A stretch of 50,525 nt of DNA, taken from positions 1 to 50,525 of IMG/VR virus record IMGVR_UViG_3300048588_000030; one strand, written 5' to 3'. A program made the position numbers and the translations under genes. Positions within the stretch are counted from its first letter, which is position 1. Every line of letters starts with the position of its first letter. The stretch comes from a virus. Lineage: Duplodnaviria > Caudoviricetes. The notes below the pieces were generated by a model. That model worked only from the letters and a program-made list of their open reading frames with translations. It was not told the DNA's origin and made no database searches. This document shows, piece by piece, positions 1 through 50,525 of this stretch.

Positions 1-115
1 CGTAGGCCGTAGTGTGCACGTTCTCACACTCACACTCTATACCATACCACCGCTCAGCATCATCAGGACTCCCGACACGTATGTCGTACCCGAACTTGTC
101 TCTAATAGTACGCAT
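1..115 (-). CDS. N-terminal part of the putative amidoligase (continues across the window junction into 49637..50525)
   Basis: Manual translation from ATG at 115 gives MRTIRDKFGYDIRVGSPDDAERWYGIECECENVHTTAY. YGIECE fits the N-terminal GxExE motif of glutamine synthetase-fold amidoligases. GAGG RBS upstream; the frame is open off the left edge. Confidence 0.8.
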   Translation of the reverse strand, partial: MRTIRDKFGYDIRVGSPDDAERWYGIECECENVHTTAY

Positions 116-779
116 TAATTTGCAACCTCTTATTGACTGCACTAATTATTGCACCGTCTACCCCACTCTTAGGGGAAAACGCTCCGCAAAAGTCACTATA
201 CCCTACACTGGCCCCTGAATGAAACACCTCCAACTTCTCGTTGGGGGCGACTTCGCTGATGATAGTAGTGCGTGAAAGAGCAACAGATACTGCCTCATTT
301 CGGCTTAGCATTGCAACCGCCTCCTGAAATGTGGGGTATTGCGGTGTCCACAGAGCTTTGACTAAAGGCCAGCAGACACTACGCAGCCACGTACCCGATG
401 CGTAGAACGGAGTATTGCCCGGAAGTCTTGGGATACGTGCAAACGCGCTCGCCGCCCACTCATTCGGAACAGTCACACTGATAGCGTCCAAGTTAAGTGA
501 GCGCCTATATGACTTGGCCACTCTGCGACTGACGTACACCCCAAACCCCAAAGGCAAGTTCACTGCCCCAAGACGAGGCCAATGCCCTCTAACGTCCTTA
601 GCTAGGCTGGCTACCATCTGCCGCGCTTCCGTAGGTGGGGACTCATCGCAGTGGCAAACGACTGTTCCATCTATCGCCGTCACGTACCTTGGTCCAACGT
701 ACCCCTCAACACTTACCCACGTACGGTCGTACCATTGCCGGATATCAGCAGGAGCTAAATTACTCGGTGTCTGTAACAC
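102..779 (-). CDS. Conserved hypothetical phage protein within the amidoligase cluster
   Basis: 225 aa, GTG start with GGAGGT RBS, tightly packed with its neighbours. Confidence 0.75.
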   Translation of the reverse strand: MLQTPSNLAPADIRQWYDRTWVSVEGYVGPRYVTAIDGTVVCHCDESPPTEARQMVASLAKDVRGHWPRLGAVNLPLGFGVYVSRRVAKSYRRSLNLDAISVTVPNEWAASAFARIPRLPGNTPFYASGTWLRSVCWPLVKALWTPQYPTFQEAVAMLSRNEAVSVALSRTTIISEVAPNEKLEVFHSGASVGYSDFCGAFSPKSGVDGAIISAVNKRLQINAYY

Positions 780-785
780 AGCTGG

Positions 786-1106
786 TTACCTCCATGTGCT
801 TTCTACTTGAGTTTTAGTGTCTGGAATTATCGTGATGTGCGTAGTGTCCTCGTACCACGCACGACCAATCGAGGCAGTAGCGGTAGTGACGTGAGAGCTT
901 GGTGGCTCGTATGTTGTAACATTGTTTTGCGGATTAACAGCAACAATAGTGTGCTTAACTAAACGCAGTCCAGCATCTCTCAGCCGCCCAAGCATGTCCG
1001 TGTATGCAGCGTAATAACTTGCCATGTGCACTCCGTAACTAAACTTCCTGACAATTCCGTCATCCGCAGCGCCGTCTGCGTACACCCAGTAATGATTCCC
1101 AGACAT
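786..1106 (-). CDS. Hypothetical protein
   Basis: 106 aa; the start overlaps the GGCT stop codon. Confidence 0.65.
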   Translation of the reverse strand: MSGNHYWVYADGAADDGIVRKFSYGVHMASYYAAYTDMLGRLRDAGLRLVKHTIVAVNPQNNVTTYEPPSSHVTTATASIGRAWYEDTTHITIIPDTKTQVESTWR

Positions 1107-1642
1107 TACCCAGCACTCGCACTAGATGATGCCCTACGTTGCGCCGGAGTCTCCGGAGTCGGACGCGCACTGAGGATGAACGCGTGCTCATCCGCAGTAG
1201 GTCGCCAGCACTGGATCTGGGAAGACTCAAGGCAACTCTTATCCTCTGGGAGTCCGGGAAGAAAGTAGCACCACGCTCGTACCTCCTCATGGGCAGCGCT
1301 GTTGTCTTTGTGCAGTTGCGCAATCTCTTTAGTGCGAGTGTAGTAGAACCCGTTACTCTCCAATATATCCAGAGCTTGCAGTACATCAGGAGTTACTCTG
1401 TACACCTCACCCAAGATGTACGCCAGTGGAAGTGACGCGTGCTTATAGAGTCCGGGGTATGCTCGCATGTCTCGCATTGCGTAGTGCCCACGTAGCCATG
1501 CTCTGCCCAAGAACTCGGATGCCTCTTTATTCTCAAGCAGCACATGATTATGGAACCCTGCCTTCAGAGATCCATAAACAAACACAGTACTACGTGCGCT
1601 GCTGATGCTATTAGTATTTGGTTTCTTATCAGTTGTAGTCAT
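1106..1642 (-). CDS. Gamma-glutamyl cyclotransferase (GGCT/AIG2-like)
   Basis: VFVYGSLKAGFHNH signature, GEVY and LDILE...Y motifs. Confidence 0.9.
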   Translation of the reverse strand: MTTTDKKPNTNSISSARSTVFVYGSLKAGFHNHVLLENKEASEFLGRAWLRGHYAMRDMRAYPGLYKHASLPLAYILGEVYRVTPDVLQALDILESNGFYYTRTKEIAQLHKDNSAAHEEVRAWCYFLPGLPEDKSCLESSQIQCWRPTADEHAFILSARPTPETPAQRRASSSASAG

Positions 1643-2541
1643 GCTGCTTCCCTCATGTTATCAAGTAACGTAGAACTGTGCTGCATCAAATCAAATGCAG
1701 CTTGCGCATCTTCTGTGTTTATTGCATCACGTACTGCCCCCCACGGGATAGCGTCAAACAAGTTCATCACAGAGGCTATTGGCAGACCTATCAAAGTATC
1801 TAGCATGTTAAACGCAGATGTAGCCACCCGCGCAGTCCTAGTCTGACGGCTGGTCCAGAAGTTACTTAGTGTGCGATACTCGATTCCGTACTTTGTTGGG
1901 CGAAACCTACCAGCTTGCCCATAAAAGCTTCTGCGCACCCCCTGCCTATCCGCCTCTACGCACTTCAGTCCAATAAACACGTCGCAGAATGCGGCGAGGA
2001 CATACTTTGGAATCTCCAAAGCGTACACCCCCTTGTACGAGGCCCCTATGTGTAAGTGCCCACCAGCAAAGCGATACTCAAGTTCACCATTAGTGTCAGG
2101 AACAACAAGTTGCTCCACCTGTACTCTGGGTACTTGCGCGCCCTCCGCATACGCATCGAACTCTGGGGAGCACCCGAGCATGTAGGCTTGCGGATACGCG
2201 CTAAGTTCATCCCTAGACATCGTGACGTATCCAGCAGTAAGCAAGCCGTACTCTGGATTCTGCGCTCTAACACGCGTAACCAAGGCGAGCATAGCATTAG
2301 CAATACTGAGAGTGAATGACTCGAAGTTTGTCGTTGGCGGTATGTTGAACTCCGCAGTGATGCCATCCTCTTGTACAAAGAGCTTGTCATCTGGATTGCC
2401 TAGACTTGCTGGCAAGCCCTTCGATCCGCCCAACCATCCGCATACAGGTACAATATTGCCAGTACTCAGGTCACGGACGAACACTTCAGGATCTGCCCCC
2501 AAAGTGCATCGCAGCTTTGGACGATCTTTGGTGATAGTCAT
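1639..2541 (-). CDS. phiEco32-like COOH.NH2 ligase type 2
   Basis: Motifs LGADPEVF, QEDG..AEFNIPP, GCSPEF, RFAGGHLHIG, RRxFYGxAGxFRPxxYGIEYRTLSNFW. Confidence 0.9.
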   Translation of the reverse strand: MTITKDRPKLRCTLGADPEVFVRDLSTGNIVPVCGWLGGSKGLPASLGNPDDKLFVQEDGITAEFNIPPTTNFESFTLSIANAMLALVTRVRAQNPEYGLLTAGYVTMSRDELSAYPQAYMLGCSPEFDAYAEGAQVPRVQVEQLVVPDTNGELEYRFAGGHLHIGASYKGVYALEIPKYVLAAFCDVFIGLKCVEADRQGVRRSFYGQAGRFRPTKYGIEYRTLSNFWTSRQTRTARVATSAFNMLDTLIGLPIASVMNLFDAIPWGAVRDAINTEDAQAAFDLMQHSSTLLDNMREAA

Positions 2542-2550
2542 ACGTATTAC
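2537..2550. promoter_or_regulatory. Palindromic operator-like site GTCATACGTATTAC (copy 1, one mismatch)
   Basis: Matches four other copies; overlaps the start codon of the COOH.NH2 ligase gene. Confidence 0.6.
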
Positions 2551-2581
2551 TCCTATTTATGTGTGTGTATTGAACTATCAG

Positions 2582-3580
2582 TTACGGAAGAGGGTAACCG
2601 GGATGTATATAGTGCGGAAAGTATAGTTTCAGCTCCTGTGCAATGGTGTATGGAGAACCATCTCCCATAAGGATATCGGATCGAGTGCCACGCAGCCGCT
2701 CAGCCTCCGCGACTATACTACGGTCTAGTAATGCGAGGGAAGGGCGCTCAGAGTCAATTGTCAGCGTTACTACATAGTTTGTGCACATATTTCCGGAATT
2801 GTAGTTACGAAGTGGACGAGAGGCCCGCACACTCACTTTAGCGGTGTTCGGTAAGTAGGCGCTAAATGGCGCCGGCGTATCCTTACGCTCTATTTCTGAA
2901 ATAGACCGCACTCTCATCATTGGGAATAAGCCTAATGGAAAGCTCACAATACATGCCTTCGCTCTAGTTGCTGAAAGCTCCTTCATGACAGCTTGCAAAC
3001 AACCACCAGCTTTATCCGCAGCAAATAGTACACGGCGTCTGGCTTGGCACATACTTGCTACGATCTGCGCGGCTAATACCTTGATAGCGTACTTAGTAGC
3101 GTCTTCCCGCGATACATACTCCTGCCCGAGTAGTGCATTGAGCGATGGAAACGGGCATCTATTGTCATCTATTGTTTGTATCAAACGCCTACGTTCATGT
3201 TGTGCTGATGAGCGGAACATACTCGGGTAATGTTCATTGGACTTTATCTTGTACAAAGAATTATACTTTATTATATATGGATCAGAGCTATTTCTGTGCT
3301 TGTTTAAGTCTATGATCTCCCCATGAATTATAGATACACCACGCAGGAGTGCACCACCGCAAAACTCAGGTATACTATCAAGTATACACGACAACTCAAC
3401 TACACTACATATACCGTCTTCTAAAAAGTACACAAAGCTCATCCAGAGGTTTTCATCCCCGATTCGTACTCCCGATAGAGTGCTCGGTGGTGGCTGGCCG
3501 GCCGGGAGTATCGAACTTCTGGATAGGAGCATCATTGGAAACACCACTGAATCTGGTGAAGTAGCTAACTTTTCAGCCAT
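2582..3580 (-). CDS. Hypothetical protein (~332 aa)
   Basis: Long ORF. Start moved to ATG 3580 (MAEKL...) because a GGAG RBS precedes it. No recognised motif. Confidence 0.7.
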   Translation of the reverse strand: MAEKLATSPDSVVFPMMLLSRSSILPAGQPPPSTLSGVRIGDENLWMSFVYFLEDGICSVVELSCILDSIPEFCGGALLRGVSIIHGEIIDLNKHRNSSDPYIIKYNSLYKIKSNEHYPSMFRSSAQHERRRLIQTIDDNRCPFPSLNALLGQEYVSREDATKYAIKVLAAQIVASMCQARRRVLFAADKAGGCLQAVMKELSATRAKACIVSFPLGLFPMMRVRSISEIERKDTPAPFSAYLPNTAKVSVRASRPLRNYNSGNMCTNYVVTLTIDSERPSLALLDRSIVAEAERLRGTRSDILMGDGSPYTIAQELKLYFPHYIHPGYPLP

Positions 3581-3649
3581 ATCGCAACACTCCATGCAAG
3601 TATTAACACAAGAATTATGGCAGTTACGCCCCAATTAAGCAAATATCGG

Positions 3650-3850
3650 CTATTCATAGTCTCTGTACACCTCGTTTACGCCCTCATCATCCTTGTTAAA
3701 GTACGCGTTATTGACTTGTACCCAGTAATTACGGCACTCAGTAAGTTCTTTTCTGTGATTGCTTTGTTCCTTTTCCTTGCGAATTCGGTTGTATTTGGTA
3801 ACTTGGCGTGGTTTACTGCGTCCCCGCCTGTGCTCTCGAAGTGAACCCAC
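3650..3850 (-). CDS. Small basic hypothetical protein
   Basis: 66 aa, GTG start, GGAGG RBS. Confidence 0.55.
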   Translation of the reverse strand: MGSLREHRRGRSKPRQVTKYNRIRKEKEQSNHRKELTECRNYWVQVNNAYFNKDDEGVNEVYRDYE

Positions 3851-3874
3851 CTCCGTGTCCTCCCCTAACCCGTA

Positions 3875-4072
3875 TTAGGTCACCGAACGCAAGAACGCTG
3901 GCAGCCTACGTATACAGTATTTAGTCTCACTCGGCCAAACAAAGGCCAGAGTGTACCCACTTTTACCTAGTATTTCCCGCAATTCCTCAAGCGGGAGCGT
4001 GCTTGCCGCACCCACTATCGTGTACCCGTAGTCTGATAGCTTATTCTGAGTCTGTTCAACAGCCGCAAGCAT
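3875..4072 (-). CDS. Small hypothetical protein
   Basis: 65 aa, AGGAG RBS. Confidence 0.65.
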   Translation of the reverse strand: MLAAVEQTQNKLSDYGYTIVGAASTLPLEELREILGKSGYTLAFVWPSETKYCIRRLPAFLRSVT

Positions 4073-4162
4073 GGCACTATCTCCTATTTTTCCGCATAAA
4101 ATTAGACGACATCGCGGCGAAAGCAGCGCGAAGCGGTAGTGCGCGCCGCTTTACTCCACATT

Positions 4163-4176
4163 GTCATACGTATGAC
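4163..4176. promoter_or_regulatory. Palindromic operator-like site GTCATACGTATGAC (copy 2, perfect)
   Basis: Perfect 14-bp palindrome at the 3' end of ORF 4164..4604, about 90 bp upstream of the next gene. Confidence 0.65.
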
Positions 4177-4604
4177 TCCAGCTCCCGCTCACACGCACTA
4201 TCCCCGTACTGCCACTCCAAATACGCTCGGATCTTGCGCAAGATCTTCTCGTGCTCCTCAATAGCTACCTGAAATCTCATGGCCGCAGTCTGAGAAGGTT
4301 GCATGTGATGCAGTGCATGGCACATCTGCCCAGCATTATTGGACACCAATTCCATGATAGTGCCCCATTCAGTTCTCGACATAAGCGGTGTACCTTCGGT
4401 CGCTTCGTCCCGGATAGCCTCGCTTTCAGGCCCGCTCTCCATCGGAGGCATTTCGTCCTCCCAAAATGCTAACGCTTGCTCCATGCCCTCCACCAGAGCA
4501 ATCTCCTCATCGGGCGAAAGTGCGTAGTCCTTTTCATCAAGCCATTCTTCCGGCTTGCCCTCGTACACATCCGCGCTCGTCTCACACGTATTAGGCGTTG
4601 TCAT
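4164..4604 (-). CDS. Acidic hypothetical early protein
   Basis: 146 aa, Glu-rich, ATGA overlap with the upstream ORF, GAGG RBS. Confidence 0.7.
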   Translation of the reverse strand: MTTPNTCETSADVYEGKPEEWLDEKDYALSPDEEIALVEGMEQALAFWEDEMPPMESGPESEAIRDEATEGTPLMSRTEWGTIMELVSNNAGQMCHALHHMQPSQTAAMRFQVAIEEHEKILRKIRAYLEWQYGDSACERELESYV

Positions 4605-4924
4605 GACACGTCCTCGCTTGTTGGTGAGTAAATAGTTACGTGATTGCCCTGATTCATACGTCGGTATTTACGCTTGATCTGAACCAGCAACCAAGCGAAC
4701 TCGGGCTTTCCGCCACAGTGAACCAATATCCACGCCTCACATATAGCGGGCAGCGTACCGATTCTGTAAATTTTTGATGCGTTCTCAGCCAAAGCAGCCG
4801 GATGGGCAGCCTTGTCGCTGATGTACTTCATCATTGATGGCTGGCGAGCCAGCATAAACATCCACAATTGCCTAGCTTGCGCCCGCGTGCCGTACACGCT
4901 GGCCGATGACTTCGGAGTGCCCAT
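4601..4924 (-). CDS. Hypothetical early protein
   Basis: ORF 4601..4930; probable ATG at 4924 overlapping the upstream stop. Confidence 0.6.
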   Translation of the reverse strand: MGTPKSSASVYGTRAQARQLWMFMLARQPSMMKYISDKAAHPAALAENASKIYRIGTLPAICEAWILVHCGGKPEFAWLLVQIKRKYRRMNQGNHVTIYSPTSEDVS

Positions 4925-5073
4925 TAGCAATCATCCCCATAAATAGGTGGTTTGCCCTCGCACCACACGTCAACGAATGGCGGTTCCTCGTAGTGTACTG
5001 GTTGCGGCGCACTATGGCACCCATTGAGGATGCACAACCACAGAACCAGCGCACCCCACGTGAACGCAGCCAT
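4924..5073 (-). CDS. Small putative lipoprotein or membrane protein
   Basis: MAAFTWGALVLWLCILNGC...: a hydrophobic stretch ending in a lipobox-like LNGC; GAGG RBS. An alternative upstream start lies at 5166. Confidence 0.5.
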   Translation of the reverse strand: MAAFTWGALVLWLCILNGCHSAPQPVHYEEPPFVDVWCEGKPPIYGDDC

Positions 5074-5296
5074 GATTAGCTCGCCTCGATTGAAGTTCAA
5101 GTTGAGAGATGAGGAAACCGGCGATTGCACCTGGACGGGCGGAAGCAGGGAAATATCTGATATCATATTCTTCTTCCAGCCCCGTGCAGTAAACGAGCGC
5201 CTGGGTCAGGCTTTCGTTGAAAATAACTGAATACACCGCCCAGTCTGTATGGACGGTGTAGACCTGGTTGGTTGTTCGGCGGATTGAGAGTTTCAT
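5012..5296 (-). CDS. Hypothetical early protein
   Basis: 94 aa, GGAGG RBS and ATGA overlap with the upstream ORF; the 3' end overlaps the next ORF. Confidence 0.45.
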   Translation of the reverse strand: MKLSIRRTTNQVYTVHTDWAVYSVIFNESLTQALVYCTGLEEEYDIRYFPASARPGAIAGFLISQLELQSRRANHGCVHVGCAGSVVVHPQWVP

Positions 5297-5625
5297 CCGT
5301 TCAGTTCCTCCGGGAACAGAATGTCGAAACAGGCGTTGGAACAGACCCCGGAGATCAACTGCTCTAGATCTTCACCAGTCGCCTCGGGCCAGACGTTTTG
5401 AATCAGTTCGCCTTGCAGCCAGCGTTTTTGTTTCAGAGGGAATTCTGGAAGGGCCGCCAGGCGGAAGGGTTTTTTCTCCTCGCAGACGGGGCAGAATTTC
5501 AGAATAACAGAATTGTCTTGCATTTCGATAGCTCCTGGTTTGTCATCATCAGGCAGGAAGTAACCAGCTTCCTGCGACGGCCAGGGTGGGAAGGGGAACT
5601 CTCTGGGCATCCCCTTGCAACACAA
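5293..5625 (-). CDS. Putative zinc-binding hypothetical phage protein
   Basis: CPVC ... GELIQNVWP ... LISGVCSNACF pattern; true start uncertain. Confidence 0.6.
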   Translation of the reverse strand: MCCKGMPREFPFPPWPSQEAGYFLPDDDKPGAIEMQDNSVILKFCPVCEEKKPFRLAALPEFPLKQKRWLQGELIQNVWPEATGEDLEQLISGVCSNACFDILFPEELNG

Positions 5626-5827
5626 CCCCTGGCCGTTTCGACCGAGGGTTAGGTGGAGCCAGTGATTCCCGTATGTACTTCAGCACTCGCACAAGTTCGG
5701 CGTGGTCTGCCTTGCGCAAGTCCCCGAGTTCATCAATCGCGTCAACGAAGTCATACAGGCGCATGATGTGGTCATCATGTATCAAGTAATCCGCTTCTAT
5801 CCTGTTATTCACGCCAGTCTCTCCCAT
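5549..5827 (-). CDS. Hypothetical early protein
   Basis: 92 aa ORF in the early operon; start uncertain. Confidence 0.5.
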   Translation of the reverse strand: MGETGVNNRIEADYLIHDDHIMRLYDFVDAIDELGDLRKADHAELVRVLKYIRESLAPPNPRSKRPGVVLQGDAQRVPLPTLAVAGSWLLPA

Positions 5828-5828
5828 T

Positions 5829-5842
5829 GTTATACGTATGAC
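5829..5842. promoter_or_regulatory. Palindromic operator-like site GTTATACGTATGAC (copy 3)
   Basis: Intergenic, directly upstream of ORF 5549..5827. Confidence 0.65.
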
Positions 5843-5851
5843 GATGCACCA

Positions 5852-6370
5852 TTAGCCCATGTCTACCATAATCACGTCAGTTAACCCTGACCTAAGCGCA
5901 GCACGTACCCACGTCATGCCGTGCTTAGGGTCAACGCAATAGCCGTAGGTCTTGCGGCCAGCACGTATAGCCCACCGTGCTTTGCTCTTGGCTAGTCCCT
6001 TGCCTTGCGTGAACTCCTCCCGCGTGGTAAGGAGCGATAGCACGTATACGTCCACGTCCGAGACAACAGCCGTCTTGCACTCAGGGTGCTTAGGCGTAGG
6101 CGCTAGCCGCATAGGATGCACGGCTAGCCCAAACGATAGCGGCCTCTGCACCTCTCCCCGTGCGTGCTTACGTACCGCGTTACTCTTGCGTGTCACTTTC
6201 CCCACGCTCAACGCTCTTCCCGTGCTGGTAGTGTGCGGCACCAGTCCCGGCCCATTGGGATTGCGTGCAAACATACGCGCCAATGACTGTAGTGCGCTAT
6301 TGCTTGCCCGCTCCCGCGCCACGCTATTCCGTGCGGCTGTCTCTCTAGCTATGCGCTTTACACTAGGCAT
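5852..6370 (-). CDS. Basic hypothetical early protein
   Basis: 172 aa, Arg/Ala-rich, GGAG RBS. Confidence 0.7.
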   Translation of the reverse strand: MPSVKRIARETAARNSVARERASNSALQSLARMFARNPNGPGLVPHTTSTGRALSVGKVTRKSNAVRKHARGEVQRPLSFGLAVHPMRLAPTPKHPECKTAVVSDVDVYVLSLLTTREEFTQGKGLAKSKARWAIRAGRKTYGYCVDPKHGMTWVRAALRSGLTDVIMVDMG

Positions 6371-6383
6371 TGCTCAATCTCCA

Positions 6384-6403
6384 ATTGTTATACGTATAAC
6401 AAT
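6384..6403. promoter_or_regulatory. Palindromic operator-like site ATTGTTATACGTATAACAAT (copy 4, perfect 20 bp)
   Basis: Intergenic, immediately upstream of the RBS of ORF 5852..6370. Confidence 0.7.
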
Positions 6404-6536
6404 CTACCAATCCCAAAAACAATTCCCCACGTGCATAGTATACGCCTATTCCATAAGATTTGGCGTGAGGCATTAAATATTTTTTTGCTGCATTGTCTGT
6501 GCATTGCTGGCAAAGCAGTCCGATGGAGCGGCAAAC

Positions 6537-6570
6537 AAAAAAGCCCGGTAGAGCTTTCGCCCTACCGGGT
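6537..6570 (-). terminator. Rho-independent terminator after the first early gene
   Basis: Minus strand reads CCCGGTAGGGC-GAAA-GCTCTACCGGG followed by CTTTTTT. Confidence 0.85.
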
Positions 6571-6585
6571 TAGTGTCGCCACGTT

Positions 6586-7236
6586 TTATGCTGCCATCTG
6601 TACCAGTTCGGCAACTGGATCAGCACTTGACGCTGCGGCAGTCGTGTCGTGATCACTTGCTGCCATGAGTGCCTTGACTGCTACCGTGATCGCGTCAAAT
6701 CGGCGTGCAGGTACGCTGCCATCCTTGATGCTCGCCGCAATGCTGGCAAGGTCGGCAAGGATCGCGGCACGTGCCTTATCCGCGTCCGTCATGGCGGCAG
6801 CTTTTGCCTTATCTTTTGCCTCTTTCACTGCCTTGTAGATGGCGCCGTAAGACGAATCAGCCGGCAGTTTAACCTTGAGTTCTATCGCGTCCGTCAAGGT
6901 AGACTTGGCCGTACGGTAGGAACCCGGCAGAACTGGCGAAGCCGCGCCAGTCTTGTCAGGTTTCCCGAGGATCACCGGGCAATCCTTCAGCAGGCCGGCC
7001 CGGTAATCGGACTCAACTTGCTCAAGCGCGCCGATCAATGCTGCCGGTGCCGGGTGCATGTTAAACAGCCGTGCTACCAGCACATAGGTACCCTCTTTCT
7101 TCTGCTTAGCGCTATCGGTCGCGCCTTTCGTTTCGTACCCTGCCCGGAACGTGGCAAGCGCCAGTTCGGCCAAAGTCTGCTGGCGTCCGGGTTCGCTTGT
7201 CTGAGCGGGTACTTTCGTTTGTCTGTTCTTGCTCAT
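6586..7236 (-). CDS. First early gene, Ala/Lys-rich hypothetical protein
   Basis: 216 aa, GAGG RBS, followed by its own terminator. Confidence 0.85.
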   Translation of the reverse strand: MSKNRQTKVPAQTSEPGRQQTLAELALATFRAGYETKGATDSAKQKKEGTYVLVARLFNMHPAPAALIGALEQVESDYRAGLLKDCPVILGKPDKTGAASPVLPGSYRTAKSTLTDAIELKVKLPADSSYGAIYKAVKEAKDKAKAAAMTDADKARAAILADLASIAASIKDGSVPARRFDAITVAVKALMAASDHDTTAAASSADPVAELVQMAA

Positions 7237-7352
7237 GGTCGTTGCCTCTTGTAATGGCGCGCGGTGCGTGCCTTCAGATGTATTAGAACACGATTCCTAG
7301 TCAGATTGGAAGTACCTAGTAAATCTTTTTCGTGCCTTTCTCGGTGCGCGTT

Positions 7353-7366
7353 GTCATACGTATAAC
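7353..7366. promoter_or_regulatory. Palindromic operator-like site GTCATACGTATAAC (copy 5)
   Basis: Lies just downstream of the proximal sigma-54 promoter. Confidence 0.65.
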
Positions 7367-7392
7367 TTTAGACTTGGCATGCTTCGTGACTG

Positions 7393-7409
7393 TGCAAGTA
7401 CCGTGCCAG
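7393..7409 (-). promoter_or_regulatory. Sigma-54 (-24/-12) promoter 1
   Basis: CTGGCACGGTACTTGCA matches the consensus YTGGCACGRNNNTTGCW exactly. Confidence 0.8.
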
Positions 7410-7440
7410 CGTAGATTCAGCCTAGACTGTCCCCGTCGCG

Positions 7441-7457
7441 TGCAAGGATCGTGCCAA
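7441..7457 (-). promoter_or_regulatory. Sigma-54 (-24/-12) promoter 2
   Basis: TTGGCACGATCCTTGCA, exact consensus match. Confidence 0.8.
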
Positions 7458-7479
7458 CGTGCCAGCGTGTGCCGTTGCG

Positions 7480-7496
7480 TGCAAGATCCGTGCCAA
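7480..7496 (-). promoter_or_regulatory. Sigma-54 (-24/-12) promoter 3
   Basis: TTGGCACGGATCTTGCA, exact consensus match. Confidence 0.8.
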
Positions 7497-7548
7497 GTCG
7501 CCGGGTTATGGCCAGTACTGTATGGATGCACAGTGGTTGAGAGTGAAA

Positions 7549-7565
7549 TGCACCACTTTAGTGCG
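7549..7565. promoter_or_regulatory. NtrC-like enhancer box 1
   Basis: TGCACCACTTTAGTGCG against the NtrC dyad TGCACCA-N3-TGGTGCA; upstream of the sigma-54 sites. Confidence 0.65.
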
Positions 7566-7576
7566 AGACCCCGTTT

Positions 7577-7593
7577 TGCCCCATTTTGGTGCG
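7577..7593. promoter_or_regulatory. NtrC-like enhancer box 2
   Basis: TGCCCCATTTTGGTGCG; 28 bp centre-to-centre from box 1. Confidence 0.65.
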
Positions 7594-8055
7594 CCAACGC
7601 CGCATAGCGGCATTATGCGCATACCGCGGTGCAACATGCAGGGACCCCACCCACGGGTGGTGGTACGGAGGGGGGTCGCGCAAGTGAAATACACCCTCAA
7701 ATTATCTCCAAAAAATTATTACCTAGGATTGGGGGCTACGTACTCTGGGGTAGGGTATGTACCCTAAACCCTCACCAGACTGCGTATAATGCGTTTTAAG
7801 CAACTTTAACCCTAAACCAATGCCAAGGTAGCGGGTAGGGGGTATAAATACGTCCTAGACGATTATACGAGACGAGTGCCAATCCGGGGCGGTAGGTCCC
7901 TGTTGGGACCGTTCACTGCCCCGTACCATGCCCTCGGCAGTAGATCTGAACTGCCTCGGGTATTATACGCGAGGGTACCGAGCGTGCACGCTAAATTTAA
8001 ATTTAACCAAATATCAGGTACTTAGTATTTTTGGTAAAAATAAATTATATTTTCT

Positions 8056-8086
8056 TGTCACAAACGACGTTTTCAAACGTTTATAT
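8056..8086 (+). promoter_or_regulatory. Putative phage ECF-sigma promoter (late arm)
   Basis: TGTCACA-aacgacgttttcaaa-CGTTTATAT; the same motif and spacing recur at 40664 and 46585. Confidence 0.75.
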
Positions 8087-8277
8087 TATATATACTACGT
8101 GTTTTTATTATATATATATATAATATATTATATAATATATATTATAATATATATATAAATAATATAATAATTATATAATATAATAAATATATAATATATT
8201 AATAATATATATATATATAATATTATATATAATATATTATAATAATATAATATACTAAAATAATATAATATACTAAA
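8081..8277. repeat. Low-complexity, almost pure A/T tract (TA/TAA units)
   Basis: About 195 bp with only a handful of G/C in an otherwise balanced-GC genome. Confidence 0.9.
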
Positions 8278-8355
8278 CACCGTCCCGGGCCAGTTACCAC
8301 TGTCCCGGGTATATAATAACCATAGCTCCCTGTTGGAGCTTCACTGGAGCCTTGA

Positions 8356-9057
8356 ATGGGTGGGGAAGATATCCAAGACCAACTGCCGGGAAACCAAGAG
8401 TTCCCCGGAGAGGGCTTGGCCTCGGAGGAGGAGCGAGGGAGCGAATACACCACCGGGAAGGAGAACAAACCTCCCCGGAAACGTGGTTACGTTGCTGAAG
8501 CTATGCCGGACATCGCTAGGCGAGTCCGGGATGCCCGTGGTCGTTACCTGACATCCGCCCTGTTCCAAGAAACTAAACGCCCCGACTCACCGTACGAGCC
8601 CATCTACACCCTTGCCGAGTTCCCCAAGCACAATCGGATCTGTGCCCGGCAACTGTACATGGAAGCCAACGACCCCACAGAGTACGCCGCTGCCCTCTCG
8701 ATTCTCGGTTCTTGGGAACATTGGCAGCATCTCTGTGCGGCCCCTTGGTTTGCCCCGGTCGTGGAGCAGTGGAGGGCGGAGCTGAAACAGAAGCTCCTGT
8801 TCGAGGCGACGAAGAAAGTTATCGACCTTTGCGACTCTTACGAATCAAGTTCGTCCCTTGCTGCTGCCAAGAAGCTCATGGACACTTTGGCACCCAAACC
8901 TAAAAGTGCCCCCAGACGCAATAGGACGGCCTCTGACGAACAATCGCCTGAAACCCATATCAACCCCGTGGGTAGGCCCCATAAACCACCCGTGCTCAAC
9001 GAGGTAAGCCCCGAGGACACGGACGCCGATCTAGCGAGGATCTTGGAATTTGGCTAA
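8356..9057 (+). CDS. terS: Terminase small subunit (putative)
   Basis: LYMExxDPTEY..A...LGSWEHW..L....WF...V..WR.EL pattern recalled from SIO1/VpV262/PA11-type phages; first gene of the late arm. Confidence 0.7.
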   Translation: MGGEDIQDQLPGNQEFPGEGLASEEERGSEYTTGKENKPPRKRGYVAEAMPDIARRVRDARGRYLTSALFQETKRPDSPYEPIYTLAEFPKHNRICARQLYMEANDPTEYAAALSILGSWEHWQHLCAAPWFAPVVEQWRAELKQKLLFEATKKVIDLCDSYESSSSLAAAKKLMDTLAPKPKSAPRRNRTASDEQSPETHINPVGRPHKPPVLNEVSPEDTDADLARILEFG

Positions 9058-10600
9058 GCTAACTCTCACCGATGTAGCTCTTGGGGCTAGCGCAATAGCG
9101 GCGATTAACGCCAATAGTGCCGCCATTGAGGCGGCTAGTGATGGATGGGTGTCCAGAGACGGCACGTCCCCAAACCAAATGGAAGCCGATCTAGACATGA
9201 ACTCGCACCGGGTAGTTAATCTAGCTCCCGGAGTAAACCCTAACGACGCAGCTACGGTCAGCCAGATAGCTCCCGGCCCGGCTGGTCCTGCTGGTCCTGC
9301 CGGTCCCACGGGTCCTACTGGTCCTGCCGGCCCTACAGGTCCTGCGGGAGCTGGTGGAGCTGGCACACTGCCCGCTGGGGATTACGGGGACATTGTCGTT
9401 ACAGAGTCCCCAACAACGATCAACATCAAACCAGCGGTAGCTACTGTGGTTGGCCGCGCAGTCATGGGGGCAGTAAGCACTACTGCAGCTCGCACCGCCC
9501 TGGCACTCGGCTCTTCTGCGCTGTACAACGTTGAAGACTTCGACGCTAGTGGTACTGCTGTTGCTACTGTAGATGCACACGTCTCTGCCAGTGATCCGCA
9601 TCCCGTATACGTAACAAACGCGGACTTGAGCGCACATGGACTAGCCGCAAACCCTCATCCAGTATACGCAACAGATGCCGATCTTGCGGCCCACGCGGCA
9701 GCCGCAGATCCGCACGCTGGGTATGTGTTGGACGCTACCTTAGCGGCGCACACCTCAGCTGCGTCGCCGCACGCAGGTCATACTACTGATGCGGAGTTCT
9801 CAGCGCACGTTGCAGGAGTTGATGCCCATCCGGGATACGTCACAGATGCTGAGCTTGCTGCCCACGTGGCTGCTGCGGACCCGCACCCAGACTACGCTAC
9901 CGAGACTTACGTAAACGGAATCGTACTTGCCCCTTTATCTTCTATTCCTGATGGCCTAGTTACTGCCCCCGGACTGGCGTTTTTTGACGAGCCGAACAGT
10001 GGGTTCTATCGTGACACTAACTTTCAGGTCAAGTTAGCTCTCAATGGGGTGAGTAGTTATACATTTACTCAAGGTAAACTAATCGGCCCTTCGGCGTCTG
10101 TAGCTACGTCAGAGACAGGATACGTAAGTGGAGGTACTGTTGCAGCTCGTGATTACCCATCTGGCGGGGGTAAACTGTGCACGATATACAAAGCCTCACA
10201 ACTTATTTCAGCGACCACCGCTACCAAGATTACAACATGGGACAGCCTAGCTAATGCGAGTTCAGACAGTACGTACTTTGGTGCAGTAACTACCGCCAGA
10301 TCAACTGGAGATATTTTTGTTGGCCTCATTACAGGTCGATTTCAGCTAACGCTTACAGGTTACGTGGATGACACAGGCGGTGGGGCTCGTGTGTGGTTCG
10401 AGTTCTATAAAAATGATGCACCGTTAACGGCTCCAGTTAGGACGCTCGTTGATCTGGCCAGTGGGTATTCTGGGCAGGTTGCGCTTTCCACTGTGTGTAG
10501 CGGGACCGCAACTGATACATTCTCAGTGTACGCGTACCGAGAGACTAATAATAGGACTGTGCGGAATTTACACTTTACTGCTACTCTGCTAAGGTCATAA
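9050..10600 (+). CDS. Tail fibre protein with collagen-like and His-containing repeats
   Basis: TTG start; N-terminal anchor (SRDGxxPNxMxxDLDMN), (GPX)8, six 19-aa repeats, beta-rich C-terminus. Confidence 0.8.
   Translation: MAKLTLTDVALGASAIAAINANSAAIEAASDGWVSRDGTSPNQMEADLDMNSHRVVNLAPGVNPNDAATVSQIAPGPAGPAGPAGPTGPTGPAGPTGPAGAGGAGTLPAGDYGDIVVTESPTTINIKPAVATVVGRAVMGAVSTTAARTALALGSSALYNVEDFDASGTAVATVDAHVSASDPHPVYVTNADLSAHGLAANPHPVYATDADLAAHAAAADPHAGYVLDATLAAHTSAASPHAGHTTDAEFSAHVAGVDAHPGYVTDAELAAHVAAADPHPDYATETYVNGIVLAPLSSIPDGLVTAPGLAFFDEPNSGFYRDTNFQVKLALNGVSSYTFTQGKLIGPSASVATSETGYVSGGTVAARDYPSGGGKLCTIYKASQLISATTATKITTWDSLANASSDSTYFGAVTTARSTGDIFVGLITGRFQLTLTGYVDDTGGGARVWFEFYKNDAPLTAPVRTLVDLASGYSGQVALSTVCSGTATDTFSVYAYRETNNRTVRNLHFTATLLRS
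9275..9346 (+). repeat. Collagen-like (Gly-Pro-X)8 coding repeat
   Basis: GPAGPAGPAGPTGPTGPAGPTGPA. Confidence 0.9.
9572..9913 (+). repeat. Six ~57-bp coding repeats (AH...DPHxxY..DA.L)
   Basis: For example AAHAAAADPHAGYVLDATL and AAHVAAADPHPDYATETYV. Confidence 0.8.
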
Positions 10601-10609
10601 GGGCGTATC

Positions 10610-11176
10610 ATGGCGAAACTGGTTCTCACAGATGTAACTAATATCCATACTGGCGCAAGCACGCTGAATGCAAACTTTGCGGCGATTGAAGCGGCGTTCG
10701 AGGATACTGTTAGCCGCTCAGGAGAAGCCCCAAACGAACTTAACACTAACCTTGACGCAAACTCATATCGTGTCTACAACCTAGCTCCCGGAATTGACGC
10801 CAATGACGCGGTTACGGTTGGGCAGCTCACTGGTGCGACCCCTATTGGGACGGCGGAGACGTTCACCAAGGTCCAACACTCTTCTGGTACGTACGCGTTC
10901 TCTGCTGGAGCAACCCTAATCTGGGTACACACCACAGGGGCTTCCGGAGCTACTGGAGCCACACTGTGCCCTGCACTTACAGATTCAGAGCTTATCATCG
11001 AACGTGCAGCAAACTACGCTGTTACAGTCACTCCAAGTGCTGGAGAGAGTATTGTAGGAGGCACTGCTGGGCAGGCTATAGTACTCCTTGGATATGGTAT
11101 TATACGACTCAAGTGCAGAACTCCGGGTACATGGACTATCATTTCTGATTCAGCCTTGTGGAACTTCGTCGCCTAG
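10610..11176 (+). CDS. Short tail fibre or adaptor, paralogue of the upstream fibre N-terminus
   Basis: The first ~75 aa align with 9050..10600 (MAKL.LTDV, NAN.AAIEAA, VSR.G..PN, LD.NS.RV.NLAPG...NDA.TV.Q). Confidence 0.8.
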   Translation: MAKLVLTDVTNIHTGASTLNANFAAIEAAFEDTVSRSGEAPNELNTNLDANSYRVYNLAPGIDANDAVTVGQLTGATPIGTAETFTKVQHSSGTYAFSAGATLIWVHTTGASGATGATLCPALTDSELIIERAANYAVTVTPSAGESIVGGTAGQAIVLLGYGIIRLKCRTPGTWTIISDSALWNFVA

Positions 11177-11177
11177 C

Positions 11178-12716
11178 ATGTCCAAGCACGATGAGATAAA
11201 GCTCGCTGCAGAGGAGTCACTACTAGCCTTTATACGACTTATTGCTCCACATCGTGTTCTGAGTCCGTGCCACGTAGATCTTATTCGCTGGTGGACTCGG
11301 GATGATGCCAAGTCCCATCAGCTAACCCTGATGCCACGGGATCACCAGAAGAGTGCCTTGATAGCCTACCGTGTAGCGTGGACGATTACCAAGAAACCAG
11401 AATCAACCTTTCTGTATATCTCGTCTACTGCTAACCTTGCTGAGAAGCAACTTAAGTTCATCAAGGATATCCTCACTAGCAAGATCTACCGACGCTACTG
11501 GCCAGAAATGGTCAACATGGATGAGGGCCGTCGTGAGAAGTGGACTACTAGCGAAATTGCGGTCGATCACCCTATTCGCAAGCAAGAGGGAGTACGCGAT
11601 CCTACAATCTTTACTGGTGGTCTTACTACCTCCCTTACTGGGATGCATTGTTCTAACGCTGTTCTGGATGACGTAGTAGTTCAAGAGAACGCGTACACTA
11701 AAGAGGGCCGACAGAAGGTCAAGGAGCAGTATAGTCTTCTGGCCTCTATCGAGTCCGCCGATGCCTCTGAATGGACTGTGGGCACGCGCTACCACGCTGA
11801 TGACCTGTATGGCTCCCAGATCGATATGATGGCTGAGGAGTTCGACGAGGCAGGTAACATGGTCTCGCAGGAGCCCGTGTACGAGGTCTACCAGCGTGAG
11901 GTTGAGGATGTTGGCGATGGCACAGGTAACTACCTCTGGCCCCGCCAGCAGCGCTACGATGGCCGGTGGTTCGGATTCGACCAACGAGTTCTGTCTAGGA
12001 AGCGCGCACAGTACTTGGACCGTTCCCAGTTTCGTGCCCAGTACTACAACAACCCCAATGATCCGGATAACGAGGTCATCGGAAGCCACCTGTTCCAGAA
12101 GTACGATAGAAAGTTCTTGGAGAAGCGTGGCGGGACGTGGACTATCCGAGGAAAGACACTGGCTGTATTTGCAGCCATAGACTTTGCGTTCAGTCTAAAG
12201 GCTACCGCCGACTATACTGCTATCGCTGTTGTTGGTGTTAATAGTTCTGGTGAGATCTATGTCCTTGAGATCCTGCGATTCAGGAGCAACAGGATAACCG
12301 ACTACTTCGATTCGCTGATGGATCTACACATGAAGTGGGGGTTCCGTAAGCTGCGAGCTGAGGTGTCGGTAGCACAGGAAGTGATTGTCGAGGAGTTGCG
12401 TGCTCGCGTGCGAGAGGCGGGTTACGGGCTGTCTATTGACACCCACCGCCCAACCCGCAACGAAGGCGACAAGGCTGAGCGTATTCACGCTATCCTTGCT
12501 CCACGCTACGAGAGCCTGTCTATCTGGCACTACGATAGCGGCTCTATCTCAGATCTGGAGGATGAGTTGAAGCAAGAGCACCCAAGACACGACGACTTGA
12601 AGGACGCCCTTGCGAGTGCTGTTTCCATTTCAGTAGTTCCCAAAGAGCGCCAAGCAGCCAACGTTGTCAGTATCAACACTCATTCTAGGTTTGGTGGAGT
12701 AGCGTTCCGTGGTTAG
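11178..12716 (+). CDS. terL: Terminase large subunit
   Basis: Walker A-like MPRDHQKS, Walker B AVLDD, GTRY coupling motif, RNase H-like IDFA...DYTA...HDDLKDA. Start moved to MSKHD at 11178. Confidence 0.93.
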   Translation: MSKHDEIKLAAEESLLAFIRLIAPHRVLSPCHVDLIRWWTRDDAKSHQLTLMPRDHQKSALIAYRVAWTITKKPESTFLYISSTANLAEKQLKFIKDILTSKIYRRYWPEMVNMDEGRREKWTTSEIAVDHPIRKQEGVRDPTIFTGGLTTSLTGMHCSNAVLDDVVVQENAYTKEGRQKVKEQYSLLASIESADASEWTVGTRYHADDLYGSQIDMMAEEFDEAGNMVSQEPVYEVYQREVEDVGDGTGNYLWPRQQRYDGRWFGFDQRVLSRKRAQYLDRSQFRAQYYNNPNDPDNEVIGSHLFQKYDRKFLEKRGGTWTIRGKTLAVFAAIDFAFSLKATADYTAIAVVGVNSSGEIYVLEILRFRSNRITDYFDSLMDLHMKWGFRKLRAEVSVAQEVIVEELRARVREAGYGLSIDTHRPTRNEGDKAERIHAILAPRYESLSIWHYDSGSISDLEDELKQEHPRHDDLKDALASAVSISVVPKERQAANVVSINTHSRFGGVAFRG

Positions 12717-14520
12717 AGCCGTAGTAGACATCAAGCAACTGGCTAACGCTGACACACTGGCTAGTGCTGTGGCTAATCTGTGGCAGTCGTGGAAGAGTTC
12801 CCGCGTAGAGTGGGAGCGCAGCGCAGCTGAGGTGCGCGAGTACATATTCGCCACTGACACGACTAAGACTACCAATTCCATGCTGCCGTGGAAGAACTCA
12901 ACCACTACTCCCAAGCTGTGCCAAATTCGTGACAACCTACACGCGAATTATATGGCAGCACTGTTCCCCACTGAAGAGTTTTTCAACTGGATAGGTGATG
13001 ATGGTGAGGCTGTGACCAAGGAGAAGGTCACTGCGATTAAGGCGTACATGAAGACAAAGCTCAAGCAATCTGACTTCGAGACTGAAGTTAGTCGCCTTAT
13101 CTTTGACTTCATAGACTACGGCAATGCGTTCGCTGAGATCATCTTCGTTGACGAGGCCCACGAACTGCCTGATGGTACGTCTGTATCTATCTACAACGGG
13201 CCTAGGTTGCAGCGCATCTCTCCGTACGATATCATGTTCGACATCACCGCAAAGTCGTTCAAGGACGCCCCTAAGATTACCCGGGAATACCTGTCGGTGG
13301 GTCAGCTTGAGCTTGTAGCCGCAACGATGGCGGACTCTGAGTATGCATTTGCTGCACTGAATCGTGTGCGAGAGTTCCGGCACACGGTGGCCAAGCAAGG
13401 TGTGGATCAGATCAAGACAGAAAGCATTAGCTTTGACGGCTTTGGGAGCATTCAAGCGTATCTGGCTTCAGGTCTTGTTGAGATTCTGACCTTCGAGGGA
13501 GATCTATACGATCCGGAAACTGGTGAACTCCAGACCAACCGTAAGATTGTGGTCATGGACAAGATGTTCCTTCTCCAGAACACGCCACACACGAGCTGGT
13601 TGGGCAAATCCAACAAGATCCACGTTGGTTGGAGACTCCGTCCTGACAACCTGATGGCTATGGGCCCTCTCGACAATCTGGTAGGACTCCAGTATCGCAT
13701 CGATCACCTTGAGAACCTCAAGGCTGACGTGTTCGACCAGATCGCTACTCCAGTGGTATACCAAAAAGGATATGTCGAGGACTGGCAATGGGGCCCGGGT
13801 CAGCGCATCTTTGGTGACACTGAGTCTGATGTGCAAGTCCTTCGCCCAGACACCACGGCCCTGAACGCCGATCTCCAGATCGCCCAGTACATGAACCTAA
13901 TGGAAGAGCTGGCGGGTGCCCCCAAGCAAGCTATGGGTATTCGGACACCCGGGGAGAAGACAGCGTACGAAGTCTCGTCTCTTGAGAACGCCGCTGGTCG
14001 CATCTTCCAAAGCAAGACCCAGTACTTTGAAAAGGTGTTCCTTGAGGACGCCTTGAACCAGATGCTCGTTGCTGGTCGTCAGAACGTCCGTCCAAGCGAT
14101 GTTGTGCGAACTCAGGATAGTGAGTCAGGAGCTATAGTGTTCCTGAACCTGACTCCGGATGATCTGAAAGCTAGGGGCAAACTGGTCCCAGTAGGTGCTC
14201 GCCATTTCGCAAAGCAAGCACAGGTAGTGCAGAATCTCACCAACCTGTCCAATTCCGCTGTCTACCAAGACCCGTCTGTTAACGTGCACATCTCAGGGCT
14301 CCGCATGGCTGAGATCTTGGTGGAGTCTATTAATCTTGGCAGTGGTCCCGCATCACTAGTAATTCCTAACGTGCGACTCTATGAGAGCGCTGAGGCTCAG
14401 CGTGTTCAGAACGTCATTAGCACTCAAGTCGGACAAGAGGCCGGTATGGATTCTCAGGTGCTCGATGAGAGTATGAACGGTGAGGACGCCCCTCTTCCTG
14501 AAGCTGAGATGGGAGAATAA
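12709..14520 (+). CDS. Portal (head-tail connector) protein
   Basis: 603 aa after terL; DFIDYGNAF, RISPYDI, GPLDNL, GEKTAYEV motifs. Confidence 0.88.
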   Translation: MVRAVVDIKQLANADTLASAVANLWQSWKSSRVEWERSAAEVREYIFATDTTKTTNSMLPWKNSTTTPKLCQIRDNLHANYMAALFPTEEFFNWIGDDGEAVTKEKVTAIKAYMKTKLKQSDFETEVSRLIFDFIDYGNAFAEIIFVDEAHELPDGTSVSIYNGPRLQRISPYDIMFDITAKSFKDAPKITREYLSVGQLELVAATMADSEYAFAALNRVREFRHTVAKQGVDQIKTESISFDGFGSIQAYLASGLVEILTFEGDLYDPETGELQTNRKIVVMDKMFLLQNTPHTSWLGKSNKIHVGWRLRPDNLMAMGPLDNLVGLQYRIDHLENLKADVFDQIATPVVYQKGYVEDWQWGPGQRIFGDTESDVQVLRPDTTALNADLQIAQYMNLMEELAGAPKQAMGIRTPGEKTAYEVSSLENAAGRIFQSKTQYFEKVFLEDALNQMLVAGRQNVRPSDVVRTQDSESGAIVFLNLTPDDLKARGKLVPVGARHFAKQAQVVQNLTNLSNSAVYQDPSVNVHISGLRMAEILVESINLGSGPASLVIPNVRLYESAEAQRVQNVISTQVGQEAGMDSQVLDESMNGEDAPLPEAEMGE

Positions 14521-14810
14521 TGAGTTTAGAAGATGAAGTTGGTCTTGTAGCCTCTGGCAAAGCTCTCGCCATGTGGGAGCGGGCTTACGATGGCAAGGAA
14601 TCAGAATCCTTCATCAGCCAAGTCAAGAGCCAGACTATCATATGGAGAGTGCTAGGCAAACTCCTCTCAGACCTGTATAGAGAGCGCCACGCCGCAGAAT
14701 TTGACTTCTCTGACCCCGCCTTTCAAGCTAAACTTATTTATAGCGAAGGTTATAAAAAAGCTTTGAAGGATGTATTCCGACTTATTCCAACCTTGACCCC
14801 GGAGAAATAA
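14520..14810 (+). CDS. Small conserved head-module protein
   Basis: 96 aa between portal and scaffold; TAATG overlap. Confidence 0.7.
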   Translation: MSLEDEVGLVASGKALAMWERAYDGKESESFISQVKSQTIIWRVLGKLLSDLYRERHAAEFDFSDPAFQAKLIYSEGYKKALKDVFRLIPTLTPEK

Positions 14811-14811
14811 T

Positions 14812-15621
14812 ATGACCGATACCAACGCCGCGACCCAGACTGTAATCGAAGAGATCATCCCAGACACCGCTGATACGACCAACGTGACGCAGGATACCGA
14901 TCCTGTCGCAGCGCTCGTAGGGGAGGGTAAGAAGTTCCGTGATGTAGCAGCCTTGGCTGCTGGGAAAGTGGAGTCCGACAAGTTTATTGAACAGTTGAAG
15001 CGAGAGACCGCAGACCTGCGGAAAGAACTTGCTCAGGTGTCGGAACAGGCCAAGTCCCAGCTTACCATGACTGAGATCTTGGAAGCTTTGAACCGCCGTC
15101 CAGAAGCTAATGGAGACGATGACGCGGGCCAACCACAGCCCAAAGCTATCTCATTAGAGGACATTTCACGCCTCGTTAAGGCTACCAATGCTGCCGAGAA
15201 GGCTGCCGACATAGCAAAGGCTAATCGCATGTCTGTGAACCGGGAGTTGCTCAAGCTGGCTGGTGGAAACGCCGAGACAGCCAAGAAGTTGCTCGCCACA
15301 CGGACGCTTGAGCTGGGACTGTCCAGCGATCAGGTACGCGATATGTCTGAGCGGTCACCAGCGGCTCTACTGGCACTTATTGGTACTTCGGGGACAACGA
15401 ATGGTACCCAGTCCACGAGTTCTACCACTAGGTCTAACGTTAATACAGAGGCTCTGCTGAACAATGCTAACCCAACCGGAGAACGAAAGTTGTCATGGTA
15501 CACTGCAAAACGCAAGGAAATGGGTGTTAACAAGTTCTACAGTGACTTTGCACTTCAGGCTCAGTATCAGGCAGATCTCAAACGACACGGGGATAGTTTT
15601 GTAGATACTAAGAGAAATTGA
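14812..15621 (+). CDS. Capsid scaffolding protein
   Basis: Acidic N-terminus, coiled coil, LVGEGKKF motif, immediately upstream of the capsid gene. Confidence 0.8.
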   Translation: MTDTNAATQTVIEEIIPDTADTTNVTQDTDPVAALVGEGKKFRDVAALAAGKVESDKFIEQLKRETADLRKELAQVSEQAKSQLTMTEILEALNRRPEANGDDDAGQPQPKAISLEDISRLVKATNAAEKAADIAKANRMSVNRELLKLAGGNAETAKKLLATRTLELGLSSDQVRDMSERSPAALLALIGTSGTTNGTQSTSSTTRSNVNTEALLNNANPTGERKLSWYTAKRKEMGVNKFYSDFALQAQYQADLKRHGDSFVDTKRN

Positions 15622-15635
15622 GAGGATAATTAAAT

Positions 15636-16613
15636 ATGTCATCTATTACTTCTGGCATTAGCCATCTTACACGATCACAGGTATGGTCGGAAGAGCTGAA
15701 GGAGATTCTGCTCGACGAACTTACTGGTCAGGGGCATGTGCGTTGGATTCCGTTCGCTGACGGCGATCTGCTTAACATTCCGTCTATCGGTGAGGGTACG
15801 GTCCGTAATTATACGGAAGATACTGCGGCGCAGTATGACTCGCTTGATACTGGCAACTTCACGTTCCAGATCACTGAGTACCTGCAGAGCGGTACGTACA
15901 TCACGGAAAAGGCTCGTCAGGATCTGAAGTACGCTGCTGAGCTGGAGGCAAGCTTCATCCCGAAGCAGTCTCGTGCTCTCATGGAGCGCCTTGAGACGGA
16001 CGTGTACGCACTTGCTGCAGTCAACGCGTCTGGTGGTCAGGTTGCTGGTCTCAACGAGATCAATGGTGCGGCCCATCGGTTCACCGCAAGCGGCACCGCC
16101 GTTAGTGGCGAGCGCCCGATGGCTATCAAGGACTTTGCTCGTGTACTTTACGGCCTTAAGAAAGCCAACGTGCCCGGCCAGTCGCTTATTGCAATTGTAG
16201 ATCCGTCGGTAGAGTTTACCATGAATACGATGGCAAATCTGGTCGATGTGAGCAATAATCCGCGGTGGGAAGGTATCATTACGTCTGGTATCGGCGCTGG
16301 TCCTCGGTTCGTTCGTAACATTTACGGCTTTGACGTGTATGTGTCGAACTACCTCCCGAGTGCGGGTAACGAGTCTATTGACAGTGTTGCCGTGTCGGAC
16401 TCGCTCGGTGGCGTTTCCAACATCTTCTTCTCGGCTGCCGACGCTCGCATCCTGCCCTTTATTGGTGCATGGCGCCAGATGCCGAAGGTTGATTCGGAGT
16501 ACAACAAGGACTTCCAGCGTGAGGAGTATCTCACCACGGCTCGGTATGGTCTGAAGGTGTATCGCCCGGAAAATCTCGTGGTGGTTAACTCCAGCACGCT
16601 TGTTGTCGCTTAA
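15636..16613 (+). CDS. Major capsid protein
   Basis: 325 aa; GD.LNIPSIG, RNIYGFDVYVSN, ARYGLKVYRPE; strong RBS and biased codons. Confidence 0.9.
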   Translation: MSSITSGISHLTRSQVWSEELKEILLDELTGQGHVRWIPFADGDLLNIPSIGEGTVRNYTEDTAAQYDSLDTGNFTFQITEYLQSGTYITEKARQDLKYAAELEASFIPKQSRALMERLETDVYALAAVNASGGQVAGLNEINGAAHRFTASGTAVSGERPMAIKDFARVLYGLKKANVPGQSLIAIVDPSVEFTMNTMANLVDVSNNPRWEGIITSGIGAGPRFVRNIYGFDVYVSNYLPSAGNESIDSVAVSDSLGGVSNIFFSAADARILPFIGAWRQMPKVDSEYNKDFQREEYLTTARYGLKVYRPENLVVVNSSTLVVA

Positions 16614-16627
16614 GGAGGGCACATAGT

Positions 16628-17164
16628 ATGCCTAAAGCTAATTATAACGTTCGGGACGGCCTTGCCGTCGGTTATGGTCGTCGTACAGTAGATGATGCGT
16701 TGCCGTCTACGGTGCGCACGGCTGGTGCTGTGAAGCAGCTTATTCTTGAGTTGACTGATCTGACTGCGCTGCCTCTTAATACTGCTGCCGGTACGATTAC
16801 TGCTGGCTCGGTGTCCAATGCTGCGACTATTCCGGCGCTCGCCTCGGTGCAGTCGGTGACGATTATCACCAAGACTGCGGCTACGAGTGATGGTGCGGCT
16901 GACTTGCTGCTTGGTGTGTACACTGTGGGCACCAATGGTGCGCTTACTGCAGTAGACGCTGATGGCCTTGCTGCCGCTGGCGACTCGGCATTGGCCGACT
17001 TCAGTGTAGCAGGAGAGACTGTGGTACTGGGTAAGGCGGCTGGTGCCGAACTTATCGGCAAGGTTACTGTAGGCTCTTCGCCAGTTGTGGTGGCTGCTGC
17101 GTACGCCACTGCCGCTTACACTGCTGGCGCTCTGCAGGTCATCATCGAGTACGTCCCTGCCTAA
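16628..17164 (+). CDS. Capsid decoration or minor virion protein
   Basis: 178 aa, Ala/Thr/Gly-rich; AGGAGG RBS; co-terminated with the capsid gene. Confidence 0.75.
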   Translation: MPKANYNVRDGLAVGYGRRTVDDALPSTVRTAGAVKQLILELTDLTALPLNTAAGTITAGSVSNAATIPALASVQSVTIITKTAATSDGAADLLLGVYTVGTNGALTAVDADGLAAAGDSALADFSVAGETVVLGKAAGAELIGKVTVGSSPVVVAAAYATAAYTAGALQVIIEYVPA

Positions 17165-17178
17165 TACGTGCCTACACT

Positions 17179-17212
17179 GGGGCGGGGCCGAAAGGCCCCG
17201 TTCCTCTTATTT
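17179..17212 (+). terminator. Hairpin terminator after the capsid genes
   Basis: GCGGGGCC-GAAA-GGCCCCGT followed by an imperfect T-rich tail, so probably leaky. Confidence 0.7.
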
Positions 17213-17235
17213 GCTTACCACTGAATGAGGCGCTA

Positions 17236-18990
17236 ATGGCAACGTACCCACCGAATTTTAACGATCAAGGCATCATAGACCTGTGTATAAACTCAGGCTA
17301 TCCTGTGACCGTGGATGGGTTCTATAACGCTATTAATGACGCTACTGGGAACACGAACGGTAGCATTGACGATATATGGAGACTGTACATCACGGATGTA
17401 CTTGGTTATACCTTTGTTGGGCAGCACCCAGCCCATTATGGGCTCTCTTTTGGGGACGGCCTGCCGAGTGGTGGTGTAGCGTTTCCAGAGCTTACAACGG
17501 TCACGTACACCCCCGGGGTGAATACAATAGAGGTAAATGGGATCTGCGGCGTTGACGGGAACTATTACGGTTACGTCACGACAACAACAGCTAATATAAC
17601 TTGGGGCTATAGTGATTTTCTGGATGATGAGGCCATTGGTCACGTTGGTTTCAGAGCCATCAGCATTCGACAAAATGCCTATATTGACTCGGCTACGCTC
17701 ACGCTGAAGTTTGCTGCTGTTGGAGTTAATTGGCCCGGTGGCAAGCTGTACGCAAAGAAGCTGGAACAAAATGCCATTGCTGTTCCTAACGACTCCGGCT
17801 ATGACTGGGTGTCGGGCGGCAAACTGACAACGGCGTATATCCAGATACCTTCAAGCCAGACAGCGACCACGGCCACCTTTGATGCGAAAGAGATATTGCT
17901 GGAGCTGATGGCTGCCGGCTGGGATGAGACAGACCACATTGTCCAATTCGTTTGTGTGGCTGATGCTGCGTGTCCTGACGACACCTATCTCTTAAGCCAC
18001 GACAAGCGCGAATCGACCACGGAGTTTAACCCAGCACTGGAAGTCGTCTATTACGAAAGCGCAAGCAACGCTGAAACCGCAGCCATCACAGATGGCTATG
18101 TCATCAACTATATGCCCGTCAGCGATGCAGACTTGGCAATAGCAAATCGCTTGCGGTTCGTGGTGCAGGACGATGCTGGCAGCCGCGAGGATGGTGTTGT
18201 GCTGGCTGGCGATTACGCGCCCTTCATCTCTACGACCGTCAACGCGCCCAGAAAAACAGTTGCGGTGGCTGGCGAGCTGGCCGAGCTTGATGCTGTTAAC
18301 TGGAATGTGCTGCCGCAGGCTAGATTCTTTGGTCGCAAATACTCCGGACACCCGGAACTGGCACAGGGGGCACTTCTATCCACTCTCAGCTACACCGATG
18401 GTTGGCAGTTCTTACCCAGAAACTATGACTACCTGTGGGCTGCCGCCATTGAGTTCGAGTCTACAGACGTTCTGAACTCTTGGTGGGATGTGTGGAACTA
18501 TAGAGGTTTCGGGGGCACCACATCGCAGTCTGCCATGTTCCTCACAGCAACCGGGACGACACTCGCTGGAATTGCAAATGCGAATGAGGTTGTCCTCGAC
18601 CTCCAAGTTGGCACACGGGTGCAGGTTACCGAGACAGGGATCACTGCTGGAGCAGGCCGCACTTTGAGGATCATGCTGTTTTGGGACCATGTGGCGTCAG
18701 CATGGTACTGGCGTTTGGTTGTCGAAGACGCTGCTGGCGCAGTAATCATCGACCGCAATAACAGCGCATCGGTAGCAAACACATGGGACCCCACATCTAT
18801 GACGGCACAGAACATCGACCGTAGGTGGCTGGTCGGGTTCAGATTGGATGGGGGCGCTCGAATGTTTGGGCACGCGATCATAGAATGGCGTCGGTCTGCT
18901 GCGAACATCTGGGAAGATTCCGCTGACTGGATGACGAAATCGTGGGTGCGCGGGATCAAGTCTCTCGATCCTCGGCTGATGACTCCGTAA
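17236..18990 (+). CDS. Putative virion structural or carbohydrate-binding protein
   Basis: 584 aa, beta-rich, Trp-rich C-terminus, GAGG RBS. Confidence 0.65.
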   Translation: MATYPPNFNDQGIIDLCINSGYPVTVDGFYNAINDATGNTNGSIDDIWRLYITDVLGYTFVGQHPAHYGLSFGDGLPSGGVAFPELTTVTYTPGVNTIEVNGICGVDGNYYGYVTTTTANITWGYSDFLDDEAIGHVGFRAISIRQNAYIDSATLTLKFAAVGVNWPGGKLYAKKLEQNAIAVPNDSGYDWVSGGKLTTAYIQIPSSQTATTATFDAKEILLELMAAGWDETDHIVQFVCVADAACPDDTYLLSHDKRESTTEFNPALEVVYYESASNAETAAITDGYVINYMPVSDADLAIANRLRFVVQDDAGSREDGVVLAGDYAPFISTTVNAPRKTVAVAGELAELDAVNWNVLPQARFFGRKYSGHPELAQGALLSTLSYTDGWQFLPRNYDYLWAAAIEFESTDVLNSWWDVWNYRGFGGTTSQSAMFLTATGTTLAGIANANEVVLDLQVGTRVQVTETGITAGAGRTLRIMLFWDHVASAWYWRLVVEDAAGAVIIDRNNSASVANTWDPTSMTAQNIDRRWLVGFRLDGGARMFGHAIIEWRRSAANIWEDSADWMTKSWVRGIKSLDPRLMTP

Positions 18991-19017
18991 CAACAACCAA
19001 CAACGGAAAACGGTGCA

Positions 19018-19419
19018 ATGGATGAACAGCAGCAAGCCACAACGATCTGGCAGTTGGGGTTGTGGGACGCGGTGGGATGGCTTATCACCCTGCTGGTTAC
19101 TGGGCTGCTTGCCATGATGAAGCGGTCGTGGCGGCAGCTTGAGACCCGGCAGGATGCGCTTGAGGAGTTCTGCAAGGTTGAACACAAGCAGCGCATGGCC
19201 GACCTGACGCAGCACGCGGTTGCTGATTCACGGACGCATGACGACATCCGGCGGGAACTGGCTGATGAACTGAAGCAGGTGAACGCCAAGATAGACGGCA
19301 ACAACGACAAGTCTGTTACCCGGTTTGAAGCACTCAGCCTGCAAATGACCACGCAGCATGAGGCGATCACAGCCCGCGTTGACCGGGTGTTGGAACTGAT
19401 GAGAGGGGGTAGAACGTGA
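19018..19419 (+). CDS. Membrane-anchored coiled-coil protein (holin-like?)
   Basis: Single N-terminal TM (AVGWLITLLVTGLLAMM) followed by a coiled coil. Confidence 0.65.
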   Translation: MDEQQQATTIWQLGLWDAVGWLITLLVTGLLAMMKRSWRQLETRQDALEEFCKVEHKQRMADLTQHAVADSRTHDDIRRELADELKQVNAKIDGNNDKSVTRFEALSLQMTTQHEAITARVDRVLELMRGGRT

Positions 19420-21230
19420 GAGCTAAATCTATTGCAGACCATAACCGGGTTGTCCGGCTTGAGGATTGGAACGGGCTGGATTTGACGGGCGGGAATGACT
19501 GCGCTTCGATTTTGAATGCCGCAATGACGCAGGCCGCTGCCGCGAAATACCCGGTTATAGGCCCTTCAGGGACGCTTCTTATTGGGACGAAGGTAACGGC
19601 GTCGGCTCCGCTGATCGGCCCATCATGGCCCCGTGGATCACTCAACGCCGGACTGATTCTGAAGCCCGGCATGACTGACGGAACGGCGGTGCTTGAGTCC
19701 GTGCTGGCGAATGGGTTTCATCTGGAGAATGTTGCTATAGACTCAGGTGCGGAGAATCCAGGTGCGGCTGTGAATGCAGTCGGCATCAAGTTGGGCACGG
19801 TTGGCGGCGGAGGGGCTGACGGCGGAGGAACGGCCTCGCGCTATGGTGTCCTGCGGAATATCCACATTAACGGCCTTGCGAATGCTTACGAGATACAGGG
19901 GTGGTCGAGTCAATTTCAGAATCTGTTTGCGTATAACTGCACGCTAGGGCTGAAAGGCGAGTACCTGAATAACTGCATGATGGATCTTGTGTGCGGCGGC
20001 TGCGTGCAAGGATTTACGCTTGCGAATACTGGCAACATGGTCTTTACCCGCTTTGGGGATGAAGGGGCGTATGGAACCGCTGCTAGTACCATCAACAGCA
20101 GCGAGGATATTGTTTTCACTAGCTATAGAACTGAGCAGGGTGGGCGCGGTGCGGTACCGTGGCTTACGGCAGGGTCGAGTCTCGGGAACACCGTCAGGAA
20201 CCTACGGATTCTATCCGGTGTGTTCGATGACCCGGCAGCGGGCGTTGCGCCTGTTGCGCTTGACTACGTTGATGGGTGGGAGATCAGCGCAAGAATATCC
20301 AATCAAACAACCAACCGCCGCAGCGTGTCCACCACCGTCAACACCAGAAACAACCACAAGTCTGCGCCGCGAATGTACGCGGGTTATCCCTTTGTCCCGC
20401 AGTCGGCTGAAGCGGCAATTACAGATAACCGCAGGGATTTCCAGCGGCCTGTCGAGTTGTTCAACGCCAATCCGTTTATGGATGGTGTGCGGTTTGGGTG
20501 CTACAACTTGGCGGCAGGGGCTTCGACAGGAGCTATCACTCTCACCGAAGATACGACCATATACCGCACGGGTAAGTCCTCATTGAGAATCGAGGCAACG
20601 ACTGGCGGCACGTCACAACGGGCAGAATTCTACTACAACGACCCGTGGGTGCCTGCGCTGGCTGGTCAACTGATTACCTTTGGCGCGTGGATAAAGACCC
20701 CGAACGAAACTGACATCAAGGGCGAGGAGACCGCAGACGGAACTACAATTTACCCAGCTATCACGCTACGAAATGCCGCCGGCACAGTCATAGGCAACTC
20801 GGACAACGGATGGGTGGTGCGGGCTGGGTGGTCGTTCCTGCACTGTACGGCCACGATTCCTGCGGCTGCGACAGAGTTTCGCGCAGAAGTTTGGCTTAAC
20901 CGTGGGGCGAACAACACCGCGATAGGCGATCACATCAACGTGGACTTTATGGGTATCGCTGCTGGCGATGTGTGGGAACAGATATACGAAGGCAACTTCG
21001 TGCAGTCGCAGCTTTGCACTGGGTCATTCCTCGGCGGGCGGGCATTGTGGCGACTTACCCAAGCCGCAGCGGCCACGTTGATTGCCGACACGACTCAGGT
21101 CTACAAAGTCGGCGACACCATCGAGTACACCGATCCCGCTGCGGCTGGTAACAAGGGCATCGTCTGCACTACGGGCGGCGCAGGCGGCACGGCAGTGTTC
21201 AAGGCCTTCGGCGTGATCGAAGCCCCGTAA
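19416..21230 (+). CDS. Tailspike or depolymerase (pectate lyase-like beta-helix plus CBM-like domain)
   Basis: D.TG.ND....NAA cap motif, Asn/Gly beta-helix repeats, C-terminal YKVGD...G.VCT..G..G..FKAFG tailspike motif. Confidence 0.8.
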   Translation: MRAKSIADHNRVVRLEDWNGLDLTGGNDCASILNAAMTQAAAAKYPVIGPSGTLLIGTKVTASAPLIGPSWPRGSLNAGLILKPGMTDGTAVLESVLANGFHLENVAIDSGAENPGAAVNAVGIKLGTVGGGGADGGGTASRYGVLRNIHINGLANAYEIQGWSSQFQNLFAYNCTLGLKGEYLNNCMMDLVCGGCVQGFTLANTGNMVFTRFGDEGAYGTAASTINSSEDIVFTSYRTEQGGRGAVPWLTAGSSLGNTVRNLRILSGVFDDPAAGVAPVALDYVDGWEISARISNQTTNRRSVSTTVNTRNNHKSAPRMYAGYPFVPQSAEAAITDNRRDFQRPVELFNANPFMDGVRFGCYNLAAGASTGAITLTEDTTIYRTGKSSLRIEATTGGTSQRAEFYYNDPWVPALAGQLITFGAWIKTPNETDIKGEETADGTTIYPAITLRNAAGTVIGNSDNGWVVRAGWSFLHCTATIPAAATEFRAEVWLNRGANNTAIGDHINVDFMGIAAGDVWEQIYEGNFVQSQLCTGSFLGGRALWRLTQAAAATLIADTTQVYKVGDTIEYTDPAAAGNKGIVCTTGGAGGTAVFKAFGVIEAP

Positions 21231-22342
21231 TGTCCAACACCATACTGGACTCCCACCTGCCCAGCACCAGCAACACGATCCTGGTGTCGCACGGCTTCCC
21301 GTCTGCTGAGTCATACAGCAACGGGATCATTGCGAGCTATGGGGCTGAGTACACGGGGGGCGGGAGTCCTGACACGACGCCAGCCGACTTCAATTTCGGC
21401 ACGAACCCGACAGGGCTTGCGCTCGGCGCCGGAACGCAGACATCTGATGCCGCCACAATCACTGACATCACCGCTGCTTCAGCGTTCACCTTCACCGGCA
21501 CTGATGGCTCGTGCGAGTGGCGGAAGTACACGTCTGGCGCGTGGGGCAGTTGGAGTTCGGCGGGTAGCGGGTCTTGCATCAACAACGACCAGCTACAGCT
21601 TCGCCATACCGCGGGCACCGGCTATTCGCAGACGGTCAGCGGGACGATCACGTTCACGTCTGGGTCGGTCTCAGCGACTTTCTCGTCTACGACTATTGCT
21701 GACCCGGCGGGTATCAACCTGACCCACGGCTCAGAGTTCACGATCACCGGCAGCGGGTTCGGGACGAAGCCTGCGCAGACGCCGACATTCTACTGGGGTG
21801 GTGATGGCTCGACGCCGACGTGGGATGAAGTGCAGGGCGTGAGTCTCGGTTACCAGAACTCCGGCTGGCGGGCATCAACACCTCATGCACGTATCGCCAG
21901 GTATGCCGTTGGCAAGCGAGCTTCCTCCGATACGCCGCCGTATAACGTTGTGCGATCTGTCAAATTCCCTGTGTCGGCGGTGCCGGCAGAGGTCTACGCC
22001 TCATTCTACGTTCGGCTGGATTCGGCGTGGGATACCTCACAGTACGGCGATCCGGATCACCAGATGAAGCCATGCACGATCCAGTGGAACGAATTGGATT
22101 ACCTAAACGGCACGGACTACATCTACCACGGGGTTGCCGGTGTGCTCGCAACCGGGAATCTTACCGGCGATGGCTGGCGATACAGCTCTGCACCATCCGG
22201 CGGGAGCATTTGGGGCGAGGATGCGACTAATCCGGTGCAGGGGTGGGTTCGGTTGGAGTTTATCGGGCGTTTCGCTACCGATGGCTACCTACGCTTGTTC
22301 GAGACAACAAGCGTCGGCGGGCGGGGCGTACTGAAGCCCTGA
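21230..22342 (+). CDS. Putative virion or receptor-binding protein, N-terminal part (frameshifted)
   Basis: Ser/Thr/Gly-rich Ig-like segments including TITGSGFGTK; ends just after a G-rich run. Confidence 0.7.
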   Translation: MSNTILDSHLPSTSNTILVSHGFPSAESYSNGIIASYGAEYTGGGSPDTTPADFNFGTNPTGLALGAGTQTSDAATITDITAASAFTFTGTDGSCEWRKYTSGAWGSWSSAGSGSCINNDQLQLRHTAGTGYSQTVSGTITFTSGSVSATFSSTTIADPAGINLTHGSEFTITGSGFGTKPAQTPTFYWGGDGSTPTWDEVQGVSLGYQNSGWRASTPHARIARYAVGKRASSDTPPYNVVRSVKFPVSAVPAEVYASFYVRLDSAWDTSQYGDPDHQMKPCTIQWNELDYLNGTDYIYHGVAGVLATGNLTGDGWRYSSAPSGGSIWGEDATNPVQGWVRLEFIGRFATDGYLRLFETTSVGGRGVLKP

Positions 22343-22680
22343 ATGATGATGGCGATACCCGGTTTGATGGTGTAAACGCCCCGGCTGGTGGGTATGCAAG
22401 TTTCCATTTCGGTGGCTATATCCGTGACTGGGATACAGGAAATAATTGGCAGTATATAACTGATGTTTTCCTCGATGTCGGTACAACTCGCGTAGTCCTC
22501 GGCAACGCCAACACGCTTGCCGCCTGCACGATGCTGGAGCCGCAGCCGTACACAGCGTGGAGCGCGTCGTCCATTACGATCACTGCCAACGCTGGCGGCA
22601 TCCCGGCGGGCACGGCGACGTTGTATGTACTGACCGGGGCTAACACGATTGTCCAGCAGCAGACGGTGACGATTGCATGA
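22243..22680 (+). CDS. Probable C-terminal part of the preceding gene in the -1 frame
   Basis: Protein-like sequence begins only near 22330 (RTEALNDDG...WSASSITIT); no good start or RBS. Confidence 0.55.
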   Translation: MGSVGVYRAFRYRWLPTLVRDNKRRRAGRTEALNDDGDTRFDGVNAPAGGYASFHFGGYIRDWDTGNNWQYITDVFLDVGTTRVVLGNANTLAACTMLEPQPYTAWSASSITITANAGGIPAGTATLYVLTGANTIVQQQTVTIA

Positions 22681-22725
22681 CCCGCGTTCACGACAAGCTA
22701 GTAACCCTGAACTAACAGAGGGCTT

Positions 22726-23136
22726 ATGAGAATTTCCGACCGACAGACAGTAAGACTGAGCCTCACGCTGATGCTGATAGCCGTGCTGGTCATGCTGGCT
22801 GGGAGTGTCTTCGCCCAGACCAAGACGGTTACTTGGGACGCTGCGACCCACTACACAACCGGCGACCCGCTGCCCTATGGCAAGGTCTGGACAGCGGTGA
22901 ATCAGTACGATCTCGGGTGCCCGCCGATTGGGCCGGTAATTGCGGGGCAGGCAAGGATCAGCCTGCCGGGGGTTGAGCAGAAGGCAGTGTTCGAGGTTCC
23001 GGCGGGGACCTGCTCGTGCTTTGAGGCGGTGACGTGGGTATACGGGGACCCAGTGGAGCGGTACATGAGCGCCCCGGTACTGACCGAGGGGTGTAACGCG
23101 GCGGCATCTGGTGGCTGCCATCAGGGGGGGTCATGA
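22726..23136 (+). CDS. Putative exported Cys-containing protein
   Basis: Signal peptide ending SVFA|Q; GAGGG RBS. Confidence 0.6.
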   Translation: MRISDRQTVRLSLTLMLIAVLVMLAGSVFAQTKTVTWDAATHYTTGDPLPYGKVWTAVNQYDLGCPPIGPVIAGQARISLPGVEQKAVFEVPAGTCSCFEAVTWVYGDPVERYMSAPVLTEGCNAAASGGCHQGGS

Positions 23137-23489
23137 GGCAATACATCAAGAATCTGAAGCTCTGGGGCACCGGCTGGTCGAAGTTCGACGAGCTGCAATT
23201 TAAAGCCGGCTGGAGCGGGGATTCGTGGCGCTGGCGACTGCTCTACCTGATCGACCACGGAACGCGCGTCCTGCTCGGCGGGGCGGTCGTCACGTGGAGC
23301 CGGTGGTTTTACGACAACCGTGACAAGTACGGCTGGGCCAAGTTCCTCGACCGGCTGCTGAACCACATTGATAGTGGCCACGGTGCAGATTCCGGACCTG
23401 AACTTTGGGGGTCGAAGGATACTGCTATCGCTCATGTCCTTCCACTGGTAGCACTGGCTGGGCTTGCGTGGGTGCTGTGGGCGCGGTAA
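23133..23489 (+). CDS. Hypothetical Trp-rich membrane protein
   Basis: 118 aa, C-terminal TM, ATGA overlap. Confidence 0.65.
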   Translation: MRQYIKNLKLWGTGWSKFDELQFKAGWSGDSWRWRLLYLIDHGTRVLLGGAVVTWSRWFYDNRDKYGWAKFLDRLLNHIDSGHGADSGPELWGSKDTAIAHVLPLVALAGLAWVLWAR

Positions 23490-23527
23490 CTAGTTCCATA
23501 ATTTAGTATTACCAAGAGTACCGTAAT

Positions 23528-24268
23528 ATGACTACGACAGTTCTGGATATAGTACAAGACATCCTGTCAGCTATTGACTCGGATGAAGTGAATAGTATCG
23601 GAGATACAACCGAAGCGCAATCTGCTACTCGCCTCGTGAAGAACGTCTACGACAATATAGTGGACGAGTACGGCCTCAAGTCTACAGCAGCTCTGTTCCA
23701 ACTTGACGCCACTGGTGTATCCACTCCGAATGTGATGACGCTCCCGGAAGGTGCCCATTCTATCAAGTGGATCAAGTACGACATATCCTCCCCTACTGAT
23801 CCGGCGGACTACGCCACAATGCTGTACACCCCGCCTGATGCGTTTATGGACCACGTGTCCACGCGGTCAGAGGGCACTGACATTGCCATCAGCGGCACTA
23901 TAGTTGTTCGCACTTTAACTGATCGTGCGCCTACTCTGTGGACCACGTTTGACGACAGCGCGATAGTGTTCGACGCGTATAACGTTGCGTACGATACTAC
24001 GCTGCAAACCTCCAAAACCAACTGCTACGGCGAGAGTAAGCCAACCCTTATCCTAGATGATGTGACCCCGATAGCCCTGTCCCCACGGTACATTTCATTA
24101 CTTAAGAACGAGTGCTTGGCTATGGCTCAGGACTTGTGGAAGGATGGAGTGACGCCAAAGGTTGAGCAGCAAGCTCAGAGGGCGAGGGTTAGATCGCAGC
24201 GAACTAAGCACATTGACGCGCAAACCACCACTGTTGTACTGCCCGACTATGGGCGAAAAAGGAGATAA
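23528..24268 (+). CDS. Tail tubular protein A (adaptor)
   Basis: T.LDIVQDILSAIDSDEVNSI N-terminus, P..WTTFDD...FDAY, PDYGR C-terminus. Confidence 0.8.
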   Translation: MTTTVLDIVQDILSAIDSDEVNSIGDTTEAQSATRLVKNVYDNIVDEYGLKSTAALFQLDATGVSTPNVMTLPEGAHSIKWIKYDISSPTDPADYATMLYTPPDAFMDHVSTRSEGTDIAISGTIVVRTLTDRAPTLWTTFDDSAIVFDAYNVAYDTTLQTSKTNCYGESKPTLILDDVTPIALSPRYISLLKNECLAMAQDLWKDGVTPKVEQQAQRARVRSQRTKHIDAQTTTVVLPDYGRKRR

Positions 24269-24624
24269 TGACCATGACCGAGAACGAACTTCTGACCCGT
24301 GAGATTGGACTTGCAGAGAGGGTCGACCCTACCGGAAGGCGCTGGGATGTCGATCTAGAAGTAGGCGGCCAGTCTCTGTATCGTGTCGTTTTGGTTAATG
24401 AAGAGGGTGAGTCTGTTGTCCCGAGGTCGTACCCGGGGGCAGCTCCGGAACTTGCTGGTAGGTGGACTAATCGTACGCGTGGCCTTCAGATCCTTGATAA
24501 TTATCTTACTACTGCTTGGGATCTTTCGGATCGCTCGGGTAAACGCAGTGTACGCGATAAGCACGCAGCTAAGGTCGCGGCACGTGAAGGTACTACTGAG
24601 GAGTTGGATATCATTGCAGCCTAA
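24268..24624 (+). CDS. Hypothetical tail-module protein
   Basis: 118 aa, translationally coupled (TAATG). Confidence 0.7.
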   Translation: MTMTENELLTREIGLAERVDPTGRRWDVDLEVGGQSLYRVVLVNEEGESVVPRSYPGAAPELAGRWTNRTRGLQILDNYLTTAWDLSDRSGKRSVRDKHAAKVAAREGTTEELDIIAA

Positions 24625-27154
24625 ACGCGCAAAAGTAGTGGGGCAAGCCCCGTTCGAGAAGCCGTTCTTTATGCTGAACGGCGGCTTGAACACGGAAGCG
24701 TCCCCTCTGAATGCTCCTCCAAATACGACTATAGACGAGTCAAATCTGGAGATCCTTAGAGACGGCTCACGTCGTCGCAGGCGTGCTTTGCAAGACGAGG
24801 CTGGCGGATCTACCTATAATTACGCCCCATCAGACACTGATGATATTAGTGTGTTCTCACGCTCTAATTCGTTCCAGTGGGACAATGTTGGTGGGGACTC
24901 TGCACTGACATTTCAAGTAATCAAGATTGGTGGCCGTATCCACTTCTACGCGGATTCGACTACGCTGAGTGCTGGCAAGAAGTCGTTTGTTATCGAGCTG
25001 ATGGAGTACGCGACCACTAACGTAATTAAGGACGTGATAGGCTACCCAGTCACGTTTACGGCGCACCAAGGTGTTCTGTTCTGCTCAGCGAAGTACATAC
25101 ATCCTATGTACATCGAGTACAGCGCTACGACTGATAGTGTTACGGTCACCCCAATAACTATTCGTGTCAGGGACTTTTCTGGAATTAATGACGAGATCGC
25201 CATTAACTCAAAGCCCACCACCCTGACTGACGCACACTCTTATAATCTAATTAATCGTGGGTGGAGGGCTGGTACAGCTGGCACGGACGGGTACTTGCGG
25301 TTCTTTGCTGATACTACTTATTACCCAGCCAAGAACATGATCCCGTGGAAGGGGTACAGCAAGAAGGCGGAGGGTGCCACTAACATATCCAGTAGTTTGT
25401 ATAATCCAGCCGACTGGAGTAAGTCGTATTCATCGGCCAAACTAGAGGCTGAGATCTTCGGAGAAGCGGATGCTCCGCAAGGTCACATCCTCATTAATCC
25501 GTTTGACACAACGTTTGGTCAGGTTGGCAGCGGTGTTGGTGCGCAGGACGCCACTGTAACAGCCATTAGCTCCGTATATACTGGTGGACAAGGGTACGTA
25601 ATACTTACCATGACGGTCCCGCTTGCTCACGGACTAGCTGCTAGCGATCCTGTGGAACTCACTGGTGGGTACATCACATGGTACGACGGTCCCGGAGATG
25701 TCGGAGGCACGGTGCCTATAACGGGCGTGTGGCCAGCAATGTCAGGCACAGCTGGTACAACCATCATTGTACATGTACCAGTAGCCAAATTCGTTTATAA
25801 CAATCTTTACGATAACCCGACCCTCACAACGTGGACGGGCCCTACCACCGCAGGTGTTGATCCTATCGAGAACACCATTAGTGGCGTTGTGACCGCTGAT
25901 CGCCCAACTGCGGTAGAGATGTTTGCGGGACGTATCTGGTACGCTGGGTTTGGCGCTGGGTTGTTCTCGGATACTATCCTGTTCTCGCAGATCATCATGA
26001 ACAGCGTTACGGACTACGCCAAGTACGGCAAGTGCTTCCAAGCAGGGGACCCCACTGACGAATTCCGTGCTATGGTGGTTCCTACGGATGGCGGAGCTAT
26101 TCAGATCCCGGGGCTTGCTGGAGTCAAGGATATGATAGCCACGCAAGCGTCTCTGCTTATCTTCGCGGATAGCGGTGTGTACGAGGTCACTGGTGGCAAC
26201 GCGCCGTTCAGCGCTAATAACTTCAGTGTTCGTACGATAACCGATGCTGGAGCGTGGAGCGCTGCTGGAATTACGTCATCTGAGTTTGGCATTGTCTATA
26301 CGTCCCCAAGAGGGCTGTTTGCCGTTGCACCGGACGGGCAATCTGGCCGGTTGTCCGCCGTGCCGATTATAGACGACAACATCAAGACCCTGTGGAACTC
26401 CATTCCGGATAGTTTACAGAGACACGCGCACTTGGTGTACGACTACTGCCTGCAGAAACTGTATCTTCTATACACTGATATCTCCAGATTTGACACAAGT
26501 TCGGTGCACTTTGACTCCGCACTCGTATACGATCTCCGGAACAAGGGATGGTACAGATTTAAGTTTCCTGTTCGTGGGTCGCCGTACCCTACAGATATCA
26601 GGTGCGCCGTAATCACCAAGGCTGGCGACGGCTCTAATGATAACAAGAAGGTCAAGTTTGTAGCCACCTTTGCGTACTTATCAGGATTTGGAGTTCGTAT
26701 TTTCGATCTAGACCACGCTGGGTACGTTGACTACGATGGCACGCAAGAGCTTCCATATCTGGTAACCGCGTACGATGGTATTGGCGGGGAAGACGTACCT
26801 AGAGACTTCTCGCACCGCAGGCAGGCCCCTGTAGTGCACGTGTACTCTAAGCGCACAGAGACAGGCGTAGACGGTCTAGGGGTGCCAATAAATTCGTCGA
26901 GTATCCTGTTGGAGCCACGGTGGGATTTCACAGACACGACAACTACGGGACGAGCGGGCTCCCCGCAGCAAGCCCATCGCCCCAGCCAGCTGTTTCTTGG
27001 AGATCCTACGGAGAACGGGATGCCAGTAGTTATTAGTCGTCTCAAACTTCGTGGACGTGGCAGAAGTCTACACTTGAAGTTCTACGGGGAGGCTGACAAG
27101 GACTTTCACTTGCTTGGATACGCGCTGCTGTATAAGATCGGGAGACAAGTCTAA
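24614..27154 (+). CDS. Tail tubular protein B (nozzle, beta-propeller)
   Basis: GGLNTEASPL...R.RR, FAGRIWYAG, C-terminal LRGRGRSL. Start moved to TTG 24614 (GAGGAG RBS). Confidence 0.82.
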   Translation: MQPKRAKVVGQAPFEKPFFMLNGGLNTEASPLNAPPNTTIDESNLEILRDGSRRRRRALQDEAGGSTYNYAPSDTDDISVFSRSNSFQWDNVGGDSALTFQVIKIGGRIHFYADSTTLSAGKKSFVIELMEYATTNVIKDVIGYPVTFTAHQGVLFCSAKYIHPMYIEYSATTDSVTVTPITIRVRDFSGINDEIAINSKPTTLTDAHSYNLINRGWRAGTAGTDGYLRFFADTTYYPAKNMIPWKGYSKKAEGATNISSSLYNPADWSKSYSSAKLEAEIFGEADAPQGHILINPFDTTFGQVGSGVGAQDATVTAISSVYTGGQGYVILTMTVPLAHGLAASDPVELTGGYITWYDGPGDVGGTVPITGVWPAMSGTAGTTIIVHVPVAKFVYNNLYDNPTLTTWTGPTTAGVDPIENTISGVVTADRPTAVEMFAGRIWYAGFGAGLFSDTILFSQIIMNSVTDYAKYGKCFQAGDPTDEFRAMVVPTDGGAIQIPGLAGVKDMIATQASLLIFADSGVYEVTGGNAPFSANNFSVRTITDAGAWSAAGITSSEFGIVYTSPRGLFAVAPDGQSGRLSAVPIIDDNIKTLWNSIPDSLQRHAHLVYDYCLQKLYLLYTDISRFDTSSVHFDSALVYDLRNKGWYRFKFPVRGSPYPTDIRCAVITKAGDGSNDNKKVKFVATFAYLSGFGVRIFDLDHAGYVDYDGTQELPYLVTAYDGIGGEDVPRDFSHRRQAPVVHVYSKRTETGVDGLGVPINSSSILLEPRWDFTDTTTTGRAGSPQQAHRPSQLFLGDPTENGMPVVISRLKLRGRGRSLHLKFYGEADKDFHLLGYALLYKIGRQV

Positions 27155-27768
27155 TGTCTAGTGCGGGCACAGAGGGCGTCGTATCTGCTGGTAGTTCAGT
27201 AGCTGAAGGTGCTGCTTTAGGGGCTGTTGTTGGAGGTCCTGTTGGGGCCGCTATTGGCGGCGCAGTTGGTGCTGTAGCCGGAGCGTTCGGATTCGGCTCC
27301 TCAAAGAAGAAGCGCAAAGCCCGCAGACTTGCCAAGCAGTCTCGTCAGATTCAGAACTTGATCCTTCGCAAGAACATGGTCGTGGAGTTTGTCCAAGCTA
27401 GTGCTGTAGCCGCTGTGAACGCGCAAGCCTCCGGTGCGGGCACTCAGAAGACCTCCAGCACCCTTGGTGTACTCTCGTCTCTTCAGACACAAGCTCTCTC
27501 TAACCTCAAGGTAAACACTGAGTTGTTTAACAGAAACGAGAAGATCACTAAGTTGCAAGAGCAAGCTGAGAAGATGTCCGCAATACAGAGTGGTATCATG
27601 TCCGCTGTCAACGCTGTGGGCTCGGCTATGGCCCCGTTCGGTGGGCAGGGTGGTGGTGTCGCAGACCCTGCTGGAACTATACGAGTTCCGTCTGGTACTA
27701 TTGACACTAGCAGGATGATGGACTACCGCCCGCCCCAGTCGGCGTTCGGTGGACGTGGAAACGCTTAA
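27154..27768 (+). CDS. Internal virion (ejection) protein, gp14-like
   Basis: N-terminal Gly-zipper hydrophobic segment followed by a basic patch; position after the nozzle. Confidence 0.7.
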   Translation: MSSAGTEGVVSAGSSVAEGAALGAVVGGPVGAAIGGAVGAVAGAFGFGSSKKKRKARRLAKQSRQIQNLILRKNMVVEFVQASAVAAVNAQASGAGTQKTSSTLGVLSSLQTQALSNLKVNTELFNRNEKITKLQEQAEKMSAIQSGIMSAVNAVGSAMAPFGGQGGGVADPAGTIRVPSGTIDTSRMMDYRPPQSAFGGRGNA

Positions 27769-30700
27769 TGCTTACCGTAGAAATCCCCGCACGAAAGGCT
27801 GAGACTCCTCCGGAGACCACCAAGCCGCCTGAGTTCCAACTTCGCGCTAGTGATCGCCCAGAGGCGCAAGGGGGCGATTTCGTCGAGCGCCCGGAGATGG
27901 AGCCGCCCAAAGTCCTCATCAATGAGGAAGCTTCTACGGCGCTGGCACATATCGCCGGAGCGGCTCTTGGTACCTCCCCGGACATGCTTCCAGCACTGAG
28001 GGACGAGTACGCCCGTACGGGGCGCATTGCTGAGTACAAGCGGCTCAACGCCCTTGCTTCCAATGTGAACAACGTACAGCAAGCTCAGTTGGTGGCGGAG
28101 GCGGTAGCCAAGTCGGTACGTGATAACAAGATAGACATCGCATCTATCACTCCGGAGCAAGTTGATACTCACGTACGTCCGATTATAGACAAACACGCCG
28201 CGGACAAAGCCCTACTGGATGCGTACCCGGAAGCTACGGATCATGTACGTCAGCTCCATAATGGCAAACAGAATCCTCTAGCCGATGCCTTTGACGCTGA
28301 GGAGGGGCTTGGGAGCGAGACGTTAACAGCGGACCATGTCCGCTACGCCCTGTCGCTTGGCAAGGACCAGAACGAGGCCGTCTACTCCGTGTTTAAGGAC
28401 GAAGTAGACCCCCGTGGATTCTGGAAGGACCTCGTGCAGTCCGTGTTCTTCACGGCCACCCTCCCAGCCTCGTCGAAGGCTGTTGCCGAAGAGCTTGGCA
28501 TTGATGGTGCGTGGACGGACAAGTTTCGGTATGGCAAGACGCTGGAGGCTGTGCAAGAGCTTATTATCAAATCCCCCCCATCTCAGCAGAAGCTCATATA
28601 CGAGAAACTCACCAAGTTGGTCAAGACGCATCCTGCGTTCTTCTCTGACTACCATGTGTGGAAGTTCTACGAGACTCTACTCTCTCCTGAGTTCCTGAAC
28701 AAAACGGGTAAGGGTACACCTACTGGTCAGATGATGGAGGATATCTACCCGTTCATCGACATCGCCACCTATCCGGGCGGCAAGATGTTGACAAGTGCGT
28801 TCTTTCGTCTCAGTTCTGCCCCTCTGCTGAAGTTGGCTGCCCAAGTAAACCCGATGGTCTATGGAGATGAGCTTGTTGCTGGTCTAGAGGCCAGTACCAC
28901 CGCTGTTCGCAAGTTGTACAACGTAGAGAAGCCCGTACTTGCGCAACTCAATCTGCCCACTCTCCCGGAGAGTACCATCTACGACGTACCAGACATTGCT
29001 GGAAGTTTGGAGGAGAGGGCCCGGCACATAGCCCTGAACAGGGAAATCAAGCAAACCGCGGACGCCATGCGAGCCGAAGCTATGCCGGTGTCTGATCGAG
29101 TGTCCTTGGCTGAGCGGGAAGTACAGCAACTGGCTGCCCTGAAGAACGGCGTGCCAATACCCAACAAGACCTCAATTGCCCCGTTCGCGGATGGTACTGG
29201 GTTCCGGCTTGAGACTATGCTTGGGCGTCGAGCTGACCGAGGCTTTGCTACGTTGAAGTTTGCTCGTGACGTAGCCCAGAACGCACTCAATCGTGGTGCT
29301 GCTACTGCATACGAGATCTGGTACTCTAGTGGCGGTGTGGTCGCACGCCTAATGGATATGGAGGACGTGGCCAAGATCTCGGATGACCTCCTCAAAGGTA
29401 CCAAGGGCAATTTCTATGTAAAGCTTATTGCCGAAAAGCAGTTCAGTGAGTACGACCACGCTCTGTCCGCAAGTGGGCAGACTATGGACATTACCAAGGG
29501 GTGGTTGGGCCGATCACGTGGCTATTTGGCCAATCCGTCGGCGTGGATGGACAAGAAGATCTACGCCCAGTACCTGCGCAGGTTCAGCGCTCAGAGTCGC
29601 ATGACTGCCCAGCTGGACGCTATAGTTAACCCGTGGATGAAGCTTGGAGTCAAGTCCAAGTGGAAGGTTAACGACGCCTTGGTGTGGAGCGCGGACTTTG
29701 GTTTGCGGCACGAGCGCAATCCTACCATTCGAGAGATTCAGGATCAATTCGGGGGCACCCTCACGGAGAAGGAACTCAAGGGTCTGTACAGCGCCCGGGT
29801 GTACTTTGACACCTTGTATGAGCTGGAAAACGACCGTGTGCTTCGCCACCTAGACTCCATCGGAGCCAAGACTATCCGCCGGGCGGACGGGAAGATAGCA
29901 TACCACGGTGTGCCGTACAACTCCCCGGCCCAAGCTAAGCGGGTTACTAGGGCGTACGACCCAGCCACCAACACCATTGTTGATGTTACTCCGGAAAAGC
30001 TGGAGCAGCTATACAAGGCTGGTGGTCGCGTGCTCAAGACTGAGCTGGCACCTGCCCTTCGTGGAACCGACGAGGTTACGCATCACGTTCTGTTCGATCC
30101 CGCCACAGCCAAGGGCTGGGAGTACGGGGCGCTGAGTCGGCGGCCACTCAAGTACATCCACGGGTACTTCCCGCGTATGTACGAAGATCCGTACATCATC
30201 ATGAAGACCATGCCAAAGGTTATGGTTGATGGTGTGCTGCAACCCCATAGCGTAGCTGTACACACTGCTGGTTCCCGTAAGGAAGCTGCCGAGGCGATTG
30301 CCAAGCTGAATGAGTTGAACGCTGACAAGAAATGGACCTACTCCATGAAGCGGGACGTACGCCTGTCCCAGCTTGATGAGACTGCGGCTAACCAAGAGCT
30401 GATGCGGATGGAGGGTCGCCTGTTCTACGACGAGCGCAACTTGGACCGCCTACGCCACGTGAACGGCACCGAGGCGGATATCATCGCCCCCATCAACACC
30501 ATTGCTCGCTCAGCCCGTGTGCTGGCCAAGCAGGTGACTATGGAGGACTTCAACACCCACATGGTGGATCTGTGGACGAAGAGCTTTGGTAGGCAACTGC
30601 AGAAGGTGGCCAAGGAGGCCGGCTATCGTGGCAATACGGCCATCAACCCTGACCTCCTGTCAGTGGACGAAGCTCTGCGGGCCCTGAGCAGCATGGCCAA

Positions 30701-32678
30701 TGAGCCCGGAAAGTTGGGCAAGGTTGGCAAGGATGCTTTGGAGTCGTTCCGCTACATTCAGATGATGCGCGGAGCTATGGACCCGTCGTCCAACATCCTC
30801 CGCAGCAAGATGATATCCTTTGGGGAGATGCTGTATAACAGCGGGGCCCTCGGTAAAGCCGCCGGTAAACTCGGCTCTCGGGATATGTGGAAGGTCTCCC
30901 CTCTACAAGCTACGAGGGAACTGTCGTTCTTCATGTTCATCGCCGCCAATCCCATCAAGCAGTTTGTACTCAACGCACAGCAGCACATGTTCCTGCTCGC
31001 GCTGGATCCAGCGTACATTGGGCGATGGCAAGTGGATACAGCTGCCCTACTCATAGGTGCTCGGGCCAAGAGTCAGGCTATGGTTGGGGAGAAGGTGCTG
31101 AGCAAACGAGCTATGCAGCTGCAAGCCCGTATCATGCGCCTTACGGACGAGGAGTACCGCTTGTTGGTGGATAACTTCACAGCGTCAGGTCTCCTGAACA
31201 ACGTGAACATCCGGGCGGCGCTTGGCGACATTCCTACTGAGGCCGCTAACGTGCCTATGTCGCAAGCTGGACGGGTAGCGTCAAACCTGTGGGGTACGGT
31301 ATCCGCCCGTCCCCTGCGTCGATTTATGGAGCGTCACGGCTTTGACGCTGGTGAGCAGATCAACCTTACGGCCTCGTATCTGCCCGCCCTACGGGCTGTG
31401 CTGCGAGCCAATAAGTTGAAGTCGCTCACTGATCTTACCCCTACTCAGTGGGCCGAGGTGGCGACCAAGGCACTAGACTACTCGTCCGCCATGATTCGTC
31501 CGAACGCGTCCCGGTATCAGCAAGGTATCTTGGCAGTTCCACTTCAGTTCTTGCAGTTCCAGCACAAGACGTTCATGACGCTCTTGGGCATGAACAGGGC
31601 CTTTACTCGTGCTGAGCACCTGAGGATTCTGGGCGGCCAGATCATTATGTTCGGTGGCGGTGTGGTTGGCCTCACCCCGGAAGTCAAGAAGGGCCTTGCC
31701 GAGATTGGCGTGGAAGATCCAACTCTCATAGACATTGTATCTGGTGGGTTCATAGATTGGATGCTGGATAAGTCGTTCCAAGCTATCTTCGACGACCCGG
31801 AAATGAACACAAACTGGACCACCTATCTCAGCCCAGCGTCCGGCCTTCGTCAGTTGGCCACCGATTTCGTGGACATAGCCCTTACTAACGCGCCCATTGA
31901 CAGCTTCCTTGGTGTATCCGGATACGGAGCCTCCAAGATCTTCAATAGCGTGAAGCTGGCGCACAATCTCATTAACTCTCCGGATGACGTGAGCTGGGAC
32001 GAAAAGCGGATAGTCTACGCACTGGATAGTATTGCGGCTGGTATGCTGAGCGGGTACTCACAGTCACAGCAAGCTCTCGTTGCCCGCAAACTAGGATACT
32101 GGCAAGCCGCTAATGGCGAGGTATCCAGTATCAAGGCTCGGGCTGGAGAGCTGTGGATGCGCGGGCTGCTTGGGGCCAATCCTGAGGAGTTCGATATTCG
32201 CCGCAATCTCCTAAAGGAACTCCGTGGCAGCACCTTGGACGCCGAGGCTGCGGAGGACCTGAAGTCCGACGCCAAGAAGTACTACGAAGATCTACGCACG
32301 ATGGTAGTGCGGTACGGGGAGGGTGTGTACTCGGACGAGTACTTCACAGTCATGTACTCCCGCCTCAAGGATATCATCGTCGGTATGCGAGACCCCGAGG
32401 AAAAGGAAGCCTTCTACAAAGAGTTCATGGCTCTTGTGGCTAATGGTCGCCATCAGCAGGACAATCTGGAAATCTCAATTGTCAAGGCCATCAAGCTTGG
32501 TGGTAGTGTAGAGGAGTGGATGATTCGTGAGATTCAGGCGTCCAATGCACCGCAAGACCAGAAGGACGGGGCTATTGCCTTTATGCAGCAGCAACTAGAG
32601 TCTGCCGAGGCTGGCATTCCTCCAATGATGCAGAACATTGATACGAATCTTCAATACTTCAAACCAGATGTAGATTAG
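27768..32678 (+). CDS. Large internal virion (ejection) protein
   Basis: 1636 aa, helical, in the podoviral ejectosome position. Confidence 0.75.
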   Translation: MLTVEIPARKAETPPETTKPPEFQLRASDRPEAQGGDFVERPEMEPPKVLINEEASTALAHIAGAALGTSPDMLPALRDEYARTGRIAEYKRLNALASNVNNVQQAQLVAEAVAKSVRDNKIDIASITPEQVDTHVRPIIDKHAADKALLDAYPEATDHVRQLHNGKQNPLADAFDAEEGLGSETLTADHVRYALSLGKDQNEAVYSVFKDEVDPRGFWKDLVQSVFFTATLPASSKAVAEELGIDGAWTDKFRYGKTLEAVQELIIKSPPSQQKLIYEKLTKLVKTHPAFFSDYHVWKFYETLLSPEFLNKTGKGTPTGQMMEDIYPFIDIATYPGGKMLTSAFFRLSSAPLLKLAAQVNPMVYGDELVAGLEASTTAVRKLYNVEKPVLAQLNLPTLPESTIYDVPDIAGSLEERARHIALNREIKQTADAMRAEAMPVSDRVSLAEREVQQLAALKNGVPIPNKTSIAPFADGTGFRLETMLGRRADRGFATLKFARDVAQNALNRGAATAYEIWYSSGGVVARLMDMEDVAKISDDLLKGTKGNFYVKLIAEKQFSEYDHALSASGQTMDITKGWLGRSRGYLANPSAWMDKKIYAQYLRRFSAQSRMTAQLDAIVNPWMKLGVKSKWKVNDALVWSADFGLRHERNPTIREIQDQFGGTLTEKELKGLYSARVYFDTLYELENDRVLRHLDSIGAKTIRRADGKIAYHGVPYNSPAQAKRVTRAYDPATNTIVDVTPEKLEQLYKAGGRVLKTELAPALRGTDEVTHHVLFDPATAKGWEYGALSRRPLKYIHGYFPRMYEDPYIIMKTMPKVMVDGVLQPHSVAVHTAGSRKEAAEAIAKLNELNADKKWTYSMKRDVRLSQLDETAANQELMRMEGRLFYDERNLDRLRHVNGTEADIIAPINTIARSARVLAKQVTMEDFNTHMVDLWTKSFGRQLQKVAKEAGYRGNTAINPDLLSVDEALRALSSMANEPGKLGKVGKDALESFRYIQMMRGAMDPSSNILRSKMISFGEMLYNSGALGKAAGKLGSRDMWKVSPLQATRELSFFMFIAANPIKQFVLNAQQHMFLLALDPAYIGRWQVDTAALLIGARAKSQAMVGEKVLSKRAMQLQARIMRLTDEEYRLLVDNFTASGLLNNVNIRAALGDIPTEAANVPMSQAGRVASNLWGTVSARPLRRFMERHGFDAGEQINLTASYLPALRAVLRANKLKSLTDLTPTQWAEVATKALDYSSAMIRPNASRYQQGILAVPLQFLQFQHKTFMTLLGMNRAFTRAEHLRILGGQIIMFGGGVVGLTPEVKKGLAEIGVEDPTLIDIVSGGFIDWMLDKSFQAIFDDPEMNTNWTTYLSPASGLRQLATDFVDIALTNAPIDSFLGVSGYGASKIFNSVKLAHNLINSPDDVSWDEKRIVYALDSIAAGMLSGYSQSQQALVARKLGYWQAANGEVSSIKARAGELWMRGLLGANPEEFDIRRNLLKELRGSTLDAEAAEDLKSDAKKYYEDLRTMVVRYGEGVYSDEYFTVMYSRLKDIIVGMRDPEEKEAFYKEFMALVANGRHQQDNLEISIVKAIKLGGSVEEWMIREIQASNAPQDQKDGAIAFMQQQLESAEAGIPPMMQNIDTNLQYFKPDVD

Positions 32679-32691
32679 GTGGTACTGTACT

Positions 32692-34911
32692 ATGCCCATT
32701 GAAAACCCAATCATCTCCCCCATTGGCGGCCCGGTAGGTCAGGCGGAGTCTCTCCGCATAGACACACAGTCTATGGACAGAGCTATATCCACTGTCGGTG
32801 ATGTTGTGAAGAACGTCAAAATCGAGCGCCTCACGCGAGACTTCAAGGCCGAGCTGGATCAGGAAGAGTCCGCGTACATGGAAGAGCTGTACGGGCTCAT
32901 GAAGGAGCGGGACACTGTAGAGGTACTACAAGCAGAGAACTCTGTGGACGAGTCCGTGACCTCCAATCCGCAGGTCAAGGCAATGCTCAGTCGTCTCCGT
33001 GTCGAGGATACTGCCGCGTCGCAGGGAATCATTGACAGCAACCGCCTCGGGGTTCGGAAGGAGCTTATCTTCCGCGAGTACGCGGCCAAGTACCCGCGCT
33101 TGATTCCGGAGTTCCTCAAAGTGTCCTCGGCCTCTGGACTTGGTGGTACGTCCTCTCTCCAGACGCAAGAGATGGTGGACTACCTCAATGAAGGTGCTGT
33201 GGCGCGTCAGAGGGAGATCGAGGCAAGCGCTGCCAAGAGCAGCGAGTACCTCAAGGAACTGGAGAAGAACAGCCGTAAGCTTGGGCTGGAGCCGCCACCT
33301 CCCGGGTCTAGTGAGGAGGTCATGGCTGGGTGGCTTGAGCGCTATGTGGGCATGGCTTCGCAGCACGAGAAGTACATGGTTGAGACCAAGGCACACACTC
33401 TTTGGGCTAACCAGAAGGAGCGTAACGTCGAGACCATGCTGGAGCACACCAACCAGCTCGTGGTAACCCACGGAGCGACGTTCTCTGGTGAGGTCAACGG
33501 CATCATCCAAAACAGCGCCGCGCAGTTGTTTGGTGTCACTGATATTACGCAGCTTACGCAGGCTATGCAAAGCGGAGATCTGGAGAGGCTTAGTCTTACT
33601 GTAAGGCAGCAAGCTGCTGAGTGGAAGCGGAACAAGATGATTGAACTTGGTGGCCTCACTGAGGCTGGTAAGTACATCACGCAGTCCCAGTGGAACAACA
33701 TCTTTGCTGCTGCGGACCAGCAGGTGGAGGCTGCGCTTGCCATGATCGGCACAGGGCCTACTATGGACAAGATCAAGAACCTAGAGGCCGCGTCCAAGGC
33801 CCAGTGGACTGCCAAACTTCCGGCAAACTTGCGGTACACCAATGAACTTGCCGCCACTCTATCGGCCACTAATCAGGGTATATCCAACAAACTCAACGAA
33901 CAGACAGCAAACCAGCTTACCAAGTTGGCAGAGAGTTCACTACTGCCCGAGATTGCTGGTGCGCAAACTGGTAATGTTACTGGGGAACGGCGTCCTCTCA
34001 TGGATGCCACAGGTACTCCGACTCCCATTGGTGGGTGGAACGCTATGAACGCCGCAAATGTCAACCCAGCCCTTAAGACTCAGGTGGAGAAGGACAAGTT
34101 CGTAGCTGGGTATCTTGAAGGTACCGACGCACTCATCCGCAGTAACGGCAAGGGACTTCCTGAGGGGACTGATGCAAACGTGGTGCTTACTGGGGCTATG
34201 TCTCAGGTTGTTTCCACGTTCGATACGGTGGCGGATAAGGTAGCGGCTGAGAACAAGGCGGGGCGTGTGTACCTTCCGGAAGATTCCCTGATGGCTAATC
34301 TCGTGTCGTCCGCGTCGTCAGACGAATTTGGGGAGCAGTTCCAGTCCCTGTCTCCGAGGGATCAGAACATTGCTAGGGCCTCCATGAAGACGGTGCTGGA
34401 CTTTGAGACGGCGTACATCGCCAACGTGCTCAACAAGAGCCTCAATGCCTACTCAACGCAAGCCCGCGGCGACAACCGGCAGCTTACAGGAACGATGAGC
34501 GGGCTGGCCGCTGCATATGGGAATCCCGGGGGCTTTGCTCAGGAGCCCTCGTTGTCGGAGTACGCCGGAGAGGGCGAGCTGTTTGTCATGACCGTCAACA
34601 ATGACACAGGTGACATAGCGTTCTCTATCAGTAATGACATTGCTGCCAAGCTCAGTCCACGCCAGAAGCTGGAAGCTGAGCGCGAGATCCGACTCCTAAC
34701 TATGGAAAAGAGCGCTCGTATCAGCAATGCCCTTAAGGCGCAAGTGCAGATAGGCAACTACCCGTCGTACGAGGACGCCCTACTCGCGGCCACGATGGTT
34801 GAGGGGTGGCCGTCACACCTAAGTCTTGGCGCTACTGCGGCCAAGAGCGAAGAGTCTATAGGCATGGACGATATCGAGGCTACTCAGAAAAAGACAAGAG
34901 GGGAGGAGTAA
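32692..34911 (+). CDS. Internal virion (ejection) protein
   Basis: 739 aa, helical Ala/Gln/Glu-rich; AGGTGG RBS. Confidence 0.7.
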   Translation: MPIENPIISPIGGPVGQAESLRIDTQSMDRAISTVGDVVKNVKIERLTRDFKAELDQEESAYMEELYGLMKERDTVEVLQAENSVDESVTSNPQVKAMLSRLRVEDTAASQGIIDSNRLGVRKELIFREYAAKYPRLIPEFLKVSSASGLGGTSSLQTQEMVDYLNEGAVARQREIEASAAKSSEYLKELEKNSRKLGLEPPPPGSSEEVMAGWLERYVGMASQHEKYMVETKAHTLWANQKERNVETMLEHTNQLVVTHGATFSGEVNGIIQNSAAQLFGVTDITQLTQAMQSGDLERLSLTVRQQAAEWKRNKMIELGGLTEAGKYITQSQWNNIFAAADQQVEAALAMIGTGPTMDKIKNLEAASKAQWTAKLPANLRYTNELAATLSATNQGISNKLNEQTANQLTKLAESSLLPEIAGAQTGNVTGERRPLMDATGTPTPIGGWNAMNAANVNPALKTQVEKDKFVAGYLEGTDALIRSNGKGLPEGTDANVVLTGAMSQVVSTFDTVADKVAAENKAGRVYLPEDSLMANLVSSASSDEFGEQFQSLSPRDQNIARASMKTVLDFETAYIANVLNKSLNAYSTQARGDNRQLTGTMSGLAAAYGNPGGFAQEPSLSEYAGEGELFVMTVNNDTGDIAFSISNDIAAKLSPRQKLEAEREIRLLTMEKSARISNALKAQVQIGNYPSYEDALLAATMVEGWPSHLSLGATAAKSEESIGMDDIEATQKKTRGEE

Positions 34912-34912
34912 T

Positions 34913-35335
34913 ATGACGAAGCCCTCAAAGGAACTCTTGGAGTCCCTGAAGAAGCACGAAGGCTTCCGAGCGGAGGCGTACGTGGATACTACGGGGCACC
35001 TGACCATTGGTTATGGACAAGTGGTCGGGGAACTTAAAGTGACGGAGAAGGAAGCCGAGAAGTGGTTGCTGGATGGAATTGCTGCCAAGACCAAGGAACT
35101 TGAAACGTTCCTAGCATTCCGAAACATAGACTCCCAAGTACGAAAGGACGTACTGATTGAAATGGCGTACAACTTGGGGGTTGGCGGACTGATGAAGTTC
35201 CGCAATATGTGGGCCAGCATCAAGGCCGGAGACTACGAGGCTGCCAGTGTTCACATGCTTGATAGTCGCTGGGCGTCTCAAGTTAAGTCCAGAGCACATA
35301 CATTAGCCAACAGAATGAAGACAGGAGAGTATTGA
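34913..35335 (+). CDS. Endolysin, T4-type lysozyme (GH24)
   Basis: HEG...AY.D..G..TIGYG catalytic E/D/T; MAYNLG...KF..M; DSRWA.Q...RA. Confidence 0.92.
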   Translation: MTKPSKELLESLKKHEGFRAEAYVDTTGHLTIGYGQVVGELKVTEKEAEKWLLDGIAAKTKELETFLAFRNIDSQVRKDVLIEMAYNLGVGGLMKFRNMWASIKAGDYEAASVHMLDSRWASQVKSRAHTLANRMKTGEY

Positions 35336-35733
35336 TTATGGACCCAGTAACTATTCTGACAGCGTTTATCCCAGTCATCCAAAAGGGCCTATCGGCTATC
35401 ATCAACAAGAAGCTCGGGGACAGGGATGGAGCCAAGCCTGCCACCATCGAGGAGACTGTGAAGCTTGGTGAGCTTGAGATCCGCAAGCTTGAGGCTCTGG
35501 CGTCCATCGACTCGGTGAGTGGTACATCCAAGTGGGTGTCTGACGTACGGGGTATCCAACGTCCGGTAGCCGTGGCCCTTATCCTGCTGACGTACGTGAC
35601 GTGCGTCCTCAATCCAAACACTGTTCAGGCGACTATGGATCTGGCGGCTAACCTAGCCTCGTCAGCCATGTTCTATCTGTTTGGTGATCGTACGTTAATG
35701 TACATCAGCACTCGCAAAGGAGTACAGAAGTAA
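35332..35733 (+). CDS. Putative holin
   Basis: Follows the lysozyme; WV...R...RP plus two TM segments and FYLFGDR (3TM-holin-like). Confidence 0.7.
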   Translation: MIMDPVTILTAFIPVIQKGLSAIINKKLGDRDGAKPATIEETVKLGELEIRKLEALASIDSVSGTSKWVSDVRGIQRPVAVALILLTYVTCVLNPNTVQATMDLAANLASSAMFYLFGDRTLMYISTRKGVQK

Positions 35734-36422
35734 TGTCCAAGAAAGGTTACGACCCCTACAACAAACCCGCATCCAAGCCAAAGCCGAAGGCTAGGGCGTA
35801 CAAGGCCAGCCCCAACAATCCGTACAATAACGCGGGACCGAAAGTAAAGGCCAGCTCTAGAGGCCCGACCTCATACAACGCGGCGTGGCGGCAGGGTCGT
35901 GGTAATAACGTTCGCAAAGCCATCGAGCGGGCCGGGGATCGGGCATTCATGAATAATAGCGATAAGAGCCACGTAGCTAAGGCTAGAAGCGCCGGTACGG
36001 GCATGGCCCGCAAGAACGCCGCCAAGAAAACTGCCGTGGATGCTGCCCGTAAGGCTCGCCCCTCCAAGATTGGCTGGGCCAAGGCCGGTGGAGCCAAGAT
36101 TAAGGGCTCTGCTGTGAAGTGGGGTACTGCTGGCGCCAAGAAAGCGGCAGTCTCTACACTGGGCGGATACGCCAAGGGTCTCGCTTCTGTTGCAGGAGCG
36201 GCTGTTGGTAGGGCCTCAGCAGTGGCTACTGCTGGGCAGTTGGGCTATATGGCAGGCACGGCCCTGAACAAGAAATACAACATCAGTGGTCGTATCGTGG
36301 ACAAGTCTGCGCCTACGTATAATCCCAACGCCAAAGGGCGCACCGCAACATTGCATAGCGGTGGAGTGTACAAGAATGCTGCCCTTCAGCGGCACGAAAC
36401 TAGACAGAAGAAGAAAAAGTAG
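35733..36422 (+). CDS. Highly basic Lys/Ala/Gly-rich protein
   Basis: 229 aa, AGGAG RBS, TAATG coupling, last gene before the terminator. Confidence 0.75.
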   Translation: MSKKGYDPYNKPASKPKPKARAYKASPNNPYNNAGPKVKASSRGPTSYNAAWRQGRGNNVRKAIERAGDRAFMNNSDKSHVAKARSAGTGMARKNAAKKTAVDAARKARPSKIGWAKAGGAKIKGSAVKWGTAGAKKAAVSTLGGYAKGLASVAGAAVGRASAVATAGQLGYMAGTALNKKYNISGRIVDKSAPTYNPNAKGRTATLHSGGVYKNAALQRHETRQKKKK

Positions 36423-36451
36423 TATAAGCTAGAGGATAGTATCCCTAGTAT

Positions 36452-36481
36452 GACGCCCCCTTTACGGGGGCGTCTCTTTTT
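36452..36481 (+). terminator. Terminator at the convergence of the late and middle arms
   Basis: GACGCCCCC-TTTAC-GGGGGCGTC followed by TCTTTTT. Confidence 0.85.
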
Positions 36482-36543
36482 CTAAACAGGCTGTAGCAGC
36501 AGCCATACCAGAACTGAGAACAGGAACCATCCTCGTAGGTTAA

Positions 36544-36789
36544 TCATTTCTTGCTCTTGTAGTTGTTCGGAACTACACTCCGTATAGGCTCGGTTAGGTA
36601 GTCGTGGAAGGTGTCTAGCCGGTCATACGGGCTTGCCGCCTTGTATCGTGGCGGGGCTTTCGTAAAGATCTTGGTAACGTGACAACTCCCACACTGCGGA
36701 CACTGGGGAGTCTCGGTTTCCTCACGTATCCATAGTTCAAACGTCTCGGAACACTCACCACAATAGTAGTCAAACACTTTCAGACTCAT
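36544..36789 (-). CDS. FmdB-like zinc-ribbon protein
   Basis: FDYYCGECSETFE...CPQCGS. Confidence 0.8.
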   Translation of the reverse strand: MSLKVFDYYCGECSETFELWIREETETPQCPQCGSCHVTKIFTKAPPRYKAASPYDRLDTFHDYLTEPIRSVVPNNYKSKK

Positions 36790-36971
36790 GGCTTATCTGG
36801 CTCCATGTTCCACCCGGCTGCCTTGGCTTGCGCTGCCCGGAGGGTGTCCCACACGTCTGGGTCAGCCCCGTGACACACACGCTTGACGTACTCAGTAGCC
36901 GCTGGTGTTCCTTCCTTCAGTTTCTTGTCCCGCAGTATGCCGATCACTCGTTCCGCTATTTTTGGGTGCAT
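36786..36971 (-). CDS. Small hypothetical protein
   Basis: 61 aa, overlapping stop and start with the neighbour. Confidence 0.6.
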   Translation of the reverse strand: MHPKIAERVIGILRDKKLKEGTPAATEYVKRVCHGADPDVWDTLRAAQAKAAGWNMEPDKP

Positions 36972-36988
36972 CCTACCTTGCCCTCTTT

Positions 36989-37747
36989 TTATTTGAGTAA
37001 TTTACGAAGCTTGCCTAGTGAGATGGGGGACCAGTTAAACCTACCAACCTTGTAGTGGTCGAGCAGCACTATACCGCGCCAGTAAGACGTAATACTACCC
37101 AAAGCGTAGTCATCAATGTGCTCAAAGAAGCAACCCACATTGAGCGCCTGATTGAGGTGAGCAGACCCGTGCCTATGTACGGCCACCGACGCAAGCTTAT
37201 GAGTATGCCCGAATACAACGCTATGCTGATAAATTGCGAGACTGCGATTACAAGCGTTAACCCCACCAACAGGTTTTCCAGACTCATTAATTGGAACATG
37301 GGTGAAATGTACCCCCTTATAGTTGAAGTGCTCCTTATACGGCACGTGCGTCCAATGCTCGATATCTAGATCCTTACGATAGTCAACCGCTCCATCAAAC
37401 AGGGGCTGCAGATCCAAGTAGCGCCACAGCCTCTCCTCGTGGTTGCCCTCGGTCAGGATGTAATCTTTGCATCGATGTCCACCGTTGTCGTCCATGAGCT
37501 GCAAGAATCGCTTTCCTGCGTCGATGTCCTTCTGGTAGCGCCGCCCCTCCATCTTCTTCCGCTTGTCCTTGTCCCACGCTGACAAGGAATCAAACGTCAT
37601 AAGATCCCCAATGAACACTACCCGCTTTGGGCGAAGATCATCAATAGCCATGCCAAGCAGCTTGGCGCGGCTCAGATCTTGCCCAGCAGATACATGCACA
37701 TCCCCAACTACCAGTGTCAGATCATCTGACTTTAGAAGCTTATTCAT
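36989..37747 (-). CDS. Calcineurin-like metallophosphoesterase
   Basis: GDVH, GD, GNHE, H and GHTH motifs; start set to MNKLL at 37747. Confidence 0.88.
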   Translation of the reverse strand: MNKLLKSDDLTLVVGDVHVSAGQDLSRAKLLGMAIDDLRPKRVVFIGDLMTFDSLSAWDKDKRKKMEGRRYQKDIDAGKRFLQLMDDNGGHRCKDYILTEGNHEERLWRYLDLQPLFDGAVDYRKDLDIEHWTHVPYKEHFNYKGVHFTHVPINESGKPVGGVNACNRSLAIYQHSVVFGHTHKLASVAVHRHGSAHLNQALNVGCFFEHIDDYALGSITSYWRGIVLLDHYKVGRFNWSPISLGKLRKLLK

Positions 37748-38126
37748 GGAACAAGAAGTCCGGGTGAGCCGCGGCGCCTCCAATAAAGCGCACGGGCACT
37801 CCAGCCCAGTTGGCCCGCCTCACCATATCAGCCGTCCCTCTTCCTCCCGGAAACGCCACAACAAGATCTATCCCCAACTCCAGCATCCTCTCGTTCCGAG
37901 CTATTCCAGCGTAGTTGCCCAACTTATTCCAGTTAGCGGGGCACATGATCTCTTGCACGCCCCGCAGCCTAGCCCACTTACCTGCCAGACTATGTGCGCC
38001 TGTAGAGTTGCCGTGAATGATACAGGTAACATGGGGGGAGTTCTCTAGAGCAACGTCATCCAATGCACTGAACACGCAGACCTCGTCCGTGTAGTCCCTA
38101 CCTCCGCACACAAGTACCTTCATCAA
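37740..38126 (-). CDS. SLOG/YspA-like (DUF2493) protein
   Basis: VLVCGGRDY, IIHG, AG..RN..ML, VAFPGGRGTADM. Confidence 0.85.
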   Translation of the reverse strand: MMKVLVCGGRDYTDEVCVFSALDDVALENSPHVTCIIHGNSTGAHSLAGKWARLRGVQEIMCPANWNKLGNYAGIARNERMLELGIDLVVAFPGGRGTADMVRRANWAGVPVRFIGGAAAHPDFLFHE

Positions 38127-38503
38127 CTACTCTCCCTTTCTACGAAGAACCACCGTGCCGGTCTATCGTCCCCTTGCTTATACGCCTTGGTGTAGTGCTC
38201 CAGCATTAGCAAGTTGGCCATCACGTGCCCCAGATGCGGCTTGCCAGATTCCGGATCAATGTCCTCCCCCATGTACCACGCTGACAGGTGGCGCAACATG
38301 CATCCGTACGGCACCGACCACGGCATACCTTTCGCCCAGTTCCATGCAGCGTACTTGTTGGCTCCGTACTCAAATACGTCCGCACAACTAGCCAGCAGAT
38401 GCAAAGGCACAAGATCCATGCGCGTCTTGTTAGCGTTAGCACGTGCACCACTACCCCACTCCGCAGACGCTATGTCCCCGATGTTGTACTTGTATACAGC
38501 CAT
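38123..38503 (-). CDS. dATP/dGTP diphosphohydrolase-domain (DUF5664-like) protein
   Basis: K.R.DL.P, GA.KY..WNW.KG, LRHL.AW..GED.DPESG.PHL.H; start set to MAVYK at 38503. Confidence 0.85.
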   Translation of the reverse strand: MAVYKYNIGDIASAEWGSGARANANKTRMDLVPLHLLASCADVFEYGANKYAAWNWAKGMPWSVPYGCMLRHLSAWYMGEDIDPESGKPHLGHVMANLLMLEHYTKAYKQGDDRPARWFFVERESS

Positions 38504-38886
38504 TCCTTTGGTATCTTCCCCATTGCGAACGGAATCTCGTGTTGGCGACACCACATCGAATAGGTCGTGTTGGACACAGGACTTAGTCGATTGTCCCTCT
38601 GTAGGACTATGCGGAGATCTACCTCCGGATTCTGTTCCTTGACCGCAAGAATCTTGGTCCGGTCGTCCGATGTGAAGCGCCCCTTGCATTCCACTAATAT
38701 CCTCGTACCTGGAATACTGAAATCTGGGAGATACCATCTCGCCTTTGGTTGCCATCTCAACTTCTCCTCTGGTGGTTCGTAGCTAAGTTTGGTTCCTTTC
38801 TGAAGTGCATCTTCGTAAACATACTTCTCAAAGCCGGAACGGAAGCCTGCTTTCTTGGCCTCCAGTCGAGCAGGTCTTCGTCCCAT
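38470..38886 (-). CDS. T7 endonuclease I-like Holliday junction resolvase
   Basis: FRSGFE, YLPDF and ECKG (PD-(D/E)xK), plus Y..WC. Confidence 0.88.
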   Translation of the reverse strand: MGRRPARLEAKKAGFRSGFEKYVYEDALQKGTKLSYEPPEEKLRWQPKARWYLPDFSIPGTRILVECKGRFTSDDRTKILAVKEQNPEVDLRIVLQRDNRLSPVSNTTYSMWCRQHEIPFAMGKIPKEWLYTSTTSGT

Positions 38887-39173
38887 TCAAAGTCTCCTGT
38901 GTCAGTGGTTGTAGGCTTAGTGTGATACCTCTTGTGCAACAGCATAGCACAAAGGGCTCCGCTTCCCGCCGCAGCGCCTATCGTCAGCGCCAAGGGCAAC
39001 GTAAACCCCAGAGCGGCGACTTTGGCGATCACGTATACCTCAGTCAAGGCAAGTCCAAAGCTCGTCGGTATAACCATACCGTAGTTGTCGAACGCCACGT
39101 TACGCTGCTGATACGCTTTCAGGAATATGAACAGAAAGTTGGCACCAGCTACTGCGAGATAAGTGCTAATCAT
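38757..39173 (-). CDS. Hypothetical membrane protein
   Basis: Three hydrophobic segments; the C-terminal tail overlaps the endonuclease gene by 130 nt. Confidence 0.65.
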   Translation of the reverse strand: MISTYLAVAGANFLFIFLKAYQQRNVAFDNYGMVIPTSFGLALTEVYVIAKVAALGFTLPLALTIGAAAGSGALCAMLLHKRYHTKPTTTDTGDFEWDEDLLDWRPRKQASVPALRSMFTKMHFRKEPNLATNHQRRS

Positions 39174-40002
39174 ACTTTGGTATCTCCCACCATTGGTCGG
39201 GCTCCCGTCGTATCCAGATCAAGCGCCCCATCTCAGTCATCACCTCGCGCCACTCGTCTCCATAGTAAGCTTCGTACGCCCTACTGCACGCCTCAGCGTA
39301 CTCAGCCTCAGTAGTGCACCCAGCTAGTTTCTTGGCCGCCCCAGCAGGCCCAACCCCCGGTATCCCGGGGATGTTGTCTGTGGCATCACCAGTCAACAAC
39401 TGGCACCAGAACGTGTGGTCAGCATCCTCTGGGTCTACGTAGTACGACGTGTTCTTATGGAAGTTGTAGTGCATTCCGGGAATCATATTGAGATCCTTAT
39501 CCAAGGACGCTATGATAGAGGACTCCGGATCACGTAGCCACAGCTTGTAGTGGTTTATTCCAATGTAGTCATCAGCCTCCTCTCCGTCACTGACGGCGTG
39601 ATTGTAGCTCGACATCAAGTAGTCCTTGATGGCCCGCTCGTGCGTTGGGCGGTGCGCCTTATCACGATTGCCTTTGTACTCTTTCGTCTTTGCTACGTGG
39701 TAGCGGAAGTTATCTGGTCCTGAAAGGCATATCGTTATCTCGTCTTTATTGACGTGTAAAGACTCCAGCATCGCGTAAATCGTCAGCTTAGTCGAATGAA
39801 GTGCATTTGCCAAAGGCTCGACTTCCCGATACGATTCAAGCAATGCTGGATCAAGGCGGTGGGCAGTGATGTACTCCATAGCCTCCTTTTTGTACTGGAA
39901 GCGTAGCGGTTCGCCCGCCATCGACTTCAGGTAATAGGCCGTCTTTTCCGCAGCAAACCCAGCACGGAAAACTATAATGTCACCATCTACCCACACATGC
40001 AC
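39166..40002 (-). CDS. 5'-3' exonuclease (T7 gp6/FEN-like)
   Basis: VDGD, NFR, YKGNR, EADD, DKDL, GD.TDNIPG. Confidence 0.92.
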   Translation of the reverse strand: MHVWVDGDIIVFRAGFAAEKTAYYLKSMAGEPLRFQYKKEAMEYITAHRLDPALLESYREVEPLANALHSTKLTIYAMLESLHVNKDEITICLSGPDNFRYHVAKTKEYKGNRDKAHRPTHERAIKDYLMSSYNHAVSDGEEADDYIGINHYKLWLRDPESSIIASLDKDLNMIPGMHYNFHKNTSYYVDPEDADHTFWCQLLTGDATDNIPGIPGVGPAGAAKKLAGCTTEAEYAEACSRAYEAYYGDEWREVMTEMGRLIWIRREPDQWWEIPKYD

Positions 40003-40018
40003 AGCGCGTTACCTCCTA

Positions 40019-40618
40019 TCAATACTCGTCCGGATCACCACCAGCATCCGCGTTAGTTGCTGCATTGCTCCCCTCCTCAGCCAACGCTGCAGCAATGGCT
40101 TCCGGGGCTTGCATACGACCCTTAGCCAAAGTCAGTGTCACGGCCTCCACAGCGCCCACAATCGCGTCCAGCACGGCGTTCTTCTTGGTAGGCAGGGTAA
40201 GGCCCCCGTGCGCAATAGCCAGCTCCACGACCTTTACAGCAACGTCCTGTGCGCTTGAGTAGGTCATTCGTGGAATGTCTACCTGCTGGTAGCGATTATC
40301 CTTGGCCACGTCCCTAGCTTCCTTGGCCTCCCAGTACGAGTCCCTAGACGAGGCTACCGGCACGGAGCTGCTCGGTGACGGAGCACGGCGCGGTGCAGCG
40401 TCCTCCAGCACCTCAATCGAACCAAAGTCAACGTTGCCCTTCTCGTCCGAGTTGAACTTGACTACCTTGCCCTCGGAGATACCAAAGCTCGCAGGGTTCT
40501 TCTGACCAGTACGGAACCACGCTCGGTTGCCCTCGACTTGGAACGAGTACAACGTGGCCTGCCCTCGTGGGCCATCCCACAACTTAGTCGATACTTTCTG
40601 AACTACGCCCTGTGTCAT
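40019..40618 (-). CDS. Putative single-stranded DNA-binding protein
   Basis: OB-like beta N-terminus, acidic tail ending in an aromatic residue (GGDPDEY), lies between polymerase and exonuclease. Confidence 0.6.
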   Translation of the reverse strand: MTQGVVQKVSTKLWDGPRGQATLYSFQVEGNRAWFRTGQKNPASFGISEGKVVKFNSDEKGNVDFGSIEVLEDAAPRRAPSPSSSVPVASSRDSYWEAKEARDVAKDNRYQQVDIPRMTYSSAQDVAVKVVELAIAHGGLTLPTKKNAVLDAIVGAVEAVTLTLAKGRMQAPEAIAAALAEEGSNAATNADAGGDPDEY

Positions 40619-40663
40619 AATTTATCCTCATATTATCAGGTTATAAAACTTGGCACTTGTATT

Positions 40664-40694
40664 ATATAAACGTTTGAAACTCCACTTTGTGACA
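40664..40694 (-). promoter_or_regulatory. Putative phage ECF-sigma promoter (upstream of the SSB-like gene)
   Basis: TGTCACA-aagtggagtttcaaa-CGTTTATAT. Confidence 0.75.
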
Positions 40695-40696
40695 AA

Positions 40697-42541
40697 TTAA
40701 TTCACTTTGATTACCTCCATCGTCTTCATATCCAGTTCGTACTTGGTCTCGTTCTTAGCTCCCCAGTGAGTGCCGCTCATAACTCCGCACCCTAGCGGGA
40801 CTGTCAATGAGATGCCGTATATTGCCTTTACAGCGTTATACACGTCCAAGATTAGGCACTGCTGCGCTAACTCGTGGAACGCTTCTAGCTCGCTCTCAGG
40901 CAGCTCTACGATGATACTATCGTGGATGCTGTTAATCAGGTACATCTGGTAGCCCATGGCGTGTATCCGATGCCATAGCCACACGACCGCCAGTGGCACA
41001 ATCTCTCCGGTAGCGAAACCTTGCACAGGATAGTTACATATCGAGGTCGTGTTATTGATGTACCCGGAGCTGTCCATCCTAGTCCCGGGCCAATAGAACA
41101 CAAGCCCGTACTCAGTCTCCAGTTTGCCGTCCCGCAGTACAGCGTTTATCCACGAGTTCTGGGTATCAGTTATGCCCGAGTACCGCTTTCGGAAGTACTC
41201 GTAGTATTCCATCTCCGCTTTGGTGCCCTTGCGGCCACCGTACAGGGGCTTGAACGTGTGAGACTTGGCCGTTTGTCGGTCGCACTTGATGATGTCGGCA
41301 GTGGACGTATGCACATCTACCCGATTAAGGATGTCATCCAACCCCGCTTTATCCCGCCCCAAGTGCACCGCAGCACGGAACTCCAGTTGGGCCTCGTCAG
41401 CTTCCCCTATCAACCAGCCCTCCTTGCGACTCTTGAACAGAGGCTTATATCTACGTTGCAGGTTGTGTAGCTGCACCTTGTATCGAAGGCCAGAGGAGGA
41501 TAGCCTGTGCGTCCTTGTATTGCTCTGGTTGAATGAAGCATAAAGCACACCCTTGTCCGAGCCTTTGCAGCACTCCACAAATTTCTTGAGGTAGAACCCC
41601 ACGTCGTGCCCTACGGCTTTGGCTTGTCGATAGAGATCGAGAAACTTGCGCTGAGCTGCGGTGCTTGGGCGAAGGCTCAGGATTGTAGGCGCGTCAGTCA
41701 GCCTACCCCCTGCTGGGGTGCGGCGTGGCTTTCCGTACTTTGACAGTTCTGGAATGCCGAGTGTGTCGTACATATACTGGGCAAGTTGTTTTGGGCTATT
41801 AAAGTTAATCCCCCCAGTAATAGCATCAAGCTCTTTGGTCAGTTCGGCTAACGCAACCGAGGCAGTGTTGTACTCAGCTTGCACAGCCGCTTTGTCCAGC
41901 ATCATCCCATTGGCTTCGATATCAGCAAGGACAGGAGTGAGCAAGCACCGAGAGTACACAATAGGCAGAAGCCTTGGGCTCTCGCTGCGAAACGCCTGCA
42001 ACTGGGCCTGAGCAAGCTCTACAGTAAGTTCTACGTCACGTTCGCAGTACTTGGCTACCCAAGAGCGGGGAAGAGTCTCCGGGTTAACCCCAGCCTTAAT
42101 CATCTTGGACACTAACGAGTCCTTGCCTTTATTCCACCGCCGCTTAGCTACGGCGTCTAGGGCAAGCTCCCCAAACTGCCACCTGTTACCCCCAATGACG
42201 TACTCAGCAAGCATCGTATCGTACACAAGGACGTTGTGCAAATCTAGTCCGCACCGCTTCAGCCAATGCAACTCAAACTTGGCATTGTGGGCGATCAGAA
42301 AGTCGGCATTGTTGATGTCTTGCACTAGATCGTTGAGCTGGAACTCCCCAGCAAATCTGGAGTTGACTCCACCCTCGCTAGTCCTCCAATGAGCAAAGAC
42401 GATCTTGTTAGTAGGGTCTAACGCGGTTCCCTTATTGTGGTTGGTCGTCTCAAAGTCAAGTGCAACCCACGACCCGTTAAGATAGATACTGGGATCTGGG
42501 TTGGTCAGGTACTTAGGAAGCCCGTCGAGAGTTAGTGGCAT
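40697..42541 (-). CDS. Family A DNA polymerase with 3'-5' exonuclease
   Basis: LDFET, AHNAKFE, T.RLSS, motif A DEAQLEFR, motif B R..AK..TF..LYG, motif C IHDS; start set to MPLTL at 42541. Confidence 0.93.
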   Translation of the reverse strand: MPLTLDGLPKYLTNPDPSIYLNGSWVALDFETTNHNKGTALDPTNKIVFAHWRTSEGGVNSRFAGEFQLNDLVQDINNADFLIAHNAKFELHWLKRCGLDLHNVLVYDTMLAEYVIGGNRWQFGELALDAVAKRRWNKGKDSLVSKMIKAGVNPETLPRSWVAKYCERDVELTVELAQAQLQAFRSESPRLLPIVYSRCLLTPVLADIEANGMMLDKAAVQAEYNTASVALAELTKELDAITGGINFNSPKQLAQYMYDTLGIPELSKYGKPRRTPAGGRLTDAPTILSLRPSTAAQRKFLDLYRQAKAVGHDVGFYLKKFVECCKGSDKGVLYASFNQSNTRTHRLSSSGLRYKVQLHNLQRRYKPLFKSRKEGWLIGEADEAQLEFRAAVHLGRDKAGLDDILNRVDVHTSTADIIKCDRQTAKSHTFKPLYGGRKGTKAEMEYYEYFRKRYSGITDTQNSWINAVLRDGKLETEYGLVFYWPGTRMDSSGYINNTTSICNYPVQGFATGEIVPLAVVWLWHRIHAMGYQMYLINSIHDSIIVELPESELEAFHELAQQCLILDVYNAVKAIYGISLTVPLGCGVMSGTHWGAKNETKYELDMKTMEVIKVN

Positions 42542-42785
42542 TATTCTTTCCCTTTTTGCGCACAATATCCTTCATAATTATCTGGGTAAGCGCCTCTAGC
42601 CCGTTGTCGTAGGCGTGCTCTACTGTCCCTGTATACGTACGAGGGCTTTGCTCAACGTCAGTACTCATACACGCTGCCGAGTATCGGTACATATACGCAT
42701 TTGGGTCCGTGGATATACTCATATCCCGGTACGCGTTGGCTACAATAATTGGAATCCCGTTAATAGATACTTGAATACTTAACAT
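42513..42785 (-). CDS. Hypothetical protein
   Basis: Start at ATG 42785 (MLSIQV...) after a GGAGG RBS. Confidence 0.65.
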   Translation of the reverse strand: MLSIQVSINGIPIIVANAYRDMSISTDPNAYMYRYSAACMSTDVEQSPRTYTGTVEHAYDNGLEALTQIIMKDIVRKKGKNNATNSRRAS

Positions 42786-43063
42786 TTCCCCTCCAGTGCG
42801 CGGGCGATGGCGGCTTCGGCCAATCCCACAAAACAGTCTTTGGTATGCGGGGCAAATCGAGATGTTGGGCAGCACGGCGATTCGTCGTCGTCGAGCAAGG
42901 TACGGTTAGCCGGGTAGTTCTCCAGCACATCCAGCAGCGCCGTGACGACTTCGGGCGGGCATTGGCGGTGAGAGTGTTCTGGCGTTGCCCATTCAGACGG
43001 GAAGTCCGTGCCAAAACGGGACTCGCACCATTCTTTCCGGGCGCGGGTGATTAGGTCGCTCAT
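42779..43063 (-). CDS. Hypothetical protein
   Basis: 94 aa, GGAG RBS, ATGA overlap. Confidence 0.6.
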   Translation of the reverse strand: MSDLITRARKEWCESRFGTDFPSEWATPEHSHRQCPPEVVTALLDVLENYPANRTLLDDDESPCCPTSRFAPHTKDCFVGLAEAAIARALEGKC

Positions 43064-43470
43064 GGCTTCTGCTCCAGTGCTGCACGTATGCCCCGCGCAT
43101 CAGCAAGCGCGTTGTGCGGGTTGTCGCTGCCGCAATCTATGCGTAGCACTTCCATCGTGAGCGGAGGGGTATCAATCCTCGTTCCGGGGCCGGTAATCAA
43201 GGCTTGGCAAAAGTGCGCAATATCCTCCGGCCAATCTGCCACGATATGCACACGCTCAAATTGGGCAAGCCATTGCTGAAGGCTGCTCTGCATATCCGCT
43301 ACTGACACCGAGGATTTACCGAGAATCGGCAGGACATGCGCGGCTACCCAGTCACCGGGGTTCTCGCATGGCACCACCTCATACCACTCCCTACCATCCT
43401 CGGCCACAAGCGCCATAGAAATCAGCGCACCCTTGTACTCATTGAATTCACAATCAAGATATAGGTTCAT
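43060..43470 (-). CDS. DEDDh 3'-5' exo(ribo)nuclease-like protein
   Basis: YLDCEF, LISMALV, D, HNALADA. Confidence 0.8.
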   Translation of the reverse strand: MNLYLDCEFNEYKGALISMALVAEDGREWYEVVPCENPGDWVAAHVLPILGKSSVSVADMQSSLQQWLAQFERVHIVADWPEDIAHFCQALITGPGTRIDTPPLTMEVLRIDCGSDNPHNALADARGIRAALEQKP

Positions 43471-43790
43471 TGTCTCCACTCCAGTGCGCGGATTGCTATG
43501 TTCAGCTTCGCCAGTGCTAAGCGCCAGACACTTAGCCCGCTTGTCTCTATCTGCCTTGCGTTATCAAGAAGCCACTTCCCAAGCTCCGGGCTGATCTTCT
43601 CAACGCGACGAAACCCATTCCCTCTGAATTGGTTACCGTCGCCATCCACTACCTGATACCTTGTTCCTCCTCCACCGTAATCAAGATCGCTATGGTAGAA
43701 GCCAACACACCAATGATCTTGTGGATCTCCATCGTGGTATTTTGTGGCAAGCACATAGTCGCCAACATGTAACGAGCCGGTTATTTTCAC
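43467..43790 (-). CDS. Hypothetical protein
   Basis: 107 aa, GTGA overlap, GGAG RBS. Confidence 0.65.
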   Translation of the reverse strand: MKITGSLHVGDYVLATKYHDGDPQDHWCVGFYHSDLDYGGGGTRYQVVDGDGNQFRGNGFRRVEKISPELGKWLLDNARQIETSGLSVWRLALAKLNIAIRALEWRQ

Positions 43791-43885
43791 AGCTTCTGCT
43801 CCAGTGCTTTGCGGGCAGCGTGTAATATCTCCATGCAGCCCGACTCCTCTGGGATGTTGAACCGGAGTCTCTCGGCCTCATTCAT
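43787..43885 (-). CDS. 32-aa microprotein absent from the ORF track
   Basis: MNEAERLRFNIPEESGCMEILHAARKALEQKL; overlaps the RNA ligase stop and the next GTG start; GGAGG RBS. Confidence 0.6.
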   Translation of the reverse strand: MNEAERLRFNIPEESGCMEILHAARKALEQKL

Positions 43886-44465
43886 ACCCTGCCTCCTCTT
43901 TATGCTTATCATCGTTATCAAGTGATATCTTAAATCCTACTTTAGCAGCAACGTGGTACACTACGATACCTTCCGGGTTCATGAATCCGGGACTAGCGTA
44001 ACTCCCACCATCACGTAAATTCACCAAGCACTCTGCAACTTGCTCCTCGCTAAACGGACCCCTATAGATTGTAGGGACTATATCACACACCGTAGGAACC
44101 GAATCTGCGGTCCACCGAAGGGCACTAAACAAGCTAAACTTACGGTCTATACGCCCATAGTTACGCTGTATCCCAGCACCCCACCACTCTCCAAAATGCC
44201 GCCCCACGCCCAAAGCGACCAGCTCCATGAAGTTATCTCGGCACCACGCAGCAAAGCCAAAGTTATCTCGTTCGGGAGTAATAAAATTTTTGCGGGACTG
44301 ACACCACATCGATATAGGCCCAACTTCAGTTATTACGGTGGCTACCGTGTTCGCGTCTGGCTCGTCGTACGACCACACTACAGCCGCGTTAGTGCCGTCA
44401 ATTTTTTCTGTAATCACTACTTCACGGAACAGTCGGGCCATCTTGGGAAACTTTACGAATTCCAT
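43878..44465 (-). CDS. RNA ligase (Rnl2-like adenylyltransferase domain)
   Basis: Motif I TEKIDGTN, QSR, FGEWWG.GIQ, EGIVV. Confidence 0.85.
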   Translation of the reverse strand: MEFVKFPKMARLFREVVITEKIDGTNAAVVWSYDEPDANTVATVITEVGPISMWCQSRKNFITPERDNFGFAAWCRDNFMELVALGVGRHFGEWWGAGIQRNYGRIDRKFSLFSALRWTADSVPTVCDIVPTIYRGPFSEEQVAECLVNLRDGGSYASPGFMNPEGIVVYHVAAKVGFKISLDNDDKHKEEAGYE

Positions 44466-44466
44466 T

Positions 44467-45690
44467 TTATGCTCCCTGTATACGGTTATACGCCACTTCC
44501 ACAGTTACCGGAATTATCGCATGACTGCCACTCCTCTTGTTCTTGCACAATGTCAACACTCTCCTATTAGCCTCAAGACTTTGCACACTAGCCCCAATGC
44601 CGATCATCACGTCAGCTTGGGCTGGGATACCCGTATTGCTATAGTCAACATCTCCCTTGTCCAGCACATCCTTGTTCGACGCACTATCGCCAGCTTGCGT
44701 CACAGACAGGACAACTACCCGGTATCGCTTGGCAATGTTACGCGCAGCAGTAGCTGCTTTCTCCAGCTTAACCGTATAGTTTTGCTCTCCTAGGTCGAGA
44801 TTTCGTAGCTGATCGAGCACAACAACGTCGGGCTTGTACTCCCGAACCAGCGCCTCTATCACGGGCGGCTGGCCGGGACTCAGAGGGGCGAATATGATAT
44901 TATCATACCCCCGTTCCCTAGCCAGTTGTTCCGCCCGTGCCGGATCTGCCTCTATTTCGGCAATGGTCATACCAGAAAGTCGCCCAACCGTACGCATAAT
45001 CAAGTCCTCAACGGGCTCCTCATTGCCGATGTACAGTACGGTAAGACCAGCCCGAAGGAACCCAGACACCGCATTAATCACGAACATGGTCTTGCCTATT
45101 TCAGGTTGCGCAAACACTATGACGTGATGGCCGCGGCGTAGTCCCCCTCGTAGATGGTCATTTAGCGCCTTGGGAAGAATGGGAATGAGCCCTTCCTCCT
45201 TCTCTTTCGCTACCAGTTCAGACAAGTCAGCGCCCCGCATTACCGGGACGAGCTTGGTGATGGCGTCCGCATTGGACGTTTCGGCAGCCAGTGACCATCG
45301 TTGGTAATCAGCAAGTAAGTTAGTTATCTCCGCAGTCCTACCTCCCAAGAGGGCACTCGCAAGTTTGTTCCCAGCCACCTCACGACGCATGGCCATAAGG
45401 TCAGTTATCACGTTCGGTGCGGAGACATTGGCCTCCTCGGAAGTCAGCCCCGCTACCAGTTCCATGAACAGCTTTTTGTGCTTAGGGTTGGTGTACTGCC
45501 GGGCTACGCTATTGGCAAGCAGTTCACCATCCACAGACTTTGCGGTATCGTCATTCGTGTAGTACGCAGTTACAGCATCGAGCACCACCCTCCCTTGCTC
45601 GCTGAAGTCATCCCCAGCATCAGCTTTGTTTACACTGTCCCACGCTTCCCGAGACTTGATGCACGCAACTAGTACCGAACGTTCGCTCAT
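44467..45690 (-). CDS. DnaB-like replicative helicase
   Basis: A.PEIGKT, GNEE, VLDQL, VTQA, KNK.SG. Confidence 0.9.
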   Translation of the reverse strand: MSERSVLVACIKSREAWDSVNKADAGDDFSEQGRVVLDAVTAYYTNDDTAKSVDGELLANSVARQYTNPKHKKLFMELVAGLTSEEANVSAPNVITDLMAMRREVAGNKLASALLGGRTAEITNLLADYQRWSLAAETSNADAITKLVPVMRGADLSELVAKEKEEGLIPILPKALNDHLRGGLRRGHHVIVFAQPEIGKTMFVINAVSGFLRAGLTVLYIGNEEPVEDLIMRTVGRLSGMTIAEIEADPARAEQLARERGYDNIIFAPLSPGQPPVIEALVREYKPDVVVLDQLRNLDLGEQNYTVKLEKAATAARNIAKRYRVVVLSVTQAGDSASNKDVLDKGDVDYSNTGIPAQADVMIGIGASVQSLEANRRVLTLCKNKRSGSHAIIPVTVEVAYNRIQGA

Positions 45691-46487
45691 ACTTCAAAGC
45701 TCGCCATGTAGTTATCCAATTCCTCCTCTCGCATATCCTTGATGTCACGGGGCAGCTTCATGACATAAAGCCAGTCCACCCACCCAGCAAGCCAGTTCCG
45801 TACGCGCAGCGCAGCCTCGTCGGCATCAGGGTCAAGAGCTATGAACACTTCCGTGTACTTCGCCGCGATTAGCGGAATGTCTCGTGGATCTAACGACGTT
45901 CCCAAAAGCGCCATAGTATCCATGTAATGCGAGGCCCGCACAGCACTAGGGATATCCTCCACGATCAGCAGGGACGGGCACCCCACCGGACTCGTATACC
46001 ACGAACTCTTCGTTACAGTCTGTGAGTTCATGTGGGTATACGCCTTTGCGCGACCGGGGCTAAACTTCCGATACCGCAAGTGCGTCCCCTTCACAGTCCT
46101 GTCATTGGCGTAGATCGGATACGCCGCGTTACCGTCTATCGTAAACCGTACCCCGGATCGACTAACGTGCTCCGGTGTAAACCCATACACAGCATTCAGC
46201 AAAACAAGATCTTCGGGATTTGGTGCGTACAGTGGTCCGGAGTATGGTCTAGATTCCTCACGAGGCGCAATAGGAGCGTCTGTGGCGAACAAACTCTTTC
46301 CACCTAGGGGTATGTAGCCCTTACACCCGCAGGAAGCTCTAAAGCAATTATACAAATACCCGGAACCGTCTCTGTTGGTGACGCTGAATTTCTTTTCACC
46401 GCAGTTCGGGCACTCGGCGGTGACAGTTGCTCCTATCGGGATGTTCAGGAGCGGGAGCATTGCTCTGGCTTTACTTACGCTAGTCAT
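45687..46487 (-). CDS. DNA primase (Zn finger plus TOPRIM)
   Basis: CPNC...CFRASC, VEDIPSA, ALDPDA, DIKD. Confidence 0.88.
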   Translation of the reverse strand: MTSVSKARAMLPLLNIPIGATVTAECPNCGEKKFSVTNRDGSGYLYNCFRASCGCKGYIPLGGKSLFATDAPIAPREESRPYSGPLYAPNPEDLVLLNAVYGFTPEHVSRSGVRFTIDGNAAYPIYANDRTVKGTHLRYRKFSPGRAKAYTHMNSQTVTKSSWYTSPVGCPSLLIVEDIPSAVRASHYMDTMALLGTSLDPRDIPLIAAKYTEVFIALDPDADEAALRVRNWLAGWVDWLYVMKLPRDIKDMREEELDNYMASFEV

Positions 46488-46503
46488 GTCCGTATCCTCC
46501 GTG

Positions 46504-46570
46504 TATTATTAATATAATAATATTATATATAATATATATATTATATTAATAATATATTATATAATAAATA
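46504..46570. repeat. Second pure A/T tract
   Basis: About 67 bp of TA/TAA units between the ECF-type promoter and the primase RBS. Confidence 0.85.
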
Positions 46571-46584
46571 CTATACCGTGTATT

Positions 46585-46615
46585 AATATAACGTTTTATA
46601 GTTACCTTTGTGACA
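46585..46615 (-). promoter_or_regulatory. Putative phage ECF-sigma promoter (upstream of primase)
   Basis: TGTCACA-aaggtaactataaaa-CGTTATATT. Confidence 0.72.
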
Positions 46616-46636
46616 TTAAGAATTCTTAATGAAAAC

Positions 46637-47161
46637 TTAATAATTCTCAGCAACCATCCTGAGTTTAGCTATTGCTCGTGACAGCAACTGCCGGGAATTA
46701 TCCTCACTTACCCCCAAACGTGTAGCTATCTCCGAGAAACTTGCTCCGTTGGCGTGCATGAAGTACACCGCCACCTGCTGCGGTGCAAGGTCGTTTACCG
46801 CTTGCATTATGGCTGCTTTCTGCTGCTCTGCAGCTAGGATGTCTTCTGGAGAATCCAACGAAGTGCCTACCGAGTACTCAACTAACAACTCGTCCCCTGC
46901 ATCCGTAACCTCCAACTCTAGGTGCCTGCCAATGTCCCGGCTAATGCGGCGGAGTACGTCAACACTCGCATTTGTAGCCATTCGACGAGCTATTCGCAGC
47001 AGTTCGTCATCAGAACCAGTAAAATCGTGGTATCTTTGCCACACTTTTACCAAAACTTCCTGTGCTACATCCTGAGCATCCGCCCTTTCTGGAAGAATCC
47101 CCGTGGAAACAGCCAACGCTGCATCGTGGCACGCCCATAGCTGCTTAGAATCTAGTGCCAT
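46637..47161 (-). CDS. ECF-type RNA polymerase sigma factor
   Basis: Region 2 DAQDVAQEVLVKVW...N...D.LRR; region 4 SFSEIATRLGVS...R.LL.RA. Confidence 0.9.
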   Translation of the reverse strand: MALDSKQLWACHDAALAVSTGILPERADAQDVAQEVLVKVWQRYHDFTGSDDELLRIARRMATNASVDVLRRISRDIGRHLELEVTDAGDELLVEYSVGTSLDSPEDILAAEQQKAAIMQAVNDLAPQQVAVYFMHANGASFSEIATRLGVSEDNSRQLLSRAIAKLRMVAENY

Positions 47162-47164
47162 ATG

Positions 47165-47959
47165 TCAATATCCTCGTGATGCTCGACGGTACATTTCAGC
47201 CCCAAATTCCCGAATATAGGTACTCAGAGTCGTTCCAGTAAGGCCCGGTGCGGTGTTAACCTCGTACACAGTCGCTTGTTGGATGTTCTCCGTCCATCCA
47301 ACGTCTACTGCGCCGAAGTCTAGCCCAAGTGCAGCCACTGCTGCTATGGATTGGTCTATGACATCGCGTGGAGGAGCGATCCCAGCACGACCAAATACCC
47401 ACCCGTTATCATAGTTACGCACCATATTGCGAGTCTCGGGGTCACCCAAAAATTCACCAGATCTTCGCATCTTTTTCTGCACATCGATGACACGTCCTTG
47501 CATGACGTGTACACGGTACTCGTCCTTCTTAGGCACATAGCGAACATAAAGCGGAAGCCCCTCCCTGACATCTTCTGGTCGTTTATAGATCTCAATTCCA
47601 CGTCCTGAACTGGAACGGAGTAGTCGCCGGCCAAAAACTATACGTTTTCGTGCCCACTTTCGGGCAACATTAACGTCCAAAGTATATTTTGGAATTTTTA
47701 TGCCCGCGGAATTAAGCAGCTCGAACGCCTTGAGCTTGTTACTGGCAAGTTTCACAGCACTTGGAGCGTTCAGCACGTACCCGCACCGCATTGCCCACGA
47801 CTCCGGTAGGGCAGACGAGCCCCAATTTACGATAGCATCACTGCCCCTAGGCACATAGGACGACTCCTCTGGTGCTCGCAATCGCTTAATCCTAAGCCCA
47901 CGACTTAGCTTTCTGGCACTGTCACTAAAGTAATTATACGCGTACAGCCGCCCTCGCAT
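47165..47959 (-). CDS. ATP-grasp (RimK-like) peptide ligase
   Basis: VNWG, A.NK, EYRVHV, LGLDFGAVD, EVNTAPG; start set to MRGRL at 47959 (GGAGG RBS). Confidence 0.9.
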   Translation of the reverse strand: MRGRLYAYNYFSDSARKLSRGLRIKRLRAPEESSYVPRGSDAIVNWGSSALPESWAMRCGYVLNAPSAVKLASNKLKAFELLNSAGIKIPKYTLDVNVARKWARKRIVFGRRLLRSSSGRGIEIYKRPEDVREGLPLYVRYVPKKDEYRVHVMQGRVIDVQKKMRRSGEFLGDPETRNMVRNYDNGWVFGRAGIAPPRDVIDQSIAAVAALGLDFGAVDVGWTENIQQATVYEVNTAPGLTGTTLSTYIREFGAEMYRRASRGY

Positions 47960-49637
47960 TAGACACCTCCATAGTTTCACTACATCCGCAATTAGCTACG
48001 TGCTCATTTCCTATCATCCGATATGATACAGCGTTAGCCATAGCAAACGTGATAGGCTGCCCACAGTCATAGCACCCACCCTTAGTCAGGTCAAGGAATC
48101 TCTGTGCTGATACCTTTGTGTTATACAGTCCCGGATAAACGAAGCCATCGACCCCGACATACGCCTTCTGTCTATTCTCTGTCGATATACTGTCAACTAA
48201 CTCTGTTGCGCTTGTGCAACGCGGCCCCCCTATCTGCACACTAGCCACGTCGTACGCGTCATCATCAGCATCATCGGTATCTACACCACTGGCATCAATG
48301 TCCTCCCCCTCATATAGCCACAAAGCCTCCTCCCCATGCTCATATGTCGGAACAAAGTCATCCGGCACCTTAGTCGATATCAGGCGACATATGACCTCGA
48401 CCTTTGTATCATCAAGTACCCGCACGCCTATTGGGGCGACCTCCCACACGTGGTCCTTGACTACCCACTGTCCCGGCTCAGCCTTGCCCAAACCTAACAG
48501 GGTGCTATCCAGTCCGTGCAAAGAAGCCTCGACTTGTGCGCACCCTAACTCCCCGGTCAAGCGAGCTATAGTGCGCCCGTTTCTCCTAGTAGAGTGCACT
48601 TGCAGTGGTACGAACAACATTCGATCATCGGGAGTGAGCGACCAATCCATTAACAACTCCAGCATACTATCAGGTATCTTCTTTTGGCGCTGCTCTGGTG
48701 CAGTAGTCGGCGTCACCTCTGTAGTAGGTTGCGCGCTGGGTGGTGTAATCACCGCTGGACGCTCGATGGGTTGCCGTCCCGGCCTGTAGTCTGCGCTATC
48801 ATCATCACAGTAAGATCCGTATGCGTCGTCATAGGCATGGGCCCACTGAGCATACGCCGAAGTTGCGCCACTGTAAGTCGTGTTGTATGTACAACGCTTA
48901 AGTTCAAGTTTGGTCATCTCCGGGGTAATAGTACTTGCTGCGTGGTGCCAGCGCATGAGTACGCCGGGATCAGGCTGAAAATACGTGTCAATGGTAATGC
49001 GAATTCGAGATGCCAACCATCGCAGCATTTCAAACTCAGAGGCGATGTACAGGGTGTTGCTGACACGAGATACCCCAAGGTGCAACGGCCGCTCACTATT
49101 GCGTATCAGATTGATGTACCCACTCCTAGAGTCGTACCACACCAGAGCAAACGCTCCCTCAATCTCCTTGATAACATCCTCTGGCGTGCCCTCATCCAGT
49201 GCGTGAGCTATGTAGTGACTGTCCACTTCAGCAGACTTGGACGAAAGCTTGTTGTGATTATGTATTGTTCCATTGTGAACAAGTGTGATAGCTCCAGATA
49301 TGAACGGGTGCGTGTTATCTGTCGTAGCCCGGCCTTTAGTTGCTGCCCTATTATGCCCAACCGCAGCAAACAAACTTGGCACTGTGCTCATGAAGCCCTT
49401 GGCTGCCGCATCGGCTAGAAACGCAGGGCCGGGCGCGGCCATACGTGCCCAACTAGCCTTTGGCACAGCAACTGAGTGCCGCTCCGCACTCGACGTGTAC
49501 GGCGGTCGCATTACACCAAATATCCCAGTGCCGTCTCTGCCGCGCAACGTGCCCGCAAACATAGCTTGTTCCAAGAAGCTTCGCTTATCTGCTGGGTGCA
49601 TAGCTGATGTAGTAATCACTCCAAATATTCCGCACAT
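47934..49637 (-). CDS. Class II (Ntn) glutamine amidotransferase with a long C-terminal extension
   Basis: MCGIFG, RG.D..G, GHNRAAT, HPF, HNGT, VDS. Confidence 0.92.
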   Translation of the reverse strand: MCGIFGVITTSAMHPADKRSFLEQAMFAGTLRGRDGTGIFGVMRPPYTSSAERHSVAVPKASWARMAAPGPAFLADAAAKGFMSTVPSLFAAVGHNRAATKGRATTDNTHPFISGAITLVHNGTIHNHNKLSSKSAEVDSHYIAHALDEGTPEDVIKEIEGAFALVWYDSRSGYINLIRNSERPLHLGVSRVSNTLYIASEFEMLRWLASRIRITIDTYFQPDPGVLMRWHHAASTITPEMTKLELKRCTYNTTYSGATSAYAQWAHAYDDAYGSYCDDDSADYRPGRQPIERPAVITPPSAQPTTEVTPTTAPEQRQKKIPDSMLELLMDWSLTPDDRMLFVPLQVHSTRRNGRTIARLTGELGCAQVEASLHGLDSTLLGLGKAEPGQWVVKDHVWEVAPIGVRVLDDTKVEVICRLISTKVPDDFVPTYEHGEEALWLYEGEDIDASGVDTDDADDDAYDVASVQIGGPRCTSATELVDSISTENRQKAYVGVDGFVYPGLYNTKVSAQRFLDLTKGGCYDCGQPITFAMANAVSYRMIGNEHVANCGCSETMEVSNARAAVRV

Positions 49638-50525
49638 TAAAACTCGTCCTCCTCAGTAGATTCATCGTTATCGTACTCTTCGTCATTGTACTCAATGTAC
49701 TCTTCATTATACCCCTCATCGTACTCCTGAACTTGCGTGAAAGTGGCCGTATCCTCTTGCGGCCTACGGAACGTATTCAAAAGCTCCCGAAAGTCAACTG
49801 GGCTATCAGCTCGTGCCGGAGCCGCACTAACTTTCTGATGCAAATTGCCGAAGCGCCACTTGAACGTGTCTGGTGATGGCGCTGGAGTATTGCCTAGAAG
49901 AATAGCTATAGAAGTGGGGATGTCGTACTCAAGCAACCACTCAACCTCCAACACAGACGACAGATTAGTGCGTACTGGCGTCGCATTGAACAGGCTTGGA
50001 ATGAGGCTTCGCACCACACTATCGACACTCCTCGTACGCAACTTGAGCAGTAGGTCGTCTGGAGATACGTCTCGTGAGTTGTGCATAAGCTCGTCAATAA
50101 CAGATAGCCACAGTCTTGCCTGTCCTACGTTGTCCCAAAGAGGTGCGTGACGGAACTCCAGCGTTCCGAACTTATGAATAGCCCCCAAGTTGAGTGCGCT
50201 GTACTTCTGAAAGTTATCCCACGCACCGCACCCACGCAGTGCACGGCTTAGCTGCTTGAGCGGAAGGTTAGCTCGGTAGAATGGTATGCAGTATATGTTC
50301 TCCTCTCGATCAGTTCCGCACATAGAGAATAGGATAGGCTCCACTAAACAGTACGCTGCCACGATATTGCGTACGCTATTCGGTGTTTCCAGTTGTACGT
50401 TAGCGTGCACGTGCATTGATGTTCGTATGCTTGAGGTGAACCCGTACGTATACCGCTCAGCGTAGAGCGCATCAAGCATGGAGTGTGCTTGCGTGCGCAT
50501 GACAGGACCGGCCAAGAACTCTATT
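49637..50525 (-). CDS. Putative amidoligase (glutamine synthetase/GCS fold), C-terminal part
   Basis: IEFL.GP at the window edge, RTSMHVH, KYSALN, GTLEFRH; the frame is open off the right edge. Confidence 0.88.
   Translation of the reverse strand, partial: IEFLAGPVMRTQAHSMLDALYAERYTYGFTSSIRTSMHVHANVQLETPNSVRNIVAAYCLVEPILFSMCGTDREENIYCIPFYRANLPLKQLSRALRGCGAWDNFQKYSALNLGAIHKFGTLEFRHAPLWDNVGQARLWLSVIDELMHNSRDVSPDDLLLKLRTRSVDSVVRSLIPSLFNATPVRTNLSSVLEVEWLLEYDIPTSIAILLGNTPAPSPDTFKWRFGNLHQKVSAAPARADSPVDFRELLNTFRRPQEDTATFTQVQEYDEGYNEEYIEYNDEEYDNDESTEEDEF

Follow-up and report, generated by a model that had tools for sequence, protein, structure and literature searches.

The stretch of DNA analysed here (the window) spans 50,525 bp and is an entire virus record of IMG/VR, circularly permuted and with ends that cut genes. 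One block of genes lies on the minus strand and runs from 7236 down to 1 and then from 50525 down to 36989; an opposed block occupies the plus strand at 8356-36422, where the large rightward ORFs encode structural proteins (tail fibre, terminase, portal, major head, tail and internal virion proteins). Over its first ~4.6 kb the minus-strand block holds ORFs without known protein family, beyond which come amidoligase, glutamine amidotransferase and ATP-grasp-type genes, together with those for primase, helicase, DNA polymerase and exonuclease. The first early protein (216 aa) has no PHROG, no Pfam and no IMG/VR relative, and the other early ORFs likewise have no known family or relative. Since minus-strand genes extend from 7236 downwards and plus-strand genes from 8356 upwards, the ~1.1 kb at 7237-8355 constitutes a divergent control region, whose features are collected in Table 1. 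Neither megablast (6500-9500) nor blastn (7000-8400) returned anything from the phage collection, so this region is untraceable by DNA similarity. Rfam gave one match only on 7000-8500, below threshold, and a tRNA search found none. Among sequencing runs, no RNA run was found to contain this DNA, and DNA runs contained small shares only.

Table 1. Features of the control region and of genes connected with it (positions in the window)
Feature	Position	Strand	Remarks
First early ORF, 216 aa	6586..7236	-	without known protein family
Leader, P1 to first early ATG	7237..7392	-	no unusual RNA structure
P1, predicted sigma-54 promoter CTGGCACGGTACTTGCA	7393..7409	-	predicted start ~7382
P2, predicted sigma-54 promoter TTGGCACGATCCTTGCA	7441..7457	-	predicted start ~7430
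TGGCACG half-site (-24-like)	7458..7464	-	without -12 partner; 8 bp upstream of P2
P3, predicted sigma-54 -24/-12 promoter TTGGCACGGATCTTGCA	7480..7496	-	predicted start ~7469
NtrC-type dyad CGCACTAAAGTGGTGCA	7549..7565		3 mismatches to TGCACC(A/T)4TGGTGCA; homologue of the 1-mismatch site of G002
Second NtrC-type dyad CGCACCAAAATGGGGCA	7577..7593		2 mismatches; 28 bp centre to centre from the first
C-rich tract and palindrome CCACCCGTGGGTGG	7641..7680	-	upstream of the putative enhancer
AT-rich tract between divergent gene blocks	8080..8277		pure A/T from ~8102 to 8254
ECF-like sigma factor (Sigma70_r2 + r4_2)	46637..47161	-	32.1 bits against a cut-off of 24

The control region contains three perfect copies of TGGCAC-N5-TTGCW, all on the minus strand. 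According to a pattern search they are the only ones in the whole record, where 0.11 would be expected; none of 100 shuffles gave three, and the reversed control yielded 0 forward and 0 reverse matches. Because degenerate versions are not enriched (27 matches with at most two mismatches against 29.9 expected), the three perfect copies stand out. Their start-to-start spacing is 48 and 39 bp in the order P1-P2-P3, and in each the GG is separated from the GC by exactly 10 bp (GG-N10-GC). The extended form YTGGCACGR...TTGCA can be read in every one of them, and all three fit TGGCA(T/C)(G/A)nnnnTTGCA, which is given as the extended sigma-54 consensus in an excerpt of PMC11704786. The array is intergenic: between it and the ATG at 7236, which it precedes by 157-260 bp on the same strand, there is no credible ORF. 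An earlier note, made from the letters of the window, had described three perfect minus-strand motifs with these spacings and an extra half-site; direct reading and the pattern search confirm the former, and the latter was located as listed. The transcription starts it predicted agree with the rule that the start lies 19 bp downstream of the 17-mer centre (PMC4591121, footnote to Table 1, a table of E. coli sigma-54 sites).

All consensus bases are kept in the three copies and the spacers differ. P2 and P3 look locally duplicated because they share their flanks as well (84% identity over 25 nt), and a local duplication is probably what their sequences reflect; P1 is more diverged (64%). Copies differing only at degenerate positions had been ascribed in the earlier note to selection on the motif and not to simple duplication. 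This is only partly right, since P2 and P3 have flanks in common, and motif selection alone is not the cause of the pattern.

No sigma-70-type match (TTGACA-17-TATAAT-like) was found on the minus strand at 7237-8049, in agreement with the earlier statement that a strong TTGACA/TATAAT promoter is lacking. Weak sigma-70-like matches (9/12) occur only within the AT-rich tract, in a number close to that in shuffled sequence (4 against 2.9 +/- 1.8), and could, judged by their sequence, give read-through early transcripts. The AT-rich tract is also found at the end of the contig of the closest relative (G002, see below) and in PQ867844.1, and C-rich tracts similar to that of the window are present in relatives, where they adjoin the record ends of PA11-like phages. 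Two further candidates were rejected. A structured leader RNA was ruled out, the 146 nt from the predicted start of P1 (7237-7382) having an MFE of -27.6 kcal/mol with z = 0.18. YCGGGTATWWTA, considered as a rightward promoter family, gave three matches against 0.76 expected and is not a genome-wide family, since all three sit in the control region.

The earlier note had stated that an AAA+ enhancer-binding protein is encoded nowhere in the record, and a search of all six frames for the Sigma54_activat domain bears this out, with 0 matches at E<=1 and a control that rings in 14/14 genomes. The lack of an activator gene could be held against sigma-54 promoters, but since two NtrC-type dyads are situated just upstream of the array, a host activator can serve and the objection falls away. 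Both dyads stand 53-113 bp upstream of P3, the nearest promoter of the array, and their centres are placed approximately at -88/-116 relative to the predicted start of P3, at -127/-155 relative to that of P2 and at -175/-203 relative to that of P1. The NtrC box is given as TGCACCAnnnTGGTGCA in section 20 of PMC8743547 and as TGCACC(A/T)4TGGTGCA in Table 1 of PMC4987338. NtrC-type loci with up to three mismatches number three in the 50.5 kb, namely the two dyads and one at 16453-16469; counted as strand-hits there are 6 against 1.33 expected, and one of 100 shuffles scored as high. The dyads are enriched and, as described below, conserved, yet their assignment to NtrC is made from imperfect dyads (2 and 3 mismatches), and other activators with similar sites may use them.

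Next, we considered the affiliation of the phage. Its portal protein is 46-49% identical, and its TerL up to 59% identical, to those of Zobellviridae members, the nearest kin (46-59% identity) being PA11, Lentibacter and Celeribacter phages and Vibrio ICP2-like phages. PA11 has the same layout of two opposed gene blocks. By portal and TerL identity together with layout, the phage appears to be a Zobellviridae-like podovirus. The earlier note had compared it with lytic podoviruses such as T7. It is not T7-like: no RNA polymerase was detected in it and it has an ECF-like sigma factor of its own. A search of the record for T7-type RNA polymerase (PF00940) gave no match, a weak negative as its control was silent too, and Zobellviridae are described as lacking an RNA polymerase in the consulted part of PMC9960094; as a phage sigma factor is present besides, the phage must use the host polymerase. 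The sigma factor gene sits inside the leftward early/middle block, and its product probably serves the late genes. No integrase was found in the record. The nearest cultured relatives (TerL identity up to 59%) infect Alpha-, Beta- and Gammaproteobacteria, and a search for the host by way of genome contigs yielded nothing but contigs of phages, which had been binned into metagenome-assembled genomes of unrelated taxa.

Among close relatives only G002 (TerL 84% identical) holds the control region; a COOH-NH2 ligase probe, used to look for further early regions, brought up just G002 and a single distant contig. Proteins of its flanking and early genes are only 25-55% identical to those of the window, and the upstream regions of the two phages agree in 239 of 471 aligned columns (51%). 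Islands of at least 14/17 identity are just three in this alignment: 7566-7540, containing an NtrC-type dyad, 7459-7435, containing P2, and 7711-7695, a block without explanation. G002 possesses a single perfect promoter, GTGGCACGATACTTGCA, of which P2 is the homologue (15/17 identical over 7457-7441, and 16/17 for windows starting at 7456 and 7455). The stretch of G002 aligned with P1 reads, by eye, GG-N9-GC, its spacing being off by one. About 85-117 bp upstream of its promoter, G002 carries CGCACCAAAATGGTGCA (1 mismatch) beside TGCACTCTTTCGGTGCA (3 mismatches), 18 bp apart centre to centre. A dyad pair is kept in both phages, the second dyad having moved: it is found upstream of the conserved one in the window and downstream of it in G002.

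More distant relatives were compared at 80 TerL-defined loci (892,158 bases), which contain seven perfect sites. Five of these face the early genes from 2,883-3,011 bp upstream of TerL and represent three distinct sequences (L170, L196, and the identical L180, L181 and L183). The remaining two, in L193 and L194, are both inside a coding frame and were taken as chance. At least 3.5 kb of upstream sequence is available for 33 of the 80 loci, and as only 5/33 have a perfect early-facing site, most relatives are without one. When the records of five relatives were searched for a perfect site, it was absent from four, two of them complete. G002, G006, G007 and G008 have one site each. Early-facing sites with one mismatch and intact GG and GC occur in PQ867844.1, L247, L375, L379 and L372. 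Vibrio phage Saratov-12 has no site with both dinucleotides intact, and none at up to one mismatch was found in Caulobacter phage RW, which is related to the L248 group. About 90 bp upstream of its one-mismatch site, PQ867844.1 contains three CGTAACACTT repeats. Because upstream repeats differ between lineages, their sequences suggest that different activators are used.

Cultured phages lend weak support. PA11 has two near-consensus sites, one of which is broken in phage K4 (GC changed to CC), the other being kept with two spacer changes; a TGGCATG..TCATGCT site is conserved in the PA11/K4/O4 group. In the PA11-like phages K4, O4, TC6 and IME180, the record begins or terminates ~12 bp ahead of the conserved C-rich tract; by analogy, the array of the window would lie ~150-290 bp inside a physical genome end. 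The search among relatives that the earlier note had proposed thus brought to light a homologue in G002 and three further distinct relatives with a perfect early-facing site, with the qualification that most relatives lack the motif.

In search of the same arrangement elsewhere, we scanned IMG/VR for modules in which NtrC half-dyads lie 75-105 bp upstream of a sigma-54 core. Twenty-eight stretches, G002 included, were found against one in the reversed control, and all seven module loci whose proteins were scanned carry TerL and/or portal. In L237 three perfect promoters alternate with NtrC boxes that are perfect or nearly so; in L231 and L243 two perfect promoters and one with a single mismatch are interleaved with such boxes in the same manner. 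The module faces the terminase/portal side in the L248 group and in L247.

Tandem arrangement by itself is more widespread. Same-strand pairs 20-50 bp apart were found in at least 120 viral stretches against 3 in the reversed control, an excess of at least 40-fold, in counts that include repeated sampling of similar contigs. Among 118 listed tandem loci the largest cluster has two copies in 72 cases, three in 15, four in 16, five in 8 and six in 7. A protein in common with the window is encoded at nine of the 118. None of these 118 loci has an NtrC dyad (at most 2 mismatches) within 300 bp, so that tandem arrays do not in general have NtrC as their partner. Across 350 distinct phage copies, a pyrimidine (T or C) precedes TGGCAC in 79% and a purine (G or A) follows it in 96%, and TTGC is followed by A or T in 87%; positions left free by the pattern follow the extended sigma-54 consensus.

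Motifs, their statistics, conservation and context together support the view that all three serve sigma-54 recognition, are under selection and, as their sequence and position indicate, are placed to drive the early genes. The earlier note had supposed that early transcription proceeds via host RpoN. The homologue in G002, the recurrence among relatives and the consensus bias strengthen this supposition as far as early-facing sigma-54 sites are concerned. Of the other roles that it had offered for the array, a sigma-54 sink would draw some indirect support from the much denser arrays of other viral contigs (see below), and a DNA-entry ratchet would draw only positional support, from the four PA11-like records that begin or terminate beside the conserved C-rich tract. 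We lean towards reading array and dyads as NtrC-activated, sigma-54-dependent tandem early promoters, which we consider somewhat better than an even bet. Three other readings deserve weighing.

The strongest of them, which we still regard as unlikely, holds that the sites serve for stable binding of holoenzyme or free sigma-54, initiation not being their main role. The replicating genome might titrate scarce host sigma-54 and so silence sigma-54-dependent host responses, or the sites might hold polymerase near the genome end as a landing pad or roadblock; either role is possibly additional to promoter function. Inactive binding of sigma-54 holoenzyme to DNA, including many non-promoter sites, is documented for E. 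coli in the consulted part of PMC4591121. In other viral contigs the copies far exceed what a promoter requires: L236 has 11 in 1 kb, five of them at a 17-19 bp period, and L238 has 13, while L359, L331 and L247 contain palindromic face-to-face pairs with -12 elements 3-7 bp apart. Arrays as dense as these cannot all act as promoters, and the additional half-site of the window might be seen in the same light. The array of the window, however, consists of only three copies, all of them aimed at the early genes, for which no other promoter was found, and its NtrC-type enhancer, conserved in G002, would be superfluous for mere binding. The single sites of G002, G006, G007 and G008 are too few for titration before replication.

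Still less probable, in our opinion, is that the T(G/T)GCACG heptamers serve a DNA-binding protein other than sigma-54, be it a host regulator, the phage sigma factor or one of the phage early proteins, and resemble sigma-54 sites by coincidence. Eight YKGCAC(G/A) heptamers are crowded on one strand within 104 bp, the shared flanks of P2 and P3 are reminiscent of repeated operators, the palindromic pairs of other contigs resemble operators of dimeric proteins, and the phage itself encodes a sigma factor, along with many early proteins without known family. Against this, every copy shows the exact GG-N10-GC geometry, unfixed positions match the extended sigma-54 consensus, and the motif co-occurs with NtrC dyads in 28 cases versus 1 in the control. 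Relatives keep one complete -24/-12 unit and not lone heptamers, and phages with the motif in common do not have conserved early proteins. Recognition by sigma-70-family factors takes two elements some 16-18 bp apart, to which an 11-bp repeat is unsuited. A relic of local duplication without present function, or chance, is extremely improbable: the likeness of P2 and P3 across their flanks and the majority of relatives that manage without the motif would agree with it, but shuffling never produced three matches, the homologous site is kept in G002 despite flanking DNA of 51% identity, every consensus base is retained in all three copies while spacers differ, and viral tandem pairs outnumber the control at least 40-fold.

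If array and dyads are indeed NtrC-activated early promoters, binding, activation, extent of the operon and temporal order would be as follows. The host RNA polymerase-sigma-54 holoenzyme would bind each site as a closed complex, and a host NtrC-type protein sitting on the two dyads would loop over and open the complexes. Leftward transcripts would then cross the early genes, from 7236 down to 1; given the circular permutation of the record, they may extend into the replication/nucleotide block (50525 down to 36989). This block would in turn yield the ECF-like sigma factor, switching on the rightward structural genes. The start of infection would depend on host RpoN and on active NtrC, a sign of low glutamine or nitrogen limitation. 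Several points speak against such a scheme. Since the promoters are only 39 and 48 bp apart, neighbouring open complexes would clash; a lytic programme tied to nitrogen limitation looks risky for a phage; and, as shown above, most relatives lack the motif and the module faces structural genes in some lineages.

The census suggests, from sequence, that the regulatory design seen in the window is widespread. We venture a broader proposition, tentative and in our own estimate doubtful, that many uncultured tailed phages wire their control region to host sigma-54 through such arrays, that a subset is nitrogen-gated via NtrC, and that the dense arrays may soak up sigma-54. Most phages examined in this set are without an RNA polymerase of their own, and the phage studied here would belong to the NtrC subset, in which the lytic start (in some lineages, the finish) would be gated by the nitrogen/glutamine status of the host.

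Textbook lytic phages have strong sigma-70 promoters at the start or bring in their own polymerase. If the proposed control is real, infection would be conditional on host physiology, i.e. on nitrogen limitation, and this would be relevant to phage killing of starved bacteria in natural waters, where such limitation is common. A drop in sigma-70 activity under ppGpp favours sigma-54 promoters, an effect that would rationalise early transcription persisting through starvation. The design would also offer compact activator-gated promoter parts, and the possibility is raised that phages titrate a host sigma factor.

Our search of the open-access literature turned up no account of phages with sigma-54 early promoters, NtrC enhancers or sigma-54 arrays. 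PMC7693777 mentions a putative sigma-54-like phage protein only, and no promoters. According to PMC8744999, Salmonella mutants in rpoN, glnDLG and himAD are phage-resistant, for which an indirect explanation via RpoS and glutamine is given there. The inactive and intragenic sigma-54 sites of E. coli, of consensus quality and holding the holoenzyme without firing (consulted part of PMC4591121), are the model for sequestration of sigma-54; those sites are single, scattered and often intragenic, whereas the phage sites are clustered, intergenic and oriented towards genes.

Among bacterial promoters, the closest counterpart is the enteric glnAp2 type, which likewise combines a -24/-12 promoter with two NtrC dyads ~80-200 bp upstream and likewise needs no activator gene in cis. 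In glnAp2 the NtrC sites, at -108 and -140, are separated by about 32 bp. The dyads of the phage are 28 bp apart (18 bp in G002) and have 2-3 mismatches; its promoter is triplicated at 39/48 bp and lies in the control region of a lytic phage, and its activation is a prediction from sequence.

Among phages, Pseudomonas phage YuA/M6 reportedly uses host RpoN promoters, whose rpoN dependence was demonstrated by means of a promoter trap and an rpoN mutant. YuA is said to be a siphovirus in which single sigma-54 sites serve the region for particle formation and lysis, and these late promoters are, to our knowledge, the sole phage precedent. In contrast, the phage of the window is a podovirus with a tandem cluster at the head of its early genes and an NtrC-type enhancer. 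Contigs of the L248 group, whose module faces terminase and portal, come closer to the YuA arrangement.

In T7, too, three tandem promoters for the host polymerase, A1, A2 and A3, head the early genes, and, judging by the record ends of K4, O4, TC6 and IME180, the array described here is probably likewise close to a genome end. T7 early promoters are more than 100 bp apart, as opposed to 39-48 bp here; the sigma-54 class needs an ATP-dependent activator, -35/-10 elements are absent, and no phage RNA polymerase takes over later. Phages phiEco32 and 7-11 have early promoters of the sigma-70 type, unlike the sigma-54-type early promoters with a putative enhancer that we describe. They are otherwise similar, being podoviruses without their own polymerase, with opposed gene blocks and a phage sigma-70-family factor, and in their scheme, as outlined in the consulted parts of PMC9960094 and PMC8948821, early promoters are served by the host polymerase and later genes by the phage sigma factor.

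Minus-strand ORFs are cut by both ends of the window record (1-142 and 49637-50525), and because they overrun these ends, the "linear" record is a circularly permuted assembly that does not display the virion ends. One of them (49637-50524) matches amidoligase families. The positions of further features are collected in the table below.

In PA11-like phages, relatives of the window named after cultured phage PA11, four records (K4, O4, TC6 and IME180) have their start or end roughly 12 bp ahead of a C-rich tract; for this reason, the tract may mark a physical genome end. Many phage control regions that otherwise show no relationship have such a tract, G-rich on the opposite strand, beside their sigma-54 sites. 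Upstream of the tract in the window, the block TTGGAGATAATTTGAGG (7695-7711) is conserved at 14 of 17 positions with G002, the closest relative holding the control region. The bases adjoining its counterpart in G002 form a sigma-54-like site with two mismatches (TGGCATTTCCCTTGCG), which is absent beside the block in the window.

Between about 8102 and 8254, the AT tract of the window consists of A and T without interruption. The tract may serve as an origin of replication or an unwinding element, or else as a packaging or terminal feature. A similar tract constitutes the end of the G002 contig, and the further relative PQ867844.1 carries one at the corresponding position.

Tandem sigma-54 pairs directed inward were observed near each end of L263, L325 and similar viral contigs of about 11 kb, an arrangement resembling inverted terminal repeats. 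At its very start, L263 resembles a sequencing adapter, which would mean that the contig begins at a true molecule end.

Positions of control-region, repeat and gene-cluster features
Feature	Locus	Coordinates	Character
C-rich tract	Window	7641-7680	Adjoins sigma-54 sites
C-rich/G-rich tract	L204, L170, L196, L210 (PA11), L222/L213, L247, L236, L302, L331, L351, L359		
AT tract	Window	8080-8277	Between divergent gene blocks; ~200 bp, nearly all A/T
Tandem sigma-54 pairs	L263	99-171 (+), 11613-11685 (-)	Near both contig ends
Sigma-54 array	L236	3060-4100	11 motifs, every one directed toward early genes
Face-to-face sigma-54 pairs	L359	3660-3790	
Face-to-face sigma-54 pairs	L331	219-377	
Face-to-face sigma-54 pairs	L247	4261-4493	
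Glutamine-related enzymes	Window	47165-50515, 1106-2541	Early/middle block

Other viral loci carry denser arrays. Five of the 11 motifs in L236 follow a period of 17-19 bp, accompanied by runs of CAGCACG repeats and, between the last promoters, by three NtrC-like dyads. Face-to-face pairs form palindromes of about 33-50 bp with up to three repeats, and two polymerases could not occupy such a pair simultaneously. By eye, a candidate tRNA-like sequence was also read in the control region of the relative L247 (~5170-5260). In L248, from an unrelated phage group, the terminase large subunit is apparently split into two ORFs (7614-10042); in Caulobacter phage RW, a methyltransferase gene lies between two parts of this subunit.

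The enzyme cluster of the window comprises a RimK-like S6 glutaminyl transferase, a glutamine amidotransferase, an amidoligase, a COOH-NH2 ligase and a gamma-glutamyl cyclotransferase. Its tie to a putative enhancer for NtrC, a glutamine-sensing regulator, is suggestive only. PA11 possesses the same set of glutamine-related enzymes.

Follow-up and report, generated by a model that had tools for sequence, protein, structure and literature searches.

The stretch at 7549–7593 raises the question of whether a phage can make the start of its replication arm depend on the nitrogen status of its host. Two NtrC-like palindromes lie there, in the gap from which the two gene arms of the phage diverge, and on their left is a cluster of sigma-54-type promoter boxes. 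The window, by which we mean the whole stretch of DNA analyzed, is an entire IMG/VR virus record of 50,525 bases with a completeness of 100% by CheckV. It appears to represent a podovirus-like phage of roughly 50 kb. The features discussed are collected in Table 1.

The arms diverge from a 1.1-kb gap at 7237–8355. The leftward arm is interrupted by the ends of the record. We take the two ends to join, and the minus-strand genes to form a single arm, because in the related phage G001 the amidoligase gene abuts a homolog of the gene at 102–779. A glutamine amidotransferase, two ligases, an ATP-grasp ligase and a GGCT had been predicted on the same strand as the promoters. These genes were found, except that the ATP-grasp assignment scores below the Pfam cut-off. 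The 216-aa product of the first gene has no match in Pfam, PHROG or PDB, nor in viral_contigs, and the six genes nearest the promoters are all without a Pfam match. Used as a query, the phage sigma factor matched no phage record, and the DNA of 6500–9500 matched only a collagen-like fiber repeat. A search of Rfam over 6900–8500 gave nothing close to threshold. The phage has no tRNA genes. It also has no match to a tyrosine integrase, which is the sole basis for labeling it lytic. The nearest cultured phages by terminase are the Lentibacter, Roseobacter SIO1, Celeribacter and Vibrio ICP2-type podophages, at ≤59% identity. The terminase relatives in genome_contigs are MAG contigs of unrelated taxa at 41–57% identity, and they do not narrow down the host. 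A 516-aa protein first read as the terminase is a tail fiber; its searches gave N-terminal matches only and no phage record.

Table 1. Features of the window and of its control region. G001 is a close relative of the phage, described in the text.
Feature	Coordinates	Strand	Remarks
Sigma-54 −24/−12 box P3, TGGCACGGATCTTGC	7481–7495	−	exact match; predicted start ~7469
Sigma-54 box P2, TGGCACGATCCTTGC	7442–7456	−	exact match; predicted start ~7430; kept in G001
Sigma-54 box P1, TGGCACGGTACTTGC	7394–7408	−	exact match; predicted start ~7382
Degenerate box facing P1	7375–7389	+	3 mismatches
Candidate NtrC dyad 1 (primary site), TGCACCACTTTAGTGCG	7549–7565		2 mismatches, at weakly conserved positions; both cores GCAnnA + TnnTGC intact
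Candidate NtrC dyad 2 (secondary site), TGCCCCATTTTGGTGCG	7577–7593		2 mismatches; one in left core (GCC for GCA)
Conserved block CCGyGGTGCrA	7625–7636		island in G001 alignment
First gene 3' of promoters	6586–7236	−	216 aa; AGAGG 8 nt ahead of ATG
Leftward arm, near side of record break	1–6585	−	small genes without assigned function, COOH-NH2 ligase type 2, GGACT cyclotransferase
Leftward arm, far side of record ends	36989–50525	−	amidoligase, class-II GATase, ATP-grasp, sigma-70-family sigma factor, primase, helicase, RNA ligase, DNA polymerase A, 5'-3' exonuclease
Plus-strand arm	8356 to ~36.4 kb	+	tail fiber, large terminase (11088–12716), portal-type head–tail adaptor, major head protein, tail proteins
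GGACT cyclotransferase	1106–1642	−	
COOH-NH2 ligase type 2, phiEco32-type (Pfam PF14395)	1639–2541	−	
Sigma-70-family sigma factor	46637–47161	−	174 aa
ATP-grasp R2K	47165–47980	−	22 bits, under Pfam cut-off 26.2
GATase_6/7 (class-II glutamine amidotransferase)	47934–49637	−	
'Amidoligase'	49637–50515	−	PHROG

Sigma-54 promoters carry GG and GC elements 10 bp apart within the consensus TGGCACG-N4-TTGCW. Three exact TGGCACG-N4-TTGC boxes, each continuing with an A (TTGCA), are clustered on the minus strand within 7394–7495, and the window holds one further match, at 47127 with one mismatch. All three boxes are intergenic and in the same orientation as the first gene, with 146–233 nt to its ATG at 7236. 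They are directed away from the terminase/portal arm and toward the replication arm. The predicted starts were obtained by arithmetic, setting the C of the −12 GC as position −12. A simple scan for sigma-70-like sites found none on the minus strand of 7237–8048 and likewise none upstream outside the A/T tract, a 170-bp stretch of pure A/T ~500 bp from the array of boxes and dyads. Because the minus strand of 7237–8048 has no sigma-70-like site, we infer that the arm is transcribed from P1–P3.

The NtrC consensus is given in passages of PMC8743547 as TGCACCAnnnTGGTGCA, with highly conserved cores GCAnnA and TnnTGC, and passages of PMC12799797 report a similar motif for Methylomonas. A pair of NtrC-like dyads 28 bp apart had been predicted here, and the scan bears this out. 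The two dyads, centered at 7557 and 7585 and 28 bp apart start to start, are the sole matches to TGCACCA-N3-TGGTGCA at ≤2 mismatches in the 50,525 bases, and even at ≤4 mismatches there is no further dyad within 7237–8355. An NtrC enhancer comprises two or more sites, ~80–200 bp upstream of a sigma-54 promoter. By arithmetic, the dyad centers fall at −88/−116 relative to the start of P3, −127/−155 relative to P2 and −175/−203 relative to P1. The computed range of 88–203 bp agrees with the ~90–200 bp originally estimated. A scan of the phage control region for IHF-like sites gave no match. Dinucleotide shuffles contained a mean of 0.34 dyads per genome, and a separate set of 300 shuffles contained 0.23. 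The chance of finding two such dyads inside one given 300-bp stretch is ~1e-6, again by arithmetic. A LexA-like box at 7518–7533 was considered and dropped, being a single match against 0.94 expected per genome and not kept in G001.

We regard it as most improbable that the dyads are a functionless chance resemblance. The motif was picked after viewing the sequence, each dyad has 2 mismatches, and two or more dyads anywhere in the genome were reached in 5 of 100 shuffles, all of which speak for such a resemblance. What it does not account for is their placement, 28 bp from each other and directly in front of the sole sigma-54 cluster.

As a positive control, the identical scan was run on the glnA–bipA gap of E. 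coli K-12, which contains glnAp2. When glutamine is low, NtrC is phosphorylated, and it binds paired dyads upstream of this promoter. In the scan, glnAp2 appeared as a box with 1 mismatch and dyads with 1 and 2 mismatches, 32 bp apart and centered at −108/−140. The TAGTGC half of dyad 1 is also present in one of the glnAp2 dyads. Under the same scan, the candidate phage dyads match the glnAp2 enhancer in quality, and they lie at similar distances. The likeness is one of a canonical −24/−12 box with two 17-bp dyads of 1–2 mismatches ~90–150 bp upstream. The difference is that glnAp2 is cellular and is one promoter driving a nitrogen-assimilation gene, whereas the phage has three tandem promoters ahead of early and replication genes. 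The spacing of the dyads also differs, being 28 bp in the phage, 18 bp in G001 and 32 bp at glnAp2. The two sites of an NtrC enhancer are expected on one face of the helix; 28 and 18 bp are no whole number of helical turns. glnAp2 functions without IHF. It has further weak NtrC sites, and counterparts of these are not evident in the phage. The original prediction of a complete Ntr-type promoter architecture holds up in these terms, with canonical boxes oriented like the first gene and, at distances resembling those of glnAp2, dyads that equal its own in quality. P1–P3 and the dyads are probably real NtrC-type, sigma-54-dependent phage promoters.

The sigma-54 holoenzyme forms closed complexes that are opened only through an enhancer-bound AAA+ activator. 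The sigma-54 activator domain (PF00158) was not found in the window phage. Since the holoenzyme needs an activator and the phage encodes no enhancer-binding ATPase, the activator would have to come from the host. For the same reason, the dyads most probably serve as the enhancer of an activator of the host that has NtrC (GlnG) specificity. On balance, we favor the reading that phosphorylated host NtrC binds 7549–7593 and fires P1–P3, and that the arm is transcribed best in nitrogen-limited hosts. P1–P3 would then be tandem host-sigma-54 promoters for an arm that combines early genes of no assigned function with the amidoligase/GATase module, a sigma factor of the phage's own and the genes for replication. 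At low glutamine, phosphorylated NtrC would occupy both dyads, of which dyad 1 is the stronger. Bound NtrC would oligomerize and, by looping of the DNA, touch the closed complexes, and it would then fire P1–P3. There may be a feedback in which the glutamine-consuming enzymes of the arm lower glutamine and keep NtrC phosphorylated. We infer NtrC binding, rpoN dependence and a nitrogen response of the arm from the sequence. Against this reading, a phage whose earliest transcription waited on an activated regulator of the host would do nothing in cells replete with nitrogen, unless it has promoters of an unrecognized kind. The core mismatch of dyad 2, the spacing of the dyads and the lack of an IHF-like site also count against it.

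A different protein could also occupy the dyads. The sigma-54 promoters would then still be real, and the dyads would be bound by another host enhancer-binding protein or by a phage operator-binding regulator encoded among the early genes without assigned function. Palindromes in divergent control regions are typical phage operators, the absence of Pfam matches among the six promoter-nearest genes would suit a regulator of the phage's own, and neither the 28-bp nor the 18-bp spacing is the 32 bp of glnAp2. However, the dyads are no poorer matches to the NtrC consensus than the sites at glnAp2. We consider this explanation unlikely, partly for a reason that comes from other viral contigs and is given below.

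Two close relatives of the phage are present in IMG/VR, with terminase identities of 87% and 84%. In one of them, G002, the control region is absent, as the contig begins inside the A/T tract. G001 has the control region at a contig end (L096), and its arm is syntenic, with proteins 27–73% identical; its first gene is 27% identical to the 216-aa first gene of the window over 95 aa. G001 is therefore the only close relative containing the region, and the conservation test has a sample of one (1/1). The gaps of the two phages align in islands only. These are P2, dyad 1, the CCGyGGTGCrA block and a right-hand block by the A/T tract. Box P2 is identical at 17 of 18 positions, the lone difference falling in the N4 spacer. 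Dyad 1 is identical at 15 of 17, with one of the two differences in the N3 spacer. That dyad 1 is kept in G001 amid unalignable DNA argues against chance resemblance. The CCGyGGTGCrA block possibly represents an extra NtrC half-site (TGGTGC). G001 has one box where the window has three. Of its two dyads, the strong one has 1 mismatch; the weaker, with 3 mismatches, lies directly to the left, at a place where the window has a spoiled remnant. Nothing in G001 aligns with dyad 2 of the window. The G001 dyad centers fall at −117/−135. A kept primary site with turnover of the secondary site is the pattern produced by selection on a cluster of binding sites. When the right-hand block was used as an anchor pattern independent of the motifs, it found only G001 in viral_contigs and nothing in metagenome_contigs. 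The ligase alignment A2 gave no matches in metagenome_contigs. Separately, contigs of X1 and X2 span 7479–7989 at ~98–99%, which is too close to inform on conservation, and only small shares were present in six runs.

Further from this pair, the boxes and the dyads part company. Of 101 loci (~1.06 Mb), just G001, L060, L070, L071 and L073 contain the exact 11-base box, with ~0.5 expected by chance. In the latter four, the box is on the minus strand of the matching divergent gap, ~3 kb upstream of the terminase. None of the four has an NtrC-like dyad at ≤3 mismatches within 300 bp of the box. Other inverted repeats are present in their stead, and such palindromes at the equivalent place are a further point in favor of a binding protein other than NtrC. 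The 10-base box occurs 11 times in the 80 loci of the ligase alignment (1.33 Mb), compared with 0–4 times in 20 shuffles. Boxes in the same orientation as the arm precede it in G001, L136 and L149, and L121 has a tandem pair of them; no NtrC-like dyads were found near the boxes of L121, L136 and L149. The relatives are divided on whether the dyads are conserved wherever the sigma-54 sites are, as the original prediction requires. G001 keeps the box and the main dyad, but seven more distant loci (the four with the exact box and these last three) have the box without the dyads. As far as these scans reach, predicted sigma-54 use at the head of the arm is older and wider than the NtrC-like enhancer, and within this lineage the enhancer appears confined to the clade of the window and G001.

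The same loci bear on the idea that the dyads belong to a glutamine/glutamate-linked gene programme. The arm can be likened to the phiEco32-type amidoligase module with its phage-encoded sigma factor. It encodes the PF14395 ligase alongside another amidoligase, a GATase of class II, an ATP-grasp protein and a GGACT, and its own sigma factor is a small one of the sigma-70 family. The phage differs in that its terminase is nearest to those of the Roseobacter SIO1, Lentibacter and Vibrio ICP2-type podophages, not to that of phiEco32. The phiEco32-type ligase module is widespread without NtrC-like dyads; a dyad at ≤1 mismatch occurs in 1 of the 80 ligase-bearing loci, and that one is G001. Dyad/box arrays are also found in phages with no ligase seen in the fetched stretch. 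A general pairing of NtrC sites with glutamine/amidoligase genes was rejected on these counts, and the tie proposed between the dyads and such a programme is not general.

Phages that use host sigma-54 are known, though rare. Ceyssens et al. in 2008 reportedly described host sigma-54-dependent promoters of Pseudomonas phage YuA. The YuA record annotates three '−24/−12' promoter fragments. Passages of PMC5053324 and PMC10914365 state that YuA development depends on host sigma-54, and the likeness to the window phage, going by the same passages, is that of a phage that has no RNA polymerase of its own and uses host sigma-54. The two differ in where the sites are. Those of YuA are in the structural/lysis region, whereas the window's boxes face the replication arm. 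When scanned, YuA gave no TGGCAC-N5-TTGC box at ≤1 mismatch and no NtrC-like dyad at ≤2 mismatches. Searching published full text, a body with most subscription journals outside its scope, returned no description of NtrC sites in a phage genome. The supposition that no characterized phage has such a layout agrees with this literature, in which none was found, and with the lack of such dyads in YuA. Part of a 2026 preprint proposes a phage bEBP-like protein without a DNA-binding domain, which is a separate matter.

The nearest precedent in kind is in marine cyanomyoviruses, which have NtcA (and Pho-box) promoters according to parts of Sullivan et al. 2010 (PMC3037559). The proposal in those parts (PMC3037559) is that phage expression exploits the nitrogen stress of the host, and that phage enzymes, by shifting the signaling metabolite 2-oxoglutarate, possibly reinforce this, much like the feedback through glutamine suggested above for the window. 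The likeness is that of phage genomes with sites for the global nitrogen regulator of the host. The differences are that NtcA is of the CRP family, acts at sigma-70-type promoters and senses 2-oxoglutarate, and that the hosts and phage families are other ones. The cyanophage sites are also scattered over many genes, whereas the window has a single enhancer–promoter array at the head of an arm.

If the favored reading of the window is true, a phage of virulent type can switch on its replication arm only by way of an activated nutrient sensor of the host. Whether an infection proceeds, and at what speed, would then depend on the nitrogen status of the host besides its presence. This would bear on phage–host dynamics in nitrogen-limited waters and in wastewater, and it would carry the idea put forward for NtcA in cyanophages over to the sigma-54/NtrC system of Proteobacteria. 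It predicts that rpoN and ntrC mutants of the host are resistant or delayed, and that burst size and latency vary with the nitrogen source. The arrays would also be a source of compact, strong, nitrogen-responsive promoter parts.

By scanning IMG/VR for an exact GCACCA-N3-TGGTGC core 75–105 bp from an exact TGGCAC-N5-TTGC box, it is possible to ask where else the two elements occur together. The enhancer-then-promoter order was found in 10 stretches, including G001, and the opposite order, with the dyad downstream of the box, in 20. The pattern in reversed letters gave 0 matches. Because these loci were retrieved through the motifs themselves, they show recurrence far above chance and not independent conservation. 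This recurrence, set against the empty control, is a further argument that the dyads of the window are not a chance resemblance. Leaving out G001, the 28 loci form 11 groups with no mutual DNA similarity and a G+C of 41–63%, and 12 of the 28 contain one or more perfect 17-bp palindromes. A protein is shared with the window phage in 3 of the 28, as judged from the fetched stretches. It is here that a binding protein other than NtrC meets its main difficulty. A phage-specific regulator is not expected to hold one specificity over 11 DNA-dissimilar groups, with so few shared proteins, and yet the same consensus, often as the perfect 17-mer, recurs in them beside sigma-54 boxes. One consensus across apparently unrelated phages points to a conserved host factor. 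Perfect NtrC dyads with sigma-54 boxes in at least 11 further viral contig groups suggest, if the reading of the window is true, a general strategy.

The layouts of these loci vary. In L186, a homolog of the ligase lies 3.2 kb downstream of the dyad and box, which is the same layout as in the window. The largest group consists of L190 and its relatives, a family for which no cultured relative was found. There the sigma factor and primase are on one arm and the terminase and portal on the other, and the dyad and two boxes are directed to the terminase arm, with one box opposite. Since the swapped order is the commoner one and boxes occur on both strands, the simple logic of enhancer to promoter may be incomplete.

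Such layouts give some weight to the alternative that the boxes and dyads are mainly decoys for sigma-54 holoenzyme and NtrC, taking up more of them with each new genome copy and blunting the nitrogen-stress response of the host, or that they serve an A/T-rich, origin-like element. Dense arrays elsewhere (L194, with 8 perfect dyads; L199, with ~14 boxes on both strands; L197, with 7 boxes within 200 bp), boxes placed face to face and dyads downstream of boxes would fit a sponge, and the closeness of the window's array to the 170-bp A/T tract would fit the origin-like element. In the window itself, however, the three exact boxes all face the arm's first gene and lie at a distance from it that is usual for a leader, no alternative promoter was recognized, and a sponge of three boxes and two dyads would be a small one. 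A decoy or origin function is therefore quite unlikely for the window.

The reading of P1–P3 as NtrC-activated promoters of the arm might, more speculatively, be placed in a wider setting. The window could exemplify a type of phage control region, widespread and as yet undescribed, that is made of arrays of sigma-54 and NtrC sites, in many cases together with Fur-box-like palindromes. Through such regions, uncultivated phages of diverse kinds would sense the nitrogen (and iron) status of the host and time or gate their arms accordingly, or would titrate the regulators. We hold this generalization only tentatively, as a possibility somewhat short of even. The arrays of the other phages have two regularities of their own. 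Their face-to-face box pairs are set at offsets of 18–22 bp, and a unit recurs in which a dyad stands 9 nt ahead of a box.

Eleven groups of viral contigs (L183-L210), unrelated to one another and all found through the motif scan, carry dense arrays in which perfect NtrC palindromes and exact sigma-54 boxes lie on both strands. Within these arrays, one repeated unit is a dyad followed by a box 9 nt on, there are pairs of boxes that face each other at 18-22 bp, and a dyad often lies ~100 bp downstream of a box. In the window, a degenerate plus-strand sigma-54 box with 3 mismatches faces P1, the leftmost of the three minus-strand boxes, at an offset of 19 bp. The geometry at P1 is that of the exact face-to-face pairs in the arrays of other phages.

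Near the arrays, there is also a palindrome, ATGAGAATnATTCTCAT, that resembles a Fur box. Allowing up to 2 mismatches, it has 22 matches in the close relative G001 together with 10 of the 28 array loci (0.29 Mb), versus 4 in 2.2 Mb of loci chosen independently of the motif; at the same threshold, there are none in the window itself. Between P3 and dyad 1, the window has a LexA-type box, CTGT-N8-ACAG, lying inside TACTGTATGGATGCACAGTG. The genome has a single copy, against a chance expectation of 0.94, and the gap alignment with G001 shows no conservation of the box there.

In the distant relatives L070, L060 and L149, which also have a sigma-54 box at the equivalent place, the palindromes upstream of the box are of other kinds. 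This suggests other activators in other hosts.

Coordinates of sequence features in the window and in other viral contigs
Feature	Location	Sequence or character
Degenerate sigma-54 box	window 7375-7389 (+)
P1	window 7394-7408 (-)
LexA-type box	window 7518-7533	CTGT-N8-ACAG
TATAAT-like motifs	window 7780-7975	several
Conserved block	window 8017-8083; L096:1434-1500 (G001)	CAGGTACTTA-N32-GTCACAAA-N8-TCAAACGTT
A/T tract	window 8109-8277	~170 bp, pure A/T
Tail-fibre genes	window 9050-10600; 10610-11176	collagen-like repeat stretch
Fur-box-like palindrome	L096:1194-1210 (G001); L194:863; L200:3971 and 4091; L209:10441; L191:7007; others	ATGAGAATnATTCTCAT
Dense arrays (examples)	L194:800-1115; L199:7850-8720; L197:1-340
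Upstream palindrome, distant terminase relative	L070:7040-7100	TGACCACATTTGGTCGA
Upstream palindrome, distant terminase relative	L060:7000-7060	AACATAATCC-AGA-GGATTATGTT
Upstream palindrome, ligase-bearing locus	L149:2380-2440	ATTAGT-GTTT-ACTAAT

The TATAAT-like motifs are set in short G+C-rich repeats (GCGTATAATGCG, GGTATAAATACG, GATTATACGAG and GTATTATACGCG). They may be rightward promoters, perhaps used by the phage's own sigma factor. The A/T tract, which has degenerate TA-rich repeats and lies within the divergent gap, is where the contigs of both close relatives break, with G001 ending inside it and G002 beginning inside it; the tract may serve as an unwinding element or as an origin. 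Adjoining it on the left is the conserved block, identically spaced in the window and G001, which may be a rightward promoter or an origin element. A pattern scan of viral and metagenome contigs for the block found no further contig besides G001.

At the DNA level, only the tail-fibre genes, rightward of the gap, match phages in the database. The matches are to fibre genes of Prochlorococcus and Ruminococcus phages, at 74-88% over 50-110 bases.
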